62,923 nucleotides of DNA. Origin: a virus. Lineage: Duplodnaviria > Caudoviricetes. Shown here one piece after another: positions 1 through 62,923 of this stretch. The stretch is taken from the IMG/VR virus record IMGVR_UViG_3300044626_001587, positions 1 through 62,923 of that record; one strand, written 5' to 3'. The notes under the pieces are model-generated. The model was not told the origin of the DNA, made no database searches, and saw only the letters and a program-made list of their open reading frames with translations. A program made the position numbers and the translations under genes. Each line of letters starts with the position of its first letter. The first letter of the stretch is position 1.

Positions 1-85
1 GCAGATTCTTAAGAAGAGCTTCAATTTGTTTAAGATTGGGTTTTGCTTCAAGCAACAAGGACAAATAGTGTTTGAAAGAGATCAT
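1..85 (-). CDS. 5' part of a late gene (runs off the window), putative internal head protein
   Basis: ATG at 85 reads MISFKHYLSLLLEAKPNLKQIEALLKNL, open to the edge; TATAAATA upstream; leader resembles the T4 capsid-targeting sequence. Confidence 0.6.
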   Translation of the reverse strand, partial: MISFKHYLSLLLEAKPNLKQIEALLKNL

Positions 86-116
86 TAATGATGGACCAGT
101 TTGAGTTAATACAATG

Positions 117-124
117 TATTTATA
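117..124 (-). promoter_or_regulatory. T4-type late promoter
   Basis: TATAAATA on the minus strand, 31 nt upstream of the ATG at 85. Confidence 0.7.
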
Positions 125-147
125 CAGCACTAAAATTTTTTTTCTAG

Positions 148-246
148 TCCAGTTAAGACACCATAGACGGTTTTTGATATAGTACAAAAATTTTTCAAAA
201 TTTTTTTTGGCATCCAGTTAAGACACAGGGGGCGGTTTTTGATATA
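148..246. repeat. two copies of TCCAGTTAAGACAC-N6-CGGTTTTTGATATA
   Basis: copies at 148-181 and 213-246. Confidence 0.85.
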
Positions 247-261
247 TCAAAGCCGGGTACT

Positions 262-396
262 CAAAAATGGTAGCCAAAATCAAATGGGAAGCCAAAAATG
301 GTAGCCGGGTGGTCAAAAATGGTAGCCAAAATCAAATGGGAAGCCAAAAATGGTAGCCAAAATCAAATGGGAAGCCAAAAATGGTAGCCGGGTGGT
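262..396. repeat. iteron-like array, 5 x CAAAAATGGTAGCC
   Basis: copies at 262, 293, 314, 345, 376; linkers AAAATCAAATGGGAAGC (x3) or GGGTGGT (x2). Confidence 0.9.
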
Positions 397-469
397 CCAT
401 CGCATATGATTCACATATTTTCTAAAAAAACCTAGTTCCAACCGGGGGTTAGCCTGAGGCATATTGGTG

Positions 470-498
470 TTGACTTCCAGCCGAGGCTATGGTATATT
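470..498 (+). promoter_or_regulatory. sigma70-type early promoter
   Basis: TTGACT-17nt-TATATT with extended -10 TG. Confidence 0.8.
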
Positions 499-522
499 GG
501 TTCTGTTGGTAAGGAGAGCTGC

Positions 523-615
523 ATGAGAGTTGACTTGGTACGGCTTGGTTTACTGTTATTCGTATTCTTCCTAATTATCCAACTTGGCCTTCTTGTCCAT
601 GTTTCGACAAATTAG
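523..615 (+). CDS. 30-aa membrane peptide
   Basis: AAGGAG RBS; MRVDLVRLGLLLFVFFLIIQLGLLVHVSTN; lies between a promoter and a hairpin. Confidence 0.65.
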   Translation: MRVDLVRLGLLLFVFFLIIQLGLLVHVSTN

Positions 616-622
616 GATATAA

Positions 623-710
623 GAGGAGGGCCTAGGCCCTCCTCCCCCTTTATGGGGGCCCTGTGGTCCGGAAAAAAGTCGTTGACTTTTGGATTGGAAT
701 ATAGGACCCT
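623..710 (+). repeat. cassette junction 1: palindrome + C5/G5 hairpin + early promoter
   Basis: GAGGAGGGCCTAGGCCCTCCTC perfect palindrome; CCCCCTTTATGGGGG; TTGACT(682)-17-GACCCT; 635-706 is identical to 912-983. Confidence 0.9.
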
Positions 711-736
711 ATACCAGTTGCACAAAGGAGTAGCGT

Positions 737-874
737 ATGGAAAACGAAACGCTTTCGCTCGGTAGGCTTGCTAAGGCTGTTGGACTCGCGACGGTGCTAA
801 TCATGATTTATATGGCATCTGTGATAACAATGGCTGCGTTTGCGATGCTGTTTTGGGAAGCTTTGACGTTGTAA
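737..874 (+). CDS. 45-aa membrane peptide
   Basis: AAGGAG RBS; MENETLSLGRLAKAVGLATVLIMIYMASVITMAAFAMLFWEALTL. Confidence 0.7.
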   Translation: MENETLSLGRLAKAVGLATVLIMIYMASVITMAAFAMLFWEALTL

Positions 875-895
875 TGCATACAACAGTTATTCCAA

Positions 896-987
896 GGGAG
901 GAGGGCTCACGGGCCCTCCTCCCCCTTTATGGGGGCCCTGTGGTCCGGAAAAAAGTCGTTGACTTTTGGATTGGAATATAGGATGCT
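896..987 (+). repeat. cassette junction 2
   Basis: GGAGGAGGGCTC-AC-GGGCCCTCCTCC hairpin, same conserved block, TTGACT(959)-17-GATGCT. Confidence 0.9.
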
Positions 988-1013
988 CTAGAAGTTGCAG
1001 AGAGGAGCAGTCG

Positions 1014-1166
1014 ATGCAAACAGAAGAAACGGTGTTCGAGCTCACTAAAAAAGAGCAAGAAGATCAACGGGTTATGCGGCTTGCAAAAATCTTCGTTAAA
1101 ATGTACAACAAAAACAAGCTTGACGAAGAGGATCTGAAATTTATCGAAGATTACAAGAGGAGGTGA
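1014..1166 (+). CDS. 50-aa hypothetical early protein
   Basis: GAGGAG RBS before MQTEETVF; stop codon lies inside the next palindrome. Confidence 0.75.
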   Translation: MQTEETVFELTKKEQEDQRVMRLAKIFVKMYNKNKLDEEDLKFIEDYKRR

Positions 1167-1249
1167 CCAATTGGTCACCTCCTCCCCTTTTATGGGGGCC
1201 TATGGCCACGAAAAAAGTTGTTGACTTTTGGAGTGAGGTATAGGATCCT
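1157..1249 (+). repeat. cassette junction 3
   Basis: 28-bp perfect palindrome GAGGAGGTGACCAATTGGTCACCTCCTC; CCCCTTTTATGGGGG; TTGACT(1221)-17-GATCCT. Confidence 0.9.
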
Positions 1250-1274
1250 AGTTTTGTTGAGTAGGAGAACCTGA

Positions 1275-1469
1275 ATGACAAAACGGCAAGCTACCTCTAT
1301 GATCCGTCGGATCAAAAACAATGGAGGTGAAGCTAGGTTGTATGAGGGGTACTCTGGAAGGTTCATGTTCGGCGAACGGACATTCGGCGTTGTGACTTCT
1401 AGATGGTATCTTCCAAAAAAGATCAAATACAGGATCGACAATCTGGGTTTCGACTATATCGTATACTGA
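1275..1469 (+). CDS. 64-aa phage protein of the YSGRxMxG...DxLG..IVY type
   Basis: AGGAG RBS; motif recalled from small phage proteins of unknown function. Confidence 0.8.
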   Translation: MTKRQATSMIRRIKNNGGEARLYEGYSGRFMFGERTFGVVTSRWYLPKKIKYRIDNLGFDYIVY

Positions 1470-1475
1470 CCAAAA

Positions 1476-1564
1476 AAGGAGGGCCTAGGCCCTCCTTCCC
1501 TTTTATGGGGGCCCTGTGGTTCGGAAAAAAAGTTGTTGACTTTTGCTCTGAGATATAGGATCCT
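1476..1564 (+). repeat. cassette junction 4
   Basis: AAGGAGGGCCTAGGCCCTCCTT palindrome; CCCTTTTATGGGGG; TTGACT(1536)-17-GATCCT. Confidence 0.9.
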
Positions 1565-1570
1565 CTAGAA

Positions 1571-1609
1571 GTTGGTTGGGAATGGTTTCAACCAACGGTT
1601 CTTTGACAA
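1571..1609 (+). promoter_or_regulatory. boxB-like hairpin followed by boxA-like element
   Basis: GTTGGTTG...CAACCAAC stem, then GTTCTTTGACAA (rrn boxA-like), just after the predicted +1. Confidence 0.5.
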
Positions 1610-1619
1610 GGTGGTATCT

Positions 1620-1946
1620 ATGACCAATTCAGTCTCTGCTGAATCCCAGTCCGTTGAAGCTATGGATTCGTACAAGGTTCGCCAAGTTCGACTCCGTAAC
1701 AATCGTGGGATTATGCATGCTGCGTATGTCAAAGGTCGTCGTGGTGCTGTGACTCGGGCTCGTACCGAGGATGAGCTTCACCGGAAGATGCTGGGTTTCT
1801 TCGAAACCGGAGTCGTTGACAAGACGAAACAATCTTCCGAAGCAGCTAGCGATCAGGTGTTCGATGATCAATTCCCAGAGGAATTTGGGGTTGACATTGA
1901 ACGGGAAATCGCTATCGAGTTCTCTGACGAACTCGAAACGCTGTGA
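1620..1946 (+). CDS. 108-aa hypothetical early protein (basic core, acidic C-terminus)
   Basis: AAGGTGG RBS before MTNSVSAES. Confidence 0.8.
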   Translation: MTNSVSAESQSVEAMDSYKVRQVRLRNNRGIMHAAYVKGRRGAVTRARTEDELHRKMLGFFETGVVDKTKQSSEAASDQVFDDQFPEEFGVDIEREIAIEFSDELETL

Positions 1947-1954
1947 CGAAAAAA

Positions 1955-2000
1955 AAAGGGGGGCTAGCGAAAGCTAGCCCCCTTTCCCTTTATTGGGGGG
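1955..2000 (+). terminator. GAAA-loop hairpin plus degenerate C/G hairpin (cassette junction 5, no clear promoter)
   Basis: GGGGGCTAGC-GAAA-GCTAGCCCCC then CCCTTTATTGGGGG. Confidence 0.7.
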
Positions 2001-2036
2001 ATAGCAATCCCTCCGTGACCAAAAGGGGTTTTGACT

Positions 2037-2204
2037 ATGATTATGTCGGACCAGGAGTACAAGGCTGCGATTCATGAGTTTCATCAACTGGGCGGCCTTG
2101 AATTGAACGAACCGGACTGCCCGGAGCTCAAGGCGAGATACAATTTGCTCATTGACCAAATCGATGAGTACGAAATTTACCTCGACACGCTCTATCAGCC
2201 GTGA
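2037..2204 (+). CDS. 55-aa protein resembling the HigA antitoxin N-terminal domain
   Basis: MIMSDQEYKAAIHEFHQLGGLELNEPDCPELKARYNLLIDQIDEYEIYLDTLYQP; AAGGGG RBS; below the ORF-track cutoff. Confidence 0.7.
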   Translation: MIMSDQEYKAAIHEFHQLGGLELNEPDCPELKARYNLLIDQIDEYEIYLDTLYQP

Positions 2205-2208
2205 TCGG

Positions 2209-2246
2209 AAAAGTGGTGGGGGCCTAGGCTCCCACCACTTTTTTTT
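2209..2246 (+). terminator. intrinsic terminator
   Basis: AGTGGTGGGGGCCTAGGCTCCCACCACT hairpin + T-run; shares the GGCCTAGG centre with junctions 1 and 4. Confidence 0.8.
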
Positions 2247-2260
2247 ATCCAAAAAACCAG

Positions 2261-2289
2261 TTGACTTTTGGCACCAGCTACCGTACGAT
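2261..2289 (+). promoter_or_regulatory. early promoter
   Basis: TTGACT-17-TACGAT. Confidence 0.8.
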
Positions 2290-2315
2290 ATCGATACGGT
2301 AGAGAAAGGATCCAA

Positions 2316-2492
2316 ATGCGCCATACCGATTTCTATTCGTACCTCTCGGCAGTTCGCGAGGTCGATCGGCTGACCAAGATCCACAGTGGAGATCCGATCG
2401 ACAAAAAGATCTCTGAAAGGCTCGACCAGCTGATGGACGCGATCGACCGGTACGAAAACGAAACTGGAATCTACGGTCAACATATGGAATGA
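2316..2492 (+). CDS. 58-aa protein, likely paralog of 2037-2204 (HigA N-domain-like)
   Basis: AAAGGA RBS; MRHTDFYSYLSAVREVDRL...RLDQLMDAIDRYENE. Confidence 0.75.
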   Translation: MRHTDFYSYLSAVREVDRLTKIHSGDPIDKKISERLDQLMDAIDRYENETGIYGQHME

Positions 2493-2494
2493 CC

Positions 2495-2530
2495 AAAAAA
2501 AGCCCCGGGAATCCCGGGGCTTTCTTCTTT
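2495..2530. terminator. bidirectional terminator between converging early blocks
   Basis: A-run GCCCCGGGA-A-TCCCGGGGC T-rich. Confidence 0.8.
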
Positions 2531-2564
2531 CCAGCTAGGGTCCTCATGAGGTGATCAATGAAAA

Positions 2565-2640
2565 CCCTACCAGGATCAACACAACTGATACCAAATAAAG
2601 AGCCCTACCAGGGTCAACACAACTGATACCAAATAGAGAG
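2565..2640. repeat. 38-bp tandem duplication
   Basis: CCCTACCAGGRTCAACACAACTGATACCAAATARAGAG x2. Confidence 0.9.
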
Positions 2641-2713
2641 CGATACCAGCTGCACCCATCCAAATCAACCTTCCAAGAAGGTTCACCATTCGAAGAAATT
2701 TAGTCGAGCTCAT
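2576..2713 (-). CDS. 45-aa membrane peptide
   Basis: GAGGAG upstream; MSSTKFLRMVNLLGRLIWMGAAGIALYLVSVVLTLVGLFIWYQLC. Confidence 0.55.
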   Translation of the reverse strand: MSSTKFLRMVNLLGRLIWMGAAGIALYLVSVVLTLVGLFIWYQLC

Positions 2714-2828
2714 TGGGAACCCTGCTCCTCTTCTCAAAAGGCCTCTTCAACCGCGAAAAACCGACGGTGAAGACATCCAAAAAACGGAAGATCCGTTCTG
2801 TGGTTCTCATGGAGAAAAATCGTAGCAC
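2700..2828 (-). CDS. 42-aa hypothetical
   Basis: GGAGGT RBS + GTG; fills the gap between neighbours. Confidence 0.35.
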   Translation of the reverse strand: MLRFFSMRTTERIFRFLDVFTVGFSRLKRPFEKRSRVPNELD

Positions 2829-2846
2829 GTCCAAGCACCTCCAAAT

Positions 2847-3050
2847 TCAAACAACTGGCGGTACGGGATGGCTGATTTGACTCCGGAGAGCTTCAACCAC
2901 CTTTTCAAGCGAGCTGTTCGGAATGTACATCTGACCAACCAGAAGAGACTCCCTCCGCTGATCGACTCTCAGATGAGTCGGAGTCCTCGTGAGAACCAAC
3001 TCTTCCGGAATCCCCAGCTTGCGCTGGAGCGAAACTGTCACAACCCTCAC
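2847..3050 (-). CDS. 67-aa hypothetical
   Basis: GAGGAG + GTG downstream of the promoter at 3081-3109. Confidence 0.55.
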   Translation of the reverse strand: MRVVTVSLQRKLGIPEELVLTRTPTHLRVDQRRESLLVGQMYIPNSSLEKVVEALRSQISHPVPPVV

Positions 3051-3080
3051 TCCAATCTCCTCTTTTTCTCTCACAGTCCC

Positions 3081-3109
3081 AGTATCCCATACTCGGATCA
3101 GAAAGTCAA
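3081..3109 (-). promoter_or_regulatory. early promoter
   Basis: TTGACT-17-GATACT. Confidence 0.75.
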
Positions 3110-3371
3110 CGGGGAAAATATGGTCTCCAAATCGCGGATTCGTGCCACGATTGGTAACCAAATCTCGAGAGCGTTTGAAACAATCTGTCCCTAAACGGGA
3201 AAATATGGTCTAAGACTGTGAAAATCCAGCCAAAAAATGCTGAAACAACCAATTTGTTTCGTTTTCTGGCCAAAGGGGGAAACGTTATTACGGTTCTCCT
3301 CAGTCTGATTCGACACGAATCCCCCATAAAAAGGGCTCTCCAAGCAATTTCTTGCCTGGAGAGCTGATTTA

Positions 3372-3647
3372 CTACGTGTTTTTATCTTTGAAGTGCTGAT
3401 TAATCAACTCGAGCAAAGTGAAGATCGTATCCCAATATGCCTCATTGTCACCTTGACTAGTGTATTGCGCATGGAGCATAATCTCATCAGTCAACTCCGA
3501 AAGGTTTTGGGCTGTGAGATCTCGTCTCTCAAGCACCAAACCCTTTCCAGTGTACAAGACCTCAGAGATCATCTGAGGAAACATATCTTGGTACATATCT
3601 CTCATATACTCTGGGTTGAAATTACCCTTCAAACGAACTTGAGACAT
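3372..3647 (-). CDS. 91-aa hypothetical
   Basis: GAGGAG RBS; own promoter. Confidence 0.8.
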   Translation of the reverse strand: MSQVRLKGNFNPEYMRDMYQDMFPQMISEVLYTGKGLVLERRDLTAQNLSELTDEIMLHAQYTSQGDNEAYWDTIFTLLELINQHFKDKNT

Positions 3648-3670
3648 TGTTATCTCCTCTTCACCATCTG

Positions 3671-3699
3671 ACTATCCGATAGATCGATCCGAAAGTCAA
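3671..3699 (-). promoter_or_regulatory. early promoter
   Basis: TTGACT-17-GATAGT. Confidence 0.7.
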
Positions 3700-3709
3700 C
3701 AGCTTTTTT

Positions 3710-3898
3710 TTAGATCGCAACGTTTTCCAATTGCAGAACACGCTTGAGATCGTCAATAAAAGCGGTCTTATTCGGATACTCCTTAGGATCCAATTCATCT
3801 GGAATCCAAAGATCCATCGAAGCCAGCTTGTACCGGAATTTGAACGTAAACCGTTCATCATCCAGCAGTTTTTCAAGGTTCAAATGGCTAAGATCCAT
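3710..3898 (-). CDS. 62-aa hypothetical
   Basis: AAGGAGG RBS; own promoter. Confidence 0.75.
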   Translation of the reverse strand: MDLSHLNLEKLLDDERFTFKFRYKLASMDLWIPDELDPKEYPNKTAFIDDLKRVLQLENVAI

Positions 3899-3923
3899 AA
3901 TGCCTCCTTTTCTTCATTCTCTC

Positions 3924-3952
3924 AGAATACCATAGCTCGATTGGAATGTCAA
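3924..3952 (-). promoter_or_regulatory. early promoter
   Basis: TTGACA-17-TATTCT with extended TG. Confidence 0.8.
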
Positions 3953-4014
3953 CAGCTAATTTCCCGTGAGAATAGCGGAGTCTGAGAAATCTAAAACAAC
4001 CATAAAATCAGCTG

Positions 4015-4043
4015 TTTACTCGTCTAAAAAACTGCAGTACGAT
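4015..4043 (+). promoter_or_regulatory. possible promoter with no downstream ORF
   Basis: TTTACT-17-TACGAT followed by hairpins. Confidence 0.4.
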
Positions 4044-4382
4044 CATCTTTGGTTGAGGGAAATCTCAGCCAAACCTGTCTGAAATTTAAGGAAAAATAAT
4101 CAGATTTCCGACGGATAAAAAACCAAAATCAACTAAATAAACACGAAGAAAAATTGAAAATCTAAGAAAATAACAGTGTCAAAACTTCTTGTTTTTCCAC
4201 CTTTTTTTAGATCCAATATTTCTTCCTATTTTATACTACTAACAATATTGAATCAAGCTATTGAAAAAAAAGTCTCAGAAAACCAGAGTTTATATAGAAC
4301 GCCAACCATAGAATAAACTAACTCTAACCCACTGGAAACAGTGGGTTTTCTTTTTTTGGTTTACTGTAGTTGAGAGATAAAA

Positions 4383-4410
4383 AAAACGGAGCCGTTTCCA
4401 GCTCCGTTTT
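4383..4410 (-). terminator. terminator after the 162-aa gene
   Basis: AAAACGGAGC...GCTCCGTTTT. Confidence 0.7.
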
Positions 4411-4415
4411 CTGTT

Positions 4416-4904
4416 TTAGTTGGTTTGGTCTATTTGGTTTGCTACTCTTTCCAGTCTCTGATTTACATCATCGACTTGGCTGTCATCTGGTTTGGTTTTG
4501 ATCACTCCGTCAATGAATGCAAATTTTGCAAACAAGTTGACCAACGAAAAGAACCAAGCAGCTGACCAAAGCATCCAGCCTTCTAACAGCTGACCAAATG
4601 CCCAGACCATACCTTCGTGGATTAGAACAACTTCAAGGAGGAACAACCCTATTGCTAGACCAAAGATTGTAATCGATCTTGCTTTAGAGACTGTCCAGAG
4701 GTCAACCATCTTCTTCAGAGATTCAGATAGTAGACCGGTGAAGATCAACAACAAAAGGATCAATGCCCAGATTTGTTGTTGTTCAACACCACGCTGTTCT
4801 AGTCCTTTGTACGAGAACACAACAGCCATCACGGGGATGATGTGTGGTCCAACTTCTGTGATGAAATTGGTCACTGTGTTCATCGACTTCTGTATTGAAC
4901 TCAT
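4416..4904 (-). CDS. multi-pass membrane protein
   Basis: about four hydrophobic segments; GAGGAG RBS. Confidence 0.8.
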   Translation of the reverse strand: MSSIQKSMNTVTNFITEVGPHIIPVMAVVFSYKGLEQRGVEQQQIWALILLLLIFTGLLSESLKKMVDLWTVSKARSITIFGLAIGLFLLEVVLIHEGMVWAFGQLLEGWMLWSAAWFFSLVNLFAKFAFIDGVIKTKPDDSQVDDVNQRLERVANQIDQTN

Positions 4905-4937
4905 CGAGTTGCTCCTCTGAAGCCAAGTTAGTGATTG

Positions 4938-5096
4938 TTATTGGCTAACAGCCTTTTCACCTAGCTTCTGAGAATTGACTTGTTCAAACAGAAGATTAAT
5001 CCGCTCGATCAGTTGGTTGGACTTTTGAAGATTCTGTTGGAGCTTCAAAAGGTTTTGTTCCATCTGTTCGAGCTGCTGGTTTACGGAAGGTTTCAA
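4938..5096 (-). CDS. 52-aa coiled-coil peptide
   Basis: AAGGAG + TTG; MKPSVNQQLEQMEQNLLKLQQNLQKSNQLIERINLLFEQ... Confidence 0.6.
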   Translation of the reverse strand: MKPSVNQQLEQMEQNLLKLQQNLQKSNQLIERINLLFEQVNSQKLGEKAVSQ

Positions 5097-5122
5097 ATCG
5101 GTCTCCTTTTTCCAGGATTGTC

Positions 5123-5151
5123 AGTATCCTGGATCTCGAACCGAAAGTCAA
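5123..5151 (-). promoter_or_regulatory. early promoter
   Basis: TTGACT-17-GATACT. Confidence 0.75.
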
Positions 5152-5159
5152 CAGGTTTT

Positions 5160-6197
5160 TTACCCGAGGAGCCATTTTGGGTTTTTTAGATACCAATCAG
5201 TGATCTCCTTGATTTTAGAAGAGACTGAGGCTTTTGGTTGCCACCCAAGCTCTCTCAAAAGAGATCCATCAAGTCCATACCTCAAATCGTGCCCAGGCCG
5301 TTGTGAATGGAAATCAACCATTTCATACTTCAATGGTAAACCTATTGAATCTGCAATCATGTTCGCTAGATCTAAATTGGATGTTTCTTCTGCACCAACT
5401 AAATTGTAAATTGGAAGACTGACTCCATCTGTGTTTTGTGTCTGAAGGTTTGGTCCTAAATGCTCAATGAACATACAAGCGTCGGAAATACAATCTTGAG
5501 AGATGTAAAACCTTGATCCTGAAACCTTTTTGTCTGGAGAACTGTGAATCTCAACCACCTCGCCTTTCAAAACTTTTTGAATCACTTTTGGAATGAACTT
5601 TTCTGGATGCTGCCTCACACCAAAACAATTCATTGTCCTCGTGATCAATAACGGCAATTTGTACGTGTTGTGATACGCAAAACAAAATTGCTCACCAGCT
5701 GCTTTTGAAGCTGCATACGGATTCAATGGATTCTGCCTACTGTACTCACCATACAACAATTGACCAGGCGCAGGACCAAATACCTCATCTGTTGAGAAAT
5801 ACAAAAACATCTCAAGATCGGAAAGCTCCCTCGAATACTCAAGCAAATTGCAAGTCCCAACCGTGTTGTCCTGAAGAAATTCTAATGGATACAAAATCGA
5901 TCGGTCAACATGCGATTGAGCAGCCAAATGATAAATGATTTGAATGGGACCAATCTGCTCTCGCAATTGCTTTGAAATTGGAGCCTTCAAATCATGATAG
6001 ATGAACTTTACCCTCGATTTCCAATCAATACCAAGCTCCTGAAGCTCACTAAATACCTCACTCAATCGATTCAAATTGCCAGAATGATCCAACCTGTCAA
6101 TCAATACCAAATTGTGGTCTCGATGGAGCAACAAATTCTGAACCAATTTGTGCCCAATGAAACCACTACCACCCGTCACTAAAACATTTTTTGCCAT
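5160..6197 (-). CDS. rmlB: dTDP-glucose 4,6-dehydratase-like NAD-dependent SDR
   Basis: TGGSGFIG, HLAAQSHVDRS, STDEVFG, YAASK, RPGHDLRY motifs. Confidence 0.9.
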   Translation of the reverse strand: MAKNVLVTGGSGFIGHKLVQNLLLHRDHNLVLIDRLDHSGNLNRLSEVFSELQELGIDWKSRVKFIYHDLKAPISKQLREQIGPIQIIYHLAAQSHVDRSILYPLEFLQDNTVGTCNLLEYSRELSDLEMFLYFSTDEVFGPAPGQLLYGEYSRQNPLNPYAASKAAGEQFCFAYHNTYKLPLLITRTMNCFGVRQHPEKFIPKVIQKVLKGEVVEIHSSPDKKVSGSRFYISQDCISDACMFIEHLGPNLQTQNTDGVSLPIYNLVGAEETSNLDLANMIADSIGLPLKYEMVDFHSQRPGHDLRYGLDGSLLRELGWQPKASVSSKIKEITDWYLKNPKWLLG

Positions 6198-6262
6198 CAG
6201 AAAATCCTAAAAAAAAAGGACCCAACCAGAAAACTGATTGGGTCCAAAAAAATTACCAATCT

Positions 6263-6700
6263 TTATGGAGTCGAAATCTCAATCTTTTTTGGCTTCCTCG
6301 ATTCTGGAATGATTTGTTCCAACCAAATCTTGAGCAAACCATTGAAATATTCAGCTCCCTTGACCTCAACATTGTCGGCGAGCTTGAATTGCCTCTTGAA
6401 ACTACGATCGGCAATCCCTTTGTACAACCAATCAAAATTGGACCTGTCTTGCTCAACCTTGGAACTAACAACTAAACGATCATCCAACAATTCAATCTCG
6501 ATCTCATTGGTACCAAAACCAGCCAATGCAACCTCAATCAAATACTTGTTGTCAGATACCTTCTTGATATTAAATGGAGGATAATTGGAACTTAATTCCT
6601 CCATCCCATCCCGAAACTTGGCCATCTTGTCAAAAAAATGGTCAAAACCAACCAAAAAACGATCATAATCCTTGAACTGATGCTTGTGCTCTAATTGCAT
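6263..6700 (-). CDS. hsp20: small heat shock protein (Hsp20/IbpA-like)
   Basis: NYPPFNI, EVALAGF, LYKGIADRSFKRQFKLA, NGLLKI, IEI tail; AAGGAG RBS before ATG 6700. Confidence 0.95.
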   Translation of the reverse strand: MQLEHKHQFKDYDRFLVGFDHFFDKMAKFRDGMEELSSNYPPFNIKKVSDNKYLIEVALAGFGTNEIEIELLDDRLVVSSKVEQDRSNFDWLYKGIADRSFKRQFKLADNVEVKGAEYFNGLLKIWLEQIIPESRKPKKIEISTP

Positions 6701-6733
6701 CTCTATACTCCTTTTTATAAGACTAAAAAAAGA

Positions 6734-6804
6734 GTCCAGCAACCAATATCAAAATGGCCAATAAAGCACCACTGATACTAGTTACTGGACCAATAGTATT
6801 TATA
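6734..6804 (-). promoter_or_regulatory. late promoter plus long 5'-UTR hairpin of hsp20
   Basis: TATAAATA 6797-6804; 18-bp stem with G-U pairs at 6734-6790. Confidence 0.65.
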
Positions 6805-7584
6805 TCACCGAACTGGACGAAACAGCGTTTGTTCGGCAACAACTTTCCACTTTTGAGGAAGTGACTTCCTCAGTTGACTGAGCTTGCAACAGATCCTAAT
6901 CGAAAGCTCACGGAACTTCGAATAGTTCTGAAGAAGAAAACTAAACACCTCTTGCTGCTCTTGAACCGTAAGCCCTTGATCAGAAAGAAGTCCTTCCTGA
7001 ATTACTTGCTTGATCCTAATCAAATAATCCTTGGGATTCTTGATTGAAAGATCAAGATAATGCGACCTCGAGATCAATGCTTCAAGATGAGGAGAATGCT
7101 TCGACTTCTGTTGAATCAATCGGTCGAAATCAATGTTCGTGATGAAACAAACACTTCCCTCAAACATGAACGACCTCGGAAGCCGTTCACCAGTCTCGTC
7201 ATCCGAGAGATTGAACTCTGCAAGATACGAAACAATACGCTCAGGACCAGTATCCAAACAAGCCTTGAGCATGTTAACAGAGACTTCGTCAGAGAAAACA
7301 GAATCACAGTCGTCAAATACGACACAAGAACCAGGAAAACGGTTCTGATATAGTACTTTGTAAAGACCAGTGGCCCTGCAAAATCCCTTGACAATCTCAT
7401 AACGAGACCCAGATGGATCCCACTTCTGCAATTCAGTAGTGATCGTATAAGATTTGCCAAGTCCCGGAGGACCAGACAAAATCATAGAACTAGCACCACC
7501 GCTAATCAAAAGATTGATCAAATCCTTCGAGCACTCAAACCGAGATTTGATGCGCTCATAAGCTTGATCGTCAGTCTCAATCAT
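6805..7584 (-). CDS. AAA+ ATPase, phage type
   Basis: Walker A GPPGLGKS, Walker B VVFDDCD, FITN sensor, ALISR. Confidence 0.85.
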   Translation of the reverse strand: MIETDDQAYERIKSRFECSKDLINLLISGGASSMILSGPPGLGKSYTITTELQKWDPSGSRYEIVKGFCRATGLYKVLYQNRFPGSCVVFDDCDSVFSDEVSVNMLKACLDTGPERIVSYLAEFNLSDDETGERLPRSFMFEGSVCFITNIDFDRLIQQKSKHSPHLEALISRSHYLDLSIKNPKDYLIRIKQVIQEGLLSDQGLTVQEQQEVFSFLLQNYSKFRELSIRICCKLSQLRKSLPQKWKVVAEQTLFRPVR

Positions 7585-7610
7585 TAATTGCTCCCTTGAT
7601 TACAGGGATC

Positions 7611-7639
7611 AGTATACGAGATCTGATCCGGAAGATCAA
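7611..7639 (-). promoter_or_regulatory. early promoter
   Basis: TTGATC-17-TATACT. Confidence 0.7.
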
Positions 7640-7661
7640 CAGGAATCTAAACAACAGGAAA

Positions 7662-7685
7662 CCCCCAGAGAAATTTCTCTGGGGG
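7662..7685 (-). terminator. palindromic hairpin downstream of the tRNA cluster
   Basis: CCCCCAGAGAAATTTCTCTGGGGG. Confidence 0.7.
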
Positions 7686-7693
7686 CTCCAATA

Positions 7694-7810
7694 AAAACAA
7701 TAACCAGTAGGACTCGAACCTACACACTCCTAACAAAGGAGATACTAGCCTATTTCCACCCTAATCAGAGCTGGACCCAATAATCCTTGGGATATGATGG
7801 TTACTGTTTT
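7694..7810 (-). ncRNA. tRNA-like structured RNA
   Basis: T-arm GTAGG-TTCGAGT-CCTAC, 13-bp closing stem, three internal hairpins, no canonical anticodon arm or CCA. Confidence 0.6.
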
Positions 7811-7839
7811 ATTTTACTAACACTTATATATGTATAAAT

Positions 7840-7916
7840 TGGCGTACCCAGAAGGATTCGAACCTTCACGAGCCTGCTTAGAAGGCAGGTGCTCTATCCT
7901 GTTGAGCTATGGGTAC
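7840..7916 (-). tRNA. tRNA-Arg(UCU)
   Basis: full cloverleaf, CCTGC-CTTCTAA-GCAGG, encoded CCA. Confidence 0.95.
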
Positions 7917-7920
7917 TGAA

Positions 7921-8016
7921 TGGTCGGCGTGAGCGGACTCGAACCGCTAACCGCGCACCCATCTAGTGCATACGTGAGGTATAAGCTCACCGCTCTACCA
8001 ATTGAGCTACACGCCG
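7921..8016 (-). tRNA. tRNA with UAU anticodon (nominally Ile) and a long variable arm
   Basis: 7-bp acceptor, GTGAG-CTTATAC-CTCAC, ~25-nt variable region, T-arm, ACCA end. Confidence 0.85.
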
Positions 8017-8041
8017 TCCTTATTTAGTTAAATTCCTCCCA

Positions 8042-8239
8042 TCAAGCTGCGCTTGCCATTGCTGCAAGTAAATTAGTAGATGGACTGTTTTCTTCAAACT
8101 TGAGAACAGTCATCACTCGAAAACCATTTGATTTCTTGCAGTCTTCAACTGCATTTTGAAGCTCGAGGAACAACCGTGGCGATTCTCTCGTAGATCCAAA
8201 AACAGTTAAGTAAACACATTCGGGAATCGAATTATCCAT
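8042..8239 (-). CDS. 65-aa hypothetical
   Basis: AAGGA RBS; operon with the upstream HTH gene. Confidence 0.65.
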   Translation of the reverse strand: MDNSIPECVYLTVFGSTRESPRLFLELQNAVEDCKKSNGFRVMTVLKFEENSPSTNLLAAMASAA

Positions 8240-8250
8240 TTTTTTTGTCC

Positions 8251-8472
8251 TTACTCAACGGAATCCAAAACATAAAAGGTCTTTTCACGACCCTTCGTGT
8301 CAGAACGTCGTTCGGCAAAAACATCAAAACCAAGCGGACGAGTCTTTGACCGAATGGACGAAATCGTTGCCCTAACATTCCGAACACCATAACGAGCAGA
8401 AATCTGACTAGCCGTTAGACCACCTTCAGATTGCTCAAGCGCCCTAAAAACACGAGCTTGCTTTGTAAGCAT
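8251..8472 (-). CDS. small winged-HTH-like DNA-binding protein
   Basis: LTASQISARYGVRNVRATISSIR pattern; GAGGAG RBS. Confidence 0.75.
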   Translation of the reverse strand: MLTKQARVFRALEQSEGGLTASQISARYGVRNVRATISSIRSKTRPLGFDVFAERRSDTKGREKTFYVLDSVE

Positions 8473-8524
8473 TTGAATGCTCCTCTAAATCTGGATCAGA
8501 ACTGCCTGACCCCTCACATTTCTC

Positions 8525-8553
8525 AGTATCTTAGCTTCAGAGATGATTGTCAA
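8525..8553 (-). promoter_or_regulatory. early promoter
   Basis: TTGACA-17-GATACT. Confidence 0.75.
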
Positions 8554-8719
8554 CAGAGATTTTCAGAAATCTAAAAATTAACTGGCCCCCAAATCCCGCC
8601 GTTAATTCGAACGCCCCTCACATGCAAAGCATGGTGTCAATCAATTTGTTTTTCGACAAAAAAAGATTCAAGGCGTTCTTACCTACAGTACGAGTATGTA
8701 TCTTTTTTAGATCTTTTCA

Positions 8720-8947
8720 CTATCCATTGAAGTATCGAACAGTGTCCAAATAAATTGTTTGCTCGATCATCTTTTTGATTCCACCCATTTGCTCAGCGGT
8801 CGTTGTAGGATAGAGATCAATATGATCGTTCAACTGATCTGTAACTACTGATTGAATGAACTCCAAACCATCTGATCTGTCCTTGAATGCACCAAGAACC
8901 AAAACATTCTGGTCTTTTTTTGCCCACACAATAAACAAATTTCTCAT
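8720..8947 (-). CDS. 75-aa hypothetical
   Basis: AAGGAG RBS. Confidence 0.7.
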   Translation of the reverse strand: MRNLFIVWAKKDQNVLVLGAFKDRSDGLEFIQSVVTDQLNDHIDLYPTTTAEQMGGIKKMIEQTIYLDTVRYFNG

Positions 8948-8980
8948 CTAAAGCTCCTTCAGGACTTTAGATAGCTTAGA

Positions 8981-9421
8981 TCATCGACGTTCGGGAGGCA
9001 ACAGATGTTTAAATGCATTTGGACCCAGTCCCGTTAAATGAACAGCCATTTTTTCAACAATATTTAATGGAGTTGTAGGCAAACCACCTTCTTTAGGAAG
9101 ATATTTGTATAATACATTGGGGGGTACATGAGGGGTTGCATCGCCTTTCAAACGAAACAGCTCGGGGTAATCCTTGTAAGGGATTGTTATTGCACCTCGT
9201 GTGGCCGTATCTCCCGGCTGCAACCAACTTGGTCCAACAACCGATACATTAAGGCCATCTCCAGTTGGAGCCGAACTTATTGTATGCTGCTCATGCCTTG
9301 TTGTATGAACACTTCCAACAAACTTTTCTAGATCAAACGGCTTATTTGGATCATACACCTCATTCAACACACCCAAAATGGTGTTTTTCAAACTATTTTG
9401 ACTGTAGTAATTTAAAAACAT
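8981..9421 (-). CDS. late protein, cassette copy A (putative internal head protein)
   Basis: TATAAATA at 9449-9456; leader MFLNYYSQNSLKNTILGVLNE; ends LLPPERR. Confidence 0.8.
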   Translation of the reverse strand: MFLNYYSQNSLKNTILGVLNEVYDPNKPFDLEKFVGSVHTTRHEQHTISSAPTGDGLNVSVVGPSWLQPGDTATRGAITIPYKDYPELFRLKGDATPHVPPNVLYKYLPKEGGLPTTPLNIVEKMAVHLTGLGPNAFKHLLPPERR

Positions 9422-9556
9422 TCAATGTTCCTTATTTTGTGCAATAGATATTTATAATACCAGTATTGGAGTTAAATCATGAGTGTAATTGCATTGTGTT
9501 GTCAATTAATTTCTAATTTCTTTCCCTGTAGAAAAAACAACGATAGATAGCTTAGA

Positions 9557-10048
9557 TCATCGACGTTCGGGAGGCAACAACCTTAACAATTGATCAACAT
9601 GATTCGGGCCCAGTTGTTCAATATGTGTAGCTAATGCCCCAACATGATTTTCAACAGTTTTTGGGTGTGGCCTAAATGGTAAATTTGGCTTATCGGTATA
9701 TCGTACCAAGTAACCTGGAATATGACTTTCTAATTTCTTACGGTCCACAATACCATTTTTGTCAAATAAGGCACGATAATCCTCTGGAGAAATCATTGCT
9801 GTCCTCAACGATACCCCGTTTGGTCTTGTTGCTTCTAAACTTAAATATTGTTCAAAGCCATCAACCAAAAGAGATGAACTCACATGTAATCTAGGAACTG
9901 TGTTTTCACCTGGCTTAATTACTGTACCATTTTCTCCATGATTTGTTGTTCTGATCAAAAGATGATCTATAAATTGATTAAACATCTCATTCAACACACC
10001 CAAAATGGTGTTTTTCAAACTATTTTGACTGTAGTAATTTAAAAACAT
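9557..10048 (-). CDS. late protein, cassette copy B
   Basis: TATAAATA at 10076-10083; same leader and tail, divergent middle. Confidence 0.8.
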   Translation of the reverse strand: MFLNYYSQNSLKNTILGVLNEMFNQFIDHLLIRTTNHGENGTVIKPGENTVPRLHVSSSLLVDGFEQYLSLEATRPNGVSLRTAMISPEDYRALFDKNGIVDRKKLESHIPGYLVRYTDKPNLPFRPHPKTVENHVGALATHIEQLGPNHVDQLLRLLPPERR

Positions 10049-10169
10049 TCAATGTTCCTTATTTTGTGCAATACATATTTATATTACCAGTATCGGATTA
10101 AACTCATGAGTCTAATTGCATTGTGTTGTCAATTAATTTCTAATTTCTTTCCCTGTAGAAAAAACAACG

Positions 10170-10799
10170 ATGAAAAACGACCAAGAAGACGAAGACCATT
10201 TTGACCTTTGGATCGGTCTTGATTGGTCTTTGTCATCTCCTGCTCTAACCGTTTATTCAACCAAAGACGACAAGTACGATTGTTTCTATTGGCACAAAAA
10301 GCAACAAGATGTTTTTGCTGTTGGACAGTTTCGTTTTCACCAAAATCAAAAACAACCTGAAAAAAACTTTGAAAGAACAATAGAAATTCAACAGTGGTTG
10401 GTACAATCAATCAAATCAATCTCAACGCCTACCAAAAAAATCTTTGCACTGTTTGAAGGGATTTCATACGGATCTGTTGGTAGAGTGTGCCAACTAGCTG
10501 AAAACCTTGGTGTTTCTAAATTTCAACTTCTTACCAATTTCAACAGTGTTGTAAAGGAAGTCTCACCAAAATCTGTCAAAAAGTTTGCAACAGGCAATGG
10601 TAGCTGTGACAAACTTCAAATGTATGAGCAATGGTACAAGACGACTAACATCGATCTGACGGAATTACTGAAAATATCAAATAAATCAAGTAGTCCTATT
10701 CAAGACATCGTTGACTCTTACTGGATAGTACAGTATGCTATAAATAATAGAAATCAGCTCGTCAAAGGTGTTGAAAATGAGTCGAAAGCAAAAAAATAG
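10170..10799 (+). CDS. RuvC-like (RNase H fold) Holliday junction nuclease
   Basis: IGLDWSLSSPA, FEGISYG, VKKFATGNGSCDK, DIVDSYWI. Confidence 0.8.
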   Translation: MKNDQEDEDHFDLWIGLDWSLSSPALTVYSTKDDKYDCFYWHKKQQDVFAVGQFRFHQNQKQPEKNFERTIEIQQWLVQSIKSISTPTKKIFALFEGISYGSVGRVCQLAENLGVSKFQLLTNFNSVVKEVSPKSVKKFATGNGSCDKLQMYEQWYKTTNIDLTELLKISNKSSSPIQDIVDSYWIVQYAINNRNQLVKGVENESKAKK

Positions 10800-11052
10800 T
10801 AAACCTGATTCATCACAGTTTGATCACGAACGATCACTAGATATAGCTGATTCGTTGTTTAGGACAATCGTAACAGAGCACAAATATCAGCCGTTTAGCA
10901 ATCAGCAGCTTGCTGGAGCAATCGAACTAATGCTTGAACGGCTGAGAAACCCACATAAACCAGAAGCATGGGTCTATTTGTGTGCATCTATTCGTGACAG
11001 TATGAATTACAATTTAGAGCGATCCAAAGCGGCTCGTACAGCAAACACATAG
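10777..11052 (+). CDS. hypothetical
   Basis: ORF with AAGGT RBS; TATAAATA at 10739-10746. Confidence 0.7.
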   Translation: MSRKQKNSKPDSSQFDHERSLDIADSLFRTIVTEHKYQPFSNQQLAGAIELMLERLRNPHKPEAWVYLCASIRDSMNYNLERSKAARTANT

Positions 11053-11061
11053 GAGTTGATT

Positions 11062-11277
11062 ATGAAAATGAAGACTTTTTGCCATGATAGTTTCAACCAT
11101 AGGTTTGTTATTATCGAAGAACAAATTCACTTTGGTACAGGAAAACGATATGTAATGCAACAAACTGACCAGAGAGGAAATTTTTCTCCTGGTGAAGTTG
11201 TTCTTACAGAGGAACAGTACCAAAATGCACTTCAGCGGTTTGATGTCCAAGGATGGAAACAACTGCTCGTTGAATAA
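11062..11277 (+). CDS. hypothetical
   Basis: AGGAG RBS; operon spacing. Confidence 0.7.
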   Translation: MKMKTFCHDSFNHRFVIIEEQIHFGTGKRYVMQQTDQRGNFSPGEVVLTEEQYQNALQRFDVQGWKQLLVE

Positions 11278-11279
11278 AA

Positions 11280-11540
11280 ATGGAGTGTTTGATGTACAGC
11301 TTTGAACAAGTTGTTCGAAGTCACAAGTTTTGTGCTAATACACAATCTGAAGATGGCTTTCAACTGATAGATTATCAATGGAGTGAACAAACAAAATACA
11401 AACCATGGATCGTTGAAAAGCAAGGCAAGAAATATAGAGCTTCGTATTTGTTTTGCTTCAACAGGTTCAAACGTCACACACCACACGAATTGGAGATGCA
11501 AAAGAAACCAATCAAACCAAGACGAAGACCTAAAAAGTAA
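11280..11540 (+). CDS. hypothetical, basic tail
   Basis: operon spacing. Confidence 0.6.
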   Translation: MECLMYSFEQVVRSHKFCANTQSEDGFQLIDYQWSEQTKYKPWIVEKQGKKYRASYLFCFNRFKRHTPHELEMQKKPIKPRRRPKK

Positions 11541-11546
11541 AACAAG

Positions 11547-11585
11547 AGGAGACGATAAATAAGTTATCGTCTCCTTTTTTTTTTT
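11547..11585 (+). terminator. terminator with an embedded late-promoter-like ATAAATA
   Basis: AGGAGACGATAA-ATAAG-TTATCGTCTCCT + T-run. Confidence 0.8.
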
Positions 11586-11594
11586 AGGTCAAAA

Positions 11595-12752
11595 ATGATC
11601 AATAGCCAGTCTCTTATCAAACAAACAGTTCTCAATTGCTTGAACAAGAAAATGGTTCTTCAAGAGAATGAACAAAATATATTTGCGTGGACACCACTAC
11701 CAGGAGTTCTCAAGGGACTTGAAATGAATAAACCACCATGGGCCAAAAAAATTGCTGAAACGTTTCCAGAACAAGGAGAAACTATTCCTTCTAAAATAAG
11801 GCCTAATTCTGTAAAATTTACGATGAGGTCTAAAGCTTCTATACCTATACCAACGGAAACAAGGCCTAAACCTGTAGATTTTCTTAGGATGAATCCTAAA
11901 GATATTATAGCTTCCAGATTTCCTCGTAATTGGCAAAATAATCAAACGCCTTCTTATACTTCAGCTCGTGATCGGCAACAAAATTATCAAAGGTCTTTTT
12001 ATGCTTCAGCTATTGCACACCATCTTAAAGACTTTGAGAACGATCACATAACAAAAAAGTTACTTGGTCATATAAACGCTCTGGCTGCATATATGGGTCA
12101 TGAGCAACCAACAGATAAACCTTTTCATGTTCTTGACTATCAAAATAATAGTTCCCAACATGAAGATATGGCTACAGCACTTCAACACCATTTTATTGAG
12201 TTGTTATATGGACACATGACTGCAGTTCAAAAGAAAAAACGGGAAATTTTAGGGTCGTACCCTTCTAATATGGAAGGACCAACAACTGTAAAAAAATCTG
12301 ATATCGATATTTCACATCCAGATGTTCATCCTATCGTACGAGAAATTCTTAGAGAAGGTAAGAGAAAGCTGCGATTACAACAAGCTAAGAGTCTACCTGT
12401 TGTGAGCGGTGTTGTGAGCGGGGTTAAAAATGTTCTAAATAGGATGTCTCCTCCTGGAGAGGGTCCTGATGAACGAGAAGAAGCATTAGCTCATAGAAAA
12501 CAATTAGATCCTGTATCACGAGGTTTTGACTTTTTGCATGAAAGCACCACACTTGACAAAGAAACACCAACACCAAAACAAATAGCTAGAAAACACCATG
12601 TTTCCGTCCAGTTAGTAAAAAAACGGTTGAAAGATGGTATGAAAATTGAAGGAGAGCATTCTCAAAAAAAGGGGGTACAACGAGAAATAGCTCTTGACCA
12701 TCTTGGTGAAGATCCAGGATACTATGGAAAACTGAAGAAAGTTGAACGGTAA
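11595..12752 (+). CDS. 385-aa late protein with C-terminal DUF5661-like domain
   Basis: GMKIEGEH...EIALDHLGEDPGYYGKL motif. Confidence 0.75.
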   Translation: MINSQSLIKQTVLNCLNKKMVLQENEQNIFAWTPLPGVLKGLEMNKPPWAKKIAETFPEQGETIPSKIRPNSVKFTMRSKASIPIPTETRPKPVDFLRMNPKDIIASRFPRNWQNNQTPSYTSARDRQQNYQRSFYASAIAHHLKDFENDHITKKLLGHINALAAYMGHEQPTDKPFHVLDYQNNSSQHEDMATALQHHFIELLYGHMTAVQKKKREILGSYPSNMEGPTTVKKSDIDISHPDVHPIVREILREGKRKLRLQQAKSLPVVSGVVSGVKNVLNRMSPPGEGPDEREEALAHRKQLDPVSRGFDFLHESTTLDKETPTPKQIARKHHVSVQLVKKRLKDGMKIEGEHSQKKGVQREIALDHLGEDPGYYGKLKKVER

Positions 12753-12789
12753 CAAACCGGCGACAACTGTTGTTTTTAATACATAAAAG

Positions 12790-12902
12790 TGTTCCTCGTA
12801 GTGTAACTAACACGCCTTTTGGAGTTGTGGGTTAGTCACGAAAGTGAGAATCCGACCAGGAACATGTCTATTGTTAGTTACACAAAGAATATAGAAGGAA
12901 CA
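12790..12902 (+). promoter_or_regulatory. structured leader upstream of the SAM decarboxylase gene
   Basis: 12-bp perfect IR 12801-12812/12872-12883; TCAC-GAAA-GTGA; TGTTCCT complementary to two AGGAACA sites. Confidence 0.5.
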
Positions 12903-12908
12903 AGCCAA

Positions 12909-13274
12909 ATGACTGAAAAGTACTGGGGTCTCGAAGCTGTCTTAGACGTTCGGGGCTGCGACCTGTCCAAAGTATCCAATCCTGATGTTATTAGTGAATT
13001 TGCAAAAGAGCTAGTTGTGAGACTAGACATGGAACCATATGGAGAACCTAATGTTGTCCATTTTGGCAAAGAAGAAAAAGCAGGTTGGACTCTTGTTCAA
13101 TTGATCACCACATCCAACATTGTGGCACATTTCAACGATTGCGATGGTTCTTGCTACCTCAATGTTTTTTCATGCAAACATTTTGAACCAGAAACTGTTG
13201 TTCAATGTGTTGAAGACTTCTTTACACCAGAACACATTAGTGTAGCATTTTTAATAAGAAATGCACACGCTTAA
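12909..13274 (+). CDS. speD: S-adenosylmethionine decarboxylase proenzyme
   Basis: WGLEAVLDVRGCD, LITTSNIVAHF cleavage region, YLNVFSCKHF. Confidence 0.85.
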   Translation: MTEKYWGLEAVLDVRGCDLSKVSNPDVISEFAKELVVRLDMEPYGEPNVVHFGKEEKAGWTLVQLITTSNIVAHFNDCDGSCYLNVFSCKHFEPETVVQCVEDFFTPEHISVAFLIRNAHA

Positions 13275-13294
13275 TAAACCTTGAAAAAGGTTGA

Positions 13295-13327
13295 AAGGGC
13301 CCTTCGGGGCCCTTTTTTTTATAAATA
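13295..13327 (+). terminator. UUCG terminator followed by a late promoter
   Basis: AAAGGGCCC-TTCG-GGGCCCTTT + T-run; TATAAATA 13320-13327. Confidence 0.85.
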
Positions 13328-13346
13328 ACTCTAAAAGGTTATTTCA

Positions 13347-15128
13347 ATGTGGTCATTCAAGCAATTTTTAATTGAAATAAAAAGTGTAAAACCTACACCT
13401 ACACCTGAAGAGTACTTGAAAAGCGACCATTATGCTCACTTTTCAGAACTACCAACATTAACAGGTGGTATCAATTTTGCACGGAATTTGATTGAATCAG
13501 TTCGATCAGGGATGGAGTTCCAACCAAAAGGTGACGGCCGAATGGCTGTATACGTTCATCATGATGGAAATGGAAATTACAGTGTTAGTGGTAAAAACTT
13601 CAATAAAAAAGCTACTAATATCAAAGAGCTTGAAGAGCATTATGGCACCGTTGGAAGGGATAAAAAACCAAATCCTTCTTTAGAAGCACTGAAAAAGATT
13701 TTTGAACACCGTGAGGCAGTTTACAATTCAGCAAATGAGGTAAGAGGTCGGCGAGGCGCGGTTCAAGCAGAACTATTATTTGGGCCCGATTCAAAACCAA
13801 CCGAACATCCTGATGGCAAAATTTCTTTTAAAGGAAACATAGTTGAAAACCAATTACAAGGATCAGAAGCGATCCAAGCTAGACGAGCAGAAGCTGGTTT
13901 AGCGATTCACAGCTTTTTTCATGCTGATGATCCTGATAAAAGACAAATTGCAACAGTTGACACCAAAAATTTGCACGAAAATACTAGCAATAAAATATTT
14001 AATATGCATTTAGGTACAGTCTCAGTACCTCACAGTGAGCATATAGATGAAATTCATAAAATTTTATCTACGCCAGAGTTCGAAAGTACCAGCCAAATCC
14101 TCAATCCAATTCATTCCCATTGGATAAAATATTTAAATCATGCAAATGGTATTGGAGATGAATTGTCTGCACATGGTTTTAAAACTTTTCTACAAAGAAG
14201 AGCAAGAATGCCAGCAGGAAAAGCAGAAAATATACCGGCAGCTTTGAAACATATTGACGACAACGTTGAACATGTTGAGACGCACATTTCCCATCATGTG
14301 AAACTACAAAACAGCATAGCTAATTTTGTCGATCAACTTCAACAGCAATATAATCAAAATAATCCAAATCGTCGCCATGTTGTGATTGAGCATAAGACAG
14401 GAATTCCACATGAAGTTTTAGAAGGTTTTACGCCTGCTAGTTCTAATGAATTGTATAATGTTATTAAATTTAACTCATCACAATTTGTGCAAGCAAATAG
14501 ACAAAATCCTACGTTTAGACAACCTACTCATGCTGTAATTACTATTGGTAGATTTACAACCCCAGGCTCGCATTACAAAAATTTGGTAAAACATGTTAAT
14601 GATTATCAGCCTGAAGAAGGTAAAGAGCCTACTTCTCGTGTAGTGTTTGCTTCGTCCAAATATGAACCACAAGCTGGTTCCAAAAGTGCTGGAAAAAACA
14701 GATATCCTTTACCATGGCATTTGAAAAAAGAAATGCTCAAACATATGGTTGGTCCTCATACAGATTTAAGAGAGATGGGAGGAGGAAGAGGCCTTTTCGA
14801 TGTTGTTCGTGAAATAGCTTCTAACCATGATCACGTTCACTTAGTGTTAGGTCAAGAAGATAGTAATAATTTTCAATCTTTAAAAGAAAGACTACGAAAC
14901 GAACCAGATCATGAATTTTTAAATAGAGTACATGTTATAACACGTCCAGGTGAAGAAGGGGTACATAGTACAGCATTAAGAAATGCTGCTTATGAAGGAG
15001 ATTGGGAGACGTACAAAAAAGCTGCTCACCCAAATGTTCCTGAATCTCTTGTAAAACAAATATTTGACATAACAAAACAAAGTTTACAACCTCGTGAATC
15101 TAAACCTAGAAAGAAGAAAAATGATTAA
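13347..15128 (+). CDS. DUF6267-like + cytidylyltransferase-like fusion with capsid-targeting leader
   Basis: MWSFKQFLIE leader; KGDG motif; C-terminal IGRF...STALRNAAYEGDW as in T4-like phage cytidylyltransferases. Confidence 0.65.
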   Translation: MWSFKQFLIEIKSVKPTPTPEEYLKSDHYAHFSELPTLTGGINFARNLIESVRSGMEFQPKGDGRMAVYVHHDGNGNYSVSGKNFNKKATNIKELEEHYGTVGRDKKPNPSLEALKKIFEHREAVYNSANEVRGRRGAVQAELLFGPDSKPTEHPDGKISFKGNIVENQLQGSEAIQARRAEAGLAIHSFFHADDPDKRQIATVDTKNLHENTSNKIFNMHLGTVSVPHSEHIDEIHKILSTPEFESTSQILNPIHSHWIKYLNHANGIGDELSAHGFKTFLQRRARMPAGKAENIPAALKHIDDNVEHVETHISHHVKLQNSIANFVDQLQQQYNQNNPNRRHVVIEHKTGIPHEVLEGFTPASSNELYNVIKFNSSQFVQANRQNPTFRQPTHAVITIGRFTTPGSHYKNLVKHVNDYQPEEGKEPTSRVVFASSKYEPQAGSKSAGKNRYPLPWHLKKEMLKHMVGPHTDLREMGGGRGLFDVVREIASNHDHVHLVLGQEDSNNFQSLKERLRNEPDHEFLNRVHVITRPGEEGVHSTALRNAAYEGDWETYKKAAHPNVPESLVKQIFDITKQSLQPRESKPRKKKND

Positions 15129-15459
15129 TTTTAGAGAATTTTTGAACGAAAATGAAGGCAATGTTGACGCTGACCAAGCTAGAAGAAAAGCTGACCAAGC
15201 TAGAAGAAAAGAGGCTTATGACTTAGTAACACCGAGAGATAATACTTTTAAATTGAATCATCCAGATGTTCAAGCTTTTTTCAAAAAACACAAAGATCAT
15301 TTTGAGGAATGGAGAGAAGAGTACAGCAACAATTTTTATGGATCAAATGGTGGCAGAGCAACAGATTTTTCCGAACTATCAGATTCTTCTTTCTTTCAAC
15401 GTCAATATTTAACCACTTTATCAGTAGATCATCAACTTGATCGATTGCCGAAAAATTAA
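15121..15459 (+). CDS. putative internal head protein
   Basis: MINFREFLNE leader; 21-bp duplication 15169-15210 (ADQARRK x2). Confidence 0.75.
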   Translation: MINFREFLNENEGNVDADQARRKADQARRKEAYDLVTPRDNTFKLNHPDVQAFFKKHKDHFEEWREEYSNNFYGSNGGRATDFSELSDSSFFQRQYLTTLSVDHQLDRLPKN

Positions 15460-15475
15460 CGCAAATAACAACCTG

Positions 15476-16045
15476 ATGAAAACGTTTCTCCAATTTCTCA
15501 GTGAACAAAAGTATCTTTCATTAGCAGCATACCATGGGGGCGCTTGGGTTCATGATGATGGAGGTCCACCAGATCAAACTGGGAGCATTCCAATCAAAGG
15601 AGGAATTCCAAACGAACCATTTAAAAACCTTAGTTATTTTAGGAGACCAGGAATAAAAAAATACATAGGATCAATAGTGAACAGCATTCGCCGCGGAGTT
15701 CAGCTTCCTCCTGTTTTTGTAACTGTGCATCCGGCCACGGTGCATCTTCCGGAAAATCAACAATTACATTCTGTACTCGATGGTAATCACAGGTGGCACG
15801 CCGCAAATATAGCACAACGTGGTGGTGGTCCTGATAATATAGATGTAGAACACATTGCTCACGAAAATATAAGATTGGTTCATCCGGACCAGAAGTATTC
15901 GGGCGAGGATCCAGGAGAAAAAGTTTATGAAAATGGAGTTCCTCTTACAAAATTTATAGGAGAAGATGGTTCATATGACATGGAAAAACCCCGAAAAGAA
16001 TTAGGCGGCTTGACATTAGGTCATTATTTTGCAGAACCAAAATGA
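15476..16045 (+). CDS. ParB/Srx-like domain protein with capsid-targeting leader
   Basis: MKTFLQFLSE; LPPVFV...VLDGNHRWHAA. Confidence 0.75.
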   Translation: MKTFLQFLSEQKYLSLAAYHGGAWVHDDGGPPDQTGSIPIKGGIPNEPFKNLSYFRRPGIKKYIGSIVNSIRRGVQLPPVFVTVHPATVHLPENQQLHSVLDGNHRWHAANIAQRGGGPDNIDVEHIAHENIRLVHPDQKYSGEDPGEKVYENGVPLTKFIGEDGSYDMEKPRKELGGLTLGHYFAEPK

Positions 16046-16161
16046 AAACGTTTCTCCAATTTCTCAATGAACAACGAGAAGCACCCCAAGGTGTAATATT
16101 TTCAAACGATGAGGCCAAAGCCTTTGTCGGTAAAGAACGCTGGTGGTGGACATCTGACTAA
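16042..16161 (+). CDS. 39-aa ORF with capsid-targeting leader, possibly truncated
   Basis: ATGA overlap; MKTFLQFLNEQ; first 25 nt identical to 15476. Confidence 0.55.
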   Translation: MKTFLQFLNEQREAPQGVIFSNDEAKAFVGKERWWWTSD

Positions 16162-16287
16162 GTTAACGATGCTAATGAAAAGGCAAAAAATACCATTTAA
16201 AATGGTTGGTGGCGAAGCAATTGATTAATCGATATTGCACAAAACACTAAATAGTTTGAAGCTATCACACTGAGAGAGATTTTGCAA

Positions 16288-16842
16288 ATGAACAAAAGAC
16301 AACAAGCTGAAGTAAAAAAGGTCATGGATGAGTTCAATGCCGGCAACCTCCACTCTGGTAAAGGTGGGAAAAAGGTGACAAAACGTAAACAAGCAATAGC
16401 AATTGCCTTGAGTCAAGCTGGTGTGAATGAAAACACTGTTTCACATTTAATCACCGACATTCTAACAGAGATGATAGAAGAAAAGAAACATAAATTGGAT
16501 CCTGTTGGCAAAGAGGACCATGATGTGAATAATGATGGAAAGACCGATAAAACTGATGATTACCTACACAACAGAAGAAAAGCTATTGCCCATGCTATGG
16601 GGAAACATTATTCAAAAAAGAAGAAAAGAGTAGTTAAAGAAGAAGCAGAACCTCCTAACTTGAGTGGTTTGAGCAGATTTGCTGAAATAGCATATCATGC
16701 TCGTGAATTAGCGAGTAATCCATCTTATACAGGGCATATAGGTACGGATATGGAAGAAGAAGTAGTACGTACGGCTAAGTCCCTCAAAACAACACCTGAA
16801 GATCCCAACCAAAGAGGACGAGCCTTTGGGCAAGGAGGGTGA
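16288..16842 (+). CDS. DUF6496-like late protein
   Basis: KVMDEFNAGNLHSGKGGKKVTKRKQAIAIALS; LDPVGKEDHDVNNDGKTD motif. Confidence 0.75.
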   Translation: MNKRQQAEVKKVMDEFNAGNLHSGKGGKKVTKRKQAIAIALSQAGVNENTVSHLITDILTEMIEEKKHKLDPVGKEDHDVNNDGKTDKTDDYLHNRRKAIAHAMGKHYSKKKKRVVKEEAEPPNLSGLSRFAEIAYHARELASNPSYTGHIGTDMEEEVVRTAKSLKTTPEDPNQRGRAFGQGG

Positions 16843-17150
16843 TAATATTTAAATCTAATCTCGCTTTCGAAAACTTTTTTGACGATCCAGATTCAGTGAG
16901 TACAAAAACTCGCTCAACGGTGTTTCTGATCGACAAAAAACAGAATGTAGATTTCAAAGGCTATCCAATACCAGAACATTGGTTCTTGGTTGGCTCATTT
17001 TATTCAGAACAAAACATGCTCGAGCAATTCAACAAATTGTCTCAAAGCAGTTTTTGTAAGTCTGGCCTCTACACATACAGAGCAAAATATCCTGATGGAT
17101 CAATGATTTATACAAGCAATGAATCCACATTTTCCCCACAGTCAAGCTGA
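16839..17150 (+). CDS. hypothetical
   Basis: GTGA overlap with AAGGAGG RBS. Confidence 0.6.
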   Translation: MIIFKSNLAFENFFDDPDSVSTKTRSTVFLIDKKQNVDFKGYPIPEHWFLVGSFYSEQNMLEQFNKLSQSSFCKSGLYTYRAKYPDGSMIYTSNESTFSPQSS

Positions 17151-17661
17151 ACATCCACGCTACGAAGACCATGGCTTTTTCATAGCATTGGAGCAATTTG
17201 ATCCTACACATCAAATTCCCGTCTCCTTCTATAAATTGTTCGAACAACGACCAGACTTGTATAAACCTCACTATAAAACACTTCAAGAAGCTAAAAACGT
17301 TTTAGCTCTATTGCTTCAAAATATGAACAACCCACCAGCTGTAAAAATTTACAGTAGAAGTGGTCAACCATACATACCAACCAATGGTCTTGATGGTCAA
17401 ACAAACATGTTTGATTCTCATCCTTCATATTCGCATGGAGGTTATTTCATTTTTGGTTCAACTGAAGACTTTAACAAACAACAACACATACCAATATCAT
17501 CGTTTCACTTGTTTGAAAAGGCTGAACTGTTGGACAAATACAAACCATTGTTTGAGGATAAGACAGAAGCAAAAGAAGTCTATCAACAACTGATGCTGGC
17601 TCTAAGCAAAAAAGGCCATAGTGAGAAAGTTACAATTGAATCTTGCCATCCAACAAAATAA
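17119..17661 (+). CDS. hypothetical with internal two-fold repeat
   Basis: HGFFI..HQIPVS.YKP..EAK repeated as HGGYFI..HIPIS.YKP..EAK. Confidence 0.7.
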   Translation: MNPHFPHSQAEHPRYEDHGFFIALEQFDPTHQIPVSFYKLFEQRPDLYKPHYKTLQEAKNVLALLLQNMNNPPAVKIYSRSGQPYIPTNGLDGQTNMFDSHPSYSHGGYFIFGSTEDFNKQQHIPISSFHLFEKAELLDKYKPLFEDKTEAKEVYQQLMLALSKKGHSEKVTIESCHPTK

Positions 17662-17666
17662 AACTG

Positions 17667-17694
17667 TTGACAGTTCGTAAACTCGCTATATAAT
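17667..17694 (+). promoter_or_regulatory. early promoter
   Basis: TTGACA-16-TATAAT. Confidence 0.8.
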
Positions 17695-17731
17695 CGGTCT
17701 GCCGCCGAACAGATGAATAGCTAACAGAACA

Positions 17732-17905
17732 ATGAATGCAATTCTAACACCCTGTATTAATGTTTGCAAGCTAGACATAGCTAATCAATACTGTACGGGT
17801 TGTTTGCGTACGGTGGAAGAGATAGCTAGTTGGAGAAAGCTTTCTCAAGATCAGAAGCAAAAAGTAATCGATAGTCTTCAGTTTAGAAATAGAGAAAATG
17901 AGTGA
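17732..17905 (+). CDS. DUF1289 small Cys-rich protein
   Basis: TPCINVCKLD...CTGCLRTVEEIASW; below the ORF-track cutoff. Confidence 0.85.
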   Translation: MNAILTPCINVCKLDIANQYCTGCLRTVEEIASWRKLSQDQKQKVIDSLQFRNRENE

Positions 17906-18044
17906 ATTTGGTATTGTTATAATTGCCATTTTAACAATTGTATATTTTGTTGGTGGTTTTTCGTGGCTAATGTTTGTTATTGCGTACTACACAATAGCAA
18001 TTAGCTTTGGAATGATTCTTGGACGGTTGATGAAGGACGATTGA
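17898..18044 (+). CDS. 48-aa membrane peptide
   Basis: hydrophobic ORF tightly packed between neighbours. Confidence 0.6.
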   Translation: MSEFGIVIIAILTIVYFVGGFSWLMFVIAYYTIAISFGMILGRLMKDD

Positions 18045-18045
18045 C

Positions 18046-18273
18046 ATGGCTAAAACTAAATTGAAACCAACACATTTGATAGCTCTACAGAAAGCTAAGT
18101 ATGGTTATTCAGAAAATACTATCTTCAATGCTGTTGAGCGAAGAGAATACGGTTACTTGGTAGAGTGGAAGATTCAACATCCCTACATGGGATGGCAATC
18201 TGTTCTTCCATGTGAGTGCAAAGTTATCAAAAAGATTCAAACAAAAAAACGCTCACTGGCTTTAGCACAATAG
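18046..18273 (+). CDS. hypothetical
   Basis: AAGGA RBS. Confidence 0.7.
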   Translation: MAKTKLKPTHLIALQKAKYGYSENTIFNAVERREYGYLVEWKIQHPYMGWQSVLPCECKVIKKIQTKKRSLALAQ

Positions 18274-18345
18274 GTTTAACGTGTGGACTTCGGTGTTTTT
18301 CCAGTAGATAATCTACTATATAGAATAAATTCATAGGAGTTAACA

Positions 18346-18852
18346 GTGAAAGTTACTATAGGGCCTTACAAAAAGCCATTGAACGGGAAAAAGCTGGTTC
18401 AATGGACTAAACGTATTGGTGTCCCTCAAAAAAATATCAATAATATTTCAACGTGGCTCGATGATACTTTTTGGTTTTTCTTCGATCCTTTGTTCGACTC
18501 TGACACATCCCAAAAAATCAAAGTCAAAATTGATGATTATGATTTGTGGAATGCTGATATTACACTAGCCCATGTCATTCATCCTGTTTTGGTAAAATTG
18601 AAACAGCAAAAACACGGTGTGGCTTATGTTGATAATGAGGACGTTCCAGAAAATCTTCGGACTGAAGAAGATGAACCAGAATTAGCCAAGCTTGAACAAA
18701 AATGGTTCTATTGCCTTGATGAAATGATCTGGACATTTGATATAATTAAGAAGGATGAATATTTGGATGAAATGTCAGAAAAAATAAAATATGAACGGGT
18801 CGCTAACGGCCTTCGCTTGTTTGCAAAATACTATTTTTCACTTTGGGATTAA
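18346..18852 (+). CDS. conserved myovirus hypothetical
   Basis: IDDYDLWNADITLAHVI...LFAKYYFSLWD pattern; AGGAG + GTG. Confidence 0.8.
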   Translation: MKVTIGPYKKPLNGKKLVQWTKRIGVPQKNINNISTWLDDTFWFFFDPLFDSDTSQKIKVKIDDYDLWNADITLAHVIHPVLVKLKQQKHGVAYVDNEDVPENLRTEEDEPELAKLEQKWFYCLDEMIWTFDIIKKDEYLDEMSEKIKYERVANGLRLFAKYYFSLWD

Positions 18853-18873
18853 CTTAAATTAGGATAACATATT

Positions 18874-19281
18874 ATGTCTCTACCAGAACTTATTTACTTA
18901 GCTAACGTTATTGGCAGCTTGAACTTTCTTATTGATTTTGTTTGTATACTGCTAATCATTTACATTTGTTGGGGTCTTGTTAACAATGCAGCTGTCCATT
19001 TAATGGACGACTATGATGGAGAAGATCGTTTAAGGAAACGTATCAAATTGACTGTACCAGTTACTGTTTACGTAGTGTTTGCTGTATTGTCAGTTCTTAC
19101 GCCCTCTGATCGAGTTGTGTATGCTATGGCTGGTGCGCACGTTGTCCAAAACGTTGCTAATAATGAAAGAGTTCAAAACATTTCAGAAGATTTGCTTGTG
19201 TTAATTGAACAAAAGCTTGAAGAACAGTTGGAACAACCACAACAACCGGAACAAACTTCTGAACAACCAGCTGCTCAATAG
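18874..19281 (+). CDS. membrane protein
   Basis: two hydrophobic segments. Confidence 0.75.
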   Translation: MSLPELIYLANVIGSLNFLIDFVCILLIIYICWGLVNNAAVHLMDDYDGEDRLRKRIKLTVPVTVYVVFAVLSVLTPSDRVVYAMAGAHVVQNVANNERVQNISEDLLVLIEQKLEEQLEQPQQPEQTSEQPAAQ

Positions 19282-19291
19282 TAATGATGAA

Positions 19292-19561
19292 ATGACAAAC
19301 AACGACAGAGTCGACCTACTTTATACAATCGTTTTTGCACAACAGCATTATATTCAAATGCTTGAGAAATTTATTTCAATGGTAGATTGTAGCGATGGTG
19401 CACAAATGTTTATAAAGACAGAGGACGACTCTGTCGTTATTCAAAACATTGCTGAAGTTAGACAAGAAACAATTGATGAGGAATATGAAGCGTTTCTTGA
19501 AATAGACAGGTTGTTTCAAAAGTTAGATGAAATGGATAGTAAAACCATTAAAAAGGTTTGA
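19292..19561 (+). CDS. hypothetical acidic protein
   Basis: ORF between neighbours. Confidence 0.65.
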   Translation: MTNNDRVDLLYTIVFAQQHYIQMLEKFISMVDCSDGAQMFIKTEDDSVVIQNIAEVRQETIDEEYEAFLEIDRLFQKLDEMDSKTIKKV

Positions 19562-19562
19562 T

Positions 19563-20030
19563 ATGAATATTTTTGCGACTTCCGATGATCCTTTTGAGTC
19601 TGCAATTTGTTTAGATGATAAAAGAGTTGTCAAAATGTGCCTTGAAACAGCACAGCTATTGTCAACAAACATTAGACAAAGACAAATTGATTTTGGCTAC
19701 AAACCAACACATGTTAAACATCCTTGCAATCTATGGCTTGAAGAAGGATACGGCAATTTTTTGTGGCTGTATAAACATGGTGTTCAACTGTGTTTAGAAT
19801 ATGAACGGAGATTCTCCAAACACCACAAATCTGAAGAAATAATTAGAAAAGCATTTTGGCTCCGTCCTAATGACGGAACATCAATGACAGCTTTCAAAAA
19901 CTGTACAATTTTCAAAGACGAACCGGTCCATAAAGCATATAAAGATGCTTTGATCGTAAAATGGAACAACGACACTAAAGCACCTAAATGGTCAAAAACA
20001 AATCCACCAGAGTGGTATCGAAAGGATTGA
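19563..20030 (+). CDS. pyrimidine-dimer DNA glycosylase (DenV/Pyr_excise family)
   Basis: MNIF...DDKRVVKMCLETAQLLS...YKPTHVKHPCNLW. Confidence 0.8.
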   Translation: MNIFATSDDPFESAICLDDKRVVKMCLETAQLLSTNIRQRQIDFGYKPTHVKHPCNLWLEEGYGNFLWLYKHGVQLCLEYERRFSKHHKSEEIIRKAFWLRPNDGTSMTAFKNCTIFKDEPVHKAYKDALIVKWNNDTKAPKWSKTNPPEWYRKD

Positions 20031-20032
20031 AT

Positions 20033-20335
20033 ATGAATACTGTTGAACAATGGAAACAATTGCTCGAAAACTCTGTTTGCACTGTTGTCTACTTCAATAA
20101 AAGCGGAGAGAGGTCAGAAAGAGAAATTACTCTAAACCCAAGTCTAATTAATTACAAATATAAACAAAATGATCATACTGAGAAAAAGGATACAGACAGT
20201 ATCGTTGCATGGGATTGTGCTATGTCAGTGTGGAGACGGTTTAAGATAAATAATCTGTCTTTAGCAACCAGAAATGCTCCAAATAATGATCACATTCAAG
20301 CAATTCCTAATGGAGAACGAGCCCAACAAACCTGA
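20033..20335 (+). CDS. DUF2693/WYL_2 SH3-like protein
   Basis: V.YFNKSGERSEREITL...AWD...WRRF. Confidence 0.7.
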   Translation: MNTVEQWKQLLENSVCTVVYFNKSGERSEREITLNPSLINYKYKQNDHTEKKDTDSIVAWDCAMSVWRRFKINNLSLATRNAPNNDHIQAIPNGERAQQT

Positions 20336-21323
20336 GGGCGAAAAGGAGGAGCCTCGCGAGGAAGAACGGGGAAAATCACACAAATCAGGAATGGAGACAG
20401 GAAAATCAGCCGAAATTGAAGCTGCTGACGTGATTAGAGAAATGATGCCTCATCATTATAAAGTATCATTTGGTATTGGCAGAGCTAAAAATGGTCGAGA
20501 TGCTCCGGATATTATTGTTTCAGATGGTAGTCGTCATCAAGATCATGAGGAAGAAACAGTTATTGCTCATGGGATTATGACTAGAAAGAGTAAAAATTCT
20601 GGATGGTCTTTCACAGTGGTGAACCCAGAAAATGTTCATCATCATGTTGCTCATGCAGCACCTCATCTCAATGCAGAAGGAATAGTAGCTTCTGTGAGGC
20701 GTAGACCATCCGGAACAGAAAAAAATGAAAAATCAGTTAATTACGGCATGGGCGATGTGCCACTTGCTGTGAATTGGAAGCCAAAAAATACCCGTTCAAT
20801 TGATGCTGTGGTTGTCCATCATCAAGGTCATATAACTGAAGAGGGTCATCGTTTAGCTCATGCAATTGGAGAACACGTTCAACATCATGGGTCTTTTGTA
20901 ATCGATGTAAAAAGCAAAGGTTCAGATCAGTTTTCCAATCTAGCATTCCATGTGCATAGAGATAAAGACCATCACTTACATTTTCACTGGGCAGAATCTG
21001 ATGTTCCTCATCATATCAAACACCATATTGAACACCATATGAGACATCATCATTCGCATGATTTTCATAAATATCTCGACGAAATTGAAAGTCATGGTGT
21101 TGGACCAGATAGTAGGTTAGTCAGAAGACAGTCACATTTTGTTCCAGACAATGCGCCTTCTATTGTAGCTGCAAAAGAAAAAGGTTTGTTTGTTACTAAA
21201 AAACCTCCAAAATTATCATTTAAACTCGAACATGAATCTATTAAAGGGTTCGTAAAAGACATGTTTGGCGCAACTGCAAAATATTTTAAGACTTCAGAAC
21301 ATAGGAAACGTGAAAAGGAGTAA
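20286..21323 (+). CDS. His-rich protein with capsid-targeting leader
   Basis: MITFKQFLME; ATAAATA upstream. Confidence 0.75.
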   Translation: MITFKQFLMENEPNKPEGEKEEPREEERGKSHKSGMETGKSAEIEAADVIREMMPHHYKVSFGIGRAKNGRDAPDIIVSDGSRHQDHEEETVIAHGIMTRKSKNSGWSFTVVNPENVHHHVAHAAPHLNAEGIVASVRRRPSGTEKNEKSVNYGMGDVPLAVNWKPKNTRSIDAVVVHHQGHITEEGHRLAHAIGEHVQHHGSFVIDVKSKGSDQFSNLAFHVHRDKDHHLHFHWAESDVPHHIKHHIEHHMRHHHSHDFHKYLDEIESHGVGPDSRLVRRQSHFVPDNAPSIVAAKEKGLFVTKKPPKLSFKLEHESIKGFVKDMFGATAKYFKTSEHRKREKE

Positions 21324-21325
21324 TA

Positions 21326-22342
21326 ATGCCATTAGCTTATGATGAGCTGTCCAAAAATGCAATGGGGGGGACAGAATTGTTGAAACATGGTTTAGTAGAA
21401 AGGATGGAACGACGAGACCCTGACCTTTTGAATGACTTCCAAATCTTTGTATCAAGAGTCCACGAGCCATTAGACAAATCAAAAATTATTTTGTATTGGC
21501 ATCATGATTTACCTAATGATCCTGAATGTTCAAAACACCTCAAAAACCAAGGGTGGGAAAACTTCGATCTATTAATCTTCAATTCAAACTGGCAGATGCA
21601 GCAGTTCAATCAAGTGTTAGGCGTCCCTTTTTCAAAAAGCATCGTCCTTGAAAACTGCATTGTTCCATTAGATGATTGTGAAAAAGATTATTCAGACACG
21701 ATTCGATTGATTTATACACCTACTCCTCATAGAGGATTAGAACTTCTTGTTCCTGTGTTTGAGGTCCTTCAACAAAAACACCCAAATATTGAACTAGATG
21801 TATTTTCATCGTTCAATATCTATGGGTGGGGAGACAGAGACAAGCAGTACGAACAACTTTTTGAGAAGTGTAGAAACCATCCAAAAATTAACTATCATGG
21901 TTTCAAACCTAACAGCGAAGTTAGAAAAGCACTACTAAAAGCTCACATTTTTGCTTACCCATCAATTTGGATTGAATCTTCTTGCATGACGTTGATGGAA
22001 GCAATGAGTGCCAAATTAGTTTGTGTTCATCCCAATTATGGAGCATTGATAGAGACGTCTGGTGGTTTGACATCGATGTATCAATGGACCGAAGATGCAA
22101 ATCAACATGCGCAAAGGTTTCACGATTTTCTAGATACAACAATTGAATCGTTAAAAAACTCAGACAATTTACCAGGACTACAAAATCAACTTCATCTCCA
22201 AAAAGTTTATTGCGACACAAGATACAATTGGAATTCTAGAGAAAATCAATGGTTCAGTCTTTTATCAACATTAAAGCAAAATAAAGAAAATGTATTCTCA
22301 ATTCGAAAGCCGGCTGGAAACTATTTTAGAGTACAAACCTAG
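21326..22342 (+). CDS. GT-B (GT4-like) glycosyltransferase
   Basis: MGGTE, YTPTPHRGL, YPSIWIESSCMTLMEAM (ExxxxxxxE). Confidence 0.9.
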   Translation: MPLAYDELSKNAMGGTELLKHGLVERMERRDPDLLNDFQIFVSRVHEPLDKSKIILYWHHDLPNDPECSKHLKNQGWENFDLLIFNSNWQMQQFNQVLGVPFSKSIVLENCIVPLDDCEKDYSDTIRLIYTPTPHRGLELLVPVFEVLQQKHPNIELDVFSSFNIYGWGDRDKQYEQLFEKCRNHPKINYHGFKPNSEVRKALLKAHIFAYPSIWIESSCMTLMEAMSAKLVCVHPNYGALIETSGGLTSMYQWTEDANQHAQRFHDFLDTTIESLKNSDNLPGLQNQLHLQKVYCDTRYNWNSRENQWFSLLSTLKQNKENVFSIRKPAGNYFRVQT

Positions 22343-22346
22343 ACCG

Positions 22347-22375
22347 TTGACAAGGGAGATCAACGCTGCTATGAT
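22347..22375 (+). promoter_or_regulatory. early promoter
   Basis: TTGACA-17-TATGAT. Confidence 0.8.
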
Positions 22376-22395
22376 ATCCATCATAGGAGATGACA

Positions 22396-23121
22396 ATGGC
22401 TAAGAAGTCGACAACCAAACTGACAAAGAAGCCTAAGAAAGTTGCAAGGCAGACGAAGGCCACTCGTCGTGTAATAGCCAAAAAGTCTGTTGGGGACAAT
22501 TGCCCTCAAAAAACTAGTTTTGTACAACAATTGAATTGGTACAACACGATGTTTGAGGACCAAACAGATGCCTTTAATGCTGTTGTTCAGTATCTTGATT
22601 CAAAAGGTATGAAAGAATCATGCAGGGTAGCCAAGGCTTGCAAGACAGAGCTGCAAAAAAGACTGACATCGACAGATTGGGCTTTCGCTTCGATGCTGAT
22701 CAACAATCAGCCAATTCCTAAGGATGCAATTCAAAGGTGGCATTCTAGGTTGAAGGTGAAAATCAGCACTGTTAACAAAATTGCTTTGACACCCAAAATC
22801 CAACCCCAACCTAAGCCATTCAAAAAGATCGTTGAAGAAAGGCTCAGTATCGTAGAGCAATCGATCGATGAGGTTTTTTCTCAACTAAGACAAAATGGCA
22901 GAGCAAAGTTTGCATACAGTGATTTGTATAATAAATATAATATAACTCCTGAAATTCAGAGCCAAATTGCAGGCTACTACAAGCCCATTTACCAAGAACT
23001 TGTAGATGCATATAAAGATCGGATTGAGGGTTACAGTGGTATTTCAAAGCCAGTCCTTAAATCAATGATTGAAGTACTCAAGCATGTAATTGTTTTTCAA
23101 AAGTCTACTGTTTATCTTTAA
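22396..23121 (+). CDS. conserved T4-like hypothetical
   Basis: LNWYN and EGYS motifs; usual position before the phoH/exonuclease block. Confidence 0.7.
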   Translation: MAKKSTTKLTKKPKKVARQTKATRRVIAKKSVGDNCPQKTSFVQQLNWYNTMFEDQTDAFNAVVQYLDSKGMKESCRVAKACKTELQKRLTSTDWAFASMLINNQPIPKDAIQRWHSRLKVKISTVNKIALTPKIQPQPKPFKKIVEERLSIVEQSIDEVFSQLRQNGRAKFAYSDLYNKYNITPEIQSQIAGYYKPIYQELVDAYKDRIEGYSGISKPVLKSMIEVLKHVIVFQKSTVYL

Positions 23122-23132
23122 GAAAGAAAAGT

Positions 23133-23564
23133 ATGCCATATACACCAATGTTTGAAATCTTCAGTGCAATTGAATCTTGTGAGGATGATATTGAAAAAGT
23201 GGAGCTTTTGCGAAAGCATGACACTCCAGCATTGAGGAAATTACTTAGATATATGATTGATGGACGATTGCAATTTGTCTTGAAAGATTGTCCATCGTTT
23301 AAATCAAAAGATATTCCAGGAATGGAACGAATGCTTTACAATAGGGTTAGGTTACTATACCTTTTTGTAAAACAAAAACATGATGTGGATAAAAAAGCTC
23401 TTGAAAGACTCCTTAACGATATGTTAGAGTCGATTGATTATCGTGATGCAGAAATAGTACTTCAACTTCTTAAAAAGAAACTACCGAAAGGATTAACTAA
23501 GTTAAATGTTACACAAGCATTTCCGGGTATTTTAGATGAGCAAATCAAGGAACTCTCAAATTAA
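23133..23564 (+). CDS. conserved T4-like hypothetical (DUF6433-like)
   Basis: KVELLRK...LYLFVK...MLESI...GLT...AFP. Confidence 0.7.
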   Translation: MPYTPMFEIFSAIESCEDDIEKVELLRKHDTPALRKLLRYMIDGRLQFVLKDCPSFKSKDIPGMERMLYNRVRLLYLFVKQKHDVDKKALERLLNDMLESIDYRDAEIVLQLLKKKLPKGLTKLNVTQAFPGILDEQIKELSN

Positions 23565-23736
23565 GCAGCGTTATGACTATGATCCAGATAGTCAAAGGAA
23601 AAATAAACCTTTGATTCAGGAGGATCGAAAATCAAAACGACAACAAGACAGGGCTTTGAGAACAAAAGATCTATCAATATTCTTTGAAGATGATGAAGAA
23701 GATGATTGGTCTTTTCCAAGTTATTCCAAGCGGTAG
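23536..23736 (+). CDS. hypothetical
   Basis: basic then acidic small ORF. Confidence 0.6.
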   Translation: MSKSRNSQIKQRYDYDPDSQRKNKPLIQEDRKSKRQQDRALRTKDLSIFFEDDEEDDWSFPSYSKR

Positions 23737-23753
23737 ATAACGTTAATACACTA

Positions 23754-23792
23754 AAAAGGCGCCAACCAGATTGGCGCCTTTTTTTATAAATA
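23754..23792 (+). terminator. terminator followed by a late promoter
   Basis: AGGCGCCAA...TTGGCGCCT + T-run; TATAAATA 23785-23792. Confidence 0.8.
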
Positions 23793-23816
23793 TCAGATTC
23801 AAAGTAAGAGGTACAA

Positions 23817-24047
23817 ATGCCATTATATACGTTTAGAAATACAGAGAATGAAGAAATTTGGGAACAAATGATGACAATTGAAGAAAAGGAACAATATTTA
23901 AGAGAACAACCTCATTTAGAACAGTTGATTACAAAAGTTTCTATAACAGATCCAATTAGATCAGGAATTACTAAACGACATCCAGCATTGACAGAAAAGT
24001 TTAACTCAATTAAAAGATATTACCGAGGCTCAACTGTTAATGTATAA
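23817..24047 (+). CDS. small T4-like protein (MPxYxF, FmdB-related)
   Basis: MPLYTFRNTENEEIWE...PHLEQ. Confidence 0.7.
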   Translation: MPLYTFRNTENEEIWEQMMTIEEKEQYLREQPHLEQLITKVSITDPIRSGITKRHPALTEKFNSIKRYYRGSTVNV

Positions 24048-24113
24048 AAGTTGATGTCTAATAGGCGATTTCAAAGAAAATTAAAATTAAATTCCCTACA
24101 GAAGGGAGAAGCT

Positions 24114-24851
24114 ATGTCTAAGAAAAAAACATGCACTGTAGATATTATGGATTGTTTTTGCCCAGCTGTTCCAAAAACAAGAAATCAAAAGCTAGCTACT
24201 GATTTTTACGATAAAGGAAACCATTTGTTGTTGTCTGGTTTCCCTGGAACGGGTAAAACATTTTTAGCTTTGTCTATGGCTTTACGATCTGTTAATACTT
24301 TTCAATACAAGCAAGTAATAATTGTAAGATCTGCTGTATCTACAAGGGACATAGGCTTTCTTCCTGGTAATCACAAAGAAAAAATGTCTGAATATGAAAG
24401 ACCGTATGTAGAAATCTGTCAAAAACTATTTGATTCAAAAAGTCAGATACCTCCTTTCAGACAACTACAAAATAGTCAGTATATTCAAGTGATGTCAACG
24501 TCATATATTAGAGGAATAACGCTTGAAGATTGTGTTATTATCATCGATGAGTTTCAAAACATGATAGAACACGAATTGTATTCTTTGTTGACAAGGGTTG
24601 GACAAAACTGTAGAGTTGTTCTTTGTGGAGATATATTACAGAACGATCTTCGAAACCAAAAATCAGGATTCTTTAGACTGATTGAAACAATTAAAAAAAT
24701 GCATGACTTCAAGCAAGTAGACTTTCAAATTGAAGACATTGTAAGGTCAAATTTTGCGAGAGAATTTATTATCAATTGGCAGTCTACGGAGTACAATGAC
24801 TTTGCAGTTACACCTAGCTCAAAAGCAGTTCAATCATTGTTTTCTTCCTAG
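24114..24851 (+). CDS. phoH: PhoH-like ATPase
   Basis: GFPGTGKT, RDIGFLPG, YIRGITL, IIDEFQN, GD..Q.DL, DIVRS. Confidence 0.95.
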   Translation: MSKKKTCTVDIMDCFCPAVPKTRNQKLATDFYDKGNHLLLSGFPGTGKTFLALSMALRSVNTFQYKQVIIVRSAVSTRDIGFLPGNHKEKMSEYERPYVEICQKLFDSKSQIPPFRQLQNSQYIQVMSTSYIRGITLEDCVIIIDEFQNMIEHELYSLLTRVGQNCRVVLCGDILQNDLRNQKSGFFRLIETIKKMHDFKQVDFQIEDIVRSNFAREFIINWQSTEYNDFAVTPSSKAVQSLFSS

Positions 24852-25506
24852 TAGAAAACTAAAAAGAGTCGATGGTGAGCAATGTGGACGATACTACCTG
24901 ATGGAAGGTAGGGATGAACGTTTGTTTTCGATAACTAATGTTCTATCCAAAACTATATCTAACGATGGTCTGATCAAGTGGCGCCAACGCGTTGGTAATG
25001 AAAAAGCAAATCAAATAACAAAAGCAGCTACAACGAGAGGAATAGCTGTTCATGGATACTGTGAAGATTATTTGCTGAATAAACAAATAGTTGTTCCAGA
25101 AGACTCATATGAAAACTCTAATTTCAATATGTTTCTTCAAATGAAGAATGTGTTAGATCAACAAATTGACAACATACATGGTGTCGAAATTCCTCTGTAT
25201 TCACAAAGGCTGTTGATAGCAGGAACTCCTGATTGTATTGCTGAGTATGATGGTAAATTATCGATCATTGATTTCAAAACAGCAAAAAACAAATCAAAGA
25301 TCATTGTTGATAAATTGAAGAAGTATTTGTTGCAGTGTACTGCATATAGTGAAATGGTAAAGGATCTGTATGACATTGAAATCAATAACTGTGTGATTTT
25401 ATTTGCGCTCGAGAATGGGGAAATTCAAGTTCTCTCACTACCGATTACAGATCTAGAGCGCAGTGCATTGGCAAAATTGTGTGCCAAATTTAGAACGTTA
25501 ATATGA
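24796..25506 (+). CDS. PD-(D/E)xK exonuclease (Cas4-like phage exonuclease); start uncertain
   Basis: SITNVL, RGIAVH, AGTPDCIAEYDGKLSIIDFKT, QCTAY. Confidence 0.9.
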   Translation: MTLQLHLAQKQFNHCFLPSRKLKRVDGEQCGRYYLMEGRDERLFSITNVLSKTISNDGLIKWRQRVGNEKANQITKAATTRGIAVHGYCEDYLLNKQIVVPEDSYENSNFNMFLQMKNVLDQQIDNIHGVEIPLYSQRLLIAGTPDCIAEYDGKLSIIDFKTAKNKSKIIVDKLKKYLLQCTAYSEMVKDLYDIEINNCVILFALENGEIQVLSLPITDLERSALAKLCAKFRTLI

Positions 25507-27156
25507 AATAAATGCTCTAGAACCAGATATTTCACTATATGGTGTTAGCACATCTTTATATCCATGTCTATTGACTGGCAGCAAACTACCGCTAGGAAAT
25601 TGATGATTTGGTATTTCACCAACTCTTCTTTGAGGTTTAGGTGGTGTTGGTATTGATGAAGATTGTGATGGAACTGTTTCATTTTTTTCAAGAGTAGGTC
25701 GTTGAATATTTACATTCCTCATATTTGGAGGGCTGTTTGGAATAGATGGTTGCTCGTTTGGTCCTTGTGATTGCTGTTGCTGAATAGGTGTTGGTGTCAT
25801 TATATTTTCAGGCGGCGCAACAGACAATGAAGGTGAGGATGGTCGAAGAGAAGTAAAATTAGCAGTCTGTGGGGTGAGGATTGCTTCAGCAATTTGTGGA
25901 GTAGCAAATCCTCCAGCTACAATTGCTGTTTGACCTGTTTGATTTAATTGATTTATTTGATTTGAAGGCATCAAAGGCATTCGACTAACTTGGCCTGCTC
26001 GACCAAGTCTACTCCGTGGGGAAAAAGGAGCAGATTGGGGTCTTTGCTGTGCTTGTTGTCTTTGTCGAATTGGTTGTGTCTGTTGATTTACTGATCTATT
26101 TCTTCTCTGTTCTTCTGCAATCAGTCCTTGCACAGCTATTTGTTCTGCCGCTAATCCTCCTGCTGCAGCTAAAAATGGTGATGCTACTCCACCTGTAACC
26201 AAGCCAGCACCTGCTCCTGCTGCTTGTCCTCCAGCACTCGCAGCTGCAACAATTCCAGCATTGCGCAAGCTCCCCGAACGACCATATTCAAACGCTCCGG
26301 CGATTGCAGGACCAAGCAACGGAATACCTCTAGCAAAAACTGATGCACCTCTTGCTAAACTTGCTCCAGCTCTTGCGCCAAACCGTGTAGCTGATGCGGC
26401 AGAACCGGTTACAGCACGAGCTGGTGTTTGTATTGTAGCACCTGGTGTTGGTTGAGCTCTTATTTGATTTTGGGCGTTTCCTGGTGCATCAGTGCGTAAT
26501 GGAGAACCTAATCTTGCTCTTCGTCCTTGTTGTCTAGCTTGTTGTCCAGCTTGTCGTCCAGTTTGAGTAGGAGCACCTGTTCTCCTTCTTTGCTCTCCTC
26601 CTGCTTCAGGTCTCCCTCCAGGCCTCCTTCCGGGTCTCCTTCCGGGCCTCCCCCTACCTCCAAAGCGGCCTCTTCTTCCCCCTAAACCAAAACCTAAGTC
26701 CAGTCCTTCACTTCCTTGCTCATCAGTCATGTCAAAACTATGAACTAACTTGTTGATAACATCAACTATTCTTTTGACAGTTTCATAATTTACTAACCGA
26801 ACAGCACGAGATGCTTGAGACAAAGATCGTAAAACATGATATCCAATACTAGAAATACTATCCCCTTTCGTAACAAGCGCTTCTCCTGGTACAGGAGAAT
26901 TGTCGCTTCTAACGGGTATCATTCCTTTAAAAATATCTCTTATTTTTATCACTGTTCTTTCTACAACAGTTGGTTTTCTAGATGTGATTGAATTGCGTAA
27001 AGTACTTACACCATCTGTAGGGAGAGGATTATTTAGTTGGTTTGGTTGTGTTACGCTTGGAAATAGTACTGATCTTTTAACAATAGGCTCAGGATTGCCA
27101 AAAAATACATTTTTTGGAATCTTAAATCTTGGAGCTAACGACGCAACAACAGCCAT
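25498..27156 (-). CDS. putative baseplate hub / tape-measure protein (gp29-like)
   Basis: Gly/Ala/Gln-rich with RGIPLLGPAI segment; directly downstream of gp26-gp51. Confidence 0.5.
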   Translation of the reverse strand: MAVVASLAPRFKIPKNVFFGNPEPIVKRSVLFPSVTQPNQLNNPLPTDGVSTLRNSITSRKPTVVERTVIKIRDIFKGMIPVRSDNSPVPGEALVTKGDSISSIGYHVLRSLSQASRAVRLVNYETVKRIVDVINKLVHSFDMTDEQGSEGLDLGFGLGGRRGRFGGRGRPGRRPGRRPGGRPEAGGEQRRRTGAPTQTGRQAGQQARQQGRRARLGSPLRTDAPGNAQNQIRAQPTPGATIQTPARAVTGSAASATRFGARAGASLARGASVFARGIPLLGPAIAGAFEYGRSGSLRNAGIVAAASAGGQAAGAGAGLVTGGVASPFLAAAGGLAAEQIAVQGLIAEEQRRNRSVNQQTQPIRQRQQAQQRPQSAPFSPRSRLGRAGQVSRMPLMPSNQINQLNQTGQTAIVAGGFATPQIAEAILTPQTANFTSLRPSSPSLSVAPPENIMTPTPIQQQQSQGPNEQPSIPNSPPNMRNVNIQRPTLEKNETVPSQSSSIPTPPKPQRRVGEIPNHQFPSGSLLPVNRHGYKDVLTPYSEISGSRAFISY

Positions 27157-27162
27157 TTAACA

Positions 27163-27321
27163 CTACTTTTCTTTTTGTTTAATATTGATTAAATCTGTAT
27201 ATATTGTCATTTCAAACCTGTACAAATTTTCTATATCAGACATCGACCATCCATACCCATCTTTCAAAACAAAAATGTTGTTGTAAAAATGTCTAGGATT
27301 CAAATATCCAAAACATGCTAA
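27163..27321 (-). CDS. gp51: gp51-like hub assembly protein, likely made as a -1 frameshift extension of gp26
   Basis: LNPRHFYNNIFVLKDGYGWSMSDIENLYRFEMTIY; in-frame TGA just upstream; no strong start. Confidence 0.7.
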   Translation of the reverse strand, partial: LACFGYLNPRHFYNNIFVLKDGYGWSMSDIENLYRFEMTIYTDLINIKQKEK

Positions 27322-27998
27322 AAAAAATCATTAAATTCTGATACCTCTACCGTTTCTTTATTGTCATCATCTCCCACTTCAACCACAAAATAAATTTGTG
27401 GTTGGTTTTCAAAAAGTGCGGTTATCTTTGGAAGAAATTTAGAAGGCAAACTTTCGAAAATTTCGTTAACTTGGTTTTGGTCAAAATTAGTACAATCTAA
27501 GACTTTGTCATTATTGTAGATTTGATCTACACAACTGGCAATCAAATCAAGTACAGTTCCGTTTGTTATAGTATTGACTTCAAGATTCTTAACTTTTGGT
27601 GGTGAAAAAGATATAGCTTCCGTTTTTGATAGTTTGATAGTACTTTGCTTTTGAAATGTCTCAAAATTTCTGTATTTGCAATCAGATATTTTAATATTTA
27701 CTTTGTATTCTTTATCGTCTTTTGTAACATACATTTCAATGCTTTCATCAACAGAAATTGATCTTAAAAACATGAATGCATATTGGAAATCAACAAAAGG
27801 GAGATTGTCAAAATCAAATGTTGCAGGTTGTAGCAAACAATTGCACAAAACGCGTTTCAATGCATTAAGCTTAGATTTTGCATCCCCATCGATCAAAAGT
27901 AGAATTTTTTCATCTCTAATTGTCAATGGCCTAAACATTAATTTTTGCTTTGAAAACGGTAATTCACATTCGAATGATGGGTGTGGTGAGTTTATCAT
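27318..27998 (-). CDS. gp26: baseplate hub assembly chaperone
   Basis: ELP...FRPLTIRDEKILL...DFQYAFMFLRSISVDE; ends DFF. Confidence 0.85.
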   Translation of the reverse strand: MINSPHPSFECELPFSKQKLMFRPLTIRDEKILLLIDGDAKSKLNALKRVLCNCLLQPATFDFDNLPFVDFQYAFMFLRSISVDESIEMYVTKDDKEYKVNIKISDCKYRNFETFQKQSTIKLSKTEAISFSPPKVKNLEVNTITNGTVLDLIASCVDQIYNNDKVLDCTNFDQNQVNEIFESLPSKFLPKITALFENQPQIYFVVEVGDDDNKETVEVSEFNDFF

Positions 27999-28013
27999 AA
28001 TCTATCCTTTATA

Positions 28014-28643
28014 CTATAGTGTGTTGGTGGTATTGATATTGTTACTTACCGGACTTTGGCCAGGTTTTAAAATTTCTTTAAAATAAAGTTTAGTAACCAA
28101 GCAGTTAAATTGTACTATCATATTTTGATAATCTGTTGAATTATTCCAAGACATTGGGTTATACGCAATAGATACTGGAAAAGCAGATATCAGTGATATT
28201 TTTTGTGTTTCTTCTCCTCCTTCAGACAGTGCTATAATATCGATTGTACAACTATAATCTTCTTTAAAACCAATAGTATAAATATCACGAAAAGACACTT
28301 CTTCTCTGAAAACAAAAAAGATCTTTTGTATCCAATTATACATTAATTTGCTGATTTCGTGGTTGTCTTCTTCAATAATAAAATTTATTACAATCGGTTG
28401 AAATTCTGCTCTAGAAGGAAACGGTTCTATCAAACCAAAACCATATCTTGGAATAGAAAGTTGATTTTTGAATTCTATACTAGGCATTTGAACAGCTTCT
28501 GCCTTATATCGAAGATTTTCTGCATTCGTAATTCCTGCAGCTTCAAGTATAGATTGGGTTGGATACAATAATACCTCAAATTTTGCTAGCCTTTGAGGCC
28601 TTGTTACTTGTTGTCTGAATTGTTGTAAGTTTATATTGGACAT
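28014..28643 (-). CDS. baseplate tail-tube initiator (gp54/gp19 family)
   Basis: KFEV, AEAVQMPS, AFPVSI...MSW; synteny. Confidence 0.7.
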   Translation of the reverse strand: MSNINLQQFRQQVTRPQRLAKFEVLLYPTQSILEAAGITNAENLRYKAEAVQMPSIEFKNQLSIPRYGFGLIEPFPSRAEFQPIVINFIIEEDNHEISKLMYNWIQKIFFVFREEVSFRDIYTIGFKEDYSCTIDIIALSEGGEETQKISLISAFPVSIAYNPMSWNNSTDYQNMIVQFNCLVTKLYFKEILKPGQSPVSNNINTTNTL

Positions 28644-28688
28644 TTCTTCCTACATATATTTTTGAAATGGGTAGACGTTAAGAGGAAT

Positions 28689-29135
28689 ATGAGTTACAAA
28701 GGATATTTCAAACCAAAAAATCCTCATAAGTATAAGGGCAATGCTAAAAATATTATTTATCGAAGTTCTCTCGAGCTGCGAATGATGAATTTTTTAGATA
28801 ATCATCCCTCTGTAGTTAGTTGGCAGAGCGAAGAATTGTTTGTTCCTTACAGATCACCAAAAGATAAAAAGGTTCATCGATATTTTCCTGACTTCATTAT
28901 TGAGATAAAAACAGCAGACGATCAATTGATTACAGAAATGATTGAAGTGAAACCATCTATCCAAACAAAAGAACCGGTCGTGAAAAAAACCCAAAAAGGT
29001 AAAGTGACAAAGGCTTCGCTAAGAGACATACTGATATGGGCAATCAACCAAGCAAAATGGGATGCTGCGAAACAGTATTGTATAAATAAGAACTGGAAGT
29101 TTAGAATCATCACAGAAAAAGATCTTAAGTTGTAA
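28689..29135 (+). CDS. gp4: head completion nuclease
   Basis: YKGYFKPKNPHKYKG, YRSSLE, YFPDF, EVKP, NQAKWDAA. Confidence 0.95.
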   Translation: MSYKGYFKPKNPHKYKGNAKNIIYRSSLELRMMNFLDNHPSVVSWQSEELFVPYRSPKDKKVHRYFPDFIIEIKTADDQLITEMIEVKPSIQTKEPVVKKTQKGKVTKASLRDILIWAINQAKWDAAKQYCINKNWKFRIITEKDLKL

Positions 29136-29758
29136 TGGCAGCGTCAACACTAACAATTTTTGATCAAATTCTCAGCGAAGCTCAAGAAAAGGGCTTTGTT
29201 CCAGGTAAGAATGAAGAAGCCAAAAATTGGTTCAGAAGAAGAGCTCAAGACGTTCCAGATGTCAGCGAACGAGCTCTTGTTGCAGACAAAGTCCATAGAT
29301 TAGACGAATCACCAACTGTTGGTTCAATGTATTTGTTTAGATATGATCCAAAAACAAAAGATCAACTGCCTTATTATGATGCTTATCCATTGTTACTAAC
29401 ACTATCGTTCACATTCAACGGCTTCACTGGTCTAAACTTACATTATCTACCATCGATGTTAAGAGCTTCTTTGATGGATAAGTTATATGCAATTTCAAAC
29501 ACACCAGAATTTACACCAGACAAAAAAATTCTAGCCAATTATGCACTGTTGAATGGATTCAAGTCGTTCAAAGCTTTCAAACCATGTTATAAGAGATATC
29601 TATTTACCAACGTACGATCAAAATTTTTGTTCGTTGCTCCTTCTGAATGGGACATAGCACTGTTTTTACCGTTAGCTCAATTTCAAAAAGCCACTGAAAG
29701 TACAATACATAGTGACAGTGTTCGCGTTGTAGGAAAAAGACGAAAAGGATTGTTTTAA
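29135..29758 (+). CDS. gp2: DNA end protector protein
   Basis: YDPKTKDQLPYYDAYPL, GLNLHYL, PCYKRYL, LPLAQF. Confidence 0.95.
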   Translation: MAASTLTIFDQILSEAQEKGFVPGKNEEAKNWFRRRAQDVPDVSERALVADKVHRLDESPTVGSMYLFRYDPKTKDQLPYYDAYPLLLTLSFTFNGFTGLNLHYLPSMLRASLMDKLYAISNTPEFTPDKKILANYALLNGFKSFKAFKPCYKRYLFTNVRSKFLFVAPSEWDIALFLPLAQFQKATESTIHSDSVRVVGKRRKGLF

Positions 29759-30822
29759 TGACGACGGGAGTTTTAGAACAAAGCGCTAATCAAATTAGTA
29801 ACTTTTTTCAAGGGTTTTTTGAAAGTTTTTCAGATGTTTCAGAATCATTAACTGGTCTGCCTATTGAATCTAATATAATTAATAGTAGGTTCGAATTTCA
29901 ACAACAAACTGGTGATGTTCTAAATTTTGAGTATCCTAATAGTTTAGTAGATAAAACAAGATATTTTTGTCAATTGACATTTTTAAAAAATGCTAGGTTT
30001 ACACCATTAAACATAGATTCTGTACCTGGACAATTAAATGGAAGAACACCTTTAACAAACATTTTTTTACCAATTCCAATGAATTTCACACAAGGAAAAC
30101 TTGAGCATGATTTTGAAGCAACATCAATTTTAGATACTTTATTTGCTGCAGTTGAAGGAGCTGTTCAACTTACATATTCTCAAGCATCTGATATAACGCC
30201 AATGGGTGCAATACAAAGATTAGCTGGTATGGCACGAGGAGGTATTGATATTGCTAATCTATTAGCAAGCACAAATCAACGAATTATCAATCGTGGTTTT
30301 TTGGTTATGTACAAGCGGCCATTAAATAGAGAATTTCAATTTACCTGGATACTTCACCCAAGAAATAAAACAGAAGCAGAAACTTTAGTAGCAATTTGTG
30401 AAATTATGAAATTTTGTTGCGCAGCGTCAGTGGGTTCATTAACTTTAAATGAAGCAATTGGAAATACATTAATTGGGGCTGATGGTATTGTGAGTTCATT
30501 TGATGCATCAAATTTAGTAATACAGTATCCTAACGAACTTCGAATGAGAATGTTATATTTGGATGATCAAGGAAATTTAAAACCTATCTTTAATCCTGAA
30601 ATGCATTTTGGTTATGTCGAATCCTTACAAATAGACCATTTTGATGAAGCTAGCTTACCAGCTGGTTTTTTTACAGGCACAAATTATCCCATCTTGACAA
30701 CAATTCAAATGACAGTTATGGAAAATAGAATTATGTTTAAAAAGCACTTTACACGTAATAGAGAATTTGAACAAGCTGGTTTTCAATCACAAGAAATTCC
30801 TACTGGACTTTTAGATGAGTAG
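29758..30822 (+). CDS. gp48: baseplate tail-tube cap
   Basis: IFLPIP, REFQFTWILHPRNKTEA, YPNE; precedes gp53. Confidence 0.8.
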   Translation: MTTGVLEQSANQISNFFQGFFESFSDVSESLTGLPIESNIINSRFEFQQQTGDVLNFEYPNSLVDKTRYFCQLTFLKNARFTPLNIDSVPGQLNGRTPLTNIFLPIPMNFTQGKLEHDFEATSILDTLFAAVEGAVQLTYSQASDITPMGAIQRLAGMARGGIDIANLLASTNQRIINRGFLVMYKRPLNREFQFTWILHPRNKTEAETLVAICEIMKFCCAASVGSLTLNEAIGNTLIGADGIVSSFDASNLVIQYPNELRMRMLYLDDQGNLKPIFNPEMHFGYVESLQIDHFDEASLPAGFFTGTNYPILTTIQMTVMENRIMFKKHFTRNREFEQAGFQSQEIPTGLLDE

Positions 30823-31489
30823 ATTTATAAACCCAAGCAACCAGCTTTTCAAAAATTGGCCAATCATTAGGTACAATGGAACAGCAATTCAACGGTTTCA
30901 ATCAAAAATAGCTATAGTTGATGCAATAAGAGGTGATCCTTTTATTTGTCAATTCTACACCATTCAACAGTCTGATAAAAGACCAGATATTGTTTCAAGA
31001 AGAATGTATGGTACACCAGAATATGATTGGCTAATTTTAACTCTCAATGTAACAATAGATCCGTTCTTTGAGTGGCCTATGGACAATCTAACATTTGAAC
31101 AATTTATAGAAGACAAGTATAAAACTTCAAATCAATCTGGTTTTGTGTATGCAAGGGCTACAACATATAATTATATACAACTAAAACAACTTTCAAGTAA
31201 CACATTGTCAATACAACAATATAATAATTTAGCGCCAGAATTGCAAAAATATTGGAAACCTATTGACAATAATGAAGGAACAATAAATTATGCATACAAT
31301 TACGTAGGATACGAACTTTCAAAAGGCGGATACGACTCTTTATCATCAGCTGAAAAACAATATTGGAGTGAGCAATCTTATTATGATTATGAAATCCAAA
31401 AAAATAACAATAACAAAGTAATATCGTTGATATCGCCTAGCTATATCTCTCGCGTTGTAGACCAACATAGTACATTGATTAGGACATAA
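30815..31489 (+). CDS. gp53: baseplate wedge LysM-like protein
   Basis: RPDIVSRRMYGTPEYDWLIL..N..IDPFFEWP, YDYE. Confidence 0.9.
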   Translation: MSRFINPSNQLFKNWPIIRYNGTAIQRFQSKIAIVDAIRGDPFICQFYTIQQSDKRPDIVSRRMYGTPEYDWLILTLNVTIDPFFEWPMDNLTFEQFIEDKYKTSNQSGFVYARATTYNYIQLKQLSSNTLSIQQYNNLAPELQKYWKPIDNNEGTINYAYNYVGYELSKGGYDSLSSAEKQYWSEQSYYDYEIQKNNNNKVISLISPSYISRVVDQHSTLIRT

Positions 31490-31490
31490 T

Positions 31491-32837
31491 ATGAGTATGG
31501 ACAGTGTTGATGTTAAAGTATCTGTTCAGGATAGTAGATATAATTACACTCTTACTATTGGACCGGTAATAAACCAATTTGTCATTTGTGAATCATTTTC
31601 CTCACAATTTATGTATGGCCATTTCTTTTCTGAAGCTACGAATGAGATTCTACAAGAAATTGTTCTTCCTGTAGCAATTAGAATAGAAATAACAAGTCCA
31701 TTCGATGAACAAGACACCGATGGTCAAACTAAACAAAATAAATTTGCAAAGACGTTTATAGTATATTCAGCTGTTGATCATTTTGTTGCTGCTAGTGGGG
31801 TGAGAACAGTAAAATACTTGTTCTGTAGTCCTGAAATGATGATCTCTGTTTCAAAAAATATTTGCAAAGGCTGGGATGATAAAACAATGTCTGAGATTAT
31901 TGAAGACATTGTAAAGAGCCACATGAAGTATGAAAATCAACAATCCATTCCTGAAATTGAGAAAGATAATTCCGAAGGAAGCGTGAAATTTTTAGCGACT
32001 AAGCAACCAATAATAGAAGTGATTAACAATATAAGAGAATTAGCTGTAGATAGTGACGGCTACCCATTTGTTTTCTTTGAAAACAAAAAAGGCTTCAATT
32101 TTAAATCAATAAAAAAAATGCTTGAAAATGTCGATAATATACCAAAATTATCATTATCGCACAATTTAGAAGGTGAAACAGCATTACCTACTCAAACACA
32201 AATTCATATATTGAAAATAGATCAATCGTTTGATCTGTATAATGCAATTAATCAAGGAGGATTGTGCGGTACCGTTTATCCAATAGACATCTACAATCGT
32301 AAGTCGACAGAATGGAAGAATGACGAAGAACAATTTACAATAAACAAAGAGTTATTCACGTCTGTGAATTCTCATCCAATTTTTGAACAAGAAACAATAG
32401 ACAGTTTCATTTCTTCTCAAAATAGTAACGAAGCAGAAACTTATGGACCCAAAATATTTTTGCCAGTAACTGATGGATCTTATATGGACACATTGAAAGA
32501 TAAACTGTTTAAAAAACAAGCAGCAGAGTTTTTTCTTTCTTCATCATGTTTAATAGAAGCTGCTCAATTTAGAAGTACCTCTATTTTTGAACTTGGAACG
32601 TGTTGTGATGTTTCGTTTGAGAGAAATACTGAACATACTGAACAAGAAGATATTAGAGTTAATGACAAAAGCTTATTGAATGGAAGATTTTTGATAACAA
32701 AAATCATGCATACAATAATTGGAAAGGACTCAACACCAGCTGTTTACAATCAAACATTACAATTGTGTAAGTTTGGTTATGAAGAAGAAATTGAACAAGC
32801 TCAAGAACCACAGCAGCAACAACAGCAGGAGCAGTAA
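31491..32837 (+). CDS. baseplate hub protein (gp27-like)
   Basis: FVFFENKKGFNFKSI, GRFLITKIMH; between gp53 and gp5. Confidence 0.7.
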   Translation: MSMDSVDVKVSVQDSRYNYTLTIGPVINQFVICESFSSQFMYGHFFSEATNEILQEIVLPVAIRIEITSPFDEQDTDGQTKQNKFAKTFIVYSAVDHFVAASGVRTVKYLFCSPEMMISVSKNICKGWDDKTMSEIIEDIVKSHMKYENQQSIPEIEKDNSEGSVKFLATKQPIIEVINNIRELAVDSDGYPFVFFENKKGFNFKSIKKMLENVDNIPKLSLSHNLEGETALPTQTQIHILKIDQSFDLYNAINQGGLCGTVYPIDIYNRKSTEWKNDEEQFTINKELFTSVNSHPIFEQETIDSFISSQNSNEAETYGPKIFLPVTDGSYMDTLKDKLFKKQAAEFFLSSSCLIEAAQFRSTSIFELGTCCDVSFERNTEHTEQEDIRVNDKSLLNGRFLITKIMHTIIGKDSTPAVYNQTLQLCKFGYEEEIEQAQEPQQQQQQEQ

Positions 32838-34277
32838 ATGTTGAACTCTTTTTTATTCAATCAACAGTTTATTTGGTTCATTGGTAGAGTTATCGATGTT
32901 AATGATCCAGACGAGGCTGGAAGAATAAAGGTAAAAGCAGTTCCTTTCTATGATTCTATTGATGATGATCTTATACCTTGGGCACAAGTTATGCAACCTA
33001 TCCAAAGTGCTGCAAAGGACGGTATTGGCATTTCGCCAACGGGTATTCAAGTTGATAGTGCTGTAATTGGTTTTTTTCTAGATGGAAAATACGCACAACA
33101 ACCATTTGTGTTGGGTACTTTTGGTGGTAAAGGGGATGTTAGCGGATATGCAAAACAAAAAACACCAGAAAGAGTAACTCTACCGCCAATTGGTTTTAGC
33201 CCTTCATCAGCAGCCGATCCAGTTTATACTGATAATAAAGTATTAAAAACAAGCTCTGGTCACGTTATTGAAATAGATGATACACCACAAAACGAAAGAA
33301 TATTAATTTTTCACAAAAGTGGTTCTTCTGTAGAAATCAATTCTAGTGGCAGATTTGTTTTGAGGACTGTTGGTGATTCTTATGATCTTACAGCAAAAAA
33401 TAAGATAAGCTACACAGGAGGTAATGTTACTTTTTACAGTAATGGCTTTATTGATATAAAGAGCAATCAACCTTGTTATATCCAATCTACATCAAATTGT
33501 TATGTAGTATCTAATGATACAATACATCTACAAGCACCAAATATTGAATTAAATTATGTTTTAGCAAATACTGCAGAAGGCACTTCTAATGTACCTAATA
33601 CTTTTCTTCGAAGGTTAACACGAGAACAAGAACGTTCTATTGAAAGTGCCAATCTTGAATTTATTCAAAGCAGCCCATTCAATCAAGCAATGGGTTTTGC
33701 TGGAGGTGGTGGTGATGTTATACTTGGTCCAGAAGATACTACACCTCAATGTGGCCCAGAATGTAGTGATCCAAATAATAATAATGCTTATAAACATAAC
33801 ATTGTAGGTTTTTTAGAAAAAGTTATTGCAGATGCTAACAATGGTTTATGGAGAGAGAACGGTTCAAGTGAAGCTAGAGAAAATATTATGAATACGTATA
33901 AAAGTGTAGGATTTCAAGTAGCAGGAGTACAAACACCATGGTGTGCTGCTTTCGTAGGCTATGTGCTACGAAGTACGTGCTATAAATATCATCCAACATT
34001 AGCTGCAGCTGGTTATGATAATTATGGAGATGCTTATATTCAAGATAATCACCAAGCAGCACAACAGTTGATAAGAACCGGGTCTGTACAAAGAGGAGAT
34101 ATTGTAGTGTTTGATAGAGTTGGGGGTACAGGCCATGTTGCTTTTTTCTGGGGCTATGAGAGAGTTAATGATAGTTTAATATGGGTAGGGGGAAATCAAT
34201 CAAACAATGTAACTATAAACCGACGACCTTTATCTACAACAAATCTTAGAAGCGTCAGAAAACCAGTGGAGTGTTAG
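32838..34277 (+). CDS. gp5: baseplate spike gp5 with C-terminal CHAP-like (TIGR02594-type) domain
   Basis: OB fold WFIGRVIDVNDP..GRIKV; SGHVIEIDDTP; PWCAAFV...GHVAF...GGNQSNNV. Confidence 0.9.
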   Translation: MLNSFLFNQQFIWFIGRVIDVNDPDEAGRIKVKAVPFYDSIDDDLIPWAQVMQPIQSAAKDGIGISPTGIQVDSAVIGFFLDGKYAQQPFVLGTFGGKGDVSGYAKQKTPERVTLPPIGFSPSSAADPVYTDNKVLKTSSGHVIEIDDTPQNERILIFHKSGSSVEINSSGRFVLRTVGDSYDLTAKNKISYTGGNVTFYSNGFIDIKSNQPCYIQSTSNCYVVSNDTIHLQAPNIELNYVLANTAEGTSNVPNTFLRRLTREQERSIESANLEFIQSSPFNQAMGFAGGGGDVILGPEDTTPQCGPECSDPNNNNAYKHNIVGFLEKVIADANNGLWRENGSSEARENIMNTYKSVGFQVAGVQTPWCAAFVGYVLRSTCYKYHPTLAAAGYDNYGDAYIQDNHQAAQQLIRTGSVQRGDIVVFDRVGGTGHVAFFWGYERVNDSLIWVGGNQSNNVTINRRPLSTTNLRSVRKPVEC

Positions 34278-34278
34278 T

Positions 34279-34788
34279 ATGTCACCAGTAAAAAAAGATC
34301 TTATTATTCAAAAATTATCAACCGGAGCTTTGTTCCCTCACACAATTCCAAACTCAAAAAAATGGTCATCAAGAGCTGGTCAACTTACACTTACTAGACT
34401 GGACATTACAAACAATTTACTTGCGTTGAATGAAAAGGTTGTTGAAAGAGTTGAGACACAGTTTCCTGGTGATTTGAGGATAAACAGTGGATTTCGTTCT
34501 GGAACAGGAGGTTCACAACACAACGCAGGAATGGCAGTTGATTTGCAGTTGATTTCTCCTTCAGGGGATCCTACAAAATCAATAGAAATTGCAAAATGGA
34601 TGCAATCATTTTGTGAATTTGATCAATTGGCTATTGAATACAGTGCTTCTAATCCAAAAAGATGTTGGATTCATTGCTCTTACATTCTTCCTAAATATGG
34701 GAGAAACAGATTTAAAATTTATACATGGGACGCTGGGTCAAAAAATATAGTTGTTGCAACCGATAAGTTTATAGATAGAACAAAGTAA
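34279..34788 (+). CDS. peptidase M15-family Zn peptidase
   Basis: INSGFR, SQHNAGMAVD, WIHCS. Confidence 0.85.
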   Translation: MSPVKKDLIIQKLSTGALFPHTIPNSKKWSSRAGQLTLTRLDITNNLLALNEKVVERVETQFPGDLRINSGFRSGTGGSQHNAGMAVDLQLISPSGDPTKSIEIAKWMQSFCEFDQLAIEYSASNPKRCWIHCSYILPKYGRNRFKIYTWDAGSKNIVVATDKFIDRTK

Positions 34789-34789
34789 A

Positions 34790-35197
34790 ATGGAAAAAAC
34801 TGAGTTAAATCAAAGGCCAATTTTATATAAAGGTATCGGAAGAACGTTTAAAAAACACCCAATTAATAACGACATCGTTGTAAACGTTGATGAGCTAAAT
34901 GTTAGAGACGCTATTCTCAATTTATTTTTTACAAGATCGTATGAAAGACCGTACAGTGATGTTGGTATTGGTATTGAGCAATATTTGTTTGAACCAATGG
35001 ACAGAACCACTTCTATCCTTCTTCAGGATATGATAGAAACAAATTTGAAAAGATGGGAGCCTAGATGTAATTTAATTGATGTTTCTGTGCAACCAAACTA
35101 TGATGAAAATTCTTATGATGTAAACCTTAGATTTAAGATTATAAATAACAATAACAATGTGTTTTCAATCAACTTACCACTGAAACGGTTACGTTAA
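34790..35197 (+). CDS. gp25: baseplate wedge
   Basis: KHP, T..YERP, LFEP, WEPR. Confidence 0.9.
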   Translation: MEKTELNQRPILYKGIGRTFKKHPINNDIVVNVDELNVRDAILNLFFTRSYERPYSDVGIGIEQYLFEPMDRTTSILLQDMIETNLKRWEPRCNLIDVSVQPNYDENSYDVNLRFKIINNNNNVFSINLPLKRLR

Positions 35198-36945
35198 TGG
35201 CCAATACAGTATTGCTACTAAACGATTTATCTTTTAGTGGTATTAAAAATTCTTTAAGAGCTTACTTATCTCAACAAGGTGAGTTTACAGATTATAATTT
35301 TGAAGGATCAAATTTAGCAGCGCTAGTTGATTTGTTAGCGTACAACACACAACAAAATGGCTATATGCTCAATATGATTTTCAATGAAGGATTCATTGAT
35401 TCAGCTCAAACATACGATGCAATTGCCTCTCACGCAAAAGAACTTAGTTATACACCAAGATCACAAAAATCTTCAAGAGCTGTTTGCACAGTTTCAGTAA
35501 CACCTCCTGCGGGCCAGAACCCATCTTCTATCATAATTCCCGCAAACACTGTATTTTCTAGCAGAGGTGCAAACTCTGCATATTCGTTTAGAACAATAGA
35601 TCCTTTTGTGTTATCTTTGTCTAATGTAATATCTTCAGGTGGCTCAACATTTTACAAATACTCGCTTCCAAATATCTCGGTCTATGAAGGTCCTATATTT
35701 ACAGAAACATATGTTGCAAACAATAATGACCAAGGACAAGAGTTTACCATATTCAATTCAAACGTAGATACAGAAAGTATTGTTGTTACTGTTGGGGGCT
35801 CTACTTATAACAAAGCAACCAGTTTGTTGGATTTTACAAATGAATCAAACATTTTCTTTGTAGAAACAACGTACAACTCCAAGTACAAAGTAACTTTTGG
35901 AGATGGAACAATTGGTAGAAGACCAGACACTGGTGCCTTCATTTCTATATCATATAGGGTTCCTGTAGGAGAACCTGCCAATGGTGTTGCTAACTTGATT
36001 GCAGGAACAATCGGTGGTTATTCGAATGTTCAAGTACAAGTAACTTCAAACTCTGCAGGGGGAGCACCAAGAGAATCCGTTTCTTCAATTAAATATTATG
36101 CACCAAGATGGTACCAAACTAGAGAACGAGCTGTCACAGTAAATGATTACGAAACATTGTTAAAGGTTAATTTCCCTGAAATCAAAGCAATAAATGTTTA
36201 TGGAGGGGATGAATTAGATCCTCCTCAGTTTGGTAAGGTAGCTCTTTCAATTGATCTTGCTGATGCTGATGGTGTATCAAAGGGAAGACAAGATTTATAT
36301 TCAACATTTTTGAAAAACAGAAGTCCTGTAACAATCCAACCAATCTTCATTGACCCAGAGTTCCTTAATGTTAGGGTTAACTCAACGGTCAAGTTTGATC
36401 CAGCCATAACCCTTGTTTCTTCTTTTCAGCTACAGACAGCAGTGCTAGCAGCAATCAGTCAATTTAACACCACTAATCTTGAGGATTTCAATACAACTCT
36501 CTATTTAAGTAGATTAATGGAAGCTATCAATAGAGTTAATCCAGCTATTGTTAGCAACGAAACAACTTTAACAATGCAGAAAACCATTGAACTAAAGCAA
36601 AACAGCACCGCTGTTTATTCAACACTGTTTCACAATAGTATTGAACCTGGATCTCTTCAAAGTACAGCATTCACATTTAATAAAGATACTTGTTTCTTTG
36701 GTGATTCAAATGGTTCAATACAATTATTCAGTCTTCAAGCAAATACGACACAAGTAATTACTGCAAATGCTGGCCTAATTGATTACAACACAGGAAGAGT
36801 TGATATTAGAGCTATTTCAATTTCATCTGTTTCAGGAACTCTTACATTCACCGCAACACCTCAAAATCAAGATATTTCGTCCAAACAAAATAGTATAATT
36901 CAAATTGACATGGATCAAGCCGCAGTTCAAGCTGTAAGGAAATAG
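35197..36945 (+). CDS. gp6: baseplate wedge
   Basis: FTDYNFEGSNL..LVDLLAYNT, RAVTVNDY, PPQFGKV. Confidence 0.95.
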   Translation: MANTVLLLNDLSFSGIKNSLRAYLSQQGEFTDYNFEGSNLAALVDLLAYNTQQNGYMLNMIFNEGFIDSAQTYDAIASHAKELSYTPRSQKSSRAVCTVSVTPPAGQNPSSIIIPANTVFSSRGANSAYSFRTIDPFVLSLSNVISSGGSTFYKYSLPNISVYEGPIFTETYVANNNDQGQEFTIFNSNVDTESIVVTVGGSTYNKATSLLDFTNESNIFFVETTYNSKYKVTFGDGTIGRRPDTGAFISISYRVPVGEPANGVANLIAGTIGGYSNVQVQVTSNSAGGAPRESVSSIKYYAPRWYQTRERAVTVNDYETLLKVNFPEIKAINVYGGDELDPPQFGKVALSIDLADADGVSKGRQDLYSTFLKNRSPVTIQPIFIDPEFLNVRVNSTVKFDPAITLVSSFQLQTAVLAAISQFNTTNLEDFNTTLYLSRLMEAINRVNPAIVSNETTLTMQKTIELKQNSTAVYSTLFHNSIEPGSLQSTAFTFNKDTCFFGDSNGSIQLFSLQANTTQVITANAGLIDYNTGRVDIRAISISSVSGTLTFTATPQNQDISSKQNSIIQIDMDQAAVQAVRK

Positions 36946-36947
36946 CT

Positions 36948-39900
36948 GTGAATCCATTACATAAAAAACTTTCATCAGCTGTTAAGAACCAAATACCAGC
37001 GTTTTATCATCAGTATGGTCCTGGATTTGTTTCATTTATAGAGCAATTCTATAAATGGATGGAGGAAGAAGGACAACTAACCTATATTACAAGACGTTTA
37101 CCAGAATTAAAAAACGTTCAAACAACAGATAATGAACTTCTATACCACTTCAAAGAAAAGTATTTGTCTGGTGTTGAACTTACAGATCCTGAGGGCATCC
37201 GCAATCTTATAAAAAATACAAAAGATTTGTATGATACAAAAGGGTCAAAACGTTCATTTGAACTGTTATTTAAACTATTGTATAACGACAATATTTCTAT
37301 TTCATACCCATTTGATGAGGTTCTTAAGCCTTCAGATGGGGTTTGGTACAAGCCAGAATTTATTGAACTGGTTCAATCTGAAAAGGCTAGACAATTAGTA
37401 GGAAAACAGGTAGTTGGTTCAACAACTGATTCTAAAGCGTTTATTGAATCTGTTGTAAGAATCAATGTTGGTGGTAAAAATTTTGATGTTGCGTTTATTA
37501 GTAAACCGGTTGGTTTATTTAGAGCTGGGGAGCAAATAGGTGTAGAAGGTGGATCTTCACAAGGTGCACCAATTGTTAAGGGAAGCTTAACGTCTATTGA
37601 TATTACTGATGGAGGAAAAAATAACAATGTTGGTGATTTGTTCTATATCACTTCTCCATCCGGTGTCAATGGTTTAGCAAGAGTAGCTGAAACGGTAGAT
37701 GCAACGGGTCGTGTTGATTTTGAAATCATTGATAGAGGATGGGGTTATACAAGTACACCAGAAATTGCAGTGTCTAACATTGTCCTTGCAGCAAACAATG
37801 TCGGAAACACTACTGTAAATTTCTTACAGTTTGAAACCGTTGAACAAGATCTTGCAAATATTGTTTTTATCGGCAATATGCAATCGATCAGCAACAACGC
37901 ATTCATCAAAGGATATGATGTTGGTGGGTTAAACGTTGGTAATGGGTTTATTGTTGAAACAACTGCTCTTAACGCAACACACACAATAGCTAAAGTGCAA
38001 GTTACTGGTGGTTCATTTGCAACTGTAACAGACATTGGAACAACAACACCAACACCTAACGCTCAAACGAGAACTGTCACAATAAGCCAAAATGTCATGG
38101 CAATCGCCAACATAATTGGCTTTACGGCTAACAGTGTTGGAATATTTAATCCTGTTGGTACTTTTTATACGTTAGAAACTGGTGAAACGTTTATTCGTGG
38201 TCAAACATCGAATGCATTTGCAAACGTTCTTCAGAAAAGCACGGGTACAGGGGCAACATTTAGTATAAGTGGGATCACAGAAAAAGAACAACTGTTTTTG
38301 TTTCCAGATATGCTTAGGGACAAAAGTACTGGTAACGTGTTGTTTATGAATGAAAAAATTAGTGGTAAGGAAGCAAACATTGGTTTTGTTGACTCGATCG
38401 CTGTTGGTAAACGTGTAAATTTTCAGAAATTATTTTCATATACTGAAGAGTTCAATCAAGTTGAAATGGTTGATCAACTTGAAGTTTCTAATAGTAATAG
38501 TTTTTTCCAGGGATCAGTCTCTGTTCAACAAAATGACACAAGGATAGTTGGTGCTTCAACAATCTTTAACCTTTTATTCCAAACAGAAGACTACATTCAA
38601 ATAGCAAACGGAACAGCATTTGATTTTTGCAAAATTACTTCAGTTATTTCGAACACTGAAATTTACGTACAGAGGCCACCACGGGTTTATGGTTCTGGAC
38701 TGTCTTATGGTAAAGGATTGATTATCGCTCAAGGTGAAACAGCAAATGCAAACACATCAGTGATAACAATATTTGATACAAACAATACAACCCAAACAGG
38801 AAACTCAACAGCTAATTTGTTAATAGGACAAAATAGTTTTTGTCTTGCTCAAGCTAATAGCATAGTCACTCTTGGTGGAACTGGTTATAGCAACACTCTT
38901 TCATCTGTTACAATAGCAAATGGGACACCAACCCAAGCAGCTCAAGGTGTTGTTGTCACTAACAGTACTGGAGGGATTGTTTCAATTAATTTGACTATCA
39001 ATGGTAGTGGTTACGATAATGATGCAAATGTTACGTTAGGAGGTGTTGGTTCTGGTGCAAATCTTAAAGTTGTTATGGATTATGGATATGGCTTTCCTAA
39101 GAATCCAAATGGTGGTTTAGACGACATCATATATGATTGCTTGAGGGCAAACACATATGAAATTGGAACAATCATCGCTCTATCATCTATCAATCCAGGG
39201 TCAAACTACAACCGAAAACCATTTGTGGCTGTTGTTGAACCAGTGATAGCCGGTTATAATAAGCAAGATTATATAATTTCAATTGAAAATCCAACAGCAG
39301 GATTCCAGCCTGGCGAACAGTTAACACAACAAATACCAACAAATATTATAAAATTACAATATACAAATCTAACAGGTAATACACAGTTTGATGTAGCTGA
39401 GCAAGTATATCAAGGAAACATTAATTTGCCAACAGCGCGTGGTGTTGTTGTTGCTCAAAGCTCAACAGATGTTTCATTAGGAAATGTAGTAGGTACATTT
39501 GTAAATACAACTGGTGTTGCGAATCAGATACATGGAATAACAACATCAGCCACAGCAAATGTTGCAAATGTTCAGCAAGATGTATTTGTTACTACAGCTA
39601 GAGGTGTCGTTTTAAGTACAGATGTTGTAAACTCATCTCTAACAATCTTAACTGTCGATCGAAGATCATTTTCATCAGAGTTTACAGTTGGTCAAAACGT
39701 GATTGGCTTTAGTTCTACAACACAAGGAAATTGTATTGCAACAGCTATCGACGCGCAAAGCAAGCCTTTAGGTTTAAATGCTAACGTTGAAGCTAACGTT
39801 GTTACTGCAAATGGTGTTGCGACTAAGTTAGATATTATTGACACAGGTGTAGGATATGAAAATGGTTACCAAGTTGTTTTGAAGACTACACAAAACAATA

Positions 39901-40181
39901 TCTTCAACATTACAGGATTTGCTAATTGTGTGTACCAAGGATACGGACAAGGAGAATTCATCCAAGATCGTGGCAAATTGAACCAAGCCATTCTTCATGA
40001 TAATGATAGATATCAAGCATTTAGCTATGTTATAGAATCTTCATTATCGAAAGAAAAATATCAAGACGTAGTCAACAAATTGTTGCACATTGCTGGAAAC
40101 AGAATGTTTGGCGATCTAAATAGACAATCTGAAGCTAATGCTTCAATTTCAATAGCTCAATCATTTGTACAAACGGCATAG
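36948..40181 (+). CDS. gp7: baseplate wedge initiator (gp7-like)
   Basis: FIEQFYKW, KGSKRSFELLF, LKPSDG, YQAFSYVI, LLHIAG..MFG; follows gp6. Confidence 0.8.
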   Translation: MNPLHKKLSSAVKNQIPAFYHQYGPGFVSFIEQFYKWMEEEGQLTYITRRLPELKNVQTTDNELLYHFKEKYLSGVELTDPEGIRNLIKNTKDLYDTKGSKRSFELLFKLLYNDNISISYPFDEVLKPSDGVWYKPEFIELVQSEKARQLVGKQVVGSTTDSKAFIESVVRINVGGKNFDVAFISKPVGLFRAGEQIGVEGGSSQGAPIVKGSLTSIDITDGGKNNNVGDLFYITSPSGVNGLARVAETVDATGRVDFEIIDRGWGYTSTPEIAVSNIVLAANNVGNTTVNFLQFETVEQDLANIVFIGNMQSISNNAFIKGYDVGGLNVGNGFIVETTALNATHTIAKVQVTGGSFATVTDIGTTTPTPNAQTRTVTISQNVMAIANIIGFTANSVGIFNPVGTFYTLETGETFIRGQTSNAFANVLQKSTGTGATFSISGITEKEQLFLFPDMLRDKSTGNVLFMNEKISGKEANIGFVDSIAVGKRVNFQKLFSYTEEFNQVEMVDQLEVSNSNSFFQGSVSVQQNDTRIVGASTIFNLLFQTEDYIQIANGTAFDFCKITSVISNTEIYVQRPPRVYGSGLSYGKGLIIAQGETANANTSVITIFDTNNTTQTGNSTANLLIGQNSFCLAQANSIVTLGGTGYSNTLSSVTIANGTPTQAAQGVVVTNSTGGIVSINLTINGSGYDNDANVTLGGVGSGANLKVVMDYGYGFPKNPNGGLDDIIYDCLRANTYEIGTIIALSSINPGSNYNRKPFVAVVEPVIAGYNKQDYIISIENPTAGFQPGEQLTQQIPTNIIKLQYTNLTGNTQFDVAEQVYQGNINLPTARGVVVAQSSTDVSLGNVVGTFVNTTGVANQIHGITTSATANVANVQQDVFVTTARGVVLSTDVVNSSLTILTVDRRSFSSEFTVGQNVIGFSSTTQGNCIATAIDAQSKPLGLNANVEANVVTANGVATKLDIIDTGVGYENGYQVVLKTTQNNIFNITGFANCVYQGYGQGEFIQDRGKLNQAILHDNDRYQAFSYVIESSLSKEKYQDVVNKLLHIAGNRMFGDLNRQSEANASISIAQSFVQTA

Positions 40182-40183
40182 CA

Positions 40184-41995
40184 ATGACAACTAAACATGT
40201 TAACAGCATTTTAAATATTAACAATGCTGAACGACTTTTTGCTAATATGCAATCAACAAACAATACGTATTACGTTTTTATAGGTAATCCTCTACCAACT
40301 CCCAACGATAATATTGCAACAAATATTGTGGCAACTGATTATTTGTTAACAAAAGATTACTATAATTATATGATTGCTGGAAAAAGAATTGCCAATACAA
40401 ACATAACAAGAATGGTAAAAAGAAACAATTGGCAATCTGGCCAACCATATCAATTTTATGACCACAGAGTTAGTAACCTAGCAAATACAAAATTCTATGT
40501 TTCAGTTGATTCTGGTTCAGATATCAAAGTGTTTAAGTGTATTTGGAACAATTATGGTGCTAATTCAACAATCAATCCAGGTACAATTCCAGAAGGACTT
40601 CTTGCAAACGTTAGTTCGTTTGAAACATCTGATGGATACAAGTGGAAGTGGATGTATACAGTACAATCTGCAAATACACAAAAATTTGCACCTGGTCTAT
40701 CAGAATTTATTCCTATTGAACCAAATCAAAACGTAGTTAGTAATGCTGTTAGTGGTAGTATCCTACATTTTGTAGTTGAATCAGGCGGAGCTGGCTACAA
40801 TAGTTACACTAACGGAACATTTTCTGCTATCGATGTTGGCGGTAATAATCAAATCCACCAACTACAAATAGAAACTGCTAGTCCAAACACTGATTTTTAC
40901 AAAGGGTGTTCTGTAAAAATTGTAGCAGGACCAGGTAGTGGAGAACAAAGAAAAATTCAAGAATATATTGGAGCTTCTAGACGAATTGTTTTAGACTCAG
41001 CTTTTGTAATAACGCCAACAATCCAATCTCAATATGTTATTGCTCCTTCCGTAACAGTTGATGGTGATGGTCAAGGTCTGAGAGCAATTGCTGTTGTTAA
41101 TGCTCAATCGAATACGATTAGTGGTGTTGAAGTAAGTAATTCTGGTTCAGGTTATAGTTGGACTTCTGTTACAGTAGAAGGTAACACAGGAATCATTCTT
41201 TCTAATTCTGTTGTACAACCAGTGTTTGCAAATGTTGCTGCAATCATTAGTCCTCCTGGAGGACATGGGGCTAATCCATATAATGAATTATACTCTGAAT
41301 ACATTGGCATCTCTATAGATTTTGCTAATAATGAATCAAACCAAATAACAACAGATAACGACTTTCACACTATTGGAATCATGAGAGACCCATTGTTTGC
41401 AAACGTTGTGTTTGGTGCCGCAAATGTTGTGGGATCTTTTAGTGTGGGTGAAACAATTCAACAGCAAAACACGTTTGCATCAGCATTTGTTGTTGGTTAC
41501 ACAGCAAATGCTCTACAGGTTTCAAATTGCCAAGGAAGATTTGAAACAGGAAATAGTAGTTTTGGAGTAATTAGAGGACAAACATCAAACGCTACCTGTG
41601 AAGTAGCAAATATCCAAAACAATGGTGTTGTGAAGCAATTTGATACGTTCAATCAAACGACAAGAATGACGATAGCATCAGTTACTGGTCAGTTTGTTGA
41701 GGATGAGTTGATAGAACAATCTGTATTAGGTGTTGTTATTGCTAATGGATATGTCCATGGAGCAAACAGTACTCATATTAGTGCTGTAAATACGAAAAAA
41801 ACTTTCCAAGTTTCAAGTATTTCTCAAAACTATCAATTAGTAGGAAATACTTCAGGGGCAACAGGAAATGTTACAATAGTTGTGCCACCTGATATTGTTC
41901 CATACACCGGTGAGTTGTTATATATAGAGAACATCATACCTGTTAGTAGATCTAACACACAAACTGAAACACTACGTTTCGTATTCAAATTGTAA
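40184..41995 (+). CDS. gp8: baseplate wedge
   Basis: YYVFIG, VFKCIWN, TSDGYKWKWMY, PPGGHG, GELLYIEN. Confidence 0.9.
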   Translation: MTTKHVNSILNINNAERLFANMQSTNNTYYVFIGNPLPTPNDNIATNIVATDYLLTKDYYNYMIAGKRIANTNITRMVKRNNWQSGQPYQFYDHRVSNLANTKFYVSVDSGSDIKVFKCIWNNYGANSTINPGTIPEGLLANVSSFETSDGYKWKWMYTVQSANTQKFAPGLSEFIPIEPNQNVVSNAVSGSILHFVVESGGAGYNSYTNGTFSAIDVGGNNQIHQLQIETASPNTDFYKGCSVKIVAGPGSGEQRKIQEYIGASRRIVLDSAFVITPTIQSQYVIAPSVTVDGDGQGLRAIAVVNAQSNTISGVEVSNSGSGYSWTSVTVEGNTGIILSNSVVQPVFANVAAIISPPGGHGANPYNELYSEYIGISIDFANNESNQITTDNDFHTIGIMRDPLFANVVFGAANVVGSFSVGETIQQQNTFASAFVVGYTANALQVSNCQGRFETGNSSFGVIRGQTSNATCEVANIQNNGVVKQFDTFNQTTRMTIASVTGQFVEDELIEQSVLGVVIANGYVHGANSTHISAVNTKKTFQVSSISQNYQLVGNTSGATGNVTIVVPPDIVPYTGELLYIENIIPVSRSNTQTETLRFVFKL

Positions 41996-42005
41996 CGGAC
42001 AATAA

Positions 42006-45000
42006 ATGGCACAGTCAACAAATTTAAACATTGCTCCTTTTTATGATGATTATGATCCTACGAAGCAATATTATAGAATTTTGTTTAGGCCATCAGTTCC
42101 CGTACAAGCTAGAGAACTGACACAATTACAAACTTTACTACAAAATCAAATTGAAGAGTTTGGTCAGAACGTTTTTGAAAAAGGAACAATTATTAGAGGT
42201 TGTTCGTTTAGATTTGTTGACAAATACCCATTCGTAAAAATTAAAGACAACGAAACAACCGGTGCTCCTGTCAATGTTAGTGAGTTTGCTAATGGTTGGG
42301 TTGTTGAAAATTCTTCAAATTTGACAGCAAAAATTTTAAACTACAAGTCTGGTCTCGAAAGTCAAAACCCAAACCTAAACACCCTTTTTGTTAGATATGT
42401 TAATGCTGGAGCGAATGGAGAAACACAATTCAGCAACAACAGTATTTTAACAGTTTATCCAAGTGATTACTCTATTCAACAACTCAACATAGTTAATAGT
42501 GGCACCGGTTACAATAATGCTGATATTTTGACATTTACTGGAGGTGGTGGCTCTGGTGCTGCTGGTTTCGTCAGAACAAATTCATCAGGTGCTATAACTT
42601 CAGCAGTTCTTTCGTCTGCTGGTTCAGGGTACACATCAGCTCCTACTGTTGGTGTTGCTAACAGTACGGGAGGAACAGCTAACGGTGTTTCAGCTTCTAT
42701 TACTGCAGAGAACTTTTTTGGATCAGTAACCGTAGCAGCAAATGTTATCGCATCGGTAGGAAATACAGAAACATATCCAACAGGACTTGGTTATGGCTTT
42801 AGAGTTTCTGATGGCGTAATTTTCCAAAAAGGATTTTTCATTTACGTTGACCCTCAAGAAGTTATCATATCACCATATTCAACAACCCCATCAAACCTAA
42901 CAGTAGGTTTTGTTGTTGCTGAAAGCGTTGTTAACAATTCTGTTGATACATCACTTGTCGATAATGCACAGGGAATCTCTAACGAAGGAGCTCCTGGCGC
43001 TTACAGATTGAAGTTAGAGCCAACATTGAACGTTGTTTCAACTGCTAATTTAGCAACAACCAACAATTATTTCATGCTAGCAGAATTCCAAAATGGTGTT
43101 CCAGTAAAACAAAAACAACAAACACAGTTCAATTCTATCGGAGCTGAATTAGCAAAAAGAACATCTGAAGAAAGTGGTGATTATGTTGTTAAACCATTCA
43201 CTATTATTCCTCAGCAAGCTAATCAATCACACTTTACGGCTTGGGTATCATCAGGTATAGCTTACGTTCAAGGTTATAGAACTGAACTACTCGGTAAGTA
43301 TCCTGTTTATTTGAGAAAGGGGACTGATGTAAGAGAAAAACAGAACCATATTCTCTCAACAAATTTTGGCTCATACGTAATTTGTGATGAATATTCAGGC
43401 AATTTTGACTTTAACATTGGTGGTGCTGTTAGCCTAAGAGACACGGCTTCCAACAGTGTTACAGATAGAGAGCAAACATTAACTGCACCAGGTAGTGAGA
43501 TCGGTACAGCAAAAGTTAGAGCGGTTGTTTACAATAGTGGTATTCAAGGAACAAACGTTTGTCAGTATAGATTGTATCTTTATGACATTAAAATGAATAC
43601 CGGTAAAAACTTTGCAGATGTTAGAGCTGTATTTTCAAATGGTACCTACAAAGGTGTTTGTGATATCGTATTAGACGAGTACGGTCAGTGCTATCTGTAT
43701 GACGCACAACGTAGTGCTATGATTTTCCCTATTGGTCAGAATGCGATCAAAACACTACGAGATTTAAATAACAATAACGATACGACCTTTGTGTTCAGAA
43801 CAAAAAGAGATGATGTACAAATAAGCAACACTGGTTTGTTAACATTAACTCTTACAGGAAATGAATATTTCCCTTATAGTGCAGGAAACTTATCTACCCC
43901 TGAAGAAGATCAATTTATTGTTACTTTAACCTATGGAGGAGGTGCAAACGCGGCTGCTGCATTAGCAGGAACTGTGAACGTTTCGTCTTCTTCAACAACT
44001 GTGTTAGGTAACGCAACAGCATTTTTGACAGACTTTAAAGCTGGTGAATATATTTCAGCTAACACAGAATTTAGAAGAGTGACTGCTGTCCAAAATAATA
44101 CTTCTATGGAAGTGGATGCAGCATTTACAACAACAGCAACCACACAAACATATAAAAGATACTATGCTGAAAATAAACCAATATCGATTTCACAAAGAAC
44201 AACACGTTCAATAAATGTCGCTTCTGGCCAGCAATCGTTAACAGTAAATATAGGAGATAACTTAGCTATATCAACAGGTGCTAATTGTTCTATCTCCTAT
44301 AATGTTCAAATTAACCAAGCACAACAATTAACTAAATCTCTTCAAGCAAATTGTTTAGTGAAATTAAATCTTAATAGTCATTCTACAAGTAACACTGGTC
44401 CATGGTCGTTGGGAGTACCTGATGCTGTTTCTCTTGTGCAAGTCACCAGATCAACAAATAGTGATTATGTCACAAGTGCGCAAGATGTTACGGATCAATT
44501 TGAGTTAGTCAAAAACGATAACGATGGATACTATGGTCTCAGCCTCCTTCGTAGAAAACCAGGAGTTTCTGGAACCGTTCTTGCAACTGATTATTTGCTT
44601 GTTAAATATAATGTATTCCAATCCTCTGCTACTGGAGGAGGAAAAGGCTTTTACTCAATAGATTCTTATCCAATTGATGATACTACAATCCCACTACCAA
44701 GTGATAAAATTAGAACTGAGCAAGTTCCAATTTATACATCTTCTATAACTGGTACTTCTTTTGAACTAAGAGATAGTATAGATTTTAGAACCCAAGTTCA
44801 AAACACAGCTGCTTATACAACAGTGATTGGATCAGCAACTGTTAATCCCTCATCAACAGAGGCATTTAGTTCTTCAGAAAAATATATTCCTGGGGCAGAT
44901 GCAAAGTTTACCTGCGACCTACAATATTACTTAGGAAGAATTGATAAAATTGCATTGACCCAAACAGGTCAAGCTATAGCAATAAATGGAACAGCCAGTC

Positions 45001-45797
45001 TTCAACCGTTTGAGCCACCAGATCAACCAGGAACAATGACTGTTGGAACTGTATTCATTCCTCCTTTTCCTTCATTAACACCAGTTGAAGCTGTCACTGC
45101 AGGAAGACAAACATCAGGTACAAAAGTACAATTCAATCAAGTTGAGCGTTTGACGATGAGAGATTTGAATGTTCTTGAAAGAAGAGTCTCTAGTCTTGAA
45201 TATTACACATCACTAAATTTACTTGAACAACAAACAAAAGACTTAATGATTCCAAGCGAAGCAGATCCAACAATCAATAGATTTAAGAATGGAATCTTTG
45301 TTGATTCGTTCAAAGATTTTGCTTTAGCTAACTTGTCAAGTACAGAATATAGAGCTTCGGTCGACTTTACAAGAGAAAGACTAGTTCCAAGATTTGAACA
45401 AACAAAGATTGATCTCGAGATCAGATCGTTAACCAACGTACAACAAACTGGGGAATCACTTTCTTTACAATATACAGAAAGAGAAATCATTCAGCAACCG
45501 TTTGCCACAAGAACTCGGCTTTGTGCAGAAGATGCTTGGAATTTTTCAGGCAGATTAGAATTGATTCCTTCTTACGACAACTTCTTTGAAACACGTGTTA
45601 ACCCTGTAGCAATCACACCTCAAGCTGAGGAAACAGCTGTAACAACAAATACTATCAATCTCAACCAAACAATCCAAATCAATCTTCCACAAATTGATGG
45701 TGGCACTGGTGTAAATCCAGGCACCAACGATTCATTACTTTTGGGTCGTGTACAAGGTCGTGTGCGGGGAACAACCGTTAATCTCATAAGAAACTAA
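42006..45797 (+). CDS. VrlC/DUF4815-like virion structural protein, N-terminal part
   Basis: PFYDDYD...ILFRP...QARELTQLQ, APGA, EESGDY, LEYYTSLNLLE, NGIFVDSF. Confidence 0.85.
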   Translation: MAQSTNLNIAPFYDDYDPTKQYYRILFRPSVPVQARELTQLQTLLQNQIEEFGQNVFEKGTIIRGCSFRFVDKYPFVKIKDNETTGAPVNVSEFANGWVVENSSNLTAKILNYKSGLESQNPNLNTLFVRYVNAGANGETQFSNNSILTVYPSDYSIQQLNIVNSGTGYNNADILTFTGGGGSGAAGFVRTNSSGAITSAVLSSAGSGYTSAPTVGVANSTGGTANGVSASITAENFFGSVTVAANVIASVGNTETYPTGLGYGFRVSDGVIFQKGFFIYVDPQEVIISPYSTTPSNLTVGFVVAESVVNNSVDTSLVDNAQGISNEGAPGAYRLKLEPTLNVVSTANLATTNNYFMLAEFQNGVPVKQKQQTQFNSIGAELAKRTSEESGDYVVKPFTIIPQQANQSHFTAWVSSGIAYVQGYRTELLGKYPVYLRKGTDVREKQNHILSTNFGSYVICDEYSGNFDFNIGGAVSLRDTASNSVTDREQTLTAPGSEIGTAKVRAVVYNSGIQGTNVCQYRLYLYDIKMNTGKNFADVRAVFSNGTYKGVCDIVLDEYGQCYLYDAQRSAMIFPIGQNAIKTLRDLNNNNDTTFVFRTKRDDVQISNTGLLTLTLTGNEYFPYSAGNLSTPEEDQFIVTLTYGGGANAAAALAGTVNVSSSSTTVLGNATAFLTDFKAGEYISANTEFRRVTAVQNNTSMEVDAAFTTTATTQTYKRYYAENKPISISQRTTRSINVASGQQSLTVNIGDNLAISTGANCSISYNVQINQAQQLTKSLQANCLVKLNLNSHSTSNTGPWSLGVPDAVSLVQVTRSTNSDYVTSAQDVTDQFELVKNDNDGYYGLSLLRRKPGVSGTVLATDYLLVKYNVFQSSATGGGKGFYSIDSYPIDDTTIPLPSDKIRTEQVPIYTSSITGTSFELRDSIDFRTQVQNTAAYTTVIGSATVNPSSTEAFSSSEKYIPGADAKFTCDLQYYLGRIDKIALTQTGQAIAINGTASLQPFEPPDQPGTMTVGTVFIPPFPSLTPVEAVTAGRQTSGTKVQFNQVERLTMRDLNVLERRVSSLEYYTSLNLLEQQTKDLMIPSEADPTINRFKNGIFVDSFKDFALANLSSTEYRASVDFTRERLVPRFEQTKIDLEIRSLTNVQQTGESLSLQYTEREIIQQPFATRTRLCAEDAWNFSGRLELIPSYDNFFETRVNPVAITPQAEETAVTTNTINLNQTIQINLPQIDGGTGVNPGTNDSLLLGRVQGRVRGTTVNLIRN

Positions 45798-45819
45798 TTA
45801 AACAGTAATGCAGGTTTAA

Positions 45820-48396
45820 ATGACAACGACATTCCAAACTAATACTTCTAGAGAGTCATTGAGAGTAGCAGAATTCTCAACATCAATTGATTTTGTTCCC
45901 TATATCAGAGAACAAACAATATCTTTTTATGCTACCGGTTTACGTCCAGGTGCTCGTGTTTATGCTTATTTTGATGGAATATACGTAACTAATAGAATTA
46001 TTCCAGCTACAATCCAAAATCTCCAAACGATTACACCAACAAGAAGCAGTATTGAAACAAATTTAATTCCAAATGGCCAAACACTTGCGCAAGTAGAACA
46101 AGCAAATACATTTTTAACAGTGGCACAAGACGGTTCTTTGGCTGGTATCTTCCATCTACCTACAACAACTTTTTTTACAGGTGATAGAGAATTTGTTCTA
46201 GCAGATGTTAGTAATTTCAATTCACTAGATACTGCCTCTACATACGCAAAAAGAATTTTCTATGCATATAATTTCAATCCCCAAACAACACCAACACCAG
46301 CAGCTGAACCTCCTCCTGTTGTTAATCCTGTAACACCACCAATTGTTTTTGAGCCTCGTGAACCCTTTTTTTGGGACCCTGTTGCACAAACATTTATAAT
46401 TCCTAGACAAGACGCTAGCCAAGCAGAAGGTGTCTACTGTACTTCTGTTGATTTGTTCTTCGCAACAAAAGATCCTCAAAGAGGTGTAACTGTTCAAATT
46501 ACAGAAACAGATAATGGATATCCTGCAAGAACTGTTTTACCTGGTTCTGTTTGCTGGAAACATCCGGACAATGTTCAAACCAGTTCAACAGGTGTGACAG
46601 CAACAAAGTTTACATTCCCTCAGCCAGTCTATTTAAAAACCGATACTGAATATGCAATAGTGGTGATACCAGACGGAAACAATCCAAACTATCAAATTTT
46701 CACTGCTGCAGGTGGTGGTAACGATCTTGCAACAGGTACAACTGTTAGACAAGATTGGGGCTTTGGTGTTTTGTTTAGATCCACGAACAACAGAGCATGG
46801 ACAGCTATTCAAAATGAAGATTTAAAAATGACATTGAGAGTAGCAAATTTTACATCTTTGTCAGGAAATGTCGAGCTCCAAAACAAAAACTATGAATTTT
46901 TCACTGTTAATGCTGTCTCCCAAAACTTCCTTCAAGGGGAAAAGGTGTGGCAAATCACAACAAACAATACTTTTGCAAATACGTTTTTAACAGGTAATCT
47001 AATAGCAAACACACAAAGCTCAAACGTAACAGGAACAGGAACACTTTTTAATAATCAATTTGCTCAAGGTCAGTATGTTGTAATTCCTAACCACAATAAC
47101 TACGTATCTGCAACAAAATTTGATCTTGTAAAGGTAATTTCAGTAACAAATGCAACCCATATGGTTGTTGAAAGAGCTCCTACAGTAAACGTAACAGCAG
47201 GACAAGTGCAATCACCTGTGGTTGGAACCTGTGACTTTTTTGATAGACAATCACAAAAATTAACATTAACAGATTCAAATGCAGCAAACACAACATTTTT
47301 ATTTAAAGCAAACAATACAGTTGTTGGTCTTACATCAAACGCAACAGCTGTAATTCAATCGATTGACAATAAAATTGTTAGTTACCACCAAGCTTTAATT
47401 AACAAAATGACACCACCTTCGACATCTTTAGCAGTACAACATGCTTTTACAGCAAACGTTGGAGGTAATCTTGTACTACAAAACTATGAACAAGTTAAAT
47501 TGAATGACAATAATTATCTACCAAATTATGAAGCAATTGTAGCTTCTAGATCAAATGAAATTACTTCATTTGGTAGTAATAAGTCGTTTAGAGCAAATGT
47601 CACTCTTTCATCATTAAATAGTGTAACAAGTCCAATTGTTAACACTTTGCAACTTAGCTCACTTCAGTATAAACATTTGATCTCAAACACCAATACAAAT
47701 GAGCATACAACATCTGGTTCAGCAAACACTAAACATATTTCTACAAAAATTGTTCTTGCTGATGGTCAAGATGCAGAAGATATTAAAGTATTTTTGACAG
47801 CTTATAAGCCAGCTAATACTGAAGTTGAGGTTTATGTCAAAGCTATTAGTGCTTTTGACTCAGAATCGTTTGATAGTAAAGCATGGACTAAACTAGTTCA
47901 AAATACAGATGCGAGTGTAATCAGTAGCACATTGAATCCAAACGATTTCAGGGAATATGAATATAGCTTTCCACTAAAACCACAATCAACAGTAGTCGCT
48001 GGCGTAGCTAGTTGTTCTAATACTTCAACTACTGTTACAGGAGTTGGAACAAACTTTACAGCTGATCTAACAACATCTGATGCTATTATTTTAATTGATC
48101 CAAACGATTCTTCAATATTTGATATCAAAAGAATCACAGGAATCACGAATGGAACCCAGCTTACAATTTCTTCAAATTGTGCATTTACTTCATCTGGCGC
48201 ATTAATTGAAAAAATGAATGTTCCAACATCTGTGTTTAAGAACGTAAATAACGATAAAATCATTAGATATTTTGGTGTTTCTGGTGGTGTATACGACACG
48301 TACAAAACATTTGCAATCAAAATTGTTTTACTTGCAGATACTACTAACAGGGTGCCTGCTATCGATGATATCAGAGTAGTTGCACTGTCGGTGTAA
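45820..48396 (+). CDS. VrlC/DUF4815-like virion structural protein, C-terminal part
   Basis: PYIRE, DPVAQTF, SVDLFF, TKFTFPQPVYL, EDLK, FAIKIVL. Confidence 0.8.
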   Translation: MTTTFQTNTSRESLRVAEFSTSIDFVPYIREQTISFYATGLRPGARVYAYFDGIYVTNRIIPATIQNLQTITPTRSSIETNLIPNGQTLAQVEQANTFLTVAQDGSLAGIFHLPTTTFFTGDREFVLADVSNFNSLDTASTYAKRIFYAYNFNPQTTPTPAAEPPPVVNPVTPPIVFEPREPFFWDPVAQTFIIPRQDASQAEGVYCTSVDLFFATKDPQRGVTVQITETDNGYPARTVLPGSVCWKHPDNVQTSSTGVTATKFTFPQPVYLKTDTEYAIVVIPDGNNPNYQIFTAAGGGNDLATGTTVRQDWGFGVLFRSTNNRAWTAIQNEDLKMTLRVANFTSLSGNVELQNKNYEFFTVNAVSQNFLQGEKVWQITTNNTFANTFLTGNLIANTQSSNVTGTGTLFNNQFAQGQYVVIPNHNNYVSATKFDLVKVISVTNATHMVVERAPTVNVTAGQVQSPVVGTCDFFDRQSQKLTLTDSNAANTTFLFKANNTVVGLTSNATAVIQSIDNKIVSYHQALINKMTPPSTSLAVQHAFTANVGGNLVLQNYEQVKLNDNNYLPNYEAIVASRSNEITSFGSNKSFRANVTLSSLNSVTSPIVNTLQLSSLQYKHLISNTNTNEHTTSGSANTKHISTKIVLADGQDAEDIKVFLTAYKPANTEVEVYVKAISAFDSESFDSKAWTKLVQNTDASVISSTLNPNDFREYEYSFPLKPQSTVVAGVASCSNTSTTVTGVGTNFTADLTTSDAIILIDPNDSSIFDIKRITGITNGTQLTISSNCAFTSSGALIEKMNVPTSVFKNVNNDKIIRYFGVSGGVYDTYKTFAIKIVLLADTTNRVPAIDDIRVVALSV

Positions 48397-48397
48397 C

Positions 48398-48583
48398 ATG
48401 AACGATTTTAAATATGATGAGAATACGAAAGTACTGATAAATACAAACAACGAGGCTTATCAGTTGTACAGACAGCTTAGAGACTCAAAAAAACAAAATT
48501 CATTATTCGAAGCAAGATTGTCAAAATTAGAACAACAAGTACAACAGTTAAGAGAGATTGTTAATGGCTCGTCCAGTAAGTAA
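48398..48583 (+). CDS. small coiled-coil protein conserved after VrlC-like genes
   Basis: D..TKVLINTN...Y...coiled coil. Confidence 0.75.
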   Translation: MNDFKYDENTKVLINTNNEAYQLYRQLRDSKKQNSLFEARLSKLEQQVQQLREIVNGSSSK

Positions 48584-51392
48584 CATTAATATTGCAACTG
48601 ATACATGGGCAGCTGCAATTGTTAAAGTTAATGAAATTGCTGATGTTATGTCAACGAATGTTGTAACAACTGCAGCTAACACTTTTGGTGCAACAACAAC
48701 TGGTAATGCATATGTTACTGGTAATTTTTGCGCAAACGTAATAGTTGCTAATGCTGGGTTACGTGGTGGTAACGTTTCGGCTCCAGCTAATTTAACAGTC
48801 ACAACAAATACAATCTTTTCATCAAATTTATGGTTTACTGGTTCTTCAGTAAACAGTACTGCAAATGTTGACCTGAACGCTAATGTTAGAATGACGGGTG
48901 CAACAACAAACGTTGTTGGCACCATTTTTAATGTGTCATCAAACGTAATTTCTTCTGGTGCTAACGTTAGCGTAACAGCTACAAACGTTGCTATAACTTC
49001 AAATACAACATTAGTTGGTAACTTTGGTGTTACAGGAAATATTGCAACTAGTGGTGCAAATGTTAGCGTCACTGCTACGAATGTTGCAATTGCTGCCAAT
49101 ACAACTTTGGTAGGTAACTTTGGTGTTACAGGAAATATTGCAACTAGTGGTGCAAATGTTAGCGTGACTGCTACGAATGTTGCAATCACCTCAAATACAA
49201 CATTGGTTGGTAATTTTGGTGTAACAGGAAATGTTGTAACTAGTGGTGCTAATGTTAGTGTACAAGCAACAAACGTTGCAATTACTTCAAACACAACGTT
49301 AGTTGGCAATTTTGGTGTAACAGGAAATGTTGTAACTAGTGGTGCTAATGTTAGTGTAACTGCAACAAATGTTGCTATAACTTCAAATACAAATGTAACA
49401 GGAATTGTTGGCATCACAGGTAACTTGACTGTAACTAGTACAAACGTTTCTGTATCTGCAACAAATGTTGCAATTACTTCAAATACAACTGTTACCGGTA
49501 ATTTGAACGTAACTGCTCGAGCCACAGTCGATACATTAAATGTTGTAACGACATCACAGCTGCAAGGAGTTACGACAGCTTTTGCAAACGTTGTTCCAAA
49601 TGCAAACAATATAAATTTGGGAGCATCTTCTAATAGATGGATACTTGTTGCAAACTCTGGTGACTTCTCAACCTCCGCTAATGTTGGTACTACGCTAGGT
49701 GTTTCTGGATTAGCAACTCTAACAACGGTCAATGTAACATCAACTGCTGAGATGAGAGGCACTACTACAGCTAATACATTGGTTCCTTTCTCTAATACTA
49801 TCAATCTTGGTAACACAACTAATAGATGGATATTAAGTGCCAATTCTGGCAACTTCTCAACAACTGTTGATGTTACAGGGTTAACTACTTTAGCAACGGT
49901 TAATGTGACCTCGACTGCAGAACTGAGAGGAACTACTACAGCTAATACTTTTGTACCGTTTAGTAATACTATCAATCTTGGTAACACAACAAACAGATGG
50001 GTGTTAATCGCCAATTCTGGCAACTTCTCAACAACTGTTGATGTTACAGGATTAACTACTTTAGCAACGGTTAATGTTACTTCTACAGGAGAGCTGAGGG
50101 GCACTACTACAGCTAATACATTGGTTCCTTTCTCTAATACTATCAACCTTGGTAACACAACTAATAGATGGATTTTGTGGGCCAACACTGGCAGCTTCAG
50201 TTCAACTGTTGTTCCTGTTGGCAATACAATTAATTTAGGTAATACGACCAACAGGTGGGTACTTGTTGCAAACTCTGGTGACTTTTCAACCTCTGCTAAT
50301 GTTGGTACCACATTAGGTGTTTCTGGACTAACAACGTTAGCAACTGTTAATGTAACTTCAACAGCAGAGCTAAGAGGTAATACTACAGCTAATACATTAG
50401 TACCTTTCTCTAGTTCAATCGGTCTTGGTAATACGACCAATAGGTGGGTACTTGTTGCTAACTCTGGTGACTTCTCAACCTCCGCTAATGTTGGCACTAC
50501 ATTAGGTGTTTCTGGATTATCAACTTTAGCGACAGTTAATGTAACTTCAACTGCCGAGCTAAGAGGTACAACGACTGCAAATACATTAGTACCTTTCTCT
50601 AGTTCAATCGGTCTTGGTAATACCACCAATAGGTGGGTGCTGATTGCAAATTCAGGTAACTTTTCGACAACTGTTGATGTTACTGGACTAACAACATTAG
50701 CTACAGTCAATGTGACTTCTACTGCACAACTAAGAAATGGTGCTACAGTATTTAATGAGCTAGCTCCATCTTCTAATTCGATTAACTTAGGTAATACTAC
50801 TAATAGATGGGTAGTTGTTGCTAATAGTGGTAGCTTTACATCTACGGTTGTTCCTGTTGGTAACACAGTTCAATTAGGCAATTCAACCAATAGATGGGTT
50901 TTGACTGCCAATACAGGCGACTTTTCAAGTGATGTGGCCGTTTCAGGTAATTTAAGTATCACTGGAGCAAACGTCAACATCACTTCAAATGTTACTGTTC
51001 AAGGAAATACAACAACTGTACAAAATCTTGTTGTAGGTGGTGCTGCAACTCAAAATACATTTAGTTATGTGCCATTCTCAAATTCAAATTTAGGAACGAA
51101 TACAACAGCAAACGTATTAATTTTCAGTATATCAGATGTTAGTACAAATAGATCTGGTAAACTAACTTTGTGGTTTAGAACAACAGCAAACAATTCACAG
51201 CGAACCGAACTTTGGTTCACCTCAAATACGACCAATATTGATTATTCAGTTGTAGGTACATTGTATACAGGAGCGTCACAACCAGTAACTCTTCTATCAG
51301 CTAATTTGAATGGAACAACAGTAGAAATTTATGGTAGACAAGTCATTCAAAATACATATGTAAAAGGGATCGCTGAGATCGTACGAGGATAA
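48564..51392 (+). CDS. repeat-rich tail fiber / virion protein
   Basis: 32-aa [28 protein letters not shown] repeats, then many [14 protein letters not shown] modules. Confidence 0.85.
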
Positions 51393-51393
51393 A

Positions 51394-53241
51394 ATGCCAG
51401 ACAAGCAGATAGAATTTGATAGTGGTGTAAGGGTTGATGGTACTTTAGACGTTACTAACAATGCCAACGTTGCTGGTAATATGAAAGTAGATGGCGATTT
51501 AGTCGTTGCTGGTACATTAAGTTACAATGGCGTTTCAACAGCTGACTTCGTACCAAGTACAAATAGTTACTCTTTAGGTAATACAACATTTCTTTGGAAT
51601 TTTATTTTCTCCAATAACTTTGTTTCAAACTCATCAACTATTGTTTTTAGAAATCAAACAGTTAACGTTTCTTCCCCTCTAGAAACTAGATCTGTGTTTA
51701 GACCATTTGCTAATGTTATTCCTGATGGAAATACTATTAATCTTGGTAATACGATAAACAGATGGGTTATTGTTGCAAATACTGGTGATTTTAGTGGCGT
51801 GATTACAGCTGGTGCAAACATAGCATTAACTGGAAACATAGTTGGTCCAACGTCTACCTTTACAGGCACAGCAAACAATAGTACTAACTTAGCTGGAAAT
51901 CCTGGTAGTTTTTATACGAATGCTACTAATCTAGCAACAGGAACAGTCCCAACAGCAAGGTTGGGAACAGGCACAGCAAATAGTTCCACTTGGTTGAGAG
52001 GTGATAATACATGGTCTCCTTTAGATAGAGGATATACTGGATCTCAAGGTGTTCAAGGATTTACAGGATCACAAGGCACTCAAGGTTTTACTGGTTCTGT
52101 TGGTTCATCTGGGGCCCAAGGACCTCAAGGTCCTCAAGGATCTATAGGATTTACTGGATCACAAGGTGTTCAAGGGATACAAGGAACTACAGGTCCAACA
52201 GGACCATCAGGTCCAACAGGACCAACTGGTCCTCAAGGTGTTCAAGGTTTTACAGGTTCAGCTGGAGCTCAGGGTAATCCAGGACCAACAGGTCCTGCAG
52301 GTCCAACAGGACCAGTAGGACCTCAAGGAACTACAGGATTTACAGGATCATTAGGAGGTACTGGCCCTACAGGGCCCACGGGTCCAACTGGACCTCAAGG
52401 CAATCCAGGACCAACAGGGCCCACAGGACCAACAGGAGCAACTGGCTTCACAGGATCATTAGGAGGAACTGGCCCTACCGGACCCACAGGTCCAACTGGA
52501 CCTCAAGGCAATCCAGGACCAACAGGTCCAACAGGACCAACAGGAGCAACTGGCTTCACAGGATCATTAGGAGGAACTGGCCCTACCGGACCCACAGGTC
52601 CAACTGGACCTCAAGGCAATCCAGGACCAACAGGTCCAACTGGACCAACAGGTCCAACAGGAGCAACTGGCTTCACAGGATCATTAGGAGGAACTGGCCC
52701 TACCGGACCCACAGGTCCAACTGGACCTCAAGGCAATCCAGGACCAACAGGTCCAACAGGACCAACAGGTCCAACTGGACCAACAGGAGCAACTGGCTTT
52801 ACGGGTTCAGCTGGAGGATTTAGTACAAACTCAGATGCACAGGTAAATTCCCTGGGGGTCGGAACAGCTGGATCTGGAACTGCAGGTGAAATTAGAGCAA
52901 CCAACAATATCACTGCATATTTTTCCTCTGACGAACGTTTAAAAGAAAATATTAAAGTTCTTGAACAAGCTATTATGAAATTACAAGCAGTAGATGGTGT
53001 TTCATTTGACTGGACAGACGAATTTATAAACAAAGCAGGTGGTGAAGATGGCTACTTTGTTAGAAAAAGAGATGTTGGTGTGATAGCTCAACAACTCCAA
53101 AAAGTTCTACCAGAAGCTGTTGGAGAGAGACATGATGGAATTTTGGCTGTAAAATACGAACGAATTGTACCTTTGTTGATTGAGGCAATAAAGGAATTAA
53201 TCGTTAGAGTAGAAAAATTGGAGCAAGCAAATGGCACTTAA
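51394..53241 (+). CDS. collagen-like tail fiber with C-terminal peptidase S74 chaperone
   Basis: long G-X-Y tract (GPT, GFT); [10 protein letters not shown]...GVIAQ...[15 protein letters not shown]. Confidence 0.9.
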
Positions 53242-53779
53242 TTCATCCGGTGTTATTAGTATTGGCGGTTCTACTGTAGGACAATCGATTAATCTAGAAC
53301 TTATTAGATCTGCTACTACCCAATCAAATCTAAATGAATCTGCTCTTAGAACTCTTGCCGGAAAAGCGAGCGGCGCAATAGCACTCAGCGATTTTTATGG
53401 GAAGGGTATAACATTAAACAATCAAACTGTTGTAAGAAGCACAAATTTTGGGACAACGGCTGTTGCTAGTATTACCTATACTACTGGCGGTGACGTTAAT
53501 AGTAGTGTCAGTGGCGATGTCGATGATTGGATTAATCCAAAAGCAGCTGCGTCAAGTAATTATTATATTTCTGCCACAGTTATTAGTTATTCCCCAGACG
53601 AACCATTGGGAAACTTCAACGATTGGGAGGCAATGTCATCAAACCGACAGTGGTCATTATCTCGATCCGGTTTGAATCCTGGTACCTCTGAAGCAGTAAT
53701 TGAGATTTCAATTGGAAATTCGACCGGAAGTGTAGTTTTAGATACCTGTCAAATAACTTTGACGTGTGAAGTAAACTAG
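53231..53779 (+). CDS. tail-associated virion protein
   Basis: MAL..SG.IS...INLEL...LSDFYGK N-terminus commonly follows S74 fibers. Confidence 0.7.
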
Positions 53780-53831
53780 TAAAAACGCTCATGAACACTA
53801 AATAGAGAAAAACATTCTATTTGGTGAAATA

Positions 53832-54164
53832 ATGGCTGCTCAAAAACCAATCTTTATAGATCAAGGAACTACTTTTTATACAGAAGTTCAGGTGTCTGAT
53901 TTAGACTCCGGAGCTCTGTTTGATCTAACAAACTTTTTAGCTAGAGGCTCTCTAAGAAAACATTATGCTTCTTCAAACTCTGTCTCATTTACATGCACGG
54001 TCAACAACGAAATTGGAACAATTTTCTTAACATTAACAGCCAACCAAACATCTCTAATAAAATCAGGTAGATATGTTTACGATGTTGAAATCTATGATGC
54101 AAACAATACTGTTTATAGAATTGTTGAGGGTTTAGTAACGGTTACTCCTGAGGTAACAAAGTAA
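53832..54164 (+). CDS. virion Ig-like adaptor protein
   Basis: IDQGTTF...RKHY.S...GRYVYDVEI...RIVEG.VTVTPEVT. Confidence 0.8.
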   Translation: MAAQKPIFIDQGTTFYTEVQVSDLDSGALFDLTNFLARGSLRKHYASSNSVSFTCTVNNEIGTIFLTLTANQTSLIKSGRYVYDVEIYDANNTVYRIVEGLVTVTPEVTK

Positions 54165-54586
54165 TGACAACACCAAACTTTTCTGTTGCAGTTGGTGGTG
54201 GGTCAAATCCAAGAATTTCAGTTTCAGTAAAAGAAACAGGAACCTCAAACAATGCACAAAATCTTCCTGTTTTCAACAATCAATTTGCTATCATTGATTC
54301 TGTAAACTCTACTTCAATCGTTGCTGCTGCAGCAGCAAACTCAGTCAAGACGGCTTATGATGCTATTAGTAACGTAGCATTTCGAAATACAGCACAAACA
54401 ATTACAGGCTCATGGACATTCAATACAAACATTTACCCAAGCTCGAATGCTGTTTTATTAGGCGCTTCTGAGCAACGTTGGGCTGTGTTTGCAAACACAA
54501 TCAACGCTAGTGGTGACGTTGTTGTTACAGCAAACTTAACAGCCCAACAAATTGTAAACACAGAAATTGACGGTGGCGAGTTTTAA
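54164..54586 (+). CDS. virion protein
   Basis: DSVNSTS...ANSVKTAYD motif, LG...RW module, IDGGEF end. Confidence 0.7.
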   Translation: MTTPNFSVAVGGGSNPRISVSVKETGTSNNAQNLPVFNNQFAIIDSVNSTSIVAAAAANSVKTAYDAISNVAFRNTAQTITGSWTFNTNIYPSSNAVLLGASEQRWAVFANTINASGDVVVTANLTAQQIVNTEIDGGEF

Positions 54587-54588
54587 TA

Positions 54589-57500
54589 TCACGACCTTAA
54601 TCTAAAATGGTAATCGTTATCAACTTGTAAGTTTGTGATTTTAGCAACCATTTCGTAGCCACATTGATCCATAAATTCAAACACCTCCTGTTTGTTAGGA
54701 GCTCCTAAGTTATACTCAATGTTTTGAGCTTCGATAATAATATTTCGACACCCTATTCCTGCTTTCACCTTTTCCATCCCGTTGAGAATATCGAGCTCAG
54801 CCCCTTGACAATCAATTTTAATTAAATCAGGTTCCGGAAAATTCCTCATTTTAACAACACTATCTAAAGAGGAAGCAATTTTCTTTACTTTAGATCCTTC
54901 AGGGGCAAACAATAAATCTGCAGTAGAACTATATTGAACATTCTCTCTGTAGTATGAATTGCCTCCAGGATGATAAAGATTTTGATAAAAATCAATTGTT
55001 TTACCGTTATTGTTATAGCTGGAAAGAACACCTAAATGGTATTGATCAAAACCATTGAGTTTGTATAACATTTCAACTTCTTGCATGGCTTCAAATAAAA
55101 TAATTTTACTATTTGGCCACACTTCTCGAGCAAATTTTGCCCAATGTAATGTACTGCTTCCAATATCGTAAATTACTTTTGGTTCAAACCCTCTACCTTT
55201 CAAAGACCACAAATAATTTTTATGTTCGTTGCATAAAAGGTCCATTTCAGATAATTCAATAAATCTTTTTGTGATCTCCTCATTGTTGACGACAGAGGGT
55301 TTACTAGAACTTACATTTTTTTTTTCTACTCTGTATACTGTTTGACCATGATGATCACAAACAATAGATGTATCGCAGAACAAACTAAATCCTTTTAGTC
55401 TTGCTTTTCTGCAGAAATCTAGATCTTCGCTAAACGTGTGGTTGTGGTCTAATGCTGAGTAATATTTGTAATGAGGATACTCAATAGCTACAAATACTTC
55501 CTTACTAATCAAACAGCATCCCATACCACACCCACCAATCTCAACAAGACTGTTTTCTGGCAAATCTTCATAAACAATTCTTTTGAGATTAAAATCATAA
55601 ATCTCAATATGTTGCTCGAGCAATCTTTGTCTGTAAATACCTGTTACTAACGGTTTGTTATGTTTAACCATCTTTACTAATGTATCAGGAGCAAACACAA
55701 TGTCGTGATCAACAGCAAACAAATAATCAAATCCATTGATCACCCAAGAAGCAATTAGGTTTCGTACTTGGTCAACATTGTATCCATAAAAATATTGAAA
55801 ATGTAGCTCACATCCTTCAGGACATTCAAGATCATAAATTGCCTTGAACGTTTCTGGTTCAATATATCTTGCTGTTGGGATAGCAACTAAAATTTTCTTT
55901 AGATTGTTTTGTTCAGGCAATTCGTCTGCAACAACAGGTGTTGGCAACCGATCAACGCTACGTTGAAGGACTGTTAAACCATTGTTAATAACAGAATGGT
56001 GCTTAATCTTCCACTCTGGATGTTTGATTAAAAAATCAATGATGGCATGAAGTAACCCTTTTTGATGAGTCCCTTGGTTATGGAAATGTTGGTATACTGG
56101 CCATTCAAAATGTGGCTGCCATTCGTATCCAAAAATATGAGTATCATGAACACAAATAAATTTGTTTACTTTAGAATGATGCTTTGCTAGTTCTTTTGAA
56201 AGTTGTTCGTAGCTATGAATGGTATCAATGAACAGCAAATCTGTTTCGTCAATATCAACCAACAATGAGTTGCCTTTGACTGGATCAACAATATACTCAC
56301 AAGGTTTTCCTAACGATTTTGCTACATCAAACAACATTCTAGCTTCAACTGTTTCTTCAATGTCATACGATGTTAGTTTAATGCCTGAGCTAATGAAAGC
56401 CGTAGTAGACCTTCCATGACGAACACCAAATTCTGTAATTGAGTCACACTGCTTTGCAAGTTCAAGCAATTTTGGTAGATGCTCGTTGATGTCACTTGGA
56501 GTGTTTACTTGTTCGTGATACAGTCTCACAATTGGATCATTGTGGTGCTGATCCATTAGAGTCAAAGGGTTTTCTGAGAAATATTTTTCCCAGACTGGCT
56601 TCTCTTTTTCATAAAATCCTCCTGAAATAGAAAGGTCTTTGCATGTTTGGGACATGGGAGAATAGAATTGTATGTTATAAATCAAATAGTTATCCAACCC
56701 TCTTTTCAGGTGGTTGTGGAAAATAAAATCATCACCAAAGTAAATGTCGAGGCCGTCAATGATTGGAACCCAATTTTGCTTGTGCATGAACATTAATTGT
56801 CCAAAGCAATGAATGTTATCTCCAGGTCTCCATTTAATAAAGTCAATAGAATAATCAGTTGTTTCAGGATGGTTAAAATGGTTTTCCCCAGTGATCAATC
56901 CAAATGCACCGTTGTTTGGTGTTATTTTGTATCTCAATCTGTTCAATAGATGTGTGTCAAAATCAATGTCATCATTGATAATACACAGTAAATCATTTCT
57001 TGATTTCTCAACACCAAGATTCCAAGCTGGGTTCACCCTGATGTTGGTAGGTTGATTCAACATCTTAATTTTTGGATGCCAGTTAGAAGTTGGTGTTCTT
57101 TCTACATCGTTGTTAATAATAATGATTTCATCAATCAAAGGGTGATCTTGTAGTTTTGTTAGTACTGTTTCTGTTAGTTCCCAACAGCGCCACATTGTGG
57201 GCATGATAACAGAATACTTTGGGCCACCATCTTCAGTGTTGATTCCATTGTTTAGAACATAGTTTGCATTCATCGTTTGCTCTTCTGAGTTAATTTTGTA
57301 ATCGTTGATTGGGTTTGTATCATTGTAATAGTAAACAACATCCGGACAACAGACAACACTGTCAGGATCTACTTGCTCAATAGTATTGTAAAACACAGCA
57401 TTGTCTCCTCCAGCCCTCATCCATTGTCCATCCCTCATGAAATTTTCATCATCAACTCTGTGCAAATATTTTGCCCTGAACGTTCTCAAGTGAGTATAAG

Positions 57501-59250
57501 GCATATTCCAATTGAACTTGTATTGCCTATATTGCTTTTTTTGTTTAATATCAGGAGGATAAGGTTGAGCAATTAGTGGAATATTATCAACTAACGACCA
57601 CATACTACCATATGTGAATTCAGCACCATTATGGTACATATTGTTGAATTTGTGAAACAATTGTGGATCGTTAACTAGCCAATCATCACCATCGACCAAC
57701 ATGATAATGTCTTGAGAATTGCAATATTCTTTTATTGTATAAACTTGGTTATATACTGCTCCTCTATTTTTATTGTTTGTTATAATTCTTAGTTTATCGT
57801 GTTTGTTTTTTTCAATCACTTGAGCAGTTTGATCTGTGGAACAATCGTTAATGATTATGTGTTCGTAATTTTCATAATCTTGTTGGTAAACTGATTCAAT
57901 ACATTTTTCAATATATTTTTCACTGTTATATGTTGGTGTGATAACAACAATTCGTTGTTGACTGTTTTGTGGCGGTTGTAGTTCTTCCAAATTGTAAAAT
58001 CTTCTTCCAAAGATCTTCCTGCAGTCATGATTGATTTGTTGTACTTTTTTGTATTCTGATAATGGTAGAAATCTTCCTGTCTTGTTATAAAGATGTTGTT
58101 TCCATTGTAAAGCAACAGAATCCCAACCACAAATTTGTTTTACTTGATTGCAAGCATACATTTTTTGTTGATGAAGATACTTTGTACTATGAGCATAACA
58201 GACTGTTTCAACAAACTTTTCTATTTGTTCTGGTTTTTGTAACCATGGAACAGACCAGTTTGGCTCCACTGGATAATTAATTTTATAGGATGCAATGTCT
58301 AAAGCAGTCTCTTCCAACCCTCCAAATCTACAAGTAATGATTGGTACATTGTGAGCAAGAGCTTCTAGTGTTGAGATGCCAAACGTTTCAGGGAATCCGC
58401 AAGGATAAATCATGAAAGAAGCTTGTCTGAGAATTGCTGATATCTCTTGTTGTGAGATAACTCCTAAGAAATCAACATCTGGATGGTCATTAACCATTTG
58501 TCTCCAGTCAAGCTCTTGTTGATCAGGTCCATGATCAGATCTGAACCTATAATAACCTCCAATTACCTTCAACTTTGCATTTGGAATTTTGTCTTTGACT
58601 CTTGGCCAAACATCTTTAACTAAAGGAACCATTCCTTTTGTTACTGATGAGTTGAACACAAACAAATCTGGATCTTTAAGTTTGCAGTCAACCCACCCTG
58701 GATTCATAGCGCCAATACCATTACGGGTTTGAAATATATGGTTTTTTAAAACATCAAAATTACGCCTCCTACCATGATCACAATTTGTGACATAGCTGGT
58801 GTGCCAATCTGTTAATGTGAAGATTTCATTAATTTTTCCTTCCGTAACTAATTGCTCAACAAGTAGGTCACCATCAGAAAATGTGTCATGCATCCAGTAA
58901 ACTTTATAGTTACTGTTTACCTGCATTAATTCAAAATTAACATTTTGATAATCGTGCCGTAGCGGCACTTGTCCTTTTTGACAAAAAGGTGCAACAGATC
59001 TGGATGAGATTACACAATCCCATTGATAATCATTTTCTATTTCTTTTAGAGGTTTGTATACAACACCTTCATAAACACCTGGTCTGCTTTCATCGGAAAA
59101 GCAATCATTGAACACTGTTACAGAAAAACCAAGCTTAACTAGTTGTTTTGTAAGTAAAATTATTGCTGACTCAGACCCTCCAAGACCTCGTTTTGAAAGA
59201 GTGGATCCGTCGTAAGTGAGACCTAATACATCAATAAAGCAAATTTTCAT
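54589..59250 (-). CDS. multidomain glycosyltransferase/methyltransferase (GT4-GT2-GT2-MTase-GT2like-FkbM)
   Basis: GGSE/ETFGISTLEA; ITPTYN..NDCSTD..DGDD; IMPT..NDD; EFGVRHG..FIDT.H; AIPT..DHD..SEDL; DIGS..IKIDCQGAE. Confidence 0.9.
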   Translation of the reverse strand: MKICFIDVLGLTYDGSTLSKRGLGGSESAIILLTKQLVKLGFSVTVFNDCFSDESRPGVYEGVVYKPLKEIENDYQWDCVISSRSVAPFCQKGQVPLRHDYQNVNFELMQVNSNYKVYWMHDTFSDGDLLVEQLVTEGKINEIFTLTDWHTSYVTNCDHGRRRNFDVLKNHIFQTRNGIGAMNPGWVDCKLKDPDLFVFNSSVTKGMVPLVKDVWPRVKDKIPNAKLKVIGGYYRFRSDHGPDQQELDWRQMVNDHPDVDFLGVISQQEISAILRQASFMIYPCGFPETFGISTLEALAHNVPIITCRFGGLEETALDIASYKINYPVEPNWSVPWLQKPEQIEKFVETVCYAHSTKYLHQQKMYACNQVKQICGWDSVALQWKQHLYNKTGRFLPLSEYKKVQQINHDCRKIFGRRFYNLEELQPPQNSQQRIVVITPTYNSEKYIEKCIESVYQQDYENYEHIIINDCSTDQTAQVIEKNKHDKLRIITNNKNRGAVYNQVYTIKEYCNSQDIIMLVDGDDWLVNDPQLFHKFNNMYHNGAEFTYGSMWSLVDNIPLIAQPYPPDIKQKKQYRQYKFNWNMPYTHLRTFRAKYLHRVDDENFMRDGQWMRAGGDNAVFYNTIEQVDPDSVVCCPDVVYYYNDTNPINDYKINSEEQTMNANYVLNNGINTEDGGPKYSVIMPTMWRCWELTETVLTKLQDHPLIDEIIIINNDVERTPTSNWHPKIKMLNQPTNIRVNPAWNLGVEKSRNDLLCIINDDIDFDTHLLNRLRYKITPNNGAFGLITGENHFNHPETTDYSIDFIKWRPGDNIHCFGQLMFMHKQNWVPIIDGLDIYFGDDFIFHNHLKRGLDNYLIYNIQFYSPMSQTCKDLSISGGFYEKEKPVWEKYFSENPLTLMDQHHNDPIVRLYHEQVNTPSDINEHLPKLLELAKQCDSITEFGVRHGRSTTAFISSGIKLTSYDIEETVEARMLFDVAKSLGKPCEYIVDPVKGNSLLVDIDETDLLFIDTIHSYEQLSKELAKHHSKVNKFICVHDTHIFGYEWQPHFEWPVYQHFHNQGTHQKGLLHAIIDFLIKHPEWKIKHHSVINNGLTVLQRSVDRLPTPVVADELPEQNNLKKILVAIPTARYIEPETFKAIYDLECPEGCELHFQYFYGYNVDQVRNLIASWVINGFDYLFAVDHDIVFAPDTLVKMVKHNKPLVTGIYRQRLLEQHIEIYDFNLKRIVYEDLPENSLVEIGGCGMGCCLISKEVFVAIEYPHYKYYSALDHNHTFSEDLDFCRKARLKGFSLFCDTSIVCDHHGQTVYRVEKKNVSSSKPSVVNNEEITKRFIELSEMDLLCNEHKNYLWSLKGRGFEPKVIYDIGSSTLHWAKFAREVWPNSKIILFEAMQEVEMLYKLNGFDQYHLGVLSSYNNNGKTIDFYQNLYHPGGNSYYRENVQYSSTADLLFAPEGSKVKKIASSLDSVVKMRNFPEPDLIKIDCQGAELDILNGMEKVKAGIGCRNIIIEAQNIEYNLGAPNKQEVFEFMDQCGYEMVAKITNLQVDNDYHFRLRS

Positions 59251-59331
59251 ACAATTTTGATTTCATAAATATCGTGATTAAAGACAACTAGATAGTTGCT
59301 AGACTGTGTATATACACTAGAGAGAAGGAAG

Positions 59332-62300
59332 ATGGCCAACAATAAGATTCTTATTAAGCGTACTGCCGTCTCTGGTCGTGTTCCTAATACAACAAGCACA
59401 TCTAACACCCAATATATAGAAGCAGGTGAGCTTGCAATCAACCTGGCTGACAAAAAAGTTTTCACGTCAAACGGCTCAGCTGTATTCGAGGTTGGAGCAA
59501 ACGTTTCACAGTCTTATGTTAATAATTTAACAGTTCAAACTATTTCAGCAAACGGTTCAGTGGGAACTGGAGGTCAAGTTCTTGCATCCGATGGATTCAC
59601 TGTATATTGGACATATAATTTAGGCTACACAGGTTCAATAGGATTCACTGGATCAACTGGCTTCACGGGGTCAACAGGATTCACTGGATCTGAAGGGTTT
59701 ACAGGTTCTAGAGGTTTTACAGGTTCAGAAGGATTCACTGGCTCTAGAGGCTTTACTGGTTCTATTGGATTTACTGGATCGATCGGTTTCACAGGATCAA
59801 TTGGTTTTACTGGATCAATTGGTTTTACGGGTTCTGAAGGTTTTACTGGTTCTAGAGGGTTTACAGGTTCAATTGGTTTTACAGGATCGATTGGTTTTAC
59901 TGGATCAATTGGTTTTACGGGTTCTGAAGGTTTTACTGGGTCAAGAGGGTTCACAGGATCTGAAGGGTTTACTGGATCTAGAGGTTTTACAGGATCAGAG
60001 GGGTTCACTGGATCAGAAGGTTTCACTGGCTCTAGAGGTTTCACAGGATCTGAAGGGTTTACTGGATCTAGAGGCTTTACGGGATCAATTGGTTTCACTG
60101 GTTCAATTGGATTTACAGGGTCGATAGGATTTACAGGATCTATTGGATTTACGGGATCTATTGGTTTTACAGGTTCATGGGGAGGAACAGCCGGTGCTAA
60201 TGTTGATATGGCTGGCTACTCGATTAATAATGCTAATGTAATTAATACTAATGTTTTAAACTCTGGTAATACTACAATCACAGGTTGGGCAAATGTTAGT
60301 GGAGATTTAACAGCTAATACAATAACTTCTCTTGGAAATGTTACAATAGAAGGTGATCTTACAGTTAGTGGTAACACAGTTACAATTGGTGTGACTAATT
60401 TAAAATTAACTGACAATATGATTTATCTTAATGAAGCTGAAGAAGATACTATCACTAGCGCAACATCTAATGGTACAGCCTTCATTTACACAGCAATAAA
60501 TGGGCTTTCTCCTGGAATGATCGTTGATGTTACAGGAGTAACACCTAGTGGATACAATGTCGTAGCTAATGTCGTTACTTTTGCAAACTCATCAACATTT
60601 GCTGTTGCAAATACTAGTTCGCCTGGAGCATACAGTTCTGGAGGGGTAGCTTTTGGTAGAACAGCTATCAACCCTGATTTGGGTTTTGTTGGTGCTTACA
60701 ATGATGGCATTTATAGACATGCTGGTTTGTTTAGAGATGCTACTGATGGATATTTTAAAGTATTTGATCAGTATCAACCTGAACCATCAGGTGCTTTTAT
60801 CAATACAACTGAACCAACATTTAGAATAGCAAACTTTGAAGCAAACAATATTATTGCTAGTAGTGCAAATGTTGGTAATGTTAGTGTTGGTGGTCTCTAT
60901 GCTAATAGTTCTTTTGGTGCTGCTGGCCAAGTACTAGCATCAAATGGTTCTTCAACGTTTTGGACATACAATCTTGGTTATACTGGTTCAATAGGTTTCA
61001 CAGGATCAGAAGGCTTTACAGGGTCAAGAGGCTTTACAGGATCAACAGGATTTACAGGATCCGAAGGCTTTACAGGCTCTAGAGGCTTCACTGGTTCTGA
61101 GGGGTTTACTGGTTCTAGAGGTTTTACAGGGTCAGAGGGCTTCACGGGCTCTAGAGGGTTTACAGGATCAATTGGATTTACAGGGTCCGAAGGCTTTACA
61201 GGTTCTAGAGGCTTCACTGGTTCTGAGGGGTTTACTGGGTCTGAAGGGTTCACTGGCTCTAGAGGGTTTACAGGATCAGAGGGATTCACTGGATCTGAAG
61301 GCTTCACCGGGTCTGAGGGTTATACTGGCTCTAGAGGCTTTACTGGTTCTATAGGTTTCACGGGCTCCATTGGTTTTACTGGGTCAATAGGTTTTACAGG
61401 TTCTATTGGCTTTACAGGATCAATTGGCTTTACAGGCTCTGAAGGCTTTACTGGTTCTAGAGGATTTACTGGGTCAATTGGTTTCACTGGGTCAATTGGT
61501 TTCACTGGTTCAGCTTCAACGCAAGAAGGATACACAGGATCTATTGGATTCACAGGGTCTGAAGGCTTTACTGGTTCTAGAGGGTTTACTGGATCAATTG
61601 GTTTCACAGGGTCAATTGGCTTCACAGGCTCTATTGGTTTCACTGGATCTAGAGGTTTTACTGGGTCTGAGGGTTTTACTGGGTCTGAAGGTTTTACTGG
61701 TTCTAGAGGGTTTACAGGTTCAATTGGTTTTACAGGATCGATTGGATTTACTGGTTCTATTGGTTTTACAGGATCGATTGGATTCACCGGTTCTGCATCA
61801 ACACAAGCTGGCTTCACTGGTTCAATTGGATTTACGGGGTCTATTGGATTCACGGGCTCAATTGGATTCACAGGGTCTGAAGGTTTTACTGGGTCTAGAG
61901 GCTTTACAGGATCTATTGGTTTCACTGGATCAGCTTCAACACAAGCTGGCTTCACAGGTTCTATTGGATTTACTGGGTCTATTGGATTTACTGGGTCTAT
62001 TGGATTTACTGGGTCTATTGGATTTACTGGGTCTATTGGATTTACTGGCTCAGCTTCAACCCAAGCCGGCTTTACTGGTTCAATAGGTTTCACTGGATCA
62101 GCTTCCACTCAAGCTGGCTTTACTGGTTCTAGAGGTTTCACAGGGTCTGAGGGTTTCACTGGTTCTAGAGGTTTTACAGGCTCAATAGGCTTTACTGGTT
62201 CAATTGGTTTTACAGGATCAGCTTCTACTCAAGCCGGCTTTACTGGATCAATTGGATTTACAGGATCTGTAGGATTCACAGGCTCAATTGGTTTTACTGG

Positions 62301-62923
62301 ATCAATTGGATTTACAGGATCTAGAGGGTTCACGGGTTCAATTGGCTTTACAGGTTCGTGGGGTGGAACAGCTGGTGCTAACGTTGACATGGCTGGCTAC
62401 TCAATTAACAATGCAAATGTAATCAACACGAATGTTTTAAACTCTGGTAATACAACAATTACTGGTTGGGCAAACGTTAGTGGAAGTCTTACAGCTAATA
62501 CAATAACTTCACTTGGTAATGTTGTTATCGAAGGTGATTTGACAATTAGTGGTAACACTGTTACTGTGGGCGTTACTAACTTAAAACTAACAGATAACAT
62601 GATCTATTTGAATGAAGCTGAAGAAGATGCTATCACTAATGCAACTTCGAACGGTACTTCTTTCATTTACACAGCTACTAATGGTCTTTCTCCTGGAATG
62701 GTTGTTACGGTTACAGGAGTAACACCTAGTGGATACAATGTCGTAGCTAATGTCGTTACATTTGCAAACTCATCAACATTTGCTGTTGCAAACACATCAT
62801 CACCAGGTACATACGTATCTGGTGGTACTGCTTTTGGTAGATCCGCAACCAATCCTGACTTAGGTGTAGTTGGTGCATATGATGACGGTACGTATAGACA
62901 TGCAGGTATATTCAGAGATGCTA
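59332..62923 (+). CDS. long collagen-like tail fiber (partial, runs off the window)
   Basis: AAGGA RBS; MANNKILIKR...GELAINLAD; no stop seen in the frame where read; GFTGSx repeats; absent from the track presumably because it has no stop. Confidence 0.85.
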   Translation, partial: MANNKILIKRTAVSGRVPNTTSTSNTQYIEAGELAINLADKKVFTSNGSAVFEVGANVSQSYVNNLTVQTISANGSVGTGGQVLASDGFTVYWTYNLGYTGSIGFTGSTGFTGSTGFTGSEGFTGSRGFTGSEGFTGSRGFTGSIGFTGSIGFTGSIGFTGSIGFTGSEGFTGSRGFTGSIGFTGSIGFTGSIGFTGSEGFTGSRGFTGSEGFTGSRGFTGSEGFTGSEGFTGSRGFTGSEGFTGSRGFTGSIGFTGSIGFTGSIGFTGSIGFTGSIGFTGSWGGTAGANVDMAGYSINNANVINTNVLNSGNTTITGWANVSGDLTANTITSLGNVTIEGDLTVSGNTVTIGVTNLKLTDNMIYLNEAEEDTITSATSNGTAFIYTAINGLSPGMIVDVTGVTPSGYNVVANVVTFANSSTFAVANTSSPGAYSSGGVAFGRTAINPDLGFVGAYNDGIYRHAGLFRDATDGYFKVFDQYQPEPSGAFINTTEPTFRIANFEANNIIASSANVGNVSVGGLYANSSFGAAGQVLASNGSSTFWTYNLGYTGSIGFTGSEGFTGSRGFTGSTGFTGSEGFTGSRGFTGSEGFTGSRGFTGSEGFTGSRGFTGSIGFTGSEGFTGSRGFTGSEGFTGSEGFTGSRGFTGSEGFTGSEGFTGSEGYTGSRGFTGSIGFTGSIGFTGSIGFTGSIGFTGSIGFTGSEGFTGSRGFTGSIGFTGSIGFTGSASTQEGYTGSIGFTGSEGFTGSRGFTGSIGFTGSIGFTGSIGFTGSRGFTGSEGFTGSEGFTGSRGFTGSIGFTGSIGFTGSIGFTGSIGFTGSASTQAGFTGSIGFTGSIGFTGSIGFTGSEGFTGSRGFTGSIGFTGSASTQAGFTGSIGFTGSIGFTGSIGFTGSIGFTGSIGFTGSASTQAGFTGSIGFTGSASTQAGFTGSRGFTGSEGFTGSRGFTGSIGFTGSIGFTGSASTQAGFTGSIGFTGSVGFTGSIGFTGSIGFTGSRGFTGSIGFTGSWGGTAGANVDMAGYSINNANVINTNVLNSGNTTITGWANVSGSLTANTITSLGNVVIEGDLTISGNTVTVGVTNLKLTDNMIYLNEAEEDAITNATSNGTSFIYTATNGLSPGMVVTVTGVTPSGYNVVANVVTFANSSTFAVANTSSPGTYVSGGTAFGRSATNPDLGVVGAYDDGTYRHAGIFRDA
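59623..62358 (+). repeat. two blocks of 18-bp GFTGSx codon repeats
   Basis: about 59623-60177 and 60976-62358; each followed by a duplicated globular domain (about 60178-60745 and 62359-end). Confidence 0.9.

Follow-up and report, generated by a model that had tools for sequence, protein, structure and literature searches.

Gene content of the fibre module

The window (here, the whole stretch of DNA analysed, 62,923 nucleotides in length) is a fragment of a T4-like myovirus covering approximately 37% of the genome. A gene opening with an ATG and encoding a protein of 1553 amino acids sits in a cluster of genes for Thr-rich fibres (Table 1), and its inverted orientation in this cluster, as proposed in the first-pass annotation, was confirmed by the coordinates and strands of the open reading frames (ORFs). 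The domains of this protein are, in order, a GT4 glycosyltransferase of GT-B fold, two GT2 domains, a class I O-methyltransferase, an A197-like GT-A domain and an FkbM methyltransferase. The first-pass count of four glycosyltransferase-like and two methyltransferase-like domains in a single polypeptide thus agreed with both Pfam and the AlphaFold2 folds (mean pLDDT of 87.4 for residues 1–900 and 86.6 for residues 901–1553), and the protein is soluble.

Table 1. Features of the window discussed in the text, with nucleotide coordinates or, for D1–D6, residues of the 1553-amino-acid protein.
Feature	Position	Strand	Description and evidence
Six-domain glycosyltransferase/methyltransferase	54589-59250	-	1553 aa; ORF and translation, Pfam, NCBIfam, PHROGs, AlphaFold2 folds
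D1	residues ~1-410		GT4, GT-B fold; Pfam Glycos_transf_1 / Glyco_trans_1_4
D2	residues ~425-665		GT2; Glycos_transf_2 E 7.7e-31
D3	residues ~675-900		GT2; Glycos_transf_2 28.2 bits, cut-off 23.3, D3 scanned alone
D4	residues ~905-1110		Class I O-methyltransferase fold; fold match, Pfam scores below cut-off
D5	residues ~1115-1310		A197-like GT-A; STIV A197 fold, Anp1 below Pfam cut-off
D6	residues ~1320-1553		FkbM methyltransferase; PF05050 and TIGR01444 above cut-offs
Divergent intergenic region, 81 bp	59251-59331		Sequence; alignment to the intergenic regions of 14 related loci; motif counts across 35 clusters
GFTGS collagen-like tail fibre	59332-62922	+	3' end open at contig end; Collagen E 2.6e-89
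GPT-rich collagen-like fibre, 615 aa	51394-53241	+	Collagen E 1.8e-36; C-terminal Peptidase_S74 intramolecular chaperone domain; PHROGs
Thr/Asn-rich repeat fibre, 944 aa	48558-51392	+	19.6% Thr; non-collagen
Three small fibre-module ORFs, 182/110/140 aa	53231-54586	+	ORF calls, PHROG, Pfam
Separate GT4 glycosyltransferase, 338 aa	21326-22342	+	Glycos_transf_1 E 1.1e-14; phrog_2170
SDR NDP-sugar 4,6-dehydratase/epimerase, RmlB-like	5160-6197	-	GDP_Man_Dehyd E 5.7e-44, Epimerase E 1.5e-42

D1 scored above the Pfam cut-offs (PF00534, 45.9 bits against 26.4; PF13692, 48.1 bits against 27), and its model is a GT-B fold like those of MshA (3c4q, TMt 0.69), PimA (2gej, TMt 0.71) and WaaG in Foldseek, with a further resemblance to the methylmannose polysaccharide mannosyltransferase 7qsg in the fold search. 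Both glutamates of its E288-x7-E296 are invariant in 40 aligned sequences, matching the E-x7-E motif of GT4 enzymes. D2 and D3 were assigned to GT2 on scores above the Glycos_transf_2 cut-off and on a tandem GT-A fold resembling that of heparosan synthase 2 and K4 chondroitin polymerase (K4CP; matches 8vh8 and 2z86), the conservation of a DxD-type motif coming from D2, whose acidic DGDD (residues 520–523) is invariant in the aligned homologues. The polysaccharide enzymes neighbouring D2 in NCBIfam and PHROG (TuaG, PgaC, WcaA and a GtrB-like family) all fell far below the cut-offs; the PHROG match to 'GtrB-like O-antigen conversion' had an E of 1.1e-11, and the match to the phrog_841 profile corresponds to the nucleotide-binding half of the domain.

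D4 is named here a class I O-methyltransferase fold because its Pfam scores lie below cut-off (Methyltransf_24 PF13578, 19.9 bits against 26.3; RMNT_CmcI PF04989, 18.3 bits against 23.2) while its fold finds clear counterparts, the best being 8c9v (class I, CCoAOMT-like; Z 18.7, rmsd 2.8, 166 residues aligned), with further matches to the MeT1 enzyme of mycobacterial methylmannose polysaccharide synthesis (Z 16.8) and SpnH (Z 15.2). Membership of the Methyltransf_24 or rhamnosyl O-methyltransferase-CmcI families was rejected, both profiles scoring below cut-off. The clear best match of D5 was STIV A197 (2c0n_A; Z 19.2, rmsd 2.2, 165 of 191 residues aligned, 18% identity), and its DxD motif, D1181-H-D1183, is invariant in 30 sequences; A197 has no sequence family in the libraries used, and the assignment stands at the level of fold plus DxD. 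D6 scored well above its cut-offs (PF05050, 49.9 bits against 22.7; TIGR01444, 51.3 bits against 37.7), its YDIG motif is invariant or near-invariant in the aligned homologues and it matched a predicted Moumouvirus FkbM structure with a TMt of 0.94 at 37% identity. No membrane segment was found in the enzyme, the top 19-residue Kyte–Doolittle mean being 1.59, below 1.6. Judging from sequence and structural models, the protein should be a soluble cytoplasmic multi-enzyme that uses nucleotide sugars and S-adenosylmethionine to make a short O-methylated oligosaccharide, and on this predicted domain anatomy the first-pass proposal that one polypeptide serves as the assembly line of a methylated oligosaccharide appears right.

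The GFTGS fibre has a conserved N-terminus (MANNKILIKRTAVSGRVPNTT), matches PHROG tail-fibre families and has its collagen in two blocks, with a globular domain, present twice, after each of them. Threonine occupies the Y position in 52% of its 206 triplets and in 59% of the 88 triplets of the GPT-rich fibre; both proteins are collagen fibres as the first-pass annotation had described. The Thr/Asn-rich repeat fibre, absent from that annotation, is another possible acceptor if fibres are glycosylated; structural proteins are Thr-rich throughout the module. As to the three small ORFs (phrog_1084, phrog_3304 and Pfam), the 110-amino-acid protein matches a tail-fibre assembly family and the 140-amino-acid protein weakly matches Phage_fiber_2, the last ORF converging on the enzyme gene 2 nt from its stop codon.

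The two additional sugar genes noted earlier elsewhere in the window are both present. The separate GT4 may act in the same pathway as the 1553-amino-acid enzyme, and the RmlB-like protein, which scored 225 bits against TIGR01181 (dTDP-glucose 4,6-dehydratase), under the equivalog cut-off of 365.1, may provide the donor of a 6-deoxyhexose. The scanned ORFs of the window included no flippase, ABC transporter, polymerase or lipid-carrier priming transferase.

Divergent pairing of enzyme and fibre genes in related phages

The head-to-head gap of 81 bp holds with the fibre start placed at the ATG at 59332, which is preceded by a purine-rich stretch. The mechanically called fibre ORF starts upstream of it, at a TTG (59296). 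The gap contains a late-type CATAAATA in the fibre sense (59264–59271), an inverted repeat (CAACTATCTAGTTG) and a palindrome (GTGTATATACAC), all three being local versions of elements kept in related loci. In those relatives a sigma-70-like promoter precedes the enzyme gene in 11 of 35 clusters at a match of at least 11/12 and in five of 35 at 12/12, and the late-type TATAAATA occurs in the fibre sense in 25/35 and in the enzyme sense in only 6/35, both kinds of promoter being consensus matches only. The enzyme sense of the window itself gave no good sigma-70 match (8/12) and no late motif. With sigma-70-like motifs on the enzyme side and late-type motifs on the fibre side, the two genes may be expressed at different times.

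Across 36 IMG/VR clusters (dereplicated at 90% identity; an ORF lies upstream in 35), the closest upstream gene was divergent in 32/35. This neighbour was collagen-like (at least 10 G-X-Y triplets) in 19/35 clusters, compared with 57 of 323 flank genes overall, carried the N-terminal motif of the window fibre in 22/35, and was collagen-like or motif-bearing in 28/35; a collagen-like ORF lay within the examined flanks of 29 of the 36 clusters. Fibre-module loci lacking the enzyme had a collagen-like gene in 4 of 24 cases, a set which is not dereplicated and may represent other lineages. As would be expected of a virion protein glycosylation system, the transferase gene keeps its place beside that of a candidate acceptor. 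The pairing is kept although the enzymes of related loci are only 52–62% identical to that of the window, and one related locus (L083) displays the same layout: a collagen fibre, ORFs of 182 and 113 amino acids (likened to the small ORFs of the window by size and place), the inverted enzyme gene and a large collagen fibre. Because divergent pairing with a collagen-like or motif-bearing gene is kept across clusters, the two genes are, at the level of sequence, genuinely linked, the shared synteny being partly inherited and the cluster counts non-independent events. Thr-richness did not mark out the neighbouring fibre, its median Thr content being 10.9% vs 10.3% in other flank ORFs.

The enzyme belongs to a large family, as yet without a name and almost confined to uncultured phages, with a relative encoded in 155 IMG/VR stretches. 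Its core is GT4-GT2 plus a GT-A domain, the remaining domains being gained, lost, duplicated or reordered to give at least 20 architectures among 120 homologues, some with an additional GT25 domain (PF01755); at many related loci the enzyme gene is split. No close relative was found in 50,697 phage records, where the best D1 matches were approximately 22–24% identical. A pattern search of one prokaryotic genome from each of 185,579 species, which detects close relatives only, returned just two loci, one of them a 201-kb contig with phage synteny. The family is essentially phage-borne.

Possible acceptors of the glycan

We tentatively prefer O-glycosylation of the fibres as the role of the enzyme, a reading that we hold at somewhat less than even confidence. 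The invariant N-terminal GT4 (a retaining GT-B enzyme) or the fused GT2 would start a chain on Thr/Ser hydroxyls of phage fibres, mainly of the divergently encoded collagen-like fibre before or during its trimerisation; the further GT-A domains would lengthen this chain and the two methyltransferase domains would cap sugar hydroxyls, while the optional and shuffled domains would provide each phage lineage with a different fibre glycan. With no membrane segment, and with no flippase, polymerase or priming transferase seen in the window, the enzyme would meet the fibre proteins in the cytoplasm. Donors, order of action and, above all, acceptor are here our reading of the domain types, motifs, solubility and divergent pairing described above. 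The first-pass claim of a glycan built on the fibres is supported as regards gene linkage (the divergent pair in the set of 35 clusters) and not as regards the fibre as acceptor, Thr-richness being non-specific. Repeats matching those of the window fibre also occur in collagen-like fibres of cultured cyanophages, e.g. S-CAM7 and S-CRM01 (40–46% identity over the repeat region), and because these cultured phages have no close relative of the enzyme, such fibres do not need it; in S-CRM01 no glycosyltransferase is annotated within 9 kb of its collagen fibres. The sigma-70-like instead of late-type promoters before the enzyme gene of many relatives also speak against the fibre as acceptor, and a receptor-modifying enzyme linked to a receptor-binding protein would give identical synteny.

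Nearly as likely as fibre glycosylation is that the enzyme modifies a host envelope glycan, possibly the receptor of the fibre. Its substrate would then be a host lipid-linked intermediate of O-antigen, capsule, LPS core or S-layer glycan, reached from the cytoplasmic face, to which it would add a methyl-capped side chain or terminator. This addition would mask the receptor on infected cells and debris, with superinfection exclusion as a result and progeny spared futile adsorption; linkage to the fibre gene would prevent the specificities of receptor binding and receptor masking from being separated. A soluble GT4/GT2 enzyme accompanied by a terminal methyltransferase is also typical of O-polysaccharide synthesis at the cytoplasmic face (WbdA/WbdD of Escherichia coli O9a), and in some phages modifying enzymes are linked to tailspike or fibre genes. 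The polysaccharide enzymes neighbouring D2 (all far below cut-off), the likeness of D2–D3 to polysaccharide polymerases and the sigma-70-like, presumably early, promoters in 11/35 clusters are consistent with this role, as are an architectural variety that resembles O-antigen diversity and the existence of such fibres without the enzyme. It is also the published interpretation of comparable phage enzymes, the glycosyltransferases encoded by pelagimyophages and cyanomyophages in their tail-fibre hypervariable region (PMC7029224) and the 13 glycosyltransferases of cyanophage S-SCSM2R (PMC12801897) being described there as modifying the host O-chain or cell surface. An action on host glycans is, however, at odds with an enzyme lacking a membrane segment and with the absence of export and priming functions from the scanned ORFs, although host functions could serve and the window is but part of the genome. 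Neither does it give a reason for the collagen-like partner (19/35 vs 57/323), and near-absence from cellular genomes, as judged by a search for close relatives, would be unusual for a family recruited from O-antigen synthesis.

Two further roles appear considerably less probable. DNA glucosylation is known classically from T4-like phages, those of the T-even type combining a dCMP hydroxymethylase of the thymidylate-synthase family with glycosyltransferases that act on DNA. The glycosyltransferase domains could conceivably glycosylate hydroxymethylated bases and the methyltransferases modify the sugars as a protection against restriction, a function which the sigma-70-like promoters of relatives would suit if early, and multi-sugar DNA glycans made by virus glycosyltransferases are cited in PMC12619734. 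We consider such hypermodification very improbable, as the gene is part of the fibre module and has a fibre gene as its partner in 32/35 clusters. A thymidylate-synthase-family gene (348.6 bits) does occur on contig C10 of the assembly containing L083, a link at assembly level, but the sole PF00303 hit has the score of an ordinary thymidylate synthase and PF00303 is absent from all four related viral records (41–63% complete). No solved DNA glucosyltransferase was among the fold matches listed, a weak argument, and we know of no FkbM or CCoAOMT-like O-methyltransferase acting as a DNA-glycan enzyme. It is likewise improbable, if less so, that the product is a methylated oligo- or polysaccharide, free or bound to lipid, or decorates another virion protein (capsid, sheath or baseplate), with the fibre a mere positional neighbour. 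The resemblances of D4 to MeT1 and of D1 to 7qsg, both of methylmannose polysaccharide synthesis, and the Thr-rich structural proteins all over the module point that way; the conserved divergent pairing and shared regulatory region do not, and no independent support was found.

A generalization of fibre O-glycosylation, possible yet doubtful at present, is that T4-like phages infecting aquatic bacteria routinely modify their collagen-like fibres through a shufflable, phage-specific cassette (core GT4-GT2 and A197-like GT-A, with optional GT2, CCoAOMT-like and FkbM modules), co-regulated with the fibre gene through the palindrome-bearing divergent region. If so, the shuffling of domains would vary a coat of methylated glycans borne by the fibres, and host range or stability would be determined at a second, non-protein level evolving beside the fibre sequence; the hypervariable-region 'LPS genes', published as modifiers of host O-antigen, would in this family have been misread.

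Comparison with known systems

As far as its function can be predicted, the 1553-amino-acid enzyme is a variant of already known virus-encoded glycan machinery. Protein A064R of PBCV-1 (638 amino acids) is described as joining a GT-A rhamnosyltransferase, a second rhamnosyltransferase and a SAM methyltransferase, with which it builds the capsid glycan at its methylated end; a protein with three transferase domains is called rare in that review (PMC9614988). The likeness is one of domain layout, a soluble viral polypeptide stringing together glycosyltransferase domains and a methyltransferase. The window enzyme differs in having six domains instead of three, in beginning with a GT-B GT4 that A064R lacks, in carrying two methyltransferases of different families and in coming from a bacteriophage rather than a chlorovirus; the acceptor of A064R is the N-glycan of a capsid protein, that of the window enzyme a proposed one. 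Domain 1 of A064R was not among the fold matches listed.

Mycobacteriophage virions are reportedly glycosylated through Che8-type glycosyltransferase genes (Freeman et al. 2023). A Che8 glycosyltransferase was a distant fold match of our enzyme (rank 42, E 7.9e-9), and the phages concerned are siphoviruses of actinobacteria, whereas the window is from a T4-like myovirus. Multi-domain fusions and methyltransferases are not known from the mycobacteriophage system. It resembles the preferred reading in that phage glycosyltransferases decorate the phage's own structural proteins, but its glycans sit at the C-terminal ends of capsid and tail-tube subunits, as cited in PMC12619734, and not on fibres.

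The combination of GT4/GT2 domains with a terminating methyltransferase, and the GtrB-like PHROG match of D2, recall the O-antigen machinery of GtrABC seroconversion and of WbdA–WbdD, the latter a polymerase and terminator of ABC-transporter-dependent O-polysaccharide. Gtr conversion employs a membrane-bound GtrB, which has transmembrane segments, together with the GtrA flippase and a type-specific membrane glycosyltransferase. Conversion of this type was rejected for the window, no 19-residue stretch of the enzyme reaching 1.6 and no GtrA or type-specific Gtr being present among the 47 window proteins. Unlike WbdD the enzyme has no kinase domain, and unlike either machinery its family is nearly confined to phage contigs.

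D5 also matched collagen-modifying GT-A enzymes (LH3, Z 15.5; Mimivirus R699, Z 15.4; human COLGALT1, Foldseek E ~2e-8), a likeness which is only a lead, as Z values in this range are shared with many unrelated GT-A proteins (e.g. Mnn9, 15.6). Mimivirus L230 is reported to glucosylate viral collagen-like proteins (PMC9614988). COLGALT1, LH3, L230 and R699 act on hydroxylysine, whereas the window fibres contain only 0.6–1.8% Lys and no lysyl hydroxylase was found among the ORFs scanned. A prokaryotic counterpart is BclA of Bacillus anthracis, which forms trimeric, collagen-like filaments and is described as densely O-glycosylated in its collagen-like region with a GalNAc-Rha3-anthrose chain (PMC10050317). 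BclA is a cellular spore protein and its enzymes are encoded by separate genes, unlike the fused enzyme of the window, but it shows that cytoplasmic machinery of bacterial type can glycosylate prokaryotic collagen-like repeats.

Domain composition and relatives of the enzyme

The first-pass annotation had read the enzyme as four glycosyltransferase-like and two methyltransferase-like domains, which is correct since profile matches, predicted folds and conserved motifs agree. Pfam matches above cut-off placed a GT4 domain at residues 204-316 (D1, domains being numbered from the N-terminus), a GT2 domain at 436-598 (D2; E 7.7e-31) and an FkbM methyltransferase at 1371-1534 (D6), and a further GT2 domain was detected when residues 660-901 (D3) were scanned separately (Glycos_transf_2, 28.2 bits against a cut-off of 23.3). 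The protein therefore belongs to GT4, GT2 (twice) and FkbM. Residues 902-1115 (D4) matched Methyltransf_24 and the rhamnosyl O-methyltransferase/CmcI family below cut-off in both cases, placing D4 outside these families and leaving its assignment to fold, and residues ~1115-1310 (D5) gave a sub-cut-off Anp1 match in Pfam together with two PHROG families of glycosyltransferase type.

The enzyme was folded as two parts, from alignments of 40 (residues 1-900) and 30 sequences (901-1553), giving predicted models with a mean pLDDT of 87.4 and 86.6 respectively. In fold searches the predicted D1 was of GT-B type, resembling MshA, PimA, WaaG and BshA, and D2-D3 a predicted tandem of GT-A folds resembling heparosan synthase 2 and K4 chondroitin polymerase. 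D4 had the predicted fold of a class I cation-dependent-type O-methyltransferase (8c9v, Z 18.7, rmsd 2.8, 166 aligned; sugar methyltransferase MeT1, Z 16.8; rhamnosyl 4'-O-methyltransferase SpnH, Z 15.2). For D5, a GT-A domain, the top match among those listed was A197 of the archaeal virus STIV (Z 19.2, rmsd 2.2, 165/191 residues), leading by a clear margin over Mnn9 (15.6), LH3 (15.5) and Mimivirus R699 (15.4). The nearest predicted viral structure listed for D6 was a Moumouvirus FkbM protein (TMt 0.94, rmsd 1.6, 37% identity), a likeness which hints that sugar-methylating modules have been exchanged between phages and giant viruses. Motifs of catalytic type were invariant in the alignments, namely E288-x7-E296 and DGDD 520-523 in residues 1-900, and D1181-H-D1183 and the YDIG stretch of D6 in residues 901-1553. 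No 19-residue window of the enzyme reached a hydropathy of 1.6.

Features of the window considered in this analysis
Feature	Coordinates	Strand	Remark
RmlB-like enzyme	5160-6197		SDR
S-adenosylmethionine decarboxylase	12819-13274		PHROG
593-aa ORF	13347-15128		DUF6267
Separate GT4	21326-22342
Third fibre, non-collagen repeat protein	48558-51392	+	944 aa; 19.6% Thr, Thr/Asn-rich
Antisense frame (rejected)	48548-50866	-	772 aa
GPT-rich collagen-like fibre	51394-53241		615 aa
N-terminal module of 182-aa protein	53231-53404	+
Six-domain enzyme	54589-59250	-	1553 residues; ORF + translation
D6 of the enzyme	54592-55290	-	FkbM
Intergenic region	59251-59331		81 bp
GFTGS fibre	59332-62922	+	collagen-like, open at 3' end
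Globular domain of GFTGS fibre	60181-60930	+

The whole enzyme was matched at E <= 0.001 by 969 cluster representatives (854-2718 aa), the best of them 41-62% identical and bearing generic names only (e.g. 'FkbM family methyltransferase'). The GT4-GT2 core alone was matched by 1527 cluster representatives of 374-1190 aa, the two lists overlapping in some proteins. An enzyme relative was encoded in 155 IMG/VR stretches, 80 of which were retained as loci. Among 50,697 cultured phage records 24 matched the enzyme, none as a close relative (D1 ~22-24% identical; best single-domain match 41%). A pattern search of prokaryote genomes (one for each of 185,579 species), which detects close relatives only, found them at just two loci, both in metagenome-assembled genomes (MAGs) of marine Cellvibrionales: a Cellvibrionaceae MAG, on a contig of 201,532 bases, and a Luminiphilus MAG, on a 2.9-kb contig. 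The 18-kb part of the longer contig that was analysed shows the same fibre-module synteny as the phage loci, and this contig probably belongs to a phage and was binned with the bacterium; this gives a weak hint about the hosts of some family members.

When the ORFs of the loci were compared by blast with the six domains, the GT4-GT2 part (~680 aa) was present in every locus, and D5 came after it, either alone or together with D6. Most related loci carry split genes, GT4-GT2 and then GT-A with or without FkbM, joined by a 4-base stop/start overlap (e.g. locus L041, 9998-13281); elsewhere, the window included, these two parts are fused in one gene. D3, D4 and extra copies of D1, D3 or D6 are variably present and in variable order, and the loci form a natural series of fusion or fission with domain shuffling. 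At least 20 architectures occurred among the best 120 full-length homologues, comprising D1-D2-D3 followed by D5-D6 in 52, a duplicated D1 in 32 and the exact six-domain order of the window in 10. Such variability is the pattern expected for a glycan structure under diversifying selection.

The fibre module and its shared control region

By PHROG matches the window derives from a T4-like myovirus, with a baseplate set of hub and wedge proteins (gp5, gp6, gp7, gp8, gp25, gp48 and gp53 types), tail tube, head closure and DNA end protector proteins, PhoH, Hsp20 and an S-adenosylmethionine decarboxylase. Its completeness is estimated at ~37% for the whole IMG/VR record of 62,923 bases, and its G+C ranges across ~33-46%. 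The gp6-like wedge protein shared at most 38.8% identity with any cultured phage, the nearest being Caulobacter phage Cr30, followed by Sinorhizobium, Methylophilales and Synechococcus phages, and megablast of positions 40000-62923 against cultured phages returned a sole match of 377 bp (72% identity, two records).

The GFTGS-type collagen repeats annotated in the neighbouring fibre were recovered, Thr occupying the Y position of 52% of 206 triplets, as were the GPT-rich fibre (59% of 88 triplets), which also contains a Peptidase_S74 chaperone domain, and the 81-bp head-to-head gap between enzyme and fibre, reading the fibre start as ATG 59332. Within the GFTGS fibre there is a large duplication, its N-terminal-like segment, collagen block and globular domain (starting WGGTAGANVDMAGYSINN) each occurring twice and the second copy passing the contig end; a search of IMG/VR for the globular domain gave 57 pattern matches, none confirmed. 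The antisense frame opposite the third fibre was rejected as a gene, being apparently a by-product of that fibre's repeat codon composition. The separate GT4 reported earlier is present. The supposed RmlB-like enzyme is indeed an SDR, but scores below the dTDP-glucose 4,6-dehydratase equivalog cut-off. The S-adenosylmethionine decarboxylase gene adjoins the 593-aa ORF, which has its DUF6267 N-terminally and a PHROG 'cytidyltransferase' match C-terminally (residues 392-586) and might act in sugar or polyol activation.

When the 80 loci were dereplicated at 90% core identity, 36 clusters resulted, 35 of them with an upstream ORF. The nearest upstream ORF was divergent from the enzyme in 32 of these 35 and collagen-like (at least 10 G-X-Y triplets) in 19, compared with 57/323 of all flank genes, and in five further clusters a collagen-like ORF stood at second or third place upstream. 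A near-N-terminal motif, K-R-[ST]-x(2-4)-[GD]-x(1-3)-P (MANNKILIKRTAVSGRVPNTT in the window fibre), was shared by 22/35 neighbours, such that 28/35 were collagen-like or motif-bearing. Anywhere in the available flanks, a collagen-like ORF was found in 29/36 clusters, the remaining seven having at most 8.6 kb of flank. The enzyme and its fibre therefore constitute a conserved genetic unit, although the cluster counts are not independent events because the phages are related. The pairing proved stronger than the first-pass annotation had described. The fibre beside the enzyme was not unusually rich in Thr, having a median Thr content of 10.9% against 10.3% for other flank ORFs.

The 24 IMG/VR loci sharing the N-terminal module of the 182-aa protein, a small ORF between the GPT-rich fibre and the enzyme gene, can serve as a rough control only, because the set is not dereplicated and may represent other lineages. 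None of the 24 encoded a GT4-GT2 core relative (one weak D5 match, 23% identity, was obtained) and four had a collagen-like ORF. All but one (23/24) matched only the first ~58-70 residues of the 182-aa protein, at 51-79% identity, whereas in the remaining locus the match (37% identity) covered almost its full length. The N-terminal segment common to these loci probably serves as an exchangeable attachment module. An 858-aa structural protein used as lineage anchor recovered five distant loci only.

The intergenic regions could be aligned across loci whose enzymes are ~60% identical (those aligned or inspected include the window, L018, L022, L024, L028, L039, L041, L047, L048, L057 and L069). 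From the fibre start codon toward the enzyme, a palindrome, AGATATATATCT, is followed by an inverted repeat, CAACTATTTAGTTG, the end of which is TTGACA, with TATAAT 16-17 bases further on and, where spacing was checked, ~8-9 bases ahead of the enzyme ATG. On the opposite strand the same bases read TATAAATA, the T4-type late promoter consensus, oriented toward the fibre gene. In a stretch running from 100 bases ahead of the enzyme start to the 12th base of the ORF, scored in the 35 clusters, a sigma-70-like match in enzyme sense reached at least 11/12 in 11 clusters (12/12 in five), TATAAATA was present in fibre sense in 25 and in enzyme sense in six, and the first palindrome core and the second inverted repeat occurred in 16 and 14 clusters respectively. 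The window carries diverged elements (GTGTATATACAC, CAACTATCTAGTTG and, in fibre sense, CATAAATA) and its best sigma-70 match was 8/12 only; in a sigma-70/terminator scan of 53000-60000, promoter-like sites were less frequent than in shuffled sequence, and the 81-bp gap had no such site. If these consensus matches are real promoters, the sigma-70-like and late promoters would overlap back to back, suggesting an early enzyme and a late fibre, and the position of the -10 box suggests that the enzyme mRNA may be nearly leaderless.

Candidate acceptors

The enzyme is a soluble protein of six transferase domains, linked genetically to a fibre gene and found almost exclusively in phages, and we infer that it builds a short methylated oligosaccharide. 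We tentatively favour the phage's own fibres as acceptor, a little short of an even chance, because the partner is specifically a homologous, mostly collagen-like fibre, because the enzyme is cytoplasmic, where fibres fold, because no membrane or export component accompanies it, and because close functional precedents exist (A064R and mycobacteriophage virion glycosylation). The enzyme would then glycosylate the fibres of its own virion, as the first-pass annotation had suggested, an interpretation that appears plausible from the sequence data and faces a strong rival. This rival, modification of a host envelope glycan that is perhaps the receptor of the adjoining fibre, is only slightly less probable. 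It accounts equally well for linkage to a receptor-binding gene, and the early-type promoters fit it better. It is also how published work interprets the glycosyltransferases that pelagimyophages and cyanomyophages carry in their tail-fibre hypervariable region (PMC7029224), and those of cyanophage S-SCSM2R (PMC12801897). Consistent with it are also the lack of a marked Thr excess in the adjoining fibre, the match of the window fibre's collagen repeats to fibres of cultured cyanophages, none of the 50,697 cultured phage records having a close enzyme relative, and cyanophage S-CRM01, with no annotated glycosyltransferase within 9 kb of its collagen fibres. Glycosylation of phage DNA, considered here from a 37% genome fragment, is very improbable, being disfavoured by gene position and domain types. 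PF00303, taken as a marker for hydroxymethyl-base DNA, had no match in four related viral records of 41-63% completeness and one match, scoring like an ordinary thymidylate synthase, in the assembly that includes the 201,532-base contig.

Should the fibres be the acceptors, predicting host range from fibre sequence only would overlook a layer, the collagen-like fibres of phages would be added to BclA among the glycosylated prokaryotic-type collagens, and the 'LPS genes' of phage hypervariable regions would need reinterpretation. Should a host glycan be the acceptor, the family would represent a system for masking receptors that is linked to fibres and widespread among lytic phages. With either acceptor, the six-domain enzyme would provide, in compact natural form, a cassette for the assembly of methylated oligosaccharides.

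Relation to known glycan machinery

To our knowledge, phage-encoded virion glycosylation has been demonstrated in very few phages. A search of a limited collection of papers, without their supplements, found none proposing virion or fibre glycosylation in T4-like phages, none proposing phage-encoded glycosylation of tail fibres, and none describing the fused glycosyltransferase/methyltransferase family. In the cultured Synechococcus phage S-CAM7 (NC_031927.1, 66-13813), a cyanophage, an unrelated sugar cluster lies immediately upstream of a collagen-like tail-fibre gene, comprising two nucleotide-sugar epimerases, an aminotransferase, GT11, GT8-like, LicD-like, adenylylsulfate kinase and GT25 genes, with a second collagen-repeat protein downstream. 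GT25 is the family of collagen galactosyltransferases. The GT25 beside the collagen fibre was rejected as a relative of the enzyme, having no similarity to it (best E 3.9), and S-CAM7 is an independent case of glycosyltransferase genes beside collagen-like fibres.

The features of Gtr-type conversion systems are absent from the enzyme. Virion glycosylation by mycobacteriophages is cited in PMC12619734, and A064R of PBCV-1 is described (PMC9614988) as a glycosyltransferase-glycosyltransferase-methyltransferase protein that finishes the capsid glycan. The enzyme resembles A064R in its presumed working, with six domains rather than three and a GT-B starter in addition; it is a new variant of known virus-encoded glycan machinery.
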